Positions 1-64,000 of a DNA stretch of 64,000 nt are shown in pieces. The notes beneath the pieces are model-generated. The model made no database searches, had not been told where the DNA came from, and worked only from the letters and a program-made list of their open reading frames with translations. The position numbers and the translations under genes are program-made. Source of the stretch: Takakia lepidozioides (lineage: Eukaryota > Plantae > Bryophyta); contig CM060732.1 in assembly GCA_030704615.1 (NCBI GenBank), positions 13,702,001 through 13,766,000 on the forward strand, read 5' to 3'. Within the stretch, counting starts at the first letter, position 1. Each line of letters begins with the position of its first letter.

Positions 1-467
1 ATGGATGGAAATCCGGCGCCGAATTTCCGTCATGCAGGTAATTCGAAGCTCGGCCGGATGGAAATCCGGCTCCGGATTTCCATCAAGCAGGCAACTCGGA
101 GCGCGGCCGGATGGAAATTCGGCGCCGAATTTCCATCCGCCAGGTAAGTCGAAGCGCCGAATTACCATCCTGCAGGTAATTCTGAATGTGGCCGCTTGGT
201 TTTTTGGTCTAAAAAGACACTAAACCTTCAGTTTGGTGGCTGAAGTCCACTTTTAGACACGTTTTTCAGGGAATTCTCGACTGGTAGAGAGAAATTCCTT
301 GCTTCTTTTTAGTTCCTACATGGAAATTCGTTGCCGAAATTCCATCTGGCCGCGATTGCGATTACATGCCGAATGGAAATTCGGCGCCGGTTTTCCTTCT
401 CCTCCGCCTGAGTCGACCTTATCCCGGCGCCCCCTGTTGGATATTCGGTGCCGAATTTCCGTCCGGG
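1..467. repeat. Palindromic-repeat region (GGATGGAAATTCGGCGCCGAATTTCCATCC variants), probably the outer 5' subterminal region of the MULE-like element
   Basis: Several imperfect copies of the palindrome at 5-170 and 319-393. Bases 400-467 are the reverse complement of 36727-36795 in the array upstream of a MULE ORF fragment. Confidence 0.75.
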
Positions 468-1991
468 ATCTCCAATATACTTGTGGCTCTTCGTCCACCA
501 TCCTTAGGAAATTGACCTCGATGTTGCTTCCTTTCCAAGCAAACTTTGCATAGACGCATATCGCTCATCTCCTTCAATGGTAGTCCTTCCACAAGATGGC
601 TTGAGAGTTGCATCTGTCTCAACTTCTTAATGCTCACATGTCCTAACCTTCTATGCAACAACTCTGTTTATGACCTAACAGGTGTAGATCCCAACTGTGG
701 TGAAAATGTGGTAAGAGCACTAGAGCCATGATGTTGTAATCTATACAAGCAATTATCAAGAATAGCTCTTGCTACCACAGCTCCTGAGCTATCTGTGATA
801 GTACAACTCTCATCTTGGAATACCACTCTATATCCCTTTGCAACAATTTGCCTTACAGACAGCAGGTTCTTTGTTAAAGTAGGGACATGTAGGACATTTT
901 CCACCTCTATGGTTTCCCCTTCATTGAGCATAAGTGAGACTGAGCCTTCCCCACCAATGGCATGCTTGTTATCATCTCCCAAAAGAACATATTGTGTAGG
1001 TGAAAGAGATCTATAGGATAAGAAATGCTCTCTCTCTGAACTCATATGTTGAGATGCTCCTGAATCAACATACCACACATGCTTCTGTCTAGTAGTGGCT
1101 GAGAGAGACACAACAAATAGAATAACATTCCTCTGATGAGTAGCTATGTTTCCTTGACTCTCTCTACTGCGCTCATATGCAATGCGCTTTCTACAATCCT
1201 TGATCATGTGACCAAGTTTCTTGCAATAAAAGCACCTTACTTTGGTCTTTTTGATCTTTGAGCTAGATTGAGGTTTTTGAAACCTCTGGGACTTCTGAGA
1301 CACATGTGAAGAGAGTCTTCTATTCAAGAGTACTCCAGTCTTGCTTGTGAACAAAGCTCTGTCTACCTCTGTAGACGTACCTTGACCTTTTCTTCTTGTT
1401 TCCTCCTTGAGGAGAAATTTTATGACAACATCAATAGTTAAGTTGGTTTGTCCTGCTAGAGACACCACAAAACCATCATAGGATTCAGGTAAGGTTGCCA
1501 ATAACACCACTGCGGTGTGTTCATCAGTCACATTAGTTCCCAAAGAGACTAGTTGATCTCGCAACACACAAAACAAATTCAAGTGTTGTTCAACTGAGTC
1601 TGACTCGGTCATCTTCAGACCATAGAACTTTTGCGTCGCATACACTTGCGATGTGACATCCTTCGTCTTATATATGCTTGCTAGCTTGTCCCAAACATCC
1701 TTAGCATTCTTAGCACTTATAACGAGATGCAACTGATTGTCTCTTAAGCTTGTGATGATGCTAGCTCTTGCTTTCTGATCTTTCCTATCCCATATGGCTT
1801 GGTCAACAATAGTGTCAAGTCTTGGGACTGATCCATTAACCACTCCCCATAGATCTTTGTCTAGAAGGACCATCCATCCTAAACTTCCAGGTTTGATAGT
1901 TATCTCCATTGAATCGATCTTCCACTCTCACATCTAATGCACTCGTCATAGACATAGAAAGATGATTGCTAGAAGATGACGCTCCAGCCAT
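468..1991 (-). pseudogene. Ty1/copia gag-protease-pre-integrase (5' half), frameshifted, truncated at 468
   Basis: ORF 668-1909 has UBN2-like gag, zinc knuckle CFYCKKLGHMIKDC and protease WYVDSGASQHM. ORF 419-661 has GAG-pre-integrase LHRRLGH...CKVC. Likely ATG at 1989-1991. Confidence 0.92.
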
Positions 1992-2039
1992 AATCAAGTT
2001 CTCTCGATCTCAACTACCAACTCTCACCTAGAGAAGAAT

Positions 2040-2052
2040 GGCTCTGATACCA
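2040..2052 (-). promoter_or_regulatory. Primer-binding site (tRNA-iMet) of the copia element
   Basis: Minus strand reads TGGTATCAGAGCC immediately after the LTR's terminal CA. Confidence 0.9.
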
Positions 2053-2362
2053 TGTTAGAATTGAGCAAGAACATGAACAAGAACTAAAGTCTTAGACTAA
2101 AGCTAAAACTAAAGCCCTCATCCCAACCATAGAAGCCACCATCATAATCTTACACTTAGACTAGTGGCTTCACCCTCAAGCTTGTACAAGAAGGTCTCTA
2201 GGAAGTCCTACTTGGTCACTTCCACTTCCACTATGGTGACCATCCACCTTCTAGCCATTCACCTTCCAAAGGTGAGTTAAACAAGATAGTCTCTTAGACT
2301 TCTAAACCTTTGGCCTTCAAGACTCTTAGTCTTCTACTAGATATGTTTAATTACTTCCAACA
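2053..2362 (-). mobile_element. Copia 5' LTR (310 bp)
   Basis: TG...CA termini. Reverse complement matches 44952-45261 with roughly 7 substitutions by eye. Outer flank AACAA. Confidence 0.93.
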
Positions 2363-3274
2363 TTGTTCAGACAAGATGTTCAAGAGGCCAAACAAGAAAC
2401 GGCAGGCCCATGATCTTAGAAGAAAACAATGAATGTCCAAGCTTAGGACGTTCGATAGATCTAAGACTTCAACATGATCTGTGAGCATTACATTTCCATG
2501 AGCTACAATTTCATACTAGACAGGTCTTCTCCACAGCCTCATTCGGTTGAGGGGCGAAAACCACGACGAAGGCCTAATAAGAAATATAGCTCCGGATGAG
2601 AGCATGTATATATATAACAATTGTACAAATAACTTGCATCGGGCTTGCACCTCAATGCATGTAAGACAGATTACCACAATCGATCGCAACTCATGAATAT
2701 CTTTCCATAGAAGAAGCTAACGATTTGCGAACACTGGGGCGACAAACAAGAGAAGCAAGCCAACAGTGTGGGAAAGAGCGGTCGGAAATGGCAGCTTAAG
2801 ACCACAGACGTGCTGGAGGAGAAGATAATATGATCTGGACAATGAAGCGACACTGATGATCACGACAAACTATCCCGGATACTGACGGCAAGAAGACTGG
2901 GGTGCAGTAACTATCAATAGAGATTGCGATAGAGGTAGCCTGCATCATGAAAGTTACGAGCTATTCATACCAGACTATATAATCTGCAAGAACCATGAGG
3001 CTGTACACAATATTTCAAACACGTTGTGCACAAAGACCTGGTATGAATAAGGACAACCATACCGCCTCCGAACAGAAAGCTGGGCAAGTTGAGTGCGACG
3101 AGGCCGTCAACAGGTTTGTCCGAAAGCGTGTCCTCCAGGACCAGCAAATACCCGCGCAGCCAGGTACCCAAGGAAGCATATTGAAAACACCCCCAAGAAC
3201 GGCAGTAGTCGGAAATTTGTAACATGACGAGTGCGAAGCTCGTCGCGTGATGGCTCCTCTTAGTTGATGAGATA

Positions 3275-3450
3275 TTCTAGCGACCACCGAAGAAATGGCT
3301 CCTCTTAGGTGATATCGACGATTGAAGGTCGGAGACTAGATTTAGCGTAGAGCAGGAATAGGGTTCCATAGTGCCACGTCATCATCACCACATCATCGTC
3401 GTCAATTGTTTTTGGATCTGCCCGGATTGCCCGTTTTTGAGTTGCAAGAG
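3275..3450 (+). repeat. Dispersed repeat, putative 5' end of a Helitron-like element
   Basis: Starts TTCTAGCGACCACCGAAG and is homologous to the reverse complement of ~55830-56008. Confidence 0.5.
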
Positions 3451-3797
3451 ACAATGTCTAGTGCCAATGTGTAGGAAGTCATTGCACCAATTGATATCAA
3501 CGACGGAGACAACAAGGACCTGGACGATGACTTTTCAAGTGAGTAAGTTCATTTCGTTTATATTTGCTCGTGTGCATATGCTCTCTCCCCTCCCCTTCTG
3601 TTATCTGATTGTTATGCAAATGTTGCATTTTCTGGGGCAGGATTGTAACCGCTCTCCCGTGGCCCGAGACCTCCCTATTTGACTTGTGATGGAGCCCTCC
3701 TCGTACTTACGTCCTTCCCGACTACGCGGAGGGCATTGCTCGTGTACAAGCAGCTGTGCTTTCTCCCCCACCTTTGCGTTGCAGTTCTAGGAATTCA

Positions 3798-6700
3798 CAC
3801 TAGTACAAAAAACGGGTTTCATGACTTTTTTTTTTACTGTTTTCATGACTCTTTTGATCATTTTGACTCATTTTTTACTCTTTTGCAAAGAGTCATGCAG
3901 ATCGTGTCGTTATGATGACTCTAATATCCGCGTCATGAATATGACTCTGGGTGACATCCCCTAGTGAGCAAGATACATGACCTTGTTTTTCGTCACGTCC
4001 GTGACTGTTTTCTAGCAACACACGACTCTCCCCGGACTGCGACGTGTCAATTTCAGATGATGACAGGTGTAGGGTGACGCTATCTCGCATGCATGGCACA
4101 ACGAGCCATGTGTTCACGTTGAGCAATACCACGTGTTGGATCTAGCAACTTTCCGAGAGTCATGGATCTGATTGTGGATGCATTCGTGCCCGGATACGTA
4201 ACACTCTCTGTATGGTTTCAGATAGGAATGGGAAATTGCCCTGGTCATGAGCATGACCACTTTTTAAACTTTAGGTGGTCGTGGATCTGACTCAAGTCTC
4301 ATTGAGTGGCTTCGTGGCACATAGCATATGGTGTGAATTTGAAATGTGAAAGGTATTTGAGTCATGAGCATGACCTCATTGGTTTGAGTTCATGAGCATG
4401 ACTAGACACGTGTCACGCTTTGCATGGCTGTTGGTGCCTAGTTGAATCATGAGCCTCACCATCTCTACTCCACATATAATATTCTAACTGGATGGAATTT
4501 TTAATATTTGCCTTAATAATGCTTTATTTTATTTTTCAAATAACAGAGGACAGTGGTTTAATTTGTATTGTATGTTTACTGAATTTATTATGTTTATAGG
4601 TATAGAAATATAATACCATTTATATATAATTTATAATATGGAGAATATATTGTCCTGAGCCAGTTGGGTAAAAAAGATTTGACAATTGATGGAAAATATG
4701 ATAGGAAGACACCGTGTTTAAAGTCTGTGCACAGTGCCAAAGGATCAACAAAAAACCTTACTGTTTGTAAGAATCTAATCTCTCAACGGTAGCCCAACTA
4801 CCCACTGCACATATATGGATCCAAAAAAATGACAGACCGAGCACCTTCCTCCTCGCTGATTGTCCATAACATGCCTCGTTCTGCCCCAAGACCTTTTGCC
4901 TCATTCCTTACAAGAGATCAAGATCGCATGACTTGCACATGAATGCACACATGTATAAGCAGATCAACAACAAGTGCACATTCCAATAGGAGTGCGCATT
5001 AAAAGAGAGAAATAATCATATTTCTCATTTGTTGAAGCATCCAGAATAGTCATTCATGTGGGCTAGTTCCCATAGACCTGCTTTGGCAAAACTAAGGTTG
5101 ACTCTTGCTATGTTGTATGGCAGATTTCCAGCTTCAGGTTGCTATAGCAATTCCTATAATTAAGCCAAAGTTAAAAAAAACCAAGTACCGACTCAATGGA
5201 AGAGAACTGAGCATACTGCATAGAGTTCAGTTGGAGAGCTATACCAGACTGAATGTTGGTGAAAGAAGCTGGGGGAATTAAATGGGCCTCAAAACTTGTT
5301 TGCAAAACGTCAATAAGAGTGTCATGCCAACCAAACCCCTTTAGAATGTGATACATATAGAAGAGCAAACTGGGATGTGTACCTTAGATAACAACCCCAC
5401 GGCTGGCTGGAGCTCACTTGGAAAGTGATCAGTGATAATTCATATCTTGCAGACCCGTGGAACTGCTCTCAACCAATACAATTATATCTTCGTTGCGCAT
5501 ATTCAAGTGAAGTAAAGTGTACTGGAGCGTACCATGATGTCCTATGAGCCCAATTCTAGGTCTAAATTCTTCAGAGGAACTCTTTGCTGTTCAAGAGCCC
5601 TTCCTATACTCGAATCCCATTCCTGCTACCAGCACAGAGTATCAGAATGCAGGCTGTGCCAATTACATATACACATTTGTAGCTGTCAACAAAGTGCAGC
5701 ATGGTGTCTCTCATTGAGATATAAAATATGGTGGTGTGAACTCCCAATGGGGCCACATGCTCCACGAACATAGCTCAAGGCAGCCAAAATAACTTAAAGA
5801 ATATTACTGGAACCAGAAAATCCACCAAAAGATCATGCCAAATGTTCTTTGCACTTGTGTAAATGTGGTTATTCACGGAATCTTCATAAATTACCAACAG
5901 AGCTGGGCCATTGCTGCTCATTGCACGTCGCATTTGCCTCGGTTGTCCCACCATTGACTGGGGTCAGAAAAGTATTCATTCCACAGCTTCTCCTCATCTC
6001 CTCATTGTGGACTCCCTCCCTTTCAGAAGTTGTGGTCATGCCTGATTTTATCAACTGTGCCGCTGCAGCAGCTGCCTTTAGTTGCCCATCTACCCATGCA
6101 CGTTCCTTGTAGCTATTGATCCACATAGAATCATAGGTAATCTTGTGCTTGAAATCTGGCCCTCTTGGATGAATCTGGACCCACACTCTATCCCTGCTCC
6201 TTCAGCTATCACTGCCTCTACACAAACCTGCATACATACATCCTTGCCAGCTGATGATGACAGCCTATATTTATTCTAGGAAACATCCAACTCAGCTTAT
6301 CCATATGCTGAATTGCGTCTGCTACTCTCTGTGATCTAATAGGCATTCACTTTTTTGCCTCGGTTCGTCCCACCATTGACTGGGGTCAGAATAGTACTCA
6401 TTCCACAGCTTCTCCTCATCTCTGTCACGTGTTTTTCAAACCATGACTCGATGTCGTCATGGTTCAAAAATATCATGGGTACGACCGAAAATGACCAAAA
6501 AGGGTCGTGTATATACCTCTATCCCGGTCAACGTCGTTTCACTGGAATAGAGTCGTGATCATGGCTCACGCACATGACTCTAAACAATAATGTAGATGAC
6601 TCTAAATTTTTAGATTGATGTAGTCAACTCCCTTTAACCAAGATAAGGTCATTTGCATGACTCTTATGAAAATCCATTGATGGATGATTTCATTATATGA

Positions 6701-9700
6701 ATGAAATTTTGATGATTTTCATTCATCAATTAGATGATTTCATTACATGCAAGGATTTGGATGATTTCATCCACCTATTTCATTCACCTGAGGACTTCGA
6801 TACTTGTCAAAGAACGCCCTCACTATCACTCTTCTTCCCACTCCAAGAGCGTACTAGGGTGGCGATCGAGGGGATGCTCTGGTTAAGAAGAAAGGCTGCT
6901 GAGTAGTTAGGGTTTCGGGCTCAGTGTGGTGTCCAGAGAATTTATGTTGGAATGTTGCATGAAGTAGTTCTTGTTTTTAGCTTGCTGCAAATTGTGGAGG
7001 CATAGCAGGCAGGCCAATGGATCCTATGATGACATGCTGCTTACTGAAGCTCACTACTCAGTAAAGGACCTTGTCAAAGTGTTGATGCTGTCGGATTTTC
7101 GAGCACAAACCTCTACCTTGGAGCACGGAGCAGAGCTGGCATGAGTTTTGTAAAGATCCTTCACGATGGTGGGACAACCGCAATCGCAAGGTGTGGGTTT
7201 TTCTTAATGTACGATCTGAAGAAGTTTGTCCATCCTGCAAATGTGGGCTCTTGGCTCCTGTTAGTACCATGATTTGGTATTCTTCCTGATGTTTACAAGA
7301 TTCTTGGGAGAGTCGGCTTGGTCTTAGCAGGCCGTGTTTCATTCTCTGCCCAACCCTCCGTGGGTGAAAGCAGAATTAGCTGCCATGGTACAAGGCTCAA
7401 AAACCGATGATGGCCCGATGTAAAATCAAAAGGACACTGGCAAAACACGGGCAGTGGACAAATCTGGAAATGCCGAAACATGAATGATGCCCATCAAGTT
7501 TTCGTCAAAATGGCTCAACGGAATGTTGTCTCATGGAGTGCAATCAGAGCAGGATGTGGTCAGCATGGGTGTGGAAGGGAAGCCCTCCAACTATTTGAAC
7601 AAATGCAACAGGAAGGTTTTAAGCCGAACGGTATCACCTTCATGTGTGTTCTTTCTGCGTGCAGCCATGTGGGCTCATAGATGAAGGCAGGCACTACTTT
7701 GATTCCATGAGTCGAGATCATGGACTCACTCCCACTTGGGAGCATTTTGGCTGCATGGCGGACCTTCTAGGCTGTGCAGGGCAATTGGATGAGGCAGAGG
7801 ACTTAATAAACAATATGCCAATCGATCCAGATGCTTCAGGGTGGGGCACCTTGCTACAACTAGGCATATATTTTGATAATAGAAAGCAAATTTTGAAGGG
7901 ATTGTTTGCGGGGATGGCGGAGGTACTTGCCAGGCACGCACTTCGAATTGCATAACAGAGAATAGGGAATTTTCTAGATGCCACTTACCTTTGGCAGGCT
8001 CGAAGCGGCGGGAACTGTTTCGTTTCCTGCTTTGTGGTGTAGACATTAGAGCTCGGGGTGTTCATACATTTACGTAGCTATTAGGGCTGAGTGTTTCCTC
8101 TTTAGATTTTTGTGCCTAGCCGACTTGTGACTGTAATGCAATTCAGAATTTTGGGTTCATGGTCAGTCAAATCCTCCATGGGTCATGACACAAGGTCGAG
8201 GACAATGTGGTGAGGCACCCTCTTCTTCGACCTATTTCAGCCTGTTTTGCCGTCTCATCAGACTTGGCCCTGAATTTGCATATTGAATTCTGTAAGTTAG
8301 CTCGTTGGGTGGATCTGTGGTGGTTGGAGCAGGCAGTGTTTCAATCTCTGCTCGCTCAGCTGCACCATGGTGGTTCTCACATACCAATCCGACATTACCT
8401 GACTACAGACACGAGCAGCACACACAAGAGGTCCTCTTGGGTTCTTGGTCAGTCAAATCCTCCATGGGTCATGACACAAGGTTGATGACAATGTGGTGAG
8501 GGCACCTTCTTCTTCGATCTATTTCAGCCTGTTTGCCCTCTCATCAGACTCGGCCTGAAATTGCATATTGAATTCTGTAAGTTAGCTTGTTGGGTGGATC
8601 TGTGGTGGTTTGGAGTGACTTTGACAAGTTGCTGCCGATGTGGCAGCTCTTTTCTGACCCCAGTCACTGGTGACAGCCCTGGAAAAGGGCAAAGATGTGC
8701 ATGGTTGCATCATCAAAGCTGGAATTGTACCAGATGTGATTCTGAACAATACCCTCGTGGACATGTATGCCAAATGTGGGAGCATTGAGGATGCGGAGGG
8801 AGTGGCAACAGGGAGGCTTAGTAAAGTTGGTCAACCTGCAGTTTCTATGGAGAGTTGGGTCATACTTTATTGACCGCTAGTAATACTCCTCCAACTGTAA
8901 TTGACGCGGGCCCTCCCTGTGATTGCCATTGTCTACCGATGAACAAATGACGGGGGAAGGGGTAAAGCCTGACCACATAACCTTTGTGTGCGTTTGCAGT
9001 GCGTGCGCAAGCCTGACAGCCCGGGAAAAGGGCAAAGAGGTCCATGGTTGCATCGTCAAAGCTAGAAATGTACCAGATGTAATTCTAAACAATACCCTTA
9101 TGGACATGTATGCCAAAAGTGGAGGGAGTGTTCAACAATATGGCTGAATCTACCTGTTTTGCCCTCTCATCAGACTTGGCCTTGAGATGCGTATACAATT
9201 CTGTAAGTTAGCTCGTTGGGTGGATCTGTGGTGGTTAGGAGTGACTTTGACAAGTTACTGCTGATGTGGCAGCAGGAAAGTATCCAAAAACAGATAACAT
9301 AGATGAGGAGAAGCTTGTTGGTGGATCTATGGTGGTTTTGGAGTGATTTTGACAAGTTACTGTAGGTTGGGTTGGGGTGTTTGCTGGAAGAACTTTACGC
9401 CATCAGTATGAGCTGCTTCTGAACACTGCCCTGGTGGACATGTATGCCAAATGTAGGAGCATCGAGGATGGCAAGGGAGCGTTCAACACTATGGCTGAAC
9501 GAGATGTGGTGTCGTAATGTTTGTGTGCATTTGCAGTGTGTGTGCAAGCCTGGCACCTTGGAAAAGGGCAAGAGGTGCATGGTTGCATCTCCAAATCTGC
9601 AATTGTACCAGATGTGATTCTGATTTATATTTCACCCTGTTTTTCCCTCTTATCAGAATCGGCCCTAAATTTCAATGTTGAATTCTGCAAGTTAGCTGGT

Positions 9701-9818
9701 TGAGTGAATCATGTTTGGAGTGTCTTTGACATAATACTGCCAATGTGACAACAGGAAAGTATATGAAAACCATGACTCTCCAAAAAAAAGAGTAAAAAAA
9801 CCATGATTTGGCGTAGTG
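3798..9818. mobile_element. Non-autonomous CACTA element carrying PPR gene fragments (Pack-CACTA 1)
   Basis: CACTA at 3798 and TAGTG at 9814-9818, with 3-bp TSD TCA on both sides. Dense CATGAC/GTCATG subterminal repeats at 3800-4460, 6429-6670 and 9763-9810. No transposase ORF recognised. Confidence 0.85.
7480..9625 (+). pseudogene. PLS-class PPR gene fragments (patchwork)
   Basis: Short ORFs with [52 protein letters not shown]. Many stops and frameshifts, interleaved with a repeated non-coding block. Confidence 0.85.
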
Positions 9819-11107
9819 TCACTCAGGCACCTCCGAGCAAAGGTCTTCATAGATGATAGTGCAGCAGTTTTAGGTGGTAGCTGTAGTTCTAGTAGTGCAG
9901 ATAGCACCTCCGCATGTACTTGAAATGCAACATTTATCGTAGATGAGGGGACACATTTTCCATTTTCCATTGCACTATCTTTGTCTTGCCAACTTTCCTT
10001 CTAATGAGTCATGACTACAATGAACATCACATTCCCGAAGGCAAATATTTTCACCAATTACGTTCCACCAATTTCAAAGCAACCCCTACTTTCCTTGGCA
10101 ACATTGCTCTTTATTTAACCTTCTGCATGCCGTAAAAGTGATTCATTGGAGCTGAATATGTAAATAGTTGAGTGGAGAGTCATTCAACAGAGTTCTCTGC
10201 GTCACATTTTCATTCACTTTTACTTCGCCTTCTGGGTCTGTTAGTATCAGCCCGTATGAGAGTGATGTCTACTCAGATAAGTAAAGGGGGACATCCATAC
10301 ATGAGGAAATTGTCAGGTGGATGGTGGGGATCTAGGGGGATCATTCCAGCATAGTTCAACAGGGACATGGAAGTGGAAGAAAATAGAAGGGAGCATAACA
10401 GGGTACATCAGCTGCAGACTTTGAGCTGTAAATTTGTTGCGTATCAGACCACACATGAACATGCAGAAGAGATTGTGAACTGAATTCACGGTTAGTGTCA
10501 TGGTGCTTTGCAGGTTGAATGTTCCATGGATGATGGATGGTCGATGGCTGTTGGATGATGGATGATGGATGGATATTGTTGGATGGATGATGGTTGGATG
10601 GATGTGGATTCTGAATGGATGTTGGATGGATGGATGGTCCATGAATGATGTCGGTGCGTAGTATCATGCATAGGCGCTGGATGGTGAAGGTTGACTATTG
10701 GGGTTGAGGTGGGGTGATAAGGATGATAAGGGTTGGGGTTTGAGTTTGGGGTTTTAGGATTAATGTGGATAAAGACGTGTTTCACTACAACACACCCTAT
10801 GTAATTTCGACGATGTAGTTTGACGCTGGCGTTGACTGTTGTCACTTTCGACTGTTCCAACCATTTTGCAATCAAAATTTATATTAAAATATTCGAGGTG
10901 CTAGACAGCCGGGAAAATTTTGACTGTAGCAGTGAGAGACTTTGACTTACCTAAAATGAGCTGACTGAGACAACCAGTTAAGCAATGGCACGTGTAATCA
11001 CAATATATAAATTATATAGCAATATATATGTGGATAATAAGAAGTAAAAAAAATACCTATTTTTTCACTGACCCAGCACATTAATAGTAAGATAATCATG
11101 TGCTGGT

Positions 11108-11362
11108 TAAGGTTAGTGAAACAAAACAACTGAATTATATGAACGAATGATAAACAAATGCCTTGCTGGCAGCTATTGGATGAATGTATGAAAGGTTAGT
11201 GAAACAAAACAACTGAATTACCTGAACGAGTGATAAACAAATGCCTTGCTGGCAGCTATTGGATAAACGTATGAAATATAATTTTTGTGCACTGGATGAA
11301 CGTATGAATGTACGATAAGGAAAACGCCTTGCTGGCAACTATTGTATGAACGTATGAACGGA
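11108..11362. repeat. Degenerate ~83-bp tandem repeat (2-3 copies)
   Basis: AAGGTTAGTGAAACAAAACAACTGAATTA and GCCTTGCTGGCAGCTATTG recur. Confidence 0.7.
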
Positions 11363-11699
11363 TGATAATGCACTTGGCTCGAGTTTAGGGTTGCTAGGTC
11401 ACAGTGTGCAGCCTGGCTGGGACTGAGTGTTTTTTTTGGGGTCGGCGTGGTTCGAGAGCTCCGCAGGCTTAGGGACTTTGCGTTTGTTTGTCTTTGTGCC
11501 ACCATCTGTGTTTTCTTAAGGTTCGCGAACCAGGATAAGCGGTTTCTAAAAGACTAGTATCTTGTTGTGTGCACATGAGAGAGCGGGTGGGCGGGGGGAG
11601 GAGAGAATAGAGAGAGAGAAGTGTCGCGCAGCGAGTATACTGTTTGTGGGATCGACCTGTATGTTTGCTCGCTATATGGGAGCTTTAGAGCGGAGACAG

Positions 11700-14600
11700 C
11701 AGGGAGTGTTCAACAGTATGGCTGAACGAGATGTGGTGTCGTGGGGTGCGATGATTGCAGGATATGCACAGCAAGGGCGTGGGATGGAGGCTTTGCAGAC
11801 ATATGAGCACCTTCTGTAACACATTTCAGCCTGTTTTCCCTGTTATCAGGATTCAGAGTCATCCCTAAATTTTCAGGTTGAATTCTGCAAGTTAGCTCGA
11901 CGTTGGTGCAAAAAGGTGAATGCCTGTTGGAAGCGCAAGTCAGCATAGGAACTAGTGTGAGAAGTAGGGTGTTTGCTGGAACAAATCTAGGCTGTCATTG
12001 TCAGCTGCTAGCAGCAAGGCAAGGAGGTACTATGCATGATTTGTGCAGAGGTATGGATAGCCGAAGGAGCAGGGATAGAGTGTGGGTCCAGATTCATCCA
12101 AGAGGGCCGGATTTCAAGCTCCAGATTACCTATGAATCCCTGTGGAATGATAGCTACAAGAAACCTGCATGCGTAGATGGTCAACTGGAAGCCGCAACAG
12201 CAGCGGCGGCGGCACAATTGATAAAATTCAGGCACTGCTACTCAAGGCACCTTCTTCAACACATTTCACCCTGTTTTTTCCTCTTATCAGAACCGGCCCT
12301 AAATGTCTCTTAAGGCCTTCAGCAGATGGGTTGAACAGAGTCACGTGGTTTACTTTTTCAACTTGACTTTCAGATCTCAGGGCATGCGAGAGACAGTGTC
12401 AACAATCAATCATTCTTCCTGCAAAGTCTTGGTCTGCACAATCTGAGACTTGAGATCCTCCACAATGGCCAGCATGTTTTTAGTTGAGGATCCACCCTCT
12501 GCCATATCCTCATGAGCACAATATTTGAGCTTCCCTACCCTGGTTCGAATTGCCATGCCCTCCTCCCCTGTCATTAGCTCCCTGATGTGTGCATGATTTG
12601 TGCAGAGGCAGAGATAGCTGAAGGAGCAGGGATAGAGAGTAGGTCTAGATTCATCCAAAAGGGCCAGATTTCAAGCACAAGATTACTTATGATTTCCTGT
12701 AGATCAATAGCTACAAGAAACCTGCATGGGTAGATGGTCAACTGTCATGCCGCAGCAGCAGCGGCACAACTGATAAAATCAGGCACTGGTAATCGAGGCA
12801 CCTTCTTCACATTCACCCTGTTTTTCCCTCTTATCAGAATCGGCCCTGAATTTCCATGTTGAATTCTGCAAGTTAGCTGGTTGAGTGAATGTAGTTTGGA
12901 GTGACTTTGACATGATACTGCTACTGTGACAACAGGAAAGTATCCAAAAATAGGTAACAGAGATGAGGAGAAGCTGTGGAATGAATGCTTTTCTGACTCC
13001 AGTCAGTGGTGGGACACCAGGCAAAAAGGTGAATGCTTGTTAGATTACAGGAGAGTAGCAGACGCAATTCAGTATAGGAACTAGTGTAATAAGCTGAGTT
13101 GGGTGTTTCCTAGAACAAATCTAGGCTGTCATTATCAGCTGCAGGGCAAGGATGTATGCATCATTTGTGCAGAGGCATGGATAGCTGAAGGAGCGGGGAT
13201 AGAGTGTGGGTCCAGATTCATCCAAGAGGGCTGGACTTCAAGCTCCAGATTACCTTGATTTCAGGTGGATCAGTAGCTACAAGAAACCTGCATGTGTAGA
13301 TGGTCAACTAAAGGCAGCAGCTGTAGTGGCACAGTTGATAAAATCAGGCACCTCAACCATGACCACAGCTGTTGAAATTAGAGGATCAAGAGAGGGAGTC
13401 CACAATGCCTCTTCTGGCACTTCTGGGCATGTGAAGATACTTTGTGCCGCAGGCAGACTGACAGAGGCTCTACAGACTCTAAACCAAGGAGGCATTTCAG
13501 CAGATTCAGATATGTCTGTCTGTTGCTTAAGTGCATCAAGATGGATGGTCTGGAAGCTGGAAAGCAGGTGCACACTCACATTATCCAAAGTGGATTCACA
13601 CCAAATGTTTTTCTACTCAACACCCTTGTCAACATGTATGTTAAGTGCGGGAGCATCATGGATGCTCACCAAGTGTTCAACAGAATGCCTCAATGATCTT
13701 TGATCACGTGGAATATTATGTTGGCAGGATTTACCAAGCGTAGGTGTGGTAGGAATGCTTAGGAGACCTATGAGCAAATGTTGCGTGAAGGGGTGAAGCC
13801 CAACCACATCGCGTTTGTCTGTGTTTGCAATGCTTGTGCAAGCCTGGGAGCTCTGGAAAAGAGGGAAGAGGTCCATAGTGACATTGTCAAAGTTGGAATT
13901 GTACCAGATGTCATCCTGGAAACAGAAGCGGCAGCAGCCCAATTGATAGAACAATTCGCTGCTAATGAAGGTATCTTCTTCAATACATTTCACCCTGTTT
14001 TGCCATGTTATCAGAGTCGTCCCTAAATTTAGAATTCTGCACGTTAGCTCGTTCATGATGTGAGCTGGCATGAGTTTTATAAAGATCCTTCACGATGGTG
14101 GGACAACCGCAATCACAAGGTGTGGCTTTTCTTAATGTACGATGTGAAGAAGTTTGTCCATCCTGTAAAGGTGGGCTCTTGGCTCCTGTTAGTACCATGA
14201 TTTGGTGTTCTTCCTGATGTTTACAAGGTTCTTGGGAGAGTCAGCTTGGTCTTAGTAGGCCGTGTTTCAATCTCTGCCTGCTCAGCTGCACCGTGGTGGT
14301 TCTCACAGACCAATCCAACATTACCTGACTACAGACACAAACATCACACACAAGAGGTCATTTTGGGTTGATGCTCGGTCAAATCCTCCATGGGTCAAGG
14401 ACAATGTGGTGAGGGCACCTTCTTCTTTGACCTGTTGCAGCCTGTTTTGCCCCCTCGTCAGACTTGGCCCTGAGATGCATATTGAATTATGTAAGTTAGC
14501 TCATTGGGTGGATCTGTGGTGGTTTGGAGTGACTTTGAACTAGTGTGATAAGTAGGGTTGGGGTGTTTGCTGGAACAATTCTAGGCTGTCATTGTCAGCT

Positions 14601-16140
14601 GCTAGCAGCAAGGCAAGGATGTATGCATGATTTGTGCAGAGGTATGGATAGCTGAAGGGGCAGGGATAGAGTGTGGGTCCAGATTCATCCAAGAGGGCTG
14701 GATTTCAAGCTCCAGATTACCTATGATTCCATGTGGATCAATAGCTACAAGAAACCTGCTGCATGGGTAGATGGTCAAGTAAAGGTAGCAGCTGCAGCGG
14801 CACAGTTGATAAAATCAGGCACCTCAACCATGACCACAGCTTCTGAAAGAGGATCAAGAGAGGGAGTCCACAATGCCTCTTCTGCTGGGCATATGAAGAT
14901 GCTTTGTGAGGCAGGCAGACTGACAGAGGCTCTACAACTTTAAACCAACAAGGCATTTCAGCAAATTCAGATACGTTTGTCTGTCTCTTGCTTAAGTGCA
15001 TCAAGATGAAAGGTCTGGAAGCTGGAAACAGGTGCACACTCACATTATCCAAAGTGGATTAACGCCAATGTGGGAACATCATGGATGCTCACCAGGTTTT
15101 CAACAGAGTGCCTCAACGATCTTGATCACGTGGAATATAATGTTGGCAGGATTTACCAAGGATGGGTGTGGTAGGAGTGCTTTGGAAACCTATGAGCAAC
15201 TGCTGTGCGAAGGGTGAAACCCAACCACATCACATTTGTTTGTGTTTGCCATGCGTGTGCAAGGCTGGGAGCTCTGGAAAAGGGGAAAGAGGTCCATGGT
15301 GACATCGTCAAAGCTGGATTTGTACGAGATGTCATTCTGAACACTGCCCTGGTGGACATATATGCCAAATGTGGGTGCATTAAGGATGCGAAGGGAGTTT
15401 TCAACACTATGGCTGAACAAGATGTGGTGTCATGGAACGTGGGGGGAATGTGATGCTTGTAGGGTATGCACAGCAGGGACATGGAATGGAGGCTTTGGAG
15501 ACCTATGATCAAATATTGATGGGGGAAGGGGTGAAGCCCAACCACATCACGTTGCAGCATACTGGTACTTCACAGCCATGGCGGCTCTCTCAGCCTCTCC
15601 ATTTTTTTTTCTTTTGGTTTTTTTGGCGCTGGGAGAGAGCAGCAGCTCTGCTGTCTCCTTCCCCTTGCTTATGCCGATCGTTAAAGTGGAAATTGTCATT
15701 CTGAACTCTGCCTTGGTGGACATGTATGCCAAATGTGGGTGCAGCAAGATGTGAAGGGAGAGTTTGACAATATGGCTGAACGAGATGTGGTATTTTGGAG
15801 TGCCATGATTGCAAGGTATGTGCAGCATGGGTATGGGATTAAGGCTTTGGAAACATAAGAGCAAATGATGTGGGAAGGGATGAAGCCAGACCAGGCCGTC
15901 ATGCTCATTTGTTTTTGTAATATGCATATGCGAGCCTGGGAAGGGGCAAAGAGGTTTATGGTGACATTATCCAAGCTGAAATTGTACCAGATGTCATTCT
16001 GAACATTCCCCTGGTGTACATCTACGACAAATGTGAGCCTGGCAGCCCTTAAAAGGGCACAAAGGTCCATGATGACATCGTCAAAGCTGGAGTTGTCACT
16101 CTAAACACTGCCTTGCTGGATATGTATGTTAAGGCAGCCC
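11700..16140 (+). pseudogene. PLS-class PPR gene fragments, including N-terminal/5' region copies
   Basis: ERDVVSWGAMIAGYAQQG, KILCAAGRLTEAL, GKQVHTHIIQSG, NTALVDIYAKCG motifs in short broken ORFs. Confidence 0.85.
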
Positions 16141-16823
16141 TGGAAGTGGATGTCACTTTGGATGACAAGGTAGCTGGCACCACCATTCTCTGGAACTGCC
16201 TTAATTCATCCTCAAATGATTTCTAATGTTCTCTTGACATGTCCACGATAGTGCTGGACCTAGCTGCACAGCAGATTATCCTTACTCAATGACTTAAGTT
16301 GGGCAGTGATCTATGGATATGGCAACATGGCCTCATGTTGGTCATTTGTAGAATGTGGCCAAAACTTGTTTTGCAAAACACTCTTGAAATAAACCAGTTT
16401 TGAGCCATCCAAATGTTTTTGGTTCCGACCTGTATTTATATTCTATGTTTTGTTGTATTTGTAATATATTTTCAATGCAGTGCAGCGAATCAAAATATTT
16501 AAATACAATACCCACTAATTCACATACGTGCAGATATAAACTAAGAGTAAATGTAAAAAACGAAATAACAGTAATAAACAAAAAAAAAACCAAATATTAA
16601 ATAAAAAGCCTCCCAATTTATATAAATATATATGTATATATATATGTATATACACCCCCAGAGTGAAACCTATTTAATAAAATGTGTCCTCTTTTACTGC
16701 TTCACAGTAGAATATTACACTATACAAAGTCAAGCAAACTCACTATCACTGATTCACAGTCAAACCGCATACTAAACATCATGGAACATAGTCAATATGT
16801 TCCACTTCAGTTAAACCACTTTA

Positions 16824-16977
16824 CTACACGTCATGCATCCACGTCACTTTGCCCTTAAGCCACTCACTACACGTCATGCATCCACCTTATAATTCAGTTA
16901 AACCACTTTACTACACGTCATAGCCACGTCATAGCCACGTCGCATCCACGTCATACTGTGCTGCATACACGTCACCT
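16824..16977. promoter_or_regulatory. Cluster of 8 CACGTC (Hex/ABRE-like bZIP) motifs
   Basis: CCACGTCA and ACACGTCA repeated within ~150 bp inside the CACTA right end. Confidence 0.5.
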
Positions 16978-17699
16978 CCTAGGTTTTACTGTCACATTTC
17001 ACTGTCAGAACCTGGCATCTGGATTCGACTGCTTGACTGAAACGACTTGACCTTTGTCACACATGTTTGACTATGGAGGCTAGGAGTAAAAATGTCGCAA
17101 ACGACTCAAAAATGAGTCAAATACAGAGTCGAAAAGCCCAGCTTGTATTGTAGTGTTTCCACGGTAATGGGTCCTCTTCTGCGGAAATACACCCTGCATC
17201 TTCCCCAATTTCCATACCAGGTGAACTAGGCTCACGTCAAGCTCTTGGGCTCACAGGCTCCTGGGCTCGTGGGGTTGGGCTCACACTCTAGCATTCCCCA
17301 TCCAATTGGAATAGAAGTTTGCCACAAGATGCCATGCTCTAGAGGTAAGCTGACAGTCAAACAAACAATGCTCAATGGTCTCACTTATGCCACAATTGCA
17401 GACTATACAGGAGGGATCTTGGTCCGAGAAAGTGACAGCCATAGGTAGAATCCGGTTGGCCAGCTTATAGAGAAATGCACTAATTTTTGCTGAACAATGC
17501 TTGGCCCAAATGTCATTCTATACTCCATTCCAGCCTTGGAGCTGCAATATATCGGTATTCTATTTTCTATTCCATTTAGCTGTGAAGTTTGCATTATCAA
17601 GAAGCAGCTTGTACCCCCGTTTTTACTTAAGGATTTGACAATTTATTTAAGCATTTTTGTTTGTAAGTGACTATTTGGAGTGTATCTAATGTTTAGAAC

Positions 17700-19248
17700 A
17701 CTCAGCTGCAAGCAATTCCAACGCAATGGACGGATATCCTCAAAGCCGGGCCTTCAACACCCACCACAATTATTGGACCATGGCGATCTTGTTCAACAAG
17801 CTAACCATTCTCTTTGTCGTCAGATCCAATGGAAATTTCATGGAAGGATTCTCCTTTCACATAGACACCATTACCTTGACCTTTTCTATCCATGACTCCT
17901 CCCTGCAAACCTTTCCACATCGCACACACACTCCCGTTTCCATCTGCTGTTGGTCATCACCAACAAAAGAAATTAATCCCCTGCCACCGCTAAACCAATC
18001 TCTATTCTCGTGGCTCTCTTCCCATTGTTTTGTTTGGATCCTTGGAAGACCGCTGCGGGAGCTAAACTTAGACCCGACAGAGTGGTCCTGGAAAATAGCC
18101 AGAGCGCCGGATCCATTCTTTTCCTATACCACAAAGAAGAGATACCTAGCTCTCAATTGTTCCCCTCCATTGCTAGATAAATGGAATGGCAGATGGAGCC
18201 ATATGGGCTTCGACAATGAAAGTTAGGATACAATATGGAGAGGCATTTGGAAGAAAACCAGATCTGCTAAGCTGTTAGCATTCTTGTGGCAGATAGCCAA
18301 CATGATGTTGAAAGTAGGTGAGTGGCTGAGATTCGATAGCGCCTTGCAATGTAAATGTTGCTCTGCATCAATCATGGAATCTCAGGAACATTGCTTGCTT
18401 CACTGCACTGCCCTGTCCCTTATCTGGCCATACGTCAAATCCTTCTACCGCTCTTGGGACAATCACCACTTGGGGCCCATTGCCATTCTGCTAAATTATG
18501 ACCGCGCAACCAAGCAGAACGCCAGCCACAGCCCTATACTGGACACTCTCAGAACAGCAACCCTCTGACATTTATGGAGGGCAAGATGCAAGAGAACCTT
18601 CTCTGGAACAACATGTTCGATATCCACCGTCTTGTCTGTTGTATACTATGATCTGCTAATAGAAGCAAGGAAAGCTTGGATCAAACTATATGCAGACACT
18701 AAAAAGAAACCCTCAAAACGCAGGTCAGCTACACCTCGCCTTCACAACCACCTGGGCCCACCAGGGCATTATCTGCACAAGCACTTCTGCAGACCACTGC
18801 GAATGGAACAAACTCCCTCCGCCAACCTGGTGCAACATCACTACCATAGTCCATCGCATCGCCGGAGTACGACAGGGACAAGGACGTGAACTGGAAACAT
18901 GTGAAGGAAGCTTCAAAGCCTTCCAGGCTCCACTTCCGTTGATGATTAAAAGCTCTTCATTGCACTAGATTTGCAACGATGCAATCTCTGGTAGTGCAAG
19001 AGCCTTAGGCTCACGGGGATATGGAAAGATATTCACGATTGACTTTTGGTGAAAATAGCAATATGCATTGGCTAGCCAAATACGCTTTTACTCCGCAGGA
19101 AGTAGATAGGTTCGAACAATCACTGTCATCGGTGTCTGTGCCTCATGGCGCTTTCGAGGGTTTTAAGTTTTTTCCCTGTAATAATTTATAATAAAATATA
19201 CCAGGGCATCCCCTGTTAAGTTTTAATAATAATAATAATAATAATAAA
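17700..19248 (+). mobile_element. 5'-truncated L1-type LINE (zf-RVT region, 3' UTR, (AAT)n tail)
   Basis: WRGIW...AFLWQIA...CKCC...ESQEHCLLHC...IW and LW.ARC..TF pattern of the L1 ORF2 C-terminus. Ends in an AAT repeat at ~19225-19248. Confidence 0.75.
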
Positions 19249-19896
19249 TTATAAATGTATAGATAGACCAGCTATTGGTGCTGTTGTACTTTATAAATGC
19301 ACGAGTCTCCTGTAGCCACTAATGGTTTTTTTTTTCCGTTTTCAAAACATGTAGCTCCTATTACCAGGCTTAAAAAATATACAACCCCCATGCCCCTGGG
19401 TTGGGCTCGTGCGAGCATGCTCACATCATACCAATTCCCCCTGCAGATGCCCCAATGGTGAGCTGAAAGTCTCAAATCCTTATCTATCATGATCCCCACG
19501 AAATATCTACAGTAAAATGTTTCATATATTTGATATTTTAGCACATAGTAGAAGAAATACACTTGGGGTCCATATACTCCATAACATACAGGCATGCTGG
19601 GAGCGGTAAGGCATCCATGATAGTCAGGGCCGAGTGAGAGAATAAATGGTGGATGTCCCTGACATTGACGATTGAGTTAATTCTGGGTGTAGTTGGTCTC
19701 CAATTTGAAATTCTCTTTCTCTCTAGAACTACACCCATACCCAAATCACTAATCACAATCCCTACCTATGGACCACTCCGACTTCACAAACAATAGACTA
19801 CTTGTCATTGCCCCTCAACATTTACACTCAGCATATGTGACACTGCCTTTGCAACCTGGTGAGCAAAGGCAGTGGGAATCCTATCTCTATTACCTT

Positions 19897-20838
19897 GTTT
19901 ACCCAGCATAGATTTTTGGTCACCTGGAAGAAGGACATGACAACGAATCATAAGTCGAGTAATTTGTAGATGTCATTCATCCCAAATAGCACACCAAAAG
20001 ACCAGCCAGATTAAGGTGTCGTTGACGACACCTTAATCTGGCACATTTAGGGAAAATAAAAATAATAATAAAAATAATAAAAATATTTTATTATTATTAT
20101 TATTATTTTTGAAAAGTTGCAAATGAACCCCGGTAAATGCCAGGTCTTTTGTTGCAAAGCAAGGGCTAGCATGGATTTTTGGTCACCTGGAAGAAGGTCA
20201 TGACAACGAATCATAAGCCGAGTAATTTGTAGATGCCATTCACCCCAAATAACACACCAAAAGACCAGCCAGATTAAGGTGTCGTCGACGACACCTTAAT
20301 CTGGCACATTCGGGGAAGAATAAAATAATTAATTAATTAATTTTTGGAAAACTCGCAAAAGAACCCAACCCCTGCTTTGCAAGCAAAAGACCTGGCTTTT
20401 ACCCAGCATAGATTTCTGGTCACATGGAAGAAGGACATGACAACGAATCATAAGTTCTATGGTCCGAGCAATTTGTAGATGCTATTCACCCCAAATAGCA
20501 CACCCAAAGACCAGCCAGATTAAGGTGTCGTTGACGACACCTTAATCTGGCACATTCGGGGAAAAATTATATATATATATATATTGGAAAACTTGCAAAT
20601 GAACCCAACCCCTGCTTTGCAAGCCAAAGACCTAGCGTTTACCCAAGGGAAAAATAAAATAAAAATAAAAATTGGAAAACTTGCAAATGAACCCAAACCG
20701 TGCTTTGCAAGCAAAGGACCTGGCGTTTACCCAACATGGATTTTTGTTCACATGGAAGAAGGACATGACAACAAATCATAAGTTATGTGGTCCGAACAAT
20801 TTGTAGATGTCATTCACCCCAAATAGCACACCAGAAGA
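19897..20838. repeat. Tandem repeat of ~235-330-bp units, three of which contain a 38-bp palindrome
   Basis: Unit start CATAGATTTTTGGTCACCTGGAAGAAGG at ~19907, 20170, 20407 and 20735. Palindrome GCCAGATTAAGGTGTCGTCGACGACACCTTAATCTGGC is perfect at 20268-20305. Confidence 0.85.
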
Positions 20839-21462
20839 CGTTACAGATGTCATGTTATGCGGAGGCTGCAGCTTGCAAATTTAGTCTCATCTCTTTCTCT
20901 CCCTCATGTGCCTTACGATAGAGAGGATTTTGTGCAGAGTGAGGCTAGTGTCTTCATAGACAGTTCTTCCTTCGTTTTGGACTCCGACTCCAGTAGTAGT
21001 GGATATTCTTCGTCGGAATGAATCGGCTGTTTTCAAACAATTTATATTAAAGAACCAAATGGCCTCTCCACCTTCTCTGCAATTGGGTGTCAGTATCTCT
21101 CTCGACTTAGGATACCTGGTGAAAGGACAATCACAACCCTCTGCAGTTGGCAGAGGTTCACTGTGGAGCTCGGGGGATTTGACAACCACTACTCAAAAAT
21201 GCTTTTTTATTTTGCATTCAATCACAAACTACATTCATCTATGTGCCATTCGTCCAACATACATTCATCGCCCATTCATCCATCATTCATCCGTCATTCA
21301 TCCATAACGATGAATTGGTATGCATGTTATACTGGACACTACCCGCAGTAATAGGTCCTCTAAGCCGAATAGGTATCCGCGGTTATAGATGAACACATCC
21401 AGAAGCGTGAGCAAAATTCTGCTCACAGAATTTTCTGCTCACGGATTTTGCTCACGGTTTAG

Positions 21463-23004
21463 CAATCCCCGGTTGTAACATCCCCGCTTGCTTTTTGTAT
21501 TCGCTCCGGTTTTTGCTGGCATGTGGTGCATGTCTTGACATACTCCTCGGCCTCCTCCCTTAGTTTGGGCCAGAAATACTTTTTCTTCAAGAGTGTTGCG
21601 GTGCGCTTGGCTCCGCCGTGGCCTGCAAGCGGGCCATTATGGCATTCTCTCAAAAGACCATATCTGAGCCATCCCTTCGGTACGTAGAGGCGCTTTTGCT
21701 TGTACCGGAGCAATCATTTATGCAAATAGAACCGCGACTTAACCCCCAGCCTCAAGTCCCGCAATATCGACTTTGCGAACTCATCCTTCCGATAGGCCTT
21801 CCGAATTTTCCTCTGCAACTCCGTCTCGCCCTTGTACACCAACATGAGCTGCTGCTTTCTACTCATAGCATTGGCCACCACATTGTCATGTCCCGGTTTG
21901 TACTGGATATCCACGTCGAACACTGCCAAAGTGTCTTGCCACCTAATTTGTTTTGGAGACAACTTAGGCTGTGTGGCAAAATACTTCACCGTGACATTGT
22001 CCGTGAACACCTTCACCGGGTTGGAACCAACATAGTGGCGTCAAAGCTCAAGGCAGTGCACCACCGTCTTCATTTTTTTCTCATGCGTGGGCCACCGTCG
22101 CTCCACTTCATTCAGTTTCTTACTTTCGTAAGCCATTGGACGTCCATCCTGCATGAGCACACCCCCGATTGCGAAGTCTGACGCATCCGTGTGAATTTCA
22201 AATGGACGGTCCCGGGATCTTCAAGACTGGAGCTTCTGCCATCCGCTGCTTCAACTCGGCAAAAGCTTGGCCACAAAAAGTGTTCTATACCCATACCTTG
22301 GACTTACACAGAAGATCTGACAGCGGCCCCGCGATCTTGGTGAAATTTCTCACATACTTTCGGTAGTAGGAGACGAGTCCTAAAAAGGATCGCACTCCCG
22401 GGACCAAAGTCGGAGGTTCCCAGTCTAAGATCGCCCTTACCTTTCTATCATCCATTTTGCTCCCATTTTGTGTAATCACATGCCCTAAGAACTCCACCTT
22501 CGTGACCCCGAATTCGCACTTTGAAGCTTTGGCATAAAGCCTCCATTTCCGCAATTTCTGGAGCACCCTTTTGACGTGCTCCAGGTGCTCTTCCTTCGTT
22601 TTCGAGTACACCAAGATGTCGTCGATGTACACGATCACAAAGTCATCCAACTCCTGAAAAAGACAGTTCATCAGGGTGTTAAAGGTTGCTGGCACGTTGG
22701 TGAGCCCAAAAAGCATCACCAAAAATTCGTACGAGCCATATCTTGTCCTGCAAGCTGTCTTTTCCTCATCTTCTTCTTCTATCCGGATCTGGTGGTAACC
22801 CGAGCGTAAATCAATCTGGCTGAAATACTTTGCTCATGCCAACCGATCGAAGAGGTCGTCGATCCTTGGCAAAGGGTACCGGGTTTTGATAGTCACTTTA
22901 TTCAGAGCCCTGTAATCGACACACATCCGCAGCATCCCATCCTTCTTATCTGCGAATAGTACCGGGGCTCCATAATGTGACTTACTCGGCCGGATGTACC
23001 CATT
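21463..23004 (-). mobile_element. Degenerate chromovirus-family Ty3/gypsy fragment (RT, RNase H, integrase zinc finger)
   Basis: [55 protein letters not shown]. Homologous to 38530-40070. Confidence 0.9.
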
Positions 23005-23531
23005 TGTCGTGCGCATACGTATCGCTACACAACTACATCGATGTCCAAACCACACCACACATGTATGCACAATAAAGTAGTCTGCCATAATGATTGAAAG
23101 AACTAATCTCACATGTCTGATACAGAGAAACACAAAACACAACATCATCACTCTTTAAAATAGTAGTCGAGCCAGGGGCATCCCAAGCTATGGGGACTCC
23201 ACCCCACAACAACCTATTCTCCCTACATAAGCACACTCAGATTCTAAACAGTGAAGGAGCTCGGTCGTGCAGGCTCAACTCGAGAGAGATGAGCCGCACG
23301 ACTGACGCTCTCGTGAAGATAAGACGATTCAGGTGTCAAACTAAACTTGACATCTGACTTAACACTTGAACTAAATCCAAGTGTTAAATACAAATAACTA
23401 GATTTATTCTAGTTAGTTTCACACTGTGTTTATTTAACTTGACAACTGTCGTGCGCATACGTATCGCTACACAACTACATCGTTGTCCAAACCACACCAC
23501 ACATATATGCACAATAAAGTAGTCTGCCACA
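23005..23531 (-). mobile_element. 3' terminal region of the DNMT-gypsy: two 85-bp direct repeats (23005-23089, 23447-23531) around a 357-bp hairpin-containing spacer
   Basis: A polypurine tract CTAGGGGGGCGAT (23532-23544, minus) precedes TGTGGCAG, and the repeat ends GCACGACA. The copies differ at 3 of 85 positions. Confidence 0.8.
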
Positions 23532-23791
23532 ATCGCCCCCCTAGCTGGTGGATAGGTCTCTCTAACTCCAGATAGCTACAAGATGTAATAGCCACAGCCG
23601 TACTAAGTCCTCTATCACTGTCCCTATTGTACTCAAACTCTATAGACCAAGAGGCCGGGTACAAGAGTAGCCCCATCGTTAGTCGTCGTCTTGCAATCTG
23701 TGAACTTGAGCCAAGATCTCGTGTGTTCAAGGTCTCCTAGTAGCTTGGCCTTGCATTTATTGTTAGCCTTCCATGGTTGTATCCACTCCCA

Positions 23792-25693
23792 CTATCCAAT
23801 GCAATGCAGACATAACCAATCCCCATCAGGAACCATCTCAAGAGGTGGAGTCAAACATCCCATATGCCAACCTCTAGAGCATCGATCATACACCAGCATG
23901 GTGGCTGCCCCTCTAGCAGACCCACACAACATGCACCTCAAACTTGCAGGTACCACTGTCAGGTTTGGGTCAACCCTTCCATCAACATTTGGAAGGTGAC
24001 ATGGCGCGCAATTACGCACATGGTTCTTCCAAATCATGCCATCCCGACTCTCCAAGATCATGACTCTTGAAGGCAACACCTCTCGAACCCTCAAAATAGT
24101 ACGTCCTACAGTCACATCCAAGGTCGTAGGAGCAGTCTGCTGCAGATAAACATAGTCACCAGGGTTAAATCTCCGAACCCTAGGACGATAGCCCCCACCA
24201 CGTATGGTAGCATACCTCAACATATCGCAATGGCAAGGTTCTCGAAAGCCATGGGCATGACTTTCTTGAACAACTCTGCACGTTGATCACATACACGTGC
24301 CCACATGTCCGGATCATCAAGGTTGAGAACTGTAGCAGCTTCTCTACGAATGGATGCAGGCAAATCCGGCTCTCGGCCAAAGAGAAGAAAGTATGGTGAG
24401 AAGGAGGCAAGTGATGCTTGCTTGCTGAACCTGTAGCCCATGACGAACCAAGGTAACTGAAGGTCCCAATCTCCTAGGTGTCCCTTCTGTGCGGTGGTCT
24501 ACCAAGGCCTTGTCACATAAGGCCTAAAACTCCCCCAAGAACTCTCTCCCTTGGTCCGTGAGTGCCTTAGCTGGAGCACCGAATCGGCTAAGTACACAAT
24601 CCAAGAATGCATACGCAGCTCCCTCACTAGCCTTATCAGGCAATGGAACCAACTTGATCCACTTGAAAAAGTGCTCCACCATCACCAACACGTACTTGTT
24701 GTGGCGCATGGTCAATGGCAACGGCCCTGCGAAGTCAAGACTCCACTTGTAGCCCAATCCCATGATCGGAAGAGGATGCAATTGTGGAGTAGGGGCGTTG
24801 AATGAAGCACGCACCCTGTCACACACCATGCACCTAGCCACAAATTGTTGCACCTCTGTGTGCATACCACGCCACCAATATTGTCCCTGCAGTAGACTAT
24901 GAGTGCGTCGCAACCCAAAATACCCCAACTCCTCATGGGCATGCCGCACTAACCGTGCCCGCTGTGTTGGGTGAGGCACAATCCTCACTCGACCATCCTC
25001 CCACACTCGGAGCAGGTGTGTCCCCTCCCACTTGAACCTCTTGGCTCGTTGTAGGATCCGATCCCTCTCTTTGGCAGTCACAGTGGCCGCCGTGTCTCCA
25101 GTGCGGAGGTAGTCCAACACAGTTGAATCCTCATGTATATCTTTGGCGCCACCTTGCTCATTGCTGGCCTCAGGGTCCTCAGACACTCGATCTACAGTCA
25201 TCCCTATTGCAGGTCCAACCTGGCCTTTTGCTGCCAAGATACACAGAAATGCAGATGCATGCCATCCGGGCACCATCTCCTCATCCGTCTCACTATGCCA
25301 CCGAGCTCCAGTGTCATCCTGTTGGCTCGTGCATGGATTGCGACTCAACCCATCTGCATTGCGATTGACCAAACCTGGTCGATGCACAACCTGAAAATCA
25401 TACTCTTGAAAGATGAGTGCCCACCGTGCAAGCTTCCCCGTAAGCTTGTCTGACTCCATCAACCACTTGAGTGGTTGGTGATCCGTGACAAGGGTGAAGA
25501 AATTGCCGTATAGATAGCACCTGAAGTGTGCCCCGGCCCACACTGCAGCTAAGCATTCTCCCTCATATGAGCTATACTTAGTCTCCGCAGCGTTGTTCGA
25601 GCGGCTAGCATAAGCCACTACGAACTCTCTTCCCTCATCATCTACCTGTGTGAGCACCACTCCAAGCCCCAACATGCTCCAATCTGTATGCAA
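23792..25693 (-). pseudogene. RNase H, integrase and C-terminal PHD finger of the DNMT-gypsy pol
   Basis: ORFs 24524-25693, 24217-24441 and 23792-24223. PHD pattern CMLC...MLVYDRCSRGWHMGCLTPPL..VPDGDWLCLHC. Confidence 0.9.
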
Positions 25694-26760
25694 CTGAAAA
25701 ACGCCCCCTGATAGGTCGTCTCAAGATGGGCGCCGAGGTCAACCTCGCCTTGAGCTCTTGGAAAGCTCGTTCTTGCTCATCTTCCCACTGCCACTCCTGG
25801 TCCACCTTGGTCAGCTTGGTTAGAGCCTTTGCAATGGCACTAAATCCCTTGACAAACCGTCTATAATAGTTTGTCAACCCCATGAAAGCTCGAACTCGGC
25901 TCACATCCGTGGGGCGTGGAATCTGTGCAATGGCCTCTACCTTAGTCTGCTGTACCCCCAATTTTCCAGGATATATCATATGACCCAGATACTCAATCTG
26001 GTTGTGGAAAAACTTGCACTTCCCCGGATATAACTTCAATCCGTGCGCCCTTAAGCGCTCAAATACCACCTGGAGGTGTCTCTCATGCTCCTCCACCGTA
26101 GCACTAAAGATGATGATGTCATCTATGTAGCACCGAGCAAACTCCACCCCTGCTAGAATCCTGTCCATGACTCTCTGAAATTCTGCCGGAGCGTTCTTAA
26201 GCCCAAATGGTAAGAACCGCCACTGGTATAGGCAATCCTTCCCGTGCTCATTGATCCCCCAGAATGTCGTCTTCTGCTTATCCGCCTCCTTGATCGGCAA
26301 CTAGTGATATCCGGATCGTAAATCCAAAGTGCTAAAGACCTTGGCATGCCCAATGGCATCAAAGATCTCCTCTGGTGTCGGCATGGCATATCTATCGGAC
26401 TTGGTCTGACGATTTACAGGCCGGTAATCACCGCACATACGTCTCTCCGTCCAATTGCCATAGACATCCTTCTTGGCTGGCATCACTGTGGCTGAAGCAT
26501 ACTCTCCCCCAGATAGCTCCACCAAACCAGCCTCCCAAAGGTCCTGAGTTCTCATCTGAATCAAGGACCTCTCCATGTCATTGTATCTATAGGGTCTCCG
26601 AGAGATTGGCGTGTCAGTAGCCAATTCAATGTGAATCTCTTGACCCTTCAGTGCTCCTAAGTCCTTCAAACTGAAGGCAAAGCAGTTCCTGTAAGCCCTC
26701 AAGAACCGCCGTATACGTCGTCTCTCTCCTCCGGTGACTATGGGTCCAACATCAGGCTCC
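25694..26760 (-). pseudogene. Reverse transcriptase of the DNMT-gypsy pol
   Basis: RMCGDYRPVN, FSTLDLRSGYH*, LPFGLKNAPAEFQR, CYIDDIIIFS, KCKF, YLGH. Confidence 0.93.
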
Positions 26761-27129
26761 CAGTTGTCCTCCGTGACTGCAACCTTGAGTCCAACAGGCT
26801 TAGAGGTAGAAGACGCGTCCCGTGGTTGCGATGCTGCAACCTCTTGAGCAGTGACCACTGCCTGCTCTGTCAGTGATAATGTCTCATCCTGCCCCATCAT
26901 CCCATCCTTGAGGACCTCCTCAACCCGAGAAAAATCCCCAACCTCATCCATCACCGCCGCCTTGGCTGCCAACTCCTTTTGAACCTCGAGCACCTCCCAC
27001 GTGTGCCATGGATGCGGCCTGCACCTCGTGGTCCTCACCTGTTTTCCCCCACTCGCTGCCTGTACCGTCTCGGTAGGTAGGGAGACCATCAAGGGAAGTG
27101 TACTCCGTACTCTGCGCTGCTCAGCCATA

Positions 27130-28110
27130 GCCAAGCTGATAATCCAGGTCAAGCAATTGAGATCCATTGCTTGCCCCAACACCTGACGACATGATGCCTC
27201 AGAAAGAGATGGCACCGCCGTGGTACCAGTGGTAAAACCCATCGCCCACTCACGCTCGTCAGCATTGGGCTCCACTAATTGCTGCAACTGGCTATCCCAC
27301 AAGAGGCCAAGTCCACCATCCCGGAAAGCATGAGATCCTGGAAAGCTGAGCAGTGTAGGCAATGCTGCTCGTGGGTGACCCACCTTATTGACCACTGCCA
27401 AAGGTGATCGGTCATTGTGTCTCACATGCTGAGACTGCCTCCCTATGTCCAAAATGCTATCCACCGTCAGGTTGGGTGGCCGCTGCACCCCATCAAATGC
27501 ACGCTTGAGCAATGCATGTGGCATCAAGTTGGTCCACCATAGTCGTGGGCGATGAGCCCGTGACCCCACTGCAGCTGCATCCAACAACACTGCTGACCCA
27601 AGCCAAGACCACACTTGATGTACACTGGCCATCACCTTGGCCCGAGAATCACCCATCAATGGCACATTCTCCAAGATATATGCCGGAGAGTCTGTCTGCT
27701 GAAGCTGTAAATAGCGCAGGACCCTCAACATCTCCCAAAATAGGCGTGACCTTGAGTCTTGTAACCCATTGCCATACCCAGCTGATGAAAGCCCTTGGCA
27801 GGGCCAACCTGCAACTACTAAGTGAATAGGGCCAACCCGCTCCAAATCATGCGCCCCCAGTAAAGAGATGTCTGCTGGCAAGGCTTGTTGGTATCCACGA
27901 ACTGCAGACATTGGCAACAAATCAGGGTATTGCTGTACCAACTGAGCAACATGGCGCAGTGAGACCCGTCGTGCAGTCTCATCCCTCTCCACATATAGGT
28001 AACGTCGAACTCGTACATCTGCCTGCAGCACTGCAGCCAATCCAGTGCTAAATCCCGCCAAACAAGTCTAGAAGACATATGCCTTCATCCGGGCACTGCC
28101 ACACAAGAGG
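27130..28110 (-). pseudogene. DNMT3-like C5 cytosine DNA methyltransferase domain within pol
   Basis: Motif I LLDLFGGI (followed by a 1-nt frameshift), II YLYVERD, IV AGWPCQGLS (catalytic PC), VI ILENV, VIII AHRPRLWWTN, IX EREWAMGF, X RQVLGQAM, in canonical order. Motifs II-X share the open frame 26301-28061 with the RT N-terminus. Confidence 0.93.
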
Positions 28111-28452
28111 TGTGGTGTCCAATGGCGACAACTGAGGTGGTCCTAGTGCAATCACCGCACTCTCATCCTCTCCTGACGGTACGAAGGCCTCTACCTAGGC
28201 TTGTTGCACCTGTCTATCAGCAGTCTGTTGCAAATCCTTGCTCGTACCCCACAATGGAGTGTGAGCAACCATGGCAGGCAACTCCGCCGTACCATGTATG
28301 TCATCCTGCTTTGCTGGAGGTGACACATCCTCAGCATGGGCATTGCCCTCCAGCAACTCTCCAGACCAACTAACTGCAACTGTGAAGGCTGCTAGTGTTG
28401 GCATCTTGCCCCGTTGGGCAGCAGCAACACCCCCAATGAACGTCACAGGGAG

Positions 28453-31049
28453 CTATACACGATGACCATCCCCTGACTGCCATCCAGGCTTGTAGGATGC
28501 TGACTCCTCCCAAAAATCCAGGGTGAAGCCCATGGGATACAACACTGCCCCACCAATGAGGACATCGTAAGAGACCGCGTCTGTCACAATGGCCTTGGCT
28601 TGCATCACTGAGCCATCTATAGGATGATCCGGCTGTAGTCTAATGGCCAACTCACGCCGTGTCATGCCCCAAGCCTGCTCTGATCCTCCCAGAGATGTCT
28701 GTATCTGGAAGGGACAAGGCTCCATATCCGCCTCCATGAGGCCCAAACCTGCAATAGCGGCTTTGCCCAACATTAGTGGCTGAGCTCCTGAGTCCAACAA
28801 GACCCGCAGTGGCCGGTACCTCTTGCCTGCCGGTCCACTCAAAGAGAAAATGCCATCCTTGTTGTCTAACAAGACAACTCCAGGTGTCACCATGGCGCGC
28901 TCAAAGGCTGGCCAAGCTGGCAGCTCCGTCAACCTGGCAGCTGCAGCTTGCCATGGCGCAGCCGTGGCAGTCTTGACCATCAAATCCGAGGATCCCTCTG
29001 CCACTACACCTTCCACTAACTCCGTAGAAGATGAAGTGACCTCCCCACTCTCACCGAGTGTTGCTGCTAGTCTGAACACTGCAGCTGGTCTTACCCCCGG
29101 CGTCGCAATCATGGTTGCCAAGAACAGTGGGGCCTGACACACAGAGGTGGCCGCCCCCAACAACACACTAGCTGCACTAGCCTTGGCAGCAGGTGTCAGT
29201 GCTGGACGTGTAGCTCTTCCCAATGGCACAATAACATCCGCCTCGGTATCCATCGGGTGACATTGTCTCCGCCAAGATGAATGATTGAGGCAACCTAGCC
29301 TGACGGCTTGCCTCCCCACGCTGTGGATCCAACTCCACCTCTGCACCTCGTGGCTCAGGAACTCGTGCTGCTCCTCGAGTGACGGCTGCAGCAGACTCCA
29401 CTTGCACTAGTGGTAGTGCTGCCCCACACATAAATCCCATGCCTCCCATGTCTCCTCCATCAGGATGACGCTGCTGAGGAGGAACAGGAGGTGGACCCTT
29501 AGGTCTTGGAGCTGGTACCACCTGAGTTGTGGCCATGGCAACAAGCCTTTGCTCTAGCTGCTGAAGCCGGTTGGCCATACCTTGGTCAACGCCCTGACCT
29601 CCATGTCCTTGGCCATACTGTGCTTGCCCTCGTCTTGCACCTCGTGCCTGACCACCTCGTCCTCTCTGAGGTGCTCCACCTTGCCCTCGGCCACCATTGT
29701 TCCTTTGGAACTGGCCTCGCCGCAACTCAGGGTGCAAGTCATAACACTGGGCATCTCTATGTCCATACTTGCCACAATGCCCACATTGCAACTGTGCAGG
29801 CTGTGCTTGTGCCAGCCCTTTGCCACTCTCTGGGAAATCTTTCTTGACATGGGGTCCTCCACATGTCCAACATACCACCCCTGGTTGCTGTTGGCCTGCA
29901 AAAGAAGCTACTGGCCTCTGCACCTGAGGTCCCCTGTAAGCTCCATGGAATTTGGGTTGGGAAACCTTGCCCCCCTGACCACGCTGTTGGGCAGTCTCTT
30001 GTGCCTGTGGGCTGGCAGCTGCACCTTGTGCAGGCATGTCCTTGCCAAATCCAATGGTATCAACTCGCTCCTCCACCATGTTGAGCTCAATCCACTCAGC
30101 CAGCAAAAACACATCTGTTAATGTGGGTTGGGCTGCTTGTAACAGGGTTGCATCCCGCACCCTTCTCCTGAGCTCCTTGTCCAAAATTCCATACCAGAAC
30201 TGGATTGCCTAAGCTTCAATAACCCCTTGGGTCACACTTATCAAGCGTCTCATACGAGTGTAGGCCTCTCGCAAGCTCTCACTAGATTTGCGCTGGAAGT
30301 CTTGCAAACTTCGCAGCTTCTCTGTCCGTACACCTTGGTAGTTCCTCCGTAACTCCTGGAAGAACTCCACCACCAGGTTGAATCTAGGCACATGTGTTGT
30401 AGTCGTGGCAGGAGGAGTAGTAGCACTTTTTGAACTGGTTCCACCTGCAGAAGTACCGGCACTACTTGTTCCACTACTGATGCTGGTAGTGGGAGATATT
30501 GGTGCTGATGCAGCTACTGGTCACGTCGTGCCTCGAGTAATGGAGACGTAGTCAGGTGACCAATACATCCTCCACTCCTCAATCTCTGCTTCATGTCCTC
30601 GCCTGAACTCGTGATAATCGTCCATAGGCGGGCCTTCCAAATGCTGGAACAGTCCCTTCCACGCCATGAATGGGGTGAATAGTTGTGGATTGCGCATCTG
30701 CTGCAAATCACATCAGCTGTCGAACTCCTGGATAAAGTCATCCAACTCGATTGTGCCCACAGCTCCAGAGTACCTACGAGGCCCCTTGGTAGCTCCATAC
30801 ATCTCCTCCATGTCGTCCCACAACAATGTCGTCCCACAACAATGGCGAATGAAACTGCACACCTGTTGATGAAGCCTCCGAGTCTGTGTCTGACTCTGCA
30901 CTAATTGAGGGTGGAGGTGAAGGTGGTCTGAAACGAACACCTCGTCTAGTGAACCCACTCTCACTGCTACTGCCTGTAGCCGTACTCCCCTCAGAACCCC
31001 TGGGTAACTCCGTGATGACACTCACATGTGCACCTCCCCCACGTGACAC
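28453..31049 (-). pseudogene. Gag and aspartic protease of the DNMT-gypsy
   Basis: LDDFIQEF and L..FQRK..ESLREAY.RM gag pattern, knuckles CWTCGGPH and CGHCGKYGH....C, protease RVLLDSGAQPLMLG...DVLIG. Confidence 0.88.
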
Positions 31050-31727
31050 TATAAGGCTCTAGTACTAATTCTAATAGTGACACGGGTGGGCACCTGTTGC
31101 AGTTTAAGGGTCATATCCCAGTGGCTCAGGGCACCGGCACCTGCACCTGCACCTGCACCTGCATCCACCGCAAGAACTCCTATGGTTGGCTGGTCATCAA
31201 CCCAGTCTCACCATAGAAGAAACACTGGTGGTCTTGATGGTCATCACTCCAGCCTCACCACCGACAGCATACTCTAAGATTGACCGGTGATCAAATCTGG
31301 CCTAATCCCTATGAAAGCAAGCGCCCACACAAAACCAACATGGCGCACAGTCAAGCATGCAGGTGTTGGGGGGGATCCAAACACAAGAAATCAAAACATC
31401 AACATCCCCACACCAAAATCCATCTGCAGTGCTGATTCTGCAGAATATCCCAGCCCAAAACCTCGAACTGGCTGGCCTCCACCAAGGGAGGCTTTGGCAA
31501 CTACAAGTACAAAATAATGAAAATATTAAAGTGAGGGAGGGGAAGAATAGAGGCCCGACCAAGCAAGATGTAATCATGATCTATGCTATCAACTGCCAGA
31601 CTTTTCTCAAAGTGCCTCTCTCTGCATGATGGTAAGGTGTAGGAGGTATATCTATGTCCAGAAACCTGCCACTGACCTTATCCCAAGCTACAGTAGCTCG
31701 CTCTAACCAACCCTCCTCCTCTCTCTG

Positions 31728-32330
31728 CTAGGTAGAGACAAAGCAATACTCCCCTATCTCCCGCTCACTGAACACTAAAGAAAATAAAGGTAAGGTCTGA
31801 CAGTCTTTCAACTCGAAAGCTTTGAGACGGTTGCGGGTGTCCTCATTGCGAATGACTGCATCTCCTTCAAGCAGAACAAACTTGTCATTGCTAATGAACC
31901 CCCGCTCGTGGTTGCCTTGTGCAGAGCGTGTCCGACTGCAACCATGTCTGATTGCAAAAACTTGTGTAGCTCCTGCTCCTTTGCTCCAGTACACCACCGC
32001 CTTGTGGCTGAACACTTTGGTCCCCGGGGCTGTTTTTGGCTGTGTTCCAAGCCTAGCTTCCACCCACTTTGGTATTTCACCTACAGCTGCAGAACTGCTT
32101 GCTCCAACAGAGTTCTGACTGTCCAAAGCAATATTGAGGCCCTCAACGCCAACTACAGCAGTGTGTTGTCTATTGCTAATGCCTGACTCCCAGTATGCAA
32201 TCAACTCGTCCAACTGCTCTCCACTCAAATCAGTTTGAGCCCCTTGGGAAACATAAATCTTGTCCCCTTGTGTGCACAGGCTAAGAGAAGATACCTGCCC
32301 TTCAATTACGTCCTCATTTCCCGCAGCCAT
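31728..32330 (-). CDS. Hypothetical 200-aa protein upstream of and co-oriented with gag (possible extra ORF of the element)
   Basis: Uninterrupted ATG-initiated ORF with protein-like composition. No family recognised. Confidence 0.4.
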   Translation of the reverse strand: MAAGNEDVIEGQVSSLSLCTQGDKIYVSQGAQTDLSGEQLDELIAYWESGISNRQHTAVVGVEGLNIALDSQNSVGASSSAAVGEIPKWVEARLGTQPKTAPGTKVFSHKAVVYWSKGAGATQVFAIRHGCSRTRSAQGNHERGFISNDKFVLLEGDAVIRNEDTRNRLKAFELKDCQTLPLFSLVFSEREIGEYCFVST

Positions 32331-32886
32331 ACAAGGAGAACATCCACAGATTTGTCTCTCATATAGACCACAACAGGTTCTAGAAACAGAATTGTGGATC
32401 TTTCATGGCACACTCACACTCAAAAAATTCCATAGACTTTTAGCAGAGTCCAAAAAATTAAAACTAGATCTAGACAGGTAGATTTTCCCTTTCTGCAGCT
32501 ATCCCCCCAAAAACTGAGTCAAACGGAGTCCATTTGACAAAGATATGACCAATTAGGCTCTAAATCATTTAAATTAGATCAAAAAGGTTTTTTTTTTTTT
32601 TTTTAACACCAAAACGTTCTTGCCATTAAAAGCTGTTCCCAGGTTTCAATTGTGGTTACAGGCGCACCACCACAGGCTTGCTCTCTTAGTGAGCTGCTTT
32701 GCTCCAGCCATGATCTGTGCTCTGCTCCAACCACGACTCTCGAGCTCGGGTGTATGGTTGTGGCGATGGCGATGGCGATGGCGATGGCCTGTGCAGCGTC
32801 AGACATCTCGGCAACGCCTGCATACACATACGTTGCATCGAATCCACCTCATTAATGCACATGCGACAAATGGAAGGTGACATGAT

Positions 32887-33182
32887 TCAGGATTTGCCAA
32901 CCTGTGTAATTCCATAAGGTGGTTTGGGTATGGCCCCCTTTTCCATTGCCCTCCGAATAATCTGTCTGGCACGGTACCTCCTGTCCTTCAAGTTTCGCCC
33001 CACCATCTCCATCACCCTTGTGTCACTCCAATTGCCCAGAAACCGGCGGTCTAACTCACGGGCATACGCTCGCTTCGCGCCAAAGTGCTGATCAGCCCAC
33101 TCAACGTGCAAAGGGAACCACCTCCATGCGAGTTCGAAGGCTGGCTTCTTTATAGCCTCCCAGAACGCACTGATAACGGCTA
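32887..33182 (-). pseudogene. Possible DNA-transposon protein fragment, cut by the next element
   Basis: Basic, Trp-rich helical segment (WRWFPLHVEW...LKDRRYRAR). Only a loose resemblance to CACTA-associated proteins. Confidence 0.25.
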
Positions 33183-35619
33183 TGCTACAAGGGACAGACA
33201 ACGAGGGTCGCAACGGGACATACGGGGTAGTGATGGACGTACACTACCCGAGCCACAGGCAGAGACGGCTAAGTACGCGGTACTTAGCCAATGGCGGGAC
33301 AAGGATACATTACCACGAGAGCAGTAAGGGGTAGTGTAGTAACCGTGAGCCGTGAACCACGATATCACACGGTCACGATAGCATCGGCTTTAACCAATAG
33401 AGGGAGTAGTGGACCGTTTACCACTATGGCTCACGACCACTACAACAAGTCACTTTTAGCAAACCTTTTAGGTTGCGTAGGCAGTTAGGCAAACGGTCAT
33501 TAACGACCGCAGGCTGTAACGGCTCTTTCGAGCATAGTATAAAAAAACTGCACGCAACTTAGAGGGTGTGCAGTATGAGTATCAGTGATCAATGTGTATT
33601 TAGAGGGACTCAGAGTGATTCTGTGTACTTCTGTGATGATGTGACGAGCTCTGAAGTAAAGCCATGCTATTCGAAGTATCTCTGTGTAGAGTGAACGTGA
33701 GATGGTGAGAATGTGTATCGTCTCAGAAATAATTCTTGTTTTCTCTTGACTACCATCTACTTGTATGAACCAAGAGGCTTCAGTCCTTTCAACTAAGATG
33801 TTTTATGCTTAAGAGACTATAGATTGGTCTAAATCAATAGGATTAAGCAGTTTGCAAGGATATGGCTTCATCCGACGTTCATGGTTTAGCTATCCTTAAG
33901 TAATCGTTTCTAAAAGCATACCGTCGGACAACCTCTGTTGCATGTCTTAGGAAATGGGCAGTAGTGTTAATAGCCTGTTTTGTCTAAGTCATAAACTAGC
34001 GGTTAACAAATCACGTCAGAACGAGTCAACAGAAGCAAAGGAATGGAAAACATTCCTGGAAAATTTTCATGGTTTACCAAGAGCAATACAACAGAAAATC
34101 TTTCTGTCAGTCGTGAAAGAAGATGACAAATGGGGATTGAAGGGAGGAGTGATCAGTATTACACAAGCATCTTGGGAATGTAGGATTAGAAGTGAAGAGT
34201 GGTTGTCTCGTCTAGCTCTATTGATTACTCTAATCCCAATCCAGAAAGTTTGTTACACTAGTTATATTTTTCAGAGAAGGATGTTCAAATTATGAATAGT
34301 GTCACACGATCATAGAAGCAGTGGAGTACTGGATACCCAAAGACTTATTGCAAGTCAGATACACTGAAAAAGACAGATGGTATTATTGTGCCCATTAAAA
34401 AGTTTGGTGATCAATCAGTAAAAAAGAAAATTAAGTTGTAATACGGATTCTTGCAAGATAGGATGAGTCTTGAAGAAAGGGTAGAGACCCTATAAATTTT
34501 CTGTACTGACATACCAAGACTGTTTTAAAGGGTACTGAAAGGAATTATACATATGATGTAGGAATGAATGAGGAAATTAAAGAAAAAGCTAAACAAGACA
34601 GAGCTGAACGAATAGAGAAATATGCTGCAGAAAGGGAGGCTCGGTTAAGAGAAGAGTTCCCAAAATTACAGAACTTGAAAATTATTCGAGGTGAGACATC
34701 AAACAGTGATAAACCAGAAGATCAGGAAATCGGATCGGTGGGAAGTGGGAACACTACACCAGAAGAAGTTGCCAGTAATGTACTTGGTGAATGGTTATCA
34801 CAAGAAAGATCTGAAGGACCTTCTACAGTAACAAGCGCAAATAGAGGTTTTGCTGAAATATTAGAAGAAAGATTTGAGAACATTTTGAGTGAAGAAGGTG
34901 AAAGAAGTGAAAGCACTTCTCCAGAAAGGATAACCAGAACTGCACTCAAAGCTTTTAAAGATTCATTAAGCTTAGTAGGGACAGCAGCTGGGAGACGACT
35001 ATCATTGGGACAAGGACCTCCTAGCTTTGAATCACTGTTTGGAAGACAAACACCAACACCACCACAGCCAGCAACAGCGGGACCATCCCAGTTTGGACAA
35101 CCAGTTGCACCAGCAGCACCAATTGCACCAGCTACATCGATGGCTTTAGCAGCAAGCAAAACCAGACCACCATTTCCTTTATATGATGGGAAATCTGATC
35201 CAGATATCCATCTTAATCAATTTGAAAACATGTGCACCATTTACAATGAAGCAACAGACCAAGAGAAGATCCAACTTATTTGCAGTCCTTACTGCTTCAG
35301 CCAAAGTGTTGTTATGCATGACTGTAACCATGGTTACATATTCAGGATGAAGTCCATTGATGAACCATGATTTTTGCAAATCATCCCCTGGTGCTTGAGG
35401 TAGTTTCCTGATCAGAGTCTTCATTCTCTCCATGTAGTCTACTACCAATTCGTTCTTTTTCTGTCTTAGGTTCTGTAATCCTGTGAAGATTTCAGACGTG
35501 GATTTGTTGGATCTATATCTTTCTTGAAACGCGACTCTCATATCCGCCCAATTCGCCAAGTGATTGGCTGGGAAATTTGCCAACCATTCAATGCCTTTTC
35601 GGGCCATTGAACAAGGAAA
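33183..35619 (+). mobile_element. Truncated LTR retrotransposon 5' part (putative LTR 33183-33918, gag 34564-35278, flipped gag continuation 35279-35619)
   Basis: TGCT...AGCA-bounded segment, then gag YDGKSDPDIHLNQFE...EKIQL on plus. It continues FPCSM...W..MR.AF.ERY...LRQKKNE.V.DY..R...FINGL on minus. Confidence 0.7.
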
Positions 35620-35620
35620 G

Positions 35621-36994
35621 TCCGATGGTGGAACTCGCCATTCCCTGCCATCGCCGAAATCATCGTGGAGCACAACAATACTCTCGACAACAACGCCGTT
35701 TGAGTCCTTCCTTTCCTCCTCCAAAAAAACCGACCCCGGTTTCAGGTGGTATCAAACGCACAGATATTTCTCCATCATACGGCAGATGTCCCCTCTGCAC
35801 GGACATGAAGCTCTATGCTCGTGAGGAGGGCAGTACACTGTAGCGCTCGGGTTTTCCGCCATGGGAGATGTGCACACAAGACTGCCAGGATGGCGTGCGG
35901 GCAAGCTCCTTGGTAGAAGGGGGATGCACCGATGGGAAGGAATGCGGTGCCGATTTGTCCGAGCGACGAAGCCTGATCCAAATCCAGGGAGCCAACTATC
36001 TCAAAAATCCACAGTCAGAGTGTTAATGAACCTTGTCTCCGGAATGCGGCCCCTGGTCTTTGCGCAATAACTGCCAACGGTATGCAGTCAGAAAGTGGGG
36101 GGCTGCCCGGATGATGTCGGCTGAAGGGGAGAAGCCGGCACCGGGCCGTCACATTACAACCCCCGGATGGAAATTCGACACCGAATATCCAACAGGGGCC
36201 GCCCGGATGAAGTCGACTCGGGTGGAGAGGCCGGCACCTGTCCGACAGAGAACATCCCCCAGATTTCCATTCAGCGCCGAATTTCCATCCGGGCTCCCCC
36301 AAACGAAGTCGTGTCGGGGGGTCAGGCTGAAAAGTGGCCGACATAAAAACCTCCCCGGATGGAAAAACTGCGCCGAATTTACATCCGGGGCCGTTTGGAT
36401 GCAGTCGGCTCGGGGGGAGAGGCCGTCACATTACAACCCTCAGACGGGAATTCGGCACCGAATATCCAACAAGGGCCGCCCGGATGAAGTCGCCTCGGGC
36501 GGAGAGGCCGGCACCTGTCCGACACAGAACATCCCCCGGATGGAAATTCAGCGCCGAATTTCCATCCGGGCCCCCTCAAAGGAAGTCGTGTCGGGGGGTC
36601 AGGCCGAAAAGTAGCCGACATAAAAACCTCCCCGGATGGAAAAACGGCGCCGAATTTACATCCGGGGCCGTTCGGATGCAGTCGGCTCGGGAGGAGAGGC
36701 CGGCACCTGGCCGTCACATTACAACCCCCGGACGGAAATTCGGCACCGAATATCCAACAGGGGGCGCCGGGATAAAGTCGACTCGGGCGGAGAGGCCGGC
36801 ACCTGTCCGACAGAGAACATCCCCCGGATGGAAATTCGGCGCCGAATTTCCATCCGGGCCCTCCCAAAGGAAGTCGTGTCGGGGGGTCACACCGAAAACT
36901 GGCCGACATAAAAACCTCCCCGGATGGAAAAACGGCGCCGAATTTACATCCGGGGCCATTCGGATGCAGTCGGCTCGGGAGGCGAGGCCGGCAC
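35621..36994 (-). mobile_element. 5' fragment of the MULE-like element: ORF start plus ~288-bp tandem array of palindromes
   Basis: 35621-35990 is the reverse complement of ~60850-61219. GCCGACATAAAAACCTCCCCGGATGG recurs at ~36337, 36614 and 36902. Confidence 0.85.
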
Positions 36995-39900
36995 GCAACA
37001 GCACATTGAAAGCCTGGACATACCCCCGAATGTCATCTGTTTGCTTCAAATTCCTCATCTTATCCTGGGCAAGCCAGGACGCGTTGAGGGGCACAAACTG
37101 TCTCTTCATCAATTCCTTGAACCCACTCCAGTCCAAGGTTTCCGGGCTTGGACCTCGGTCGTGAAGGCGTTTCTGCCACCATTGTTGAGCATAGCCCCTC
37201 AAATAGGTGGGAGCCACTTCCACCCGATCCTCGTCACTCAACTTGGCCGCCCGGAAGTACTGCTCTAGCTCCAGGAGCCAGCAGAACCAGAAATGGTCTT
37301 CAACTTTGTGGCGGGACTGGCCCCATGGGCCAGGCGGAAGTTGGAGGAGAAGCCATCCAAGACTTTGAACGAGGCAATTGAGAGGGCTGAATGTTTCTCG
37401 GATGTCCCTAGGGGTGAGAGACAAGGCCGTACGGAGCTGAACCACAAGAAGACCCGGCGGGAAGTTGACTCCTTCCGACCGGAAAAGAAGTGGGATAGGC
37501 CACGCGGCGACAATGGCACGTGGAAATCAAAAGGAGGGCCTTCACACGTCAAGGCGGCACCCGGTGCTTCGAAAGGAAAAGCGGGTGGAGCGGCTTATGA
37601 CGGACAGAAGGCGACCTTTGATGGAGTGTGTTTCAATTGCGGGGAGCCCGGGCACATGGCCAAGAAGTGCACAAAGCCCCGACAATTGAACATGACTCGG
37701 GCGACCACGGAGCTGTCGGAAGATACCATCAGCCGCTTGGTGGGAGCGGTGGTCGCCAGGACTTGCAAGGTAGGCAAATTTTCTTGTGAGTTGTATCAGG
37801 AAACTGGCGCCTTACGAAAAGGGAGTCAGTTATTGTTCGTGGATGGGATAATATCCAGAACTAATGTGTCATTGTTGGTGGACACAGGAGCGTCGCACTC
37901 CTTCATGACACCGGCAACGGCACAAAAGCTGGGACTCCCGACAAGTGACGTGGGGGCCTCTATTGAGGTGCGTTCTGCCAAAGGAGAACCACAGTTGGCG
38001 ACAAGGTTGGCGTTTGATGTTCCTCTTCAACTGGGGAGTTGCGAGGGACGTGAGAACTTCACCATCTGCGAGATCGATGGAGTGGATCTCATTTTGGGGA
38101 TGACCTTTTTGAGCAAATCCAGAGCGGTCATAGATGGCCGCAAGAGAGTAGTCACGCTACCATGTGGGAATGATGGCGAGGTTTTACGAGTGTCGGAAAC
38201 GCCCAAATCCGTGGGAGTGGGCCGAATAAACCTTCTGTCAGCAAGGGAGTGGGCCGTGGAGGAGGCACACGAGCTCCAGTTTTTGCTTTACATTAGAGAA
38301 GTGAAAGGAGAAGGCGATGGGGAGCCGAGCCCAGATTGGATCAAGGGGATTTTGGAGAAATACCAGGATGTGATGCCGGAGGATTTACCAAGCGGCTTGC
38401 CACCGCGAAGAGGAGTTGACCACAAGATTGAGGTGATACCGGGAACGGAACCGCCTGCCAAGGCACCCTACCGGTTGAGCCACAGGGAGTTGGTCGAGCT
38501 AAAGACTCAGCTCAAGGATCTAATGTCAAAGGCCGAGTAAGTCACCTTACGGAGCCCCGGTGCTATTCGCAGACAAGAAGGATGGGACGCTGCGGATGTG
38601 TGTCGATTACAGGGCTTTGAATAAGGTGACTATCAAAAAACCGGTACCTTTTGCCAAGGATTGACGACCTCTTCGATCGGTTGGCAGGAGCGAAGTATTT
38701 CAGCCGGATCGATTTGCGCTCCGGCTATCATCAAATTCGGGTGGCGGAAGGAGATGAGGAGAAGACCGCGTGCAGGACAAGGTATGGTTCATATGAGTTC
38801 TTGGTGATGCTTTTTGGGCTCACCAATGCACCAACGACATTTAGCACGCTGATGAACAGCCTTTTTCAGGAGTGGTTGGATGACTTTGTGATCGTGTACA
38901 TCGACTACATCTTGGTGTACTCGAAAACAAAGGAGGAGCACCTGGAGCACCTCAAAAGGGTGTTCCAAAAATTGCGAGAAGGGAAGCTGTATGCCAAAGC
39001 TTCAAAGTGCGAATTCGGGGTCACGAAAGTGGAGTTCTTGGGGCATGTGATTACACAGGATGGGATCAAAATGGATGATAGAAAGGTGAGGGCGATCTTG
39101 GACTGGGAGCCTCCGACTTCGGTCCCGGGAGTGCGATCCTTCCTAGGACTCGCCTCCTATTACCGGAAGTATGTGAGAAATTTCGCCAAGATCGCGGGGC
39201 CGCTGTCGGACCTTCTGTGTAAATCCAAAGTCTGGGTATGGAATACATTTTGTGGCCAAGCTTTTGCTGAATTGAAGCAGCGGATGGCGGAAGCTCCAGT
39301 CTTGAAAATCCCGGAGTTCGATCGTCCATTTGAGATTCATACAGATGCGTCGGACTTCGCGATTGGGGGTGTACTTATGCAAGATGGACGTCCAGTGGCT
39401 TACGAAAGTAAGAAACTGAATGAAGTGGAGCGACGGTGGCCGACGCACGAAAAAGAGATGAAGGCGGTGGTGCATTGCCTTGAGCTTTGGCGCCACTATG
39501 TTGGTTCCAACCCAGTGAAGGTGTTCACGGACAATGTCACAGTGAAGTATTTTGCCACGCAGCCCAAGTTGTCCCCAAAACAACTTAGGTGGCAAGATAC
39601 TTTGGCGGTGTTCGACGTGGATATCCAGTACAAACCGGGACGGGACAATGTGGTGGCCGATGCTTTAAGTAGAAAGCAGCAGCTCCTGTTGGTGTACAGG
39701 GGCGAGATGGCGCTCCAAAGGAAGATCCGAAAGGCTTGCCGGAAGGATGAGCTGGCGAAGTCTGTGATGCAGGACTTGAGGATGGGGATTAAATCGCAGT
39801 TCCACTTGCAAAATGGACTGCTCCGGTATAAGCAAAAATGTCTCTACGTGCCAAAGGGAGGGATCAGAGATAGCCTCTTGAGAGAATGCCATGATAGCCC

Positions 39901-42751
39901 GCTTGCGGGCCACGGCGGAGCCAAGCGCACTGCGGCACTCTTGAAGAAAGAGTATTTATGGCCCAAACTGAGGGAGGAGGCAGAGGAGTATGTCAAGACA
40001 TGCACCACATGCCAACAAAACCGGAGCGAGTACAAAAAGCAAGCGGGGCTGTTACAACCCTTGCCGATTCCAGAGGGGACTTGGGAAAGCGTCTCGATGG
40101 ATTTCATGACTGCTATGCCGCTGTCAAAAGGATTCGATGCAATCATGGTGGTGGTGGATAGGTTCAGTAAAATGGGCCATTTCATCCCCACCAAGGAGAC
40201 GGCAACGGCGCAGGAGACAGGGCGACTTTATTTCGCCCACGTCTTAAAGCATCACGGAGTCCCGAAGGATATTGTCTCGGACCGCGATCCAAAGTTTACA
40301 AGTAAATTTTGGAGGGCACTTTGGAAGAAGATGGGGACGAGGCTAAAGATGAGCACTGCCTTCCGACCTACGACAGACGGCCAAACGGAAAGAGTGAATT
40401 CCGTAGTGAAGCAATTCTTGCGGAATTACGTGTCGGCAGACCAATCAGACTGGATGGAACACTTAGACGCGGCAGAGTTCTGTTATAATAACACAGAACA
40501 CTCCGCAACGGGAGTTTCCCCTTTCGTATTGGTCTATGGAAAAGCACCTCTGGTGCCGACAAGTTGGGCCGCCCAGGACGTTGAGGAATCGGCAGTAGTG
40601 GCGGTATTGGAAGAACGCGAGCGTTTGTTGAAGCTCGCAAAGTACAACATTGCCAAAGCTAGGAAACGGTATGAAACGCAGGCGAATCGGAAGCGGAGGG
40701 AAGTGAAGTTTGAGGCAGGTACAGAGGTCTGGTTGAACATCAAGAATTTCCGACTACCTCCGGAAGTGAGTCCAAAGTTCGTACCTCCGTATGCGGGACC
40801 CTTTCGCATTCGGAAGGTTATAAATGAGGATGTGTATGAATTGGAGCTGCCGGCAAACAGTAAGGTGCACCCAGTATTCCATGTATCCCTTTTGAAGCCT
40901 TACTTCAAAGATGAAGCGCGTCCGAATCGGCATCAAGTGTTGCGTCCACCACCTATGCTGTTGGATCATGAAAATGAACCTGAGTACGAGGTGGAGGCAA
41001 TACTTAAGTCGAGGAGGTTCAGGAACCGAGAAACGGAGTATCTCGTCAAATGGAAGGGCTATCATCATGTGGAGGCATCTTGAGTGCGTGCCTCAGAAAT
41101 GGGAAACGCATCCGAGGCGGTTGCAGCTTTCGAAGGGCGACCTCAAAAGCGGAAGAAGCGTTGATGGGGACATCAACCTTGGAGCGTGGGGGAGGAAATG
41201 CATGCTTAGCCCGGCTTAGCTAGCTCAGGAATCCAATTGCAAAAACTTGTATTGTACAAAATTTGCTTTAAATGAAATGTTTCAAAATGTTGTGCTTCCT
41301 ATTTTGTTTGGAATGGCGATGCATGGTATGGTTGGCTAGTGTGTAGAAGGCATGCTAGCTTACAAAAGCGGGAGAGGTAAATTGGGTTAATCGTGTGTTT
41401 ACGCAGTGCCGAAATCGGGTGACTCCCATCCAAGGGGCAAGGAAACTTGCGCCTTCTTTTGGAGTTCACGTGCTAGTGTGCACCTGGCGCGTGCGCGTAC
41501 TATAACTGCGCTACCGAGGGGGTTGCCTTGTAGTGCGGGCTAACGCGGAAGCTACGTGCTTCCGTTCACGTACTATAATCGTGTAGCCTCGGGACGAAGT
41601 CGTAGTGCGGCTTTGGCGTGTTCCCGTACCTCAGGCCAGCATTCCAAGGCGGACCCAATTGTAGTGATTGGGGCGCACGGTTGGTTCAAGGTTATCTTCC
41701 TAGTCAAAGAGGGTTCCAGGTGAACCCTTGCTCAAGGTGATGCCAAAAGCGGCATCATGAGCGATCGCAAGCAATGTTGTTGCAGTAAGGCGATTCGATC
41801 CTCGGGGAGGATCGTTCCTTGGCCTTGAAGTAGGCCAAGAAGAGTGCACTGGGAGGAGCTGGAGAGGCTCCACCCTTGGCCGGGACTTGGAGGAAGTCGG
41901 CCGAACTAGCTAGTGGAGAGTAGAGTCAAGTGTGGGGTTTGGTTCTTTGCCATGGGACGCCATGGTACGGAAACAAACTCCTTGATGTGGGACGCCACAA
42001 CTTGGATGTTCGTTTCTACAAAATGGACAAGTCGATGAGGACATCGACTCCCTGTTGGTAGGGGTGTGTGTCGCGGCCCTTTGCCTTGAGGGCAGGGGGG
42101 TCGGGACACATGAGGGGCTGCCCCTGTGGTGGGGGCAGTGGCAGCGACAGGTATGGGGGCTGAAGCACCCTTGAGTGCCCAAGGCACTCAGGGAAGCGGA
42201 GGCGCTCACTAGGTGGAGCCCCGCACACAAGGTTGCGGTGGGGGTGGCATAGGACTCACCATGGGGGCGGAGACCTCGTGGTGGGAGTCGTGGGGAGTCT
42301 TGGGACTCATCACGGTCCATAGGGGCCGTGGTGAGTGGGCCAAGACTCACCGCGACTCATCACCGGGAGTCGAGGGTTTTCGTGGTGGTTCGCCATAAAA
42401 TGGCATGGCTGGTTGTGAAACCCCCGCGGACAGCTACAGAAGTATATATAAGGGGAGTAGTGACCCCAAGAACGGTGCAAGCCCGTTGGTGACCAAAAAC
42501 TAGTGAGTAAGCGAGCGAACCGGAAAGCGACCAAAGAGTGGGGAGCTGTCTCGGACTGCCATCTACCAAAGGGAATTCTCCTAGTCCCAAATAGGTGGAG
42601 GGTTTAGTGGGAAGCGAAGGGGGATCGTTATGTCCCGGTGAGCAGCCGAAGCTCCAAGTTGGCCCGGGCGGCCAGGTTGGGAATCAGGCGCGCGCATCAA
42701 AACGAGTAACTATGACTTGAAGGGGAGCTTACCGAAGTGAGGTGCGCGACA
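36995..42751 (+). mobile_element. Chromovirus Ty3/gypsy, 5'-truncated, with 3' LTR ~41199-42751, inserted in the copia integrase
   Basis: Gag, CFNCGEPGHMAKKC, protease LVDTGASHSF, RT (YIDD changed to YIDY), RNase H TDASD, integrase, GPF motif, chromodomain YEVEAIL...YLVKWKGY (W changed to TGA). PPT at ~41181-41198, and the LTR ends CGACA. Confidence 0.92.
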
Positions 42752-44951
42752 CTGTTGGCATTGCAGCATATCTTCACAACAGAATACCTACCAAAACAGT
42801 GTTGGGAAAAACACCAGAAGAGGTATGGAATGGTCAGAAGCCTAGTGTGGCTCATTGAAGGATTTTTGGATGTCGTGCATATGTCCGTATTCCTACTCAG
42901 AAGCGAAGGAAACTTGACTCCAAATCAGAAGGATGCATCTTCATTGGCTACACAGAAGGTGTAAAGGGATATAAGTTGTTCAATGAGACAACTAAGGTTG
43001 TCAAACACAGCAGGGACGTAGTGTTTGATGAAGGCTTCATACCCTCTTTGGTAGTGGGAGAAGATAACATGGGAATGAGCTTAGAGCCATTACACCATTT
43101 CCAAGAGGAGTCTTATGAGGAGCCAATACAAGAGATGGCTGAAGCAAATGATAGAGGTGTTCAACTTGATGAAGTTGATCAAGGAGTCGAAGTTGGTGAA
43201 CCACTTGTTGATATGGACTCTAGAGATGAAGTTAAAGATGTGCCAATTCTAAGGAGATCTCAGTGGGAAAGAAAAGCTCCTAGTAGGCTGATTACATCTA
43301 TGAGTGTCATTGAAGCTATGGAAGAAGCATCACAAGTGGTTGAACCTGCTACATATGAGGAAACGATGCGCTCTCCAGACAAACTACAATGGGAAGAAGC
43401 AATCAACTCAGAGTTGGATTCATTGATGGAAAACAAAACATGGACACTCACTAGGTTGCCTGCAGGACGAAGAGCCATTGATTGCAAGTGGATCTTCAAG
43501 TTGAAATACAAAGCTGATGGATTTATTTACCGGTACAAAGCTTGTCTTGTAGCTAAAGGCTATGCACAAATTCAAGGAGTGGATTACAATGAAACCTTCT
43601 CACCAGTGGTGAAGATTTCTTTTATCAGAGTGTTGTTAGCTCTTGCAGCTCAACATGATCACGAAGTTCATCAAATGGATGTTAAGACGGCATTTCTGAA
43701 TGGAGAACTACAAGAAGAGATCTACATGAGACAACGTGAAGGGTTTGTACAAGGAGGAAGTGATATTGTGTATAAGCTGCAAAAGAGTTTGTATGGACTC
43801 AAACAAAGTCCTCGAACTTGGTATGTCAGGATCGATGCTTACCTCTTAAAGGCAAGATTTGAGCGAAGCATTGCTGACACAAACATCTATGTGAAAAAAA
43901 TGGGAGAGCAATTTGTGGTCATAGCTCTATATGTGGATGACATAATCATTGTCACCAACGATCATCAAAGGTTGTTGCCAGAAACCAAAGCACTGTTGAG
44001 TGCTGAGTTTGTCATGACTGACATGGGTGAGATTCGGTTTTGTCTTGGTATTCAAATCAGCAGAGATCGAGTGAACCATACAGTATTCATGCATCAACGA
44101 CAATACATTGAGACAATTCTACAAAGGTTTAAGTTGGAGATGAGTAAGCCAACATCAACTCCTCTCGAAGTTGGTTTGAAACTTACGAAGGATATGGCAC
44201 CTAAGACTCAAGAAGAGCAAGAGGATATGAGGAAAACTTCTTATCAAAGCGCAGTCGACAGTTTGATGTATTGCATGATTTGTACTAGGCTAGGCTAGAC
44301 ATTGCACATTCAGTGGGAGTGGTCTCACAATTTCTTTCAAATCCCGGACAAACCCATTGGAAAGCAGTGAAGAGGATATTTCGATATCTAAGAGGAACGT
44401 CAACCTCTGATCTACTCTACAAGAGAGTGGAAGATCCAAGTTTGTTGGGGTTTGCTGATGCTGACTGGGCAGGAGACGTTGATAGTAGAAAATCAACTTC
44501 AGACCATTGTTTTATCCTAGCAGGTGGAGCTGTATCTTGGTCTAGCAAACGACAAGTTGCAACAGCGTTGTCATCAACAGAAGCTGAGTACATGTCCATT
44601 ACACAAGCAGTAAAAGAGGCTATTTGGTTACGGAAGTTGCTTGGAGATTTGGGTCATCTCCAATCACTACCTACGACTCTTTATTGTGACAATCAAAGTG
44701 CGATTGCACTAAGTCAGAATCCGAAGTATCATTCAAGGACGAAACACATTGAAGTGCAACATCACTACATACGGGAAGTTGTATGCAAGGGAGAGATCAA
44801 GATGATCTATTATGCTACAGGAGATATGGTTGCGGATGTTTTGACGAAGAGTCTACCACAAACAAAACACATGAAGTGTTCAGCCTTACTTGGTGTCTCT
44901 TCTCCAAAGACAAACGAAGTAGCTCAACGATATGGTTTAATTGAGTGGGAG
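42752..44951 (+). pseudogene. Ty1/copia 3' half: end of integrase, RT, RNase H, PPT
   Basis: AYLHNRIPT, KGYKL, QMDVKTAFL, SLYGLKQ, LYVDD, DADWAGD, CDNQSA, KHIEV. Frameshifts present. Confidence 0.93.
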
Positions 44952-45261
44952 TGTTGGAAGTAATTAAACATATCTAGTAGAAGACTAAGAGTCTTTAAGG
45001 CCAAAGGTTTAGAAGTCTAAGAGACTATCTTGTTTAACTCACCTTTGGAAGGTGAATGGCTAGAAGGTGGATGGTCACCATAGTGGAAGTGGAAGTGACC
45101 AAGTAGGACTTCCTAGAGACCTTCTTATACAAGCTCGGGGGTGAAGCCACTAGTCTAAGTGTAAGAGTATGATGGTGGCTTCTATGGTTGGGAGGCGGGC
45201 TTTAGTTTTAGCTTTAGTCTAAGACTTTAGTTCTTGTTCATGTTCTTGCTCAATTCTAACA
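44952..45261 (+). mobile_element. Copia 3' LTR (310 bp)
   Basis: Preceded by PPT GAGTGGGAG, TG...CA termini, followed by AACAA. Confidence 0.93.
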
Positions 45262-45414
45262 AACAACCCGTCTTCAATAACTGGGCGGAGAGAGGGAGGA
45301 GGTAGCTCGACGTCGAGATAGAGAGTGCTTCACGAAATTCTACTGTAACTCCTCTTAGTATTGTGGTATATGAAAGATTTGATTCTGATTTAATCTTTTG
45401 ATAAAAGCTGAAAC

Positions 45415-45715
45415 AACTCCACGTGCATTGTAGAATTGCGTTTCGGCCACTCTCCAATGATGTCAAGATTTCTCAACACACGCCTCTCGCATGCAAGACA
45501 CTCAATCCAATACAAGCAAAGCGCAGACCGAAGCGCAAGACTTGTCGACCTCCCTCCACCCGCAACCTTACGTCAGCACAGCTCCACGTTGCACCGTACA
45601 CGATGAATGTGGGTCCCCACCTCATGCACAGATGTCCACTTGGCGACAGGCACGTGCAGGCAAAGATAACCGGCAGCTGGCACCTGCAGCTCACAAGGAG
45701 CTGCCGTGTGGCAGC
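45415..45715 (+). promoter_or_regulatory. ABRE/G-box-like motifs upstream of COR413
   Basis: CACGTG at ~45420 and ~45651, CCACGT at ~45584, CGTGTGGC at ~45705. Consistent with an ABA/cold-responsive gene. Confidence 0.45.
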
Positions 45716-45862
45716 TCTCCTCGCCGGCGCTCGCTGCGGTGGTGTCGCTACATAGAGCGTTGTCCAGAACTCCGCAGTGTTCAGATACGCAGCAGCAGAC
45801 TCTGTGGATCGAAGCTCATACCGAGAGCCCGAGGTTCTGAGATTCACAGGAGTCGTGTAGCA

Positions 45863-47713
45863 ATGGCGGGTCTACGAGCGTTTGCGCTGAATGTGACCCC
45901 ACCCGAAGTGGCGGTGGATGCAGGAAGTATGGCTGCCGATATGCAGGTCTTGGGTCAGGCTCTCCACAGTTTGGGCGTGCATGTTGCTGCCAGTCTTGGG
46001 GCTGCCTTTGGATTGACGGAGATTCTCCAGTGGCTCGCGCTCATTGCTGCTGTGTAATCACTTTGAACTACAGCTCTGTGGACCCCCACTCTGTCAGGCA
46101 TTTGACGTTTGAGTGTGGAGGTGTGGTGTTCAGACATTAGCTTTGTTTTAGGGAGAGACGTTTGTGGGGTGGTGAGAGGAGAGGGGGAAGGCTGTGTGTA
46201 GTGGATGGAAGTTATGTATGCACTTATCGATCAATGTTTGGTGAAGTCGTCGCACTGCTCTTTCAGCAGGTCTAGATGTACGTATGACGTGGCCGCAAAC
46301 CCACATCTTTCTTTGAACCCATTTCACTCTTGTTAATCCCCTGAATTTTCTTTGTATTAGGGTGATCTTTTTAGACCTGTGCACTCATACATTGAAGCGA
46401 CCATCGCACCCCAAACTTTGCCCAGAACTGCATTTAAGCGTCCGACCTCTGTGCTAGTGATGCGAAAAGGTGTCTCTGCGCAGTTGCACCAACATTTCAG
46501 CTCTTGATCATAAAGACTGGTGTACACGTTTCTTTGCCAATGTTGCATTATTTACGACTAAGCCACCATTCTTGGCCAGCGGTGTTTTCAATATGCTTGG
46601 CCCTTTGGTATCTGGCTGCGCAGATATTTGCTGATTCTGGACAGGACAAACTGGCGTACCAACCTGCTGACAGCTCTGCTGGTGCCTTACGTTGCACTCA
46701 ACTTGCCCGGCTTACTGTTCGGATGGCTGCGGTATATTTGACTCAAACCTTTGCATCTAAGATTCTCATACATTCGGCAATTTATGTGTTTGCACAGTTT
46801 GTCGTATGTCATTTGAAGTAAATTTAATGTCACTAACCACTTGCTACCTCAGTATTCTCCGGGGTAATATAGCGTTACCTTAATGCCTGCCATCGTTCAT
46901 TCTGTTGTGCAGTAATGCTGGACGGGTTGATATCTGTGGTTGAGAAATTTACTGATTCACCCGTCTCTGGAATAAGTTCCCGCATGATGTACTGCGAGCG
47001 CCTGTTCCTAGATTAGTTCTTGACAGCACGAATTGTGGAGTTGGGACCTTGCGTAACTAAATGGTTCCTTGCGTCTGCGAATGTGCATGTGAAGTGGTGA
47101 CGTTGGAGCCTGGATTGCTTTCATTGCGGTCGTCATCCGACTCTTCTTCTCTTCGACATTCCCTGAAACCATCCATGGTATGTCGCTGTTACCTGCGGCA
47201 GCATGGAATTCCTCTTTCGCCCCCCTAATGCGCGAACAGTTCAGCTCAGGGTAGAGCTTCGCAGAGTAATACTACATGTTTAAGTTCGGCCCTGGTTGAA
47301 GTTTTGGCTTTGATAGGCATGCCTTGCATTTGTCAGGAGCGTTTTTTAAGCCAAGGTAAGCAAGAAATGGTGGGCATCAGAGGTTATTACTACTGTTCCT
47401 GTTAATCCAAAATGGAATGTTGTATTGTGACTTAAAAGATGGATGTATCCCTGGATTTGCAGGTTCCTTGGAGCTACCTGCGTCAATCGTTCTATTGATA
47501 GTTACTGCACCCTCTCTCATTGCCGTCAATGTGAGAAACAGTGTCTTCGGAGTGATTATCAGTCTCCTCATCGGAGCGTATCTTCTGTACCAGCACGTCT
47601 CACACGAAGGTGGATTCAAGCGGGCGTTTGGGGAAAGTCAGGGTCTTTCCCACAGCATTGGCATTCTTCTCTTGTTCGTTGCCCCCGTATGGGCACTCAT
47701 CGGCTTCTTCTAA
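45863..47713 (+). CDS. COR413: Cold-acclimation WCOR413/COR413-family membrane protein, 210 aa; exons 45863-46053, 46624-46731, 47095-47177, 47463-47713
   Basis: GT-AG introns with compatible phases give 633 nt. Signatures LQWLA.IAA.YLLILDRTNWRTNLLTALLVPY, G.VG.WIAF.AVV.RLFF, LELP...LL.V.AP, YLL..H....GGF..AF. Confidence 0.93.
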
Positions 47714-47914
47714 ATGTAAAGGGATGATGGGTTGGAATCGATTTACTGTCTTCTGTCTCAGAAACAGAGTCACACTACAGTAAATTGTAGATTTTAGGTA
47801 AGTGAAACTGTTGTTTTGAATGTATTTCATCATCCGGAATGATTCTTAGTTTATAAGGCTTTCGCCTTTACAGTGTCTCTCTTCCTGCATGCTCCACTAC
47901 CTCTGTCCAAGGCA

Positions 47915-48255
47915 TCGTGGATACAATCATTCTCCACTATGAATCTCCTCAAGTGGCGGTGTCAAGCATCCCATGTGCCACCCCCTTGAGCATTTGTCAT
48001 ACACTAACATGGTCGCGGCACCACCAGCATGCCCACATAGCATGCAACGCACCCTGCATGTACCACTGCAAGGTTGGGATCTATCCTCCCATCCACATGT
48101 GGAAGGTGACATGGCGCACAATTACGCACATGGTCCTTCCATACCATGCCATCTCGACCCTCCAGAATCAACACTCCTGAAGGCAACACCTCCCGGACCC
48201 TTAGAATCACACGACCTGCTGTGACATCCAAGGTCGTAGGCGTTGTGGCTGTCAC
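47915..48255 (-). mobile_element. Isolated fragment of the DNMT-gypsy integrase tail and PHD finger
   Basis: PTTLDVTAGRVILRVREVLPSGV...HVRNCAPCHLP and CMLC...MLVYDKCSRGWHMGCLTPPL. Homologous to 23800-24135. Confidence 0.88.
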
Positions 48256-49267
48256 ATATTGTTGGATGTTTTTTCAACCATATTCTCTGCCTCAAAATTC
48301 TAGTTTGCTGCTCAAAGCCATATTGTTCTACAAAATTCCCCACCCTTAAAGAACTAGGACTTAGAATTTTTTTTAAATATTAACCTGATGAAAAGGGGGG
48401 TGGGTTCATGGGCACACCCCGCCGTACTGGCAGGGTCTATAGGCTGCTATTATTAAATAATGAGGTCTATTTCTTCTCACCTGCTTTTAAATCTTAGCAA
48501 AAAAAAGGTTTTTGTGCGAAATTTTTGACAAGGTTTTCATGTAGGTAGCACAACCGTTGCTAATCCATCAATCATATTGCAATTTCGCCGGGTATCCAAC
48601 AACCTGCAACCTGATGTCACCAGAATCAGGCAAACTGTTCAATTGAATGCCTTTAATGAGGATGCATCTGTAGGCAAAAACAGAAAGAGAACAGGTGTGT
48701 TTACTCTACTTCGATATTTTGTGTCCCCTTCAACAGCGGAAGGACAAAGGTGTGAAGGGTTGGAGCTTCCAGTGAGAGCACCAAATCTAGCCAAGGTGAC
48801 CACAATTAACTATATCCGCGAGTTAGATCTATGACACGTCAGTGCATGATCTACCATATTTGGTGTCAATAGTGACGGCATATGGTTATATCCAAATTGC
48901 ATCATTATCACCATGTTTGAAAAAACAATGGTCATAAAAATAATGGCCAAGAAGGCTGAAACATGGAAACGTTCAGCTTTGAATGTCAATCTCACAATTT
49001 GCATTTATTGTTTCCAGTGAACACTCGTTATAGGCAGATACTGCTACCTCGTCCAATTTCACTGCTCATAGGCACTCACTCTATTCCGTAATTCTCAGAA
49101 GCATATCCACAATAACCTTTGACAAGTTTTACAATGCAGAGTCTTGTGACTAGACTGCATGCCTGCAAATTCACATATGTGGGCACACCCCCACAAAATT
49201 GAGAGAGATGCTCATGCAGGCAAAGTGCAGGCTTCGTTATCAGAAACCTCTTTATCCAATCATGGTG

Positions 49268-49481
49268 CAGCCAGAATAATAAATAATCTTGGCCTCCCAA
49301 ACTGTTATTAATGCAGTCATCAGCCAGAATAATAAATAATCTTGGCCTCCCAAACTGTTATTAATGCAGTCATCAGCCAGAATAATAAATAATCTTGGCC
49401 TCCCAAACTGTTATTAATGCAGTCATCAGCCAGAATAATAAATAATCTTGGCCTCCCAAACTGTTATTAATGCAGTCATCA
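49268..49481. repeat. 53-bp minisatellite, 4 identical copies
   Basis: CAGCCAGAATAATAAATAATCTTGGCCTCCCAAACTGTTATTAATGCAGTCAT starts at 49268, 49321, 49374 and 49427. Confidence 0.95.
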
Positions 49482-50894
49482 ACAGGCATGCATTGCCACC
49501 GTTCAGAGATGAACAAAGCCTGGCTTATCCAAAGATACTCGGCGCATGTCAAACACCAAGCCCTTCCACTTACATCCCACAAGTCCTGATTCATTACCAT
49601 AATGAGTACTGACGATAAAGATTTGGAACTCATGCAAAGGGGAGACTCATGGTCTTTTACTCACTTGTCTGAAATGTGCACAATGCAGGAATGTATGTGT
49701 TTCAAATGTTTGCACAACTATAACGCTACTGACTCACAACAGCAGGACTTCTAGACATTACCCTGAGTCCTTCCACTTTTTCACTACTTTTAGAGGCGAG
49801 TCTCTGTGGATCAGAAGACCATAATGGAGATGCTAGTGCAATTGGTAAGTAAAGCAGATGAGCGGTCAGCTGGGGAACAAGTGGTAAAAGGCAATTGACA
49901 GGGAGCTGTGCAACAAAGACAAGGCAACTTCAATGGACTCCTTGAGCACTTCTGTTGGAGGAGGGAAAGTCTGCTGGAGTGAGGGAGGGGTGCAGTCAGA
50001 TCACATCCGGAGGCAGGTACAAGCCAAAGTTGTGTTCATCCAAGGCGAGACCACAATTCTCTACTCAGAGCAGTGTGAGTTGCATACTGATCTATCATAT
50101 CATTTTGACTCTCTTAATTATTAACTATGATGGCCCAGAGGCCCCATACATCAGTTTGGCTGAGGAGAAGCTCGATTCATTGAAAAGGATTCATGAGCAA
50201 GAGGTAGGGCACATTTAGATTTCAGACATGGTATACATCAGATACTTCATTCGCAAATCATGTTACCAGATTTTGCAAATGAGTTGAAGAAGGCACGCCA
50301 GTTTGGAAGTCTAACGACATTTGGACGCGGCTTGCCCAGAGGGGGTGAAGTATCAGCTGTAAAATCCCTTGAGAGACAGGAGGGGATTCTTCGATCCCTA
50401 GCCCGACATGACCCTCTGGTATGCTTTTTCATTACATCTGAATTTGGTTGCAACAACAGGAAAGTCTGTTTCAATGTTTAATGAGAGCACCAACCTTCAG
50501 AAGTGGTAAACAGTTAAAGAGGGCTGCATACTGGATGGCCCGGCTTGCAAGTGAGCACACGATGTCTTCAAAAAGTAAGCAAGGGGCATCGGGCTGGGCA
50601 TGGTGTGGGTCCAGCGAGTTGTAGAGCTGCACAAGGCTGAGGTGGCAACGGAGTGGGGCCAGAGCTGGGGCGGGGGGGGGGGGGGGGGGGGGGGGTTTGG
50701 AATAATGTATAAACCAAATGTGGCACGGAATGTCGACACAATATAACCCCCAACCACTTTCCCACCCAGCTACCATGGGACAATGTGAAGTTTCTATCTT
50801 TCCTTCTTTCATTGGGCATGGGTGCTTTCAAAGATCAATTCCACACCCTAGAGATTGAGACAGAAAGACAGATGTGTGTGTCGGCTGAGGACTT

Positions 50895-51135
50895 CATCAG
50901 TTATTGTGGTGTGGAAGGCCAGCTTGCTTGGTGCTTGCAAAATTCGTCAATGTGGAGGTGACAGAACGTGCGGCAAAATGAATTCTCAAGTGGGATCGAG
51001 AGGAGGCAGCTGTCCAACGTCTATGCTGCAGCTAGCAATAGTTCGAGAAATGATGAAGGCCAGAGTTGTGCAGAAGGAGCCAGGGCACAGTTGCATTGAG
51101 CTCAACACCGAAGTGCATACATTCATTGTGGTATT
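50895..51135 (+). pseudogene. PPR E/E+ domain and PG-box fragment
   Basis: VVWKASLLGACK...VREMMKAR.V.KEPGHSCIELNTEVHTF. Confidence 0.75.
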
Positions 51136-51389
51136 ACCAGGATTTTCCTCGGAGTAAGGGAAATGACAGAGCTCGCGTGCTCTTGTAGTTTCTGCAGATC
51201 AAGCAATGAGCAACAAACAGTTCTGACTGGAGTTTTTCTCAGATGCTTCACAGTGGTGGTTTCATAATGTACGTTTTTTTCATCTTGGACATGAAATGAT
51301 TGACACTGGCCTTTTAATTATGCACTTGGCTATTTCACTTGGTAACAATAATATTCTTCACTAGGAAAAGGTAGCAAAAGCACTGCAGG

Positions 51390-53790
51390 GAGTGTTCAAT
51401 AGTATGGCTGACCGAGATTTGGTGTCATGGAATGCCATGCTTGCAGGGTATCAAGGATGCAAAGGTAGTGTTCAACAATATGGCTGAATGAAATGTGGTG
51501 TTGTGGAACGCGATGCTTGCAGGGTATGCATAGCAGGGGCGCGAGATGGAGGCTTTGGAGACCTATGAGCAAATGATGGTGGAAAGGGTGAAGCCCGACC
51601 ACATCACGTCTGTGCGTTTGCAAGCCTGGAAGCCCTGGAAAAGGGCAAAGAGGTGCATGGTTGCATCGCAAAACCAGGAATAGTACCAGATGTGATTGTC
51701 AACAATACCCTCGTGGACATGTATGCAAAATGTGGGTGCATCGAAGATGCGGAGGGAGTGTTTGACAGTATGACTGAACGAGATTTGGTGTCGTGGAGTG
51801 TGATGATTGCAGGGTATGCACAACAAGGGCGCGGGATGGAGGCTTTGGAGACCTATGAGCAAATGATGGGGGAAGGGGTGAGGCCTGGCAGCCCTGGAAG
51901 AGGGCAAAGAGGTCCATGGTGACATCGTCAAAGCCGGAATTGTACCAAATGTTATTCTGAACACTGCCCTGGTGGACAGGTATGCCAAATGTGGGTGCAT
52001 TTTCAGACCTACAATTGTACAAAATGTCATTCAGAACAATACCCTTGTGGACATGTATGAAGGGAGTGTTCGACAGTATGGCTGAACCGGATGTGGTGTC
52101 GTGGAGTGCGATGATTGCAGGATATGCACAGCAAGGGTGCGGGATGGAGGCTTTGGAGATCTAGGAGCAAATGTTGCGCGAAGGGGCCAATCCCAGCCAC
52201 ATCACATTTGTTTGTGTTTGCAATGCGTGTGCAAGCCAGGGAGCTCTGGAAAAGGGGAAAGAGGTCCTTGGTGACATCGTCAAAGCTGGAATTGTACTAG
52301 ATGTCATTCTGAACACTGCCCTGGTGGACAAGTATGCCAAATGTGGGTGCATTGTCAGACCTGCAATTGTTCAAAATGCCATTCAGAACAATACCCTTGT
52401 GGACATGTATGAAGGGAGTTTTCGACAGTATGGCTGAACGAGATGTGGTGTCGTGGAGTGCGATGATTGCAGGATATGCACAACAAGGGTGCGGGATGGA
52501 GGTTTTAAATTGGAGACCTAGGAGCAAATGTTGTGCGAAGGGGCGAAGCCCAACCACATCACATTTGTTTGTGTTTGCAATGCATGTGCAAGCCTGGGAG
52601 CTCTAGAAAAGGGGAAAGAGGTCCGTGGTGATATCGCCAAAGCTGGAATTGTACCTGATGTCATCCTGAACACTGCCCTGGTGGACATGTATGCCAAATG
52701 TGGGTGCATTAAGGATACGAAGGGAGTTAATTTCAACACCATGGCTAAACGAGATGTGGTGTCGTGGAACGCGATGCTTGCAGGGGTATGCACAGCAGGG
52801 GCGTGGGATGGAGGCTTTGGAGACCTATGAGCAAATGATGGGGGAAGGGGTGAAGCCACATCACGTTTGTGTGCGTTTGCAGTTCGTGTGCAAGCCTGGC
52901 AGCCCTGGAAAAAGGCAAAGAGGTGCATGGTTGCATCGCCAAAGCTGGAATTGTACCAGATGTGATTTTGAACAATACCCTCGTGGACATGTATGCCAAA
53001 TGTGGGTGCATCAAAGATGCGGATGAAGTGTTCAACAGTATGGCTGAACGAGATTTGGTGTCATGGAATGCCATGCTTGCAGGATATGCACAGCAGGGGC
53101 GCGAGATGGAGGCCTTGGAGACCTATGAGCAAATGATGGGTAAGGGGTGAAGTGCGACCACATCACGTTTGTGTGCGTTTGCAATGCTTGTGCAAGCCTG
53201 GCAGCCCTGGAAAAGGGCCTAGGGTGCATGGTGACATCATCAAAACTGGAATTGTACCAAATGTCATTCTGGACACTGCCCTGGTGGACATGTATGTGAA
53301 ATGTGGGTGCATTGAGGATGCAAAGGGAGTATTTGACAATGTGGCTGAATGAAATGTGGTGTCGTGGAATCCGATGATCGCAGGATATGCCCAGCATGGT
53401 TGTCATAGGGAGGTCCTGCAACTATTTGAAGGAATGCAAAAGAATGGCTTGAAGCTGGACAATATCACCTCTATATTGTGTTCTCTCTACATGCAGCCAC
53501 ACTGGCCTACTGAATGAAGGAAGACGCTACTTCGATTCCCTGAGTCAACATCATGGTGTCACCCTGCCAGTAAAGCGCTTTGGCTGCATATATGGTGGAC
53601 CTTATGGACGTGCGGGACAACTACATGAGGCAAGGTACCTGATTAATAAAATGTGAATCAATCTAGATGTTGTGGTGTGGAAGGCCTTGCTTGGTGCCTA
53701 CAGAATCCATGGCAATGTGGAGATGGCTGAATGTGTGGCAACATCTATCCTCAAGTGGGATGAACAGGATGCCGCGACTTATGTGTTGCT
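51390..53790 (+). pseudogene. PLS-class PPR pseudogene ending in the E domain (left arm of the inverted duplication)
   Basis: Repeated P-L-S triplets with frameshifts. 53230-53790 matches the reverse complement of ~57097-57660. Confidence 0.88.
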
Positions 53791-56480
53791 ATAATTCTGG
53801 GTTTGGGTGGTGGAGCTTCTCCAAAGCTTGAAGATGGAAGTGAATACGAATTTTAATGAGCTTGATGAGAGGGGCAGCCCTGTGTACAAGTTTGTTCAAC
53901 ATCTTAAATTTGGACATGTTTGTTTGTTTCTCGTGGTGTGGCTTTGGATGGAGCCCTTGATGAACTTGCATGAATATTGTCAAAAGCTAGCCGTAACCCA
54001 CCAACATCCAATCCCATGGTGGATGATTGAAAGTTCATATAGTGAATGTAAGGGTATTTGGGTATGTTGTTATTGATTGATGCGGCTTGTGAAAATTGAA
54101 TGTTGAAATGCAGCTTCGCCATTTTTATTCCAGGAAAAAACAAAACATGGGATCTTTGCATGTAACACCGTGGGAATGACCCGGTCCTATTTTTGTGAAA
54201 AATTGAACATAGTTCTCAGAATTCGTCGCTAGTAGTGCGGAGTAACTCGAAGCCCTAGTATTTATTTGTTTCCCGTGGTTGCAGAAAGCAGTGGGTAGTG
54301 TGGTGGTAATTGGTGATGAATGTGAGGTTTGGTGTTCAAATTCCTGGCAGGTGATATTGTGGTGATAATGTGTGTTCATTATAAATATATATTTTGTTTG
54401 AGGAAGGTTGGAGTTAGGCGTCCGCCAGTTGGAGTTTGTTAGTCAATCTACTCATCGCCAATCGGTGCGCGGGTGAGTTCTCAGTCCGCCGAACTAAGTC
54501 AGTTCGCTCGCCAGTCTGCTGGCAAGTCCGCTCGACAATTGCCAGTCCACTCGCCAGTCCGCCGATCAGATTACTAGCTAATCGCCAGTCTACTCAATGC
54601 ACTCACCAGTTGGAATCAGTCTGCCGCAAGAATCAATCTCTTGGAGGGTCTGGCCAGTCCGCTCATCCCACCATTAAGTACAGTTCAAACCAGTTTCCAA
54701 CTTCCTCAAGACATGCCCTCTGCTTACTCATGTGGGCAGACCCACAACTTTAAATTAACATTTCCAAACTTGCCAATTGCAAGGCAAAATGCAGCAGGTT
54801 TGTGTGCAGATGTGGTTTGAGCACTGACCTCAAGCCATTTGCAAACCACCCCTTATTATAAAACCCTCAATGCCAAACACAGACTAGGTACCCAAGGTTT
54901 TTGGACTCCATGCAAGCACTAAATCAAGAATCTAATAACACCACACAGACTTGTTATTCTGCCGATGGTCCTGCTTGTGGTGCAGGCCTTGAGGTTAGAA
55001 GGATTGAGTGTCGACACTGTTGATACAGGCACCAGTAAGTTGGCCTGGAAGGGGCACCAGGCAAGTGCTTTCACAGCTGCTTGGTGGTCGTCCAGCTTGT
55101 GTAGATAGACTGCTGGCTCAGGTGATGATGATGTGACAGCTGCATCCCAAATGTAGAGCAAGTTGACATTGCCTCCACTTGCTAGCTGTTGGCCTGATGG
55201 TGACCACTTGAGGCCACACACCTCCTGATTGTGCCCTATCAGACGGGAGGTGACATGATCTCTCACCCGTACTGCCAATTCAAAACACACTCTTTAGCAA
55301 GTCATATTTTGAAGGAAGACATGTCTGTAGTATCCATTTAAGCCTCTTTCTCCTTCTGGTACTTTTAGTAATCTCCACTGCCTTCAAAGTTCCCCGTCTG
55401 AATGCTCAATTAGTTTTTTATCCTTGAATGTGTCTGTGACAACCATTGTTGAGTTTCAGAAACATCTCACTCCATCAGAAAAACATTGTTATGCTGATCA
55501 GCATACTTTGTATCACTTCTTGTTGATTCCTTACCCCAAACTTTCTCTGCCTCACAGAAGCTATTCAATGCTTGGAAAAGGGCCCAAAAGCAAACAACCT
55601 TACCATCATGATTGATGATGTGGCTGTCACGACCAAAACACGTTCACAAGCCTAAGCAAGCAAAATGATGTGATTTGCGGAGCCTTTGCACGAAAACCGA
55701 AGCTGATCGAATGAGGGAAAGGCCACGGTTTGCATTGAGCAGCGAGACTGTTGAGAGCTTGCAAGGTGCACGATGGTGGAAAACGTAGAGCTCCTGCAGT
55801 TCAAGAACTTCAAGAACCGGGCAGTCCGGGCAATTCCAAAACAACTTGGCGCTTTGGGGTTTTTTGCGCGGGCCGTCCAGGCAGATTCCAAAGAAATTGA
55901 CGACGACGATGACGTGTCTACGATGACATGGCAACGATGATGTGGCACTATGGCACCCTATTCCTGCTCTACGCTAAACTAGCTTCCGACCTTCGGTCGT
56001 CGCTAGAACTAGGGCTTCGCATTGCTCCGCACTACTAGCGACGAATTCTGAGAACTATGTTCAATTTTTCATAAAAAAAAAAGAGGGGTTGGTCATCCCC
56101 ACGGTGTTACATGCAGAGATCCCGTGTTTTGTTTTTTCTGGAATAAAAATGGCGGATCTGCATTTCAATGTTCAATTTTCACAAGCTGCATCAATCAATA
56201 ACAACATACCCAAATACCCTTACATTCACTATATGAACTTTCAAGCAGCCACCATGGGATTGGATCTTGGTGGGTTAAGGCTAGCTTTTGACAATATACA
56301 TGTAAGTTCATCAAGGGCTCCATCCAAAGCCACACCACGAGAAACACACAAACATGTCCAAATTTAAGATGCTGAACAAACTTGTGCACAGTGCTGCCTC
56401 TCTCATCAAGCTCATTAAAATTCGTATTCACTTCCATCTTCAAACTTTGGAGAAGCTCCACCACACAAACCCAGAATTAG
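53789..56480. repeat. Inverted repeat arms 53789-54258 and 56009-56480 ending in CTAG, with a 1.75-kb spacer
   Basis: The same MVELLQSLKMEV... translation appears on opposite strands, and both arms end GAAGCCCTAG followed by T. Confidence 0.9.
55035..55272 (-). pseudogene. CDC20/Fizzy-family WD40 gene fragment
   Basis: [29 protein letters not shown]...[18 protein letters not shown], with no flanking coding sequence. Confidence 0.85.
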
Positions 56481-56672
56481 GACAACACTCTGATTTCCAT
56501 CCACTGTCACCAGAATCAGTAAAAAATCACCCCTTCAGTCAAGTGCAATTGTGGGCTGACTTCCTACCTATGCCAGGTAGACCCCACTATCAGGAAATGG
56601 TGGATGGTCTGAGAAGCTACACAGATCAATGAATGAAGCAAGACACTTGCATCTTTCCAAGAAAACATCCTT

Positions 56673-59600
56673 TCATCAGTAATCACCACAAGAACAAATC
56701 CCATCTTCAAAGTGGTGGAAAGTAGTTAGCGTCCCATACAACAATTGCTCGGCCAACAATCTTTGAGATGAATTTGGTGGAGGTGTGGCAGTCTCCACAC
56801 ACTCGAAGATTCTTGATGAGTCGTGCTGATCAGCCCAAAACCAATGGCCAGCTTCTCACTGTGGTGGCAAAGAGAAAATTCTTTTCCTCCACATCATGCA
56901 ATAAAAAGCGTGTGTCAGGCACATACCCCGCCTAGCTTCTTCATCTGCCCAGACAATCTTCTCAGCTCAGCATGGATTTCCTTAATTCTGGGATGCAACT
57001 TGTCATCTAGTTCCTTTCTAACCCCTCTGACCTTCATCATTCTTCTCACCTTCGCAATATCATCCCACCTGTCAGCTGCAGCATAGATGTTTGATATAGC
57101 AACACATAAGTCACGGCATCCTGTTCATCCCACTTGAGGATAGATGTTGCCACACATTCAGCCATCTCCACATTGCCATGGATTTTGCAGGCACCAAGCA
57201 AGGCCTTCCATACCACAACATCTGGATTGATTGGCATTTTATTAATCACGTCCACTGCCTCATCCAGTTGTCCCGCACGTCCAAGAAGGTCCACCATGCA
57301 GCCAAAGTGCCTTACTGTCAGATTGATACCATGATCTTGACTCAGGGAATCAAAGTAGCGTCTTCCTTCATTCAGTAGGTCAGTGTGGCTGCATGCAGAG
57401 AGAACAGATATAAAGGTGATATTATCAAACCTTTCTTTTGCATTCCTTCAAATAGTTGCAAGACCTCCCTATGACAACCATGTTGGGCATATCCTGCGAT
57501 CATCACATTCCACGATACCACATTTCATTCAGCCATATTGTCAAATACTCCCTTTGCATCCTCATTGCACTCACATTTCGCATACAAGTGAACCAGGGCA
57601 GTGTCCAGAATGACATTTGGTACAATTTCAGCTTTGATGATGTCACCGTGCACCTCTTTGCCCTTTTCCAGGGCTGCCAGGCTTGCACACGCTTTGCAAA
57701 CGCACACAAACGTGATGTGGTCGGGCTTCACCCCTTCCCCCAGGCCTCCATCCCGCACCCCTGCTGTGCATATCCTACAAGCATGGCGTTCCATGACACC
57801 AAATCTCGTTCAGCCATATTGTTGAACACTCCCTCCACATCCTCAATGCTCCCACATTTGGCATACATGTCTACGAGGGTATTGTTCAGAATCACATCTG
57901 GTACAATTCCAGCTTTGGCAATGCAACATGCACCTCTTTGCCCTTTTCCACGGCTGCCAGGCTTGCACACGCATTGCAAATGCACACAAACATGATGTGG
58001 TTGGACTTCACCCCTTCGCACATCATTTGCTCATAGGTCTCCAAGGCCTCCATCACGTGCCCCTGTTGTGCATACCCTGCAAGCATGGCGTTCCACGACA
58101 CCGAAACTCGTTTAGCCATACTGTGGAAGACTCCCTCCACATCCTCAACGCTCCCACATTTGGCATACATGTCCACCAGGGTAGTGTTCAGGATGACATC
58201 TGGTACAATTCTAGCTTTGACGATGCACCCATGGACCTCTTTTCCCTATTCCAGAGCTGCCAGGCTTGCACACGCACTGCAAACACACACAAACGTGATG
58301 TGGTCGGGCTTCACCCCTTCGCACATCATTTGCTCATAGATCTCCAAAGCCTCCATCCCGCGCCCCTGCTGTGCATACCTTGCAAGCATCGCGTCGGGCA
58401 GTGTTCAGAATGACATCTGGTACAATTCCAGATTTGACGATGTCACCATGGGCCTCTTTCCACTTTTCCAGGGTTGCGAGGCTTGCACACACACTGCAAA
58501 TGCAAACAAATGTGCCTTTAGTTGACCATCTACCCATGCAGGTTTCTTGTAGCTATCAATCCACAAGGAATCATAGGTAATCTGGAGCTTGAAGTCCGGT
58601 CCCCTTGGATGAATCTGGACTCACACTCTATCCCTGCTCCTTCAACTATCCATGCCTCTGCACAAATCATGCATACATCTTTGCCTTCCTACTAGCAGCT
58701 GACAATGACAACCTGTGACACGCTCAACAAACTCTAGAATAGAGCTCCAAATCCTCCATCCCGCGCCCCTGCTGTGCATACCCTTGCAAGCATCGCGTTC
58801 CATGACACCACATCTCGTTCAGCCATAATGCTGAAATTAACTCCCTTCGCATCCTTAATGCACCCACATTTGGCATACATGTCCACCAGGGCAGTGTTCA
58901 GGATGACATTTAGTACAATTCCAGCTTTGACGATGTCACCATGGACCTCTTCCCCCTTTTCCAGAGCTCCCAGGCTTTCACATGCATTACAAACACAAAC
59001 AAATGTGATGTGGTTGGTTTTCACCCCTTCGCACATCATTTGCTCATAGGTCTCCAAAGCCTCCATCCCGCACCCTTGCTATGCATATCTTGCAATCATC
59101 ACACTCCACGACACCACCTCACGTTCAGCCATACTCCATTTGCATCCTCGATGTACCCACATTTGACATACATGTCCACCAGGGCAGTGTTCAGAATGAC
59201 ATCGGGCACAATTCTAGATTTGATAATGTCACCAAGGACCTCTTTTTACTTTTCTAGGGCTGCCAGGCTTGCACACGCATTGCATACGCAAACAAACGTG
59301 ATGTGGTTGGGCTTCACCCCCTTCACACATCATTTGCTCATAGGTCTCCAAAGCCTCCATCCCACACCCTTGTTGTGCATATCCTGCAATCATCGCACTC
59401 CACGACACCACATCTCGTTTAGCCATACTGTCGAACACTCCCTTCATACATGTCCGTATCATTAGCTCATAGGTCTCCACAGCCTCGTTACCACACCCAT
59501 TCTGGGCATATCCTGTGATCATTGCACTCCAGGAGACCACAATTTGTCTAGCCATATTGCCAAACACCCGACTTGCATCTTCAAGGCTGCCACATTTGGC

Positions 59601-60380
59601 ATACCATCAACTAGGGTATTCTCCAGAATGATATCTGGAACAATTCCAGCTTTCATTATGTCAGCATGGACTTGTTTGCCCTTCTCCAGGGTTGCCAGGC
59701 TTGCACAGGCATTGACAACGCAAGCAAACGTAGACTGGTCAGGTGCCACCCCTTCTCATACCATTTGCTTATAGGTCTCCAAAGCCTCCGTACCACACCC
59801 ATGCTGGGCATATCCTGCGATCATCGCACTCCATGAGACTACATCCCGTTCAGCCATATTGTCAAACACTTGCCATACATTATTTATGCTCCCGCATTTG
59901 GCATACTTGCTTACCAAGGCAGTACCTAGAATGTTATCTGACACAATTCTGGCTTGAAAATGTCAGCATGGATCTCTTTGCCCTTCTCAAGGGCTACCAC
60001 ACTGGCACAGACCTTGAGAACCCACCTCCAATGTAGCCTGTAATCATGGAGTTCCATAATACAACATCTCGTTCCGCCATTTTGTAGAACACTTGACGCA
60101 CATTCTCCATGCCCCCGCATTTGACAAACATGTCAGTGAGGGCAATCTCCAGAATGCTATCTGCTGCAATTTCACCTCTGATGATATCAGCATGATCTCT
60201 TTGCCCTTCTCTAGGTCTCCTAGACTGGCACATGCATTGAGCACAGAAGTGAAAGTGACCCTGTTGGGCATCACCCCCTACCGATGCATTAGCTCATAGA
60301 TCTTGAAAGCCTCCCTAACACACCCATGCTGAGCATATTATGCAATCATGGCGTTCCATGAAACCACATATCGTCCAACC
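56673..60380 (-). pseudogene. PLS-E-DYW PPR (organellar RNA-editing factor) pseudogene
   Basis: PLS repeats, [50 protein letters not shown] then TGA in place of TGG. PG box deleted, many frameshifts. Confidence 0.92.
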
Positions 60381-60977
60381 CACCCCTTCCCATGAACATG
60401 GGGTTTCATGTGCATCTCATGCTAGGGTTTGTGCTTCCTTGAGCTTCATGCTTGATCTTCTCAAGCCTTCATGAGTTCCATATGATACCAAGACAAGCTC
60501 TCTTGATTTTTTTCACCTCAAGGTGCAACCAAGCTTTGGTTCCAACTCCCCTAGCAATGCATTTGTCACACAACAAGCTTCATGTCTCTTTGGAACTCAA
60601 GAACAAAGCTTTTTACCTCCTTTAGCAAGCCACCAAGCCTTGTCTCCTCTCAAACCTTGGTCATTCAACCTCCCTTCACTTGATAGCTCAAGAGCCACTC
60701 CTCTCAAGCTTAAAAGGGCAAAGCTTAAGCCAAAAACATGCTCCACATATGCATTACCTCATACACAAAGGAGTGAACTTGCTCCCTTCACCTTCTAGCT
60801 CTCCTCAAGCTTGAAGTTGGAAGCCACACTTGGAAAGCATGCTCCACACTCCCTGGATTTGGATCAGGCTTCGTCGCTCGGACAAATCGGCACCGCATTC
60901 CTTCCCATCGCTGCATCCCCCTTCTACTAGGGAGCTTCCCCGCACGCCATCCTGGCAGTCTTGTGTGCACATCTCCC

Positions 60978-63900
60978 ATGGCGGAAAACCCGAGCGCTAC
61001 AGTGTACTGCCCTCCTCACGAGCATAGAGCTTCATTTCCGTGCAGAAGGGACATCTGCCGGGTGATGGAGAAATATCTGTGCGTTCGATACCACCTGAAA
61101 CCGGGGTCGGTTTTTTTGGAGGAGGAAAGGAAGGACTCAAACGGCCTTGTTGTCGAAAGTATTGTTGTGCTCCACGATGATTTCGGCGATGGCAGGGAAT
61201 GGCGAGTTCCACCATCGGACAACGTCATATACAGGGCTGTTGGGGACTTCATTTGCATGCCAAATGCACCTTCTATCCTGGCGCCTTCCACGAAACAATC
61301 CGCGAATCAGAGAGTGGCTACCTCAAAGAGAGAAGTCCGCAACGAAGTAAATCCAGAGCCGAACCCATCCATGAAGACGAGCGAGAACCGGGTTGTTCAC
61401 AACCTGTCCGACTCAGACGAGATCATGGAAGTTCCGAGGTCGTCCTGGAGATCAGGCAAGTCCTCAATGGACGTCAGTGGAGGAGGGAGTCATATTCCCA
61501 GCACGAGCACCGCAGTTCGATCTATTCTTGAAATTCTGCGAGGGCTTCACCTTGAGGGACACCGGTCGGAGTTGGCCGGGTTGGACTACAACAAGTTCGC
61601 AATTAAATCGGTTACATGCCTTCCCGCCGACGTCGACGATAATATCTTCTTTGAGTTCCCTCCTCGGGCGGACTACTCGAGGGCGTCCGGAATGTTGACA
61701 GATATGGATAGAAAACATGACGGTCATCCTTGGTGCGTTACCAAAACCACCAGCATGAAGATGCTCGATGGTGTGCGGGTACGCTATGTTGTTTGTGCGG
61801 GCGCGTTGCGGTGTTTCTCCCCAACTTGCTTCCACTTTAAATCCAGAGGTCACAGGAACGAGACCGATTGGACAGGCACAGCTCATCAACCATTTCGAGC
61901 TCAGGAGAAGGTTCCAAACTCCACATTTAAGTGTGCGCATTGCAAAGAACCACCACACTGCATGTCTGTTTGTAATGCCAAGCAGTTCTATGTGTTGCAC
62001 CGTTTCCCTGACCTCACCCGAGCTTGCATACACGTTGGTTCCCATTGTCACAAATTGGCGAGGGGGAACTCGCGGGAGGCTGCCCACGAGGCAGAGCAGC
62101 TCGTTCAGGAGGAGGTTAAGTTGAGACCGGGTGCCAAACCCAAACAAATACAGCTCCAAGCCGCCCATAAGATGGCATTGGCCAGAATTATGTCGGAAGA
62201 CGGCTCCGATAGAGTTCCTCTCGATGAGAAGGAAATGGAGGCATTGCTGGAGTCGGTGTCCCACGTATGTTCACCGAATGTCCGAAACCACATTGTCTCA
62301 TGCAAACAGAAAATTGGGCGTGGCTCGGATATGCACTCCATTCTGGAGGTGAAGCGACGATGTGGATATGACTACATTCATGGAAGTAGGTTTCTAGGAC
62401 AAGGGACTGAGGCAGATCGTTGTTTCGTATTCAAAATGTCCACGTGTGGACCTGGCAGCGGCGTCGAACTAGTCGACAGGATGACGAGTGGGGACTTGTC
62501 AAACAGTTGGGTCATGTTTGACCATATCAAGCGAATTACAAATCACCAGTGGGTGACAATGGGTGCACATGTCTACGACACCCACTGCAGGATGCTAATG
62601 ACAATTGCTATTTGTGAGATGAAAGGAGACGACACACAATCGGAGATGCTTCTTTGGCAGGGAATAAACGAACAGATGGCCAAGGCGGGATTGCCCCCTC
62701 CCAATTTCCGTGGTTTCATGGTGGACAACGCACAAGCAAATTGGGCTGCCATCCGAAGAGTGTACGGGAAAGACCCCAATGTTCCCATGGAAGGCAAGGA
62801 GAGATCTTGTGGGTTCCATTTTCTGCAGAGCCTTTCGCAGTACACAACCAGGCTCGTGGCGCCAGATTTCAGAGAGGAGCACCGTTCCATGTGCCTTGCG
62901 TGGAAGCGCGCTCCCACCTTGGATGATGCAAAGACACAATTTGCATGTATACGGGCTTGGTGGACATCGTCAGGTGCTGTAAGGAAATCAGACGAGGGAG
63001 CAATGGTCAGTTGGCTAGCATGGTGGCATTATCGTTTCCTCCAGTTCGGCGACTATATGCGGGAGGTGAGTTGCACGAATTCGCGTCCCGTTGAATATTA
63101 TTCTTGGCCATATTTGTAACTTGCTTGTAACCTCAACATGTGCTTGTGCAGGAAATGTGTCTCGACTCCGACACCGACATGCCCACGACAAACATGGCCG
63201 AATCAGTGCACTCTTCCTGGCGGGCCTCCTCTGCGGCGCATCTGGTGGACATCCTCACTGCCACAACGGAGGACATTGTGAGGTCAATTATGCAGCAATG
63301 CAGGTACAACGAGTTCTTGAAAGGGAAACAGTGGGGCTTGGGGCCGGACAGGCAGAAAATGCTGATGCGGACTGCCTCTAGATCGAAGAATCCTCGGAAG
63401 TGGGCGGCGGCCTTGCGAGAGGGCCTTCGGGACACGCCATTGCTGCGAAGAGGCCAACATTTGGAAGGAGATGTTCATACCCGTCCAGTGAGACGAAGAC
63501 TTGACGAGGCACCTGGCGGAGAAGAGGATTCATGGCGAGTTGACAAGAATATTCGCACGCTCCCTCGTGGTCCGGTGATGTTGCCCGAGGAGGTCTCGTC
63601 GAGCACCGCAAGTCCTGCACGTTCAAGATCGCCATCTCCTTTGAGCACAGGGTGCGTGCCCCGGCAACATAACGAGCCATCTGTAGTAAAGCAGTACAAC
63701 ATTCCCATTGTGGATACAAGAGTGTCGGAGTCACAGTGGAGAATTGCGAGGACATTGCCGGCATTTCGAGGGAAGTGTTGCGCTATCCGGGTGGATACGA
63801 GAGCACGCTGTGGTGAGATGATTCGGAGGAACCCACACGGTGCTGTACCTGCACCTTGTTTCAGCGGCAGATTTTTGACTCCCACATTTGCTCACGCCAC

Positions 63901-64000
63901 AACGCAGACATTTTGGTTCTGTAGGCACGACATAATGACCTGTGTATTTGGCAAGCCCAAGTACGGGATTCAGGGAATGCCGGAGCCTCCGGGCGTCTGG
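60978..64000 (+). CDS. Mutator/MULE-type DDE transposase with N-terminal GCM/WRKY-like Zn domain; exon 1 60978-63065, intron 63066-63151, exon 2 from 63152 open to the window end
   Basis: WVMFD, FMVDNAQANWAAIRRVY...CGFHFLQSL, and TTNMAESVH after a phase-0 GT-AG intron. N-terminal W...CAG.L.C....C...CAHC...C...HVGSHCH. No stops seen. Confidence 0.82.

Follow-up and report, generated by a model that had tools for sequence, protein, structure and literature searches.

We found that a 64,000-nt stretch of the moss Takakia lepidozioides (GCA_030704615.1, contig CM060732.1, positions 13,702,001-13,766,000 of the forward strand; called the window hereafter) carries a decayed copy of a Ty3/gypsy retrotransposon of the Gypsy-DNMT3 type with the order gag, protease (PR), DNMT3-like methylase, reverse transcriptase (RT), RNase H (RH), integrase (IN) and PHD finger. 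The element type is known, but the conserved PHD finger at the end of its integrase is apparently undescribed. Judged from domain content and conservation, the somewhat favoured explanation is that this finger tethers the integration complex via the unmodified start of histone H3 and that the methylase works as a separate module. A sequence-only reading of this DNA had offered two ideas, a reassembled DNMT3-like reader/writer pair and a choice of integration sites by the finger, and of these integration targeting is the likelier one.

The element extends from 30811 to 23005 on the minus strand and ends in a purine tract and B-A-B repeats. Pfam matches for the methylase, RT, RNase H, H2C2 and rve lie upstream of the PHD finger on the same strand, so that the claim of one element encoding both a conserved finger at the integrase end and a DNMT3-like methylase was borne out. 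The Gypsy order PR-RT-RH-IN with a DNMT3-like domain in pol is thus present in the following arrangement:

29243..30811, minus strand: gag with three stops (53% identity to residues 1-489 of P0023)
28510..28890, minus strand: aspartic protease with LLDSGA motif (translation; tblastn with Marchantia P0023)
27078..28095, minus strand: DNMT3-like C5 cytosine methyltransferase with PCQ, ENV and RxR present and a motif I frameshift near 28055 (PF00145, E 8.6e-11)
26823..26831, minus strand: Ser codon followed by a CARYYA-type hexamer, 21 codons before the RT marker
25394..26768, minus strand: reverse transcriptase and RNase H with a stop at 26303 and a frameshift near 25701-25714 (Pfam, tblastn)
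24310..25015, minus strand: integrase H2C2 and catalytic core with a stop at 24526 and frameshifts (Pfam, tblastn)
23946..24226, minus strand: C-terminal beta-barrel (SH3-like) of the integrase and a linker of about 20 residues to the PHD finger (AlphaFold2 model of the Marchantia relative P0064)
23792..23945, minus strand: C4HC3 PHD finger and pol stop codon at 23794-23792 (PF00628, E 2.1e-8; PHD matches in PDB; codon map)
23534..23548, minus strand: purine-rich, PPT-like tract adjoining repeat B1, conserved in related loci
23447..23533, minus strand: repeat B1 (87 bp), ends in GACA, 96.6% identical to B2
23092..23446, minus strand: segment A of the split terminal repeat, starts with TGTC after 2 bases
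23005..23091, minus strand: repeat B2, the 3' end of the element
21471..23004, minus strand: interrupted host gypsy of the chromovirus type, from RT to the start of the integrase (88% to 38531-40059)
47897..48258, minus strand: second, isolated fragment of integrase tail and PHD finger of the same clade (78% nucleotide identity), frameshifted and with Tyr at ligand 3

Stops and frameshifts are found in gag, in the protease linker, in motif I of the methylase, in RT and in the integrase; a 10-base gap near 24226 moreover shifts the PHD finger out of the frame of the integrase core. Neither Gag-protease-methylase nor RT-RH-integrase-PHD can be made intact from this copy, which is dead and an ordinary member of the family. 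Because the copy is broken and the reading frame of its finger is shifted, the single polyprotein that had been read from the sequence holds at best as the design of the family. The claim that the element had inserted into a chromodomain-family gypsy at 23004/23005 was confirmed: the 87-bp end repeat stops at 23005, and the adjoining host sequence (21471-22991) is 88% identical to the second gypsy copy of the window, the open reading frame of which contains a chromodomain (PF00385, Chromo). Other copies of the host family continue differently at this junction. Within the 64-kb window we found neither the upstream half of the host gypsy nor the 5' repeat (A) of the element nor a target duplication. 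From a single insertion into a chromovirus, no targeting can be concluded. The element itself and 21 scanned relatives did not contain a PF00385 chromodomain.

The sequence upstream of gag (30812-34500), where the 5' A repeat is expected and missing, had no match among 80 related loci and is possibly an insertion or rearrangement; an open reading frame upstream of gag (31731-32402, 224 aa, minus strand) gave no Pfam match. A 780-aa open frame at 60777-63119 on the plus strand likewise had no Pfam match, and the stretch 35620-35991 recurs in inverted orientation at 60849-61220 (97%). Upstream of the chromovirus copy at 37269-41083 lie tandem repeats of 96/277 bp with palindromic units (36099-36994), and related units are found at 1-470. 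Many decayed repeats of about 300 bp, which by eye resemble PPR-gene motifs, occupy both strands at about 7400-16100 and 51300-60400. Pieces of Copia-type gag and RT (668-1927, minus strand; 42859-44963, plus strand) occur together with a 98% inverted 310-bp pair (2053-2362 and 44952-45261).

The open frame at 23795-24286 (minus strand) matched PF00628 with its residues 118-162 (E 2.1e-8, 34.5 bits at a cut-off of 24). When the finger was compared with PDB, 64 sequences were retrieved at E<=0.001, and those among the matches listed were all PHD-finger proteins, including PHF12, CHD4, PHD1 of KDM5A/B, ATXR5, DPF3, BHC80 and BAZ2A. The ligand codons are located at 23935 (C), 23926 (C), 23890 (Y), 23881 (C), 23866 (H), 23857 (C), 23812 (C) and 23803 (C), with the stop at 23794-23792. 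Seven of the eight ligands are therefore intact and the third is Tyr, and both the Pfam score and the codon map agree with the C4HC3 finger originally read at the end of the integrase tail, including its Cys to Tyr exchange.

Ligand 3 was checked in the contigs of four other runs (X1, X5, X7, X9) from four studies. Here, a Cys codon accounted for 860,356 of 869,050 depth units in X1 (86 contigs) and for all depth in X5, X7 and X9. Since other copies read Cys in 99-100% of the depth, the Tyr of the window copy is decay. Of the 111 places at which this copy differs from the others in X1, 82 are transitions, as expected of decay. The exchange recurs, since Tyr is also present in the fragment at 47897-48258 and in 6 of 73 genomic relatives. 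Conservation of the zinc ligands among copies had been proposed as a check of the finger, and we found all eight in 130 of 134 PHD fingers of long relative proteins. Even among 74 distinct, mostly decayed genomic copies the eight sites were retained in 66/73, 69/73, 64/73, 72/73, 68/72, 68/72, 63/70 and 59/70 cases (84-99% per site). Between families the finger is under strong purifying selection: over 50 PHD codons, pN is 0.19-0.33 versus a pS of 0.59-1.0 in all but one of 15 pairs, and the exception consists of two close copies.

The model of the integrase tail of the window copy is of low confidence (mean pLDDT 48). The AlphaFold2 model of the Marchantia relative P0064 consists of a barrel (beta strands at 21-71, pLDDT mostly 74-94), a linker and the PHD finger (pLDDT about 90), and this finger superposes at 0.6-1.4 Å over about 50 residues on the PHD fingers of BHC80, ATXR5, BAZ2A/B, UHRF1 and DPF3. 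The top Foldseek rows for P0064 (Tudor-PHD of PHF1 and UHRF1; rmsd 11-15 Å) were rejected as loose barrel-plus-PHD matches. In the relatives the finger always follows directly after the integrase barrel and would thus occupy the slot that chromoviruses fill with a chromodomain. This equivalence, which had also been claimed before, rests on domain order, and on that level it stands; when the profiles of the two integrase tails, from this element and from the chromovirus, were compared, they aligned in register, but the match lacked significance (E 0.1).

Relatives were searched with the integrase tail (22 matches), with the methylase (39) and with the integrase without PHD finger (246, of which the best 120 were listed). 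Named members come from Marchantia, Calypogeia, Sphagnum, Coleochaete, Klebsormidium, Chromochloris, Tetrabaena, Pleodorina and Chlamydomonas eustigma, and among these the Marchantia and Calypogeia proteins share 72-77% identity with the window element. Among the best 120 of the 246 relatives, for which the query consisted of integrase core and tail only, family profiles detected a PHD finger in 117, a methylase in the same frame in 92 and both in 89. The methylase occupies two positions. In 8 of the 92 it precedes RT as in the window (type I), and in 84 it lies directly before the integrase (type II); a further 21 proteins among the best 120 begin a short distance ahead of RT and group with type I. 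A methylase directly after the PHD finger in long relatives was also considered, and on checking this proved wrong.

In an integrase tree (FastTree; 137 rows and one chromovirus outgroup, the window copy not being among the rows) type II formed one clade (support 0.93). The close relatives of the window element, P0074 and P0076, formed another together with Klebsormidium P0171 (support 0.93), and two type I rows fell outside both clades. Three proteins nested in type II (P0191, P0215, P0237) have the protease directly before RT and lack the methylase but keep the PHD finger; conversely, P0151 keeps the methylase without a PHD finger, and P0147 has a degenerate finger. Because of these exceptions and the presence of the finger in 117 of 120, we infer that the PHD finger travels with the integrase and that its pairing with the methylase is ancestral rather than newly assembled. 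The idea that this very element had reassembled the pair thus gives way to a pairing that is the rule in an old green-plant clade. A methylase tree also splits the two architectures (15 versus 87), but since its support is 0.47 and it has no host outgroup, one capture with relocation and two captures look alike in it.

Several type II proteins (P0041, P0042, P0044, P0054, P0059 and others) carry an extension of 100-420 residues after the PHD finger. One segment of it is Tudor-like and matched PF21743 at E 0.09 in P0045. Another resembles adenine methyltransferases (PF02086, E 0.04-0.16; Atlas leads below 0.9), with DPxxGxG and SPWF-type motifs both present in 8 of 62. If real, this extension would make these elements PHD-based EpiLTRs with 5mC and 6mA writers. 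A G-patch domain was seen in P0049 and P0058, between methylase and integrase, and by precomputed Pfam in P0160 and P0183.

The best PDB matches of the methylase were DNMT3A (E 1.3e-8) and HhaI (E 1e-3), with DNMT3A/B as best solved relatives. Its motifs are kept in 12-14 of 15 type I domains, with PC, ENV and RxR mostly retained. In the window architecture a protease with a DSG motif precedes the methylase, and about 1,100 residues containing RT, RH and IN separate the methylase from the PHD finger. In many type I proteins the chain stops 60-160 residues beyond the methylase, and the proteins reaching from RT to PHD start just before RT. In 24 of 28 related loci, which represent three sequence families and include repeat assemblies of one insertion, a TAG or TAA stop interrupts the frame 15-27 codons ahead of the RT marker; in the remaining four this stretch is disrupted. 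The stop is followed by an exact CARYYA in 6 of the 24, L035 among them, by CAACCC in 13 and by a form in which CAA/CAG has decayed (TAA) in 5. Since an ATG follows one codon beyond CAACCC, reinitiation is possible in these cases. The clearest case of a likely readthrough design is L035:976-8227, which is open from gag to PHD except for a single stop (TAG-CAG-TTA) between methylase and RT. For UAG-CARYYA, readthrough of about 6-32% in plant assays is given in the consulted part of PMC2754532. In the window copy a Ser codon (26829-26831) precedes the exact hexamer and no stop is present there, and in 8 of the best 120 of the 246 relatives the methylase also reads into RT without a stop. Even in such a case the protease would be expected, as in Ty3/gypsy elements generally, to cut integrase from RT. 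In most close relatives, however, the stop between methylase and RT is likely leaky, which suggests that the methylase is made together with Gag and that integrase-PHD needs readthrough. As this stop separates the two domains in most close relatives, methylase and PHD finger probably do not form a one-to-one reader-writer enzyme.

The arrangement can also be read as reader-writer coupling as in DNMT3A with its ADD domain: the PHD finger would bring the methylase to, or switch it on at, H3K4-unmethylated chromatin, so that insertions or their flanks become methylated at integration. We consider this unlikely. It is most plausible in algal-type RT-RH-DNMT-IN-PHD elements; because the methylase abuts the integrase without a stop in type II (84 of the relatives), a surviving DNMT-IN-PHD chain is possible there, which makes type II the better place for a true reader-writer. 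The single frame in 89 of the best 120 relatives, the retained methylase motifs and the kinship with DNMT3A/B agree with coupling. So do the acidic PHD fingers of type II (90 of 101) and its acidic wall (75 of 101), described in the available text of PMC5415848 as the signature of readers of unmodified H3. In the window architecture, however, the two domains are far apart, follow a protease and are mostly separated by a stop, and in the family the methylase changes its position while the finger stays on the integrase, each being found without the other. Moreover, in PDB the finger is best matched by classical PHD fingers, with no ADD domain among the 60 matches listed, and the methylase of KnitGypsy-Dnmt3 was inactive in yeast, a result that its authors regard as inconclusive (PMC5890265, as far as consulted). 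A complex prediction for methylase and PHD finger of P0090, in which alignments were not used, gave no answer on this point (score 0.00). The DNMT3-like reader/writer pair of the sequence-only reading was therefore not upheld for the window element, given the distance of about 1,100 residues, the stop in 24 of 28 loci and the occurrence of each domain without the other.

A wider scenario, which we regard as speculative, combines these elements. They would form an unrecognised, green-plant-wide clade of split-LTR gypsies, whose DNMT3-like writer and PHD reader would both date back to before the chlorophyte/streptophyte split. In the algal type, the DNMT-integrase-PHD(-Tudor-adenine-methylase-like) chain would survive processing and methylate its own insertion on H3K4-unmethylated chromatin. 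In the land-plant branch the methylase would have come to lie before a leaky stop; produced at Gag level, it would be packaged and would pre-methylate the cDNA.

What the finger could bind was judged from residue positions. We take the Trp of the methyl-K4 cage to lie two residues before the His ligand. This cage Trp of H3K4me2/3 readers was present in none of 130 complete PHD fingers, and 122 have Gly there. In contrast, Asp after ligand 3 was found in 124 of the 130; this residue and the P-x-G-x-W loop, which presumably contact H3 Ala1/Arg2 as in solved PHD fingers, are both kept in all 13 members of the closest clade. An acidic wall (Asp/Glu before beta1) marks readers of unmodified, helical H3 of the BAZ2/KDM5-PHD1 type (PMC5415848, in the part consulted). 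When its position was placed by KDM5B PHD1 in the PDB alignment, the wall was present in 0/13 of the closest clade, 4/16 of other type I and 75/101 of type II proteins; the window copy has Ala. In the closest clade the net charge is zero or positive in 13/13 and an acid just before ligand 1 occurs in 2/13. Thus, the finger may read the unmodified start of H3, typically so in algal-type elements, whereas in the land-plant branch the grip on H3 is probably weaker, with little sensing of K4, because of the lost acidic wall. The sequence-only reading named the K4 state as a common target of PHD fingers, but for this finger such reading is doubtful, as neither the methyl-K4 Trp nor the acidic wall is present in the closest clade. 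No acid stands at the wall position in ATXR5 either, yet that protein was crystallised with H3.

The same residues bear on a further alternative, according to which the land-plant finger is not a histone reader but a structural or protein- or DNA-binding tail module for intasome assembly, nuclear import or binding of a non-histone host factor. The missing wall, the rare acid before ligand 1 and the non-negative charge in the closest clade would fit such a role, but the invariant Asp and P-x-G-x-W loop (13/13) and the match of the P0064 model to the fold of H3-binding PHD fingers argue against it, and we rate it slightly below reader-writer coupling. That the finger is a dispensable passenger kept by descent is very improbable: P0151 without a finger, the degenerate P0147 and the decay of most genomic copies would agree with it, but this is contradicted by the strong purifying selection seen between families and by the presence of the finger in 117 of the best 120 relatives, from chlorophytes to bryophytes. 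The 3' flanks of relatives (7 distinct ones, too few and with no background) are AT-rich (GC 0.23-0.31) and had no match to the six element proteins tried.

For tethering of the integration complex by the finger we propose the following sequence of events. The protease would release an integrase-PHD protein, the finger of which would hold H3 Ala1-Arg2-Thr3 via its conserved Asp and the P-x-G-x-W loop. It would not seek H3K4me3, and insertions would therefore be expected to lie preferentially away from active promoters. In elements with the stop, the main product would be Gag-protease-methylase, with RT-RH-integrase-PHD made by readthrough. Many methylases could thus be loaded per particle and methylate the new cDNA; action of the methylase on the element's own cDNA has been suggested in PMC5890265 (consulted in part). 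Several observations speak against this explanation. In the closest clade the finger is neutral or basic throughout and without the wall, so that predicted H3 binding is weakened. Methylase and finger have rarely been separated in evolution, since 89 of the best 120 of the 246 relatives have both in one frame. The window copy and eight of these relatives read from methylase into RT without a stop, and both PHD copies of the window have Tyr at ligand 3.

Complete relatives follow the layout A-coding-B-A-B with TG...CA ends and 4-bp target duplications (3/3 complete copies: L078, L046, L022); A stands alone at the 5' end, and PPT-B-2 nt-A-B form the 3' end. The window copy has B-A-B, and the 5' partner of A is missing. 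In these elements the split LTR, to be rebuilt by reverse transcription, is combined with a DDE integrase.

Methylase-bearing gypsies with split repeats have been published. KnitGypsy-Dnmt3 (de Mendoza et al. 2018, PMC5890265) has a Gypsy Pol with an embedded DNMT3-like domain and DIRS-like A-coding-B-A-B repeats, the layout of our complete relatives. The Klebsormidium protein KFL_009030040 (P0171, PR-DNMT-RT-RH-INT) belongs to the same integrase group as the relatives of the window element; it is partial and ends before the PHD position. The main text and three text supplements of PMC5890265, figures aside, do not mention a PHD finger, and in the parts consulted no bryophyte or chlorophyte members, no stop between methylase and RT and no second architecture are reported, unlike here. 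A search of the open literature, outside of which lay most subscription papers, Repbase, figures and preprint supplements, did not retrieve the pairing of a PHD finger with Gypsy-DNMT3, the stop or the second architecture. The conserved finger, the likely readthrough stop and the second architecture are thus apparently new.

Other elements share single traits. Chromoviruses carry a histone-reader-type domain in the same slot after the integrase barrel, but the window element has a PHD finger instead of the chromodomain, no aromatic cage, split terminal repeats and an additional methylase. Animal DNMT3A/B, the closest solved relatives of the methylase, have an H3-reading zinc finger in the same gene, and their ADD domain adjoins and regulates the catalytic domain; in the window element a classical PHD finger sits on the integrase, far from the methylase. 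EpiLTRs (10.64898/2026.05.21.726589) also combine DNA methylases with a chromatin reader, but they involve a chromodomain, an adenine methylase and a DNMT4-related domain; the consulted text names no PHD finger, and the authors call them distinct from Gypsy-DNMT3. In Ginger1-9_HM a PHD finger is C-terminal to a gypsy-like integrase/transposase as here, but this is a Hydra DNA transposon with a Ulp1 domain and, going by the consulted part of PMC2836005, with neither RT nor methylase. PHD fingers on retrotransposons have been called widespread (PMC6673714; 10.1101/2021.11.30.470311; both in part), and the expectation of such fingers in the REXdb clades Selgy and Phygy was not borne out by the consulted text of PMC6317226, which has no mention of them. 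The Chlamydomonas elements Gypsy-7a_cRei and REM1 have a Gypsy Gag-Pol with a PHD finger that was proposed to limit harmful insertions, and Gypsy-7a_cRei inserts intergenically 2.6 times more than chance (10.1101/2022.06.16.496473; PMC9940879; both in part). Unlike the window element, Gypsy-7a_cRei has near full-length LTRs at both ends and, in the sources consulted, no methylase among its domains.

Gene models of Marchantia polymorpha annotated as PHD-type domain or DNA-methylase genes (P0063-P0068, P0003, P0006, P0023-P0025) are fragments of this retrotransposon. Transposon PHD fingers have long been supposed to guide insertion, and in the part of the literature searched we found no test of this idea. 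The clade described here offers a natural series, in which an integrase-PHD occurs with or without methylase and with or without acidic wall, with copies in model plants whose chromatin has been mapped; targeting by the finger and self-methylation can thus be put to a direct test. A clue to the amount of methylase per particle is given by the stop between methylase and RT. Finally, pieces of this retrotransposon clade have been annotated as genes in Marchantia (Mp3g25500 and Mp4g09160, for example), and such fragments inflate the counts of PHD and DNA-methylase genes in bryophyte annotations.
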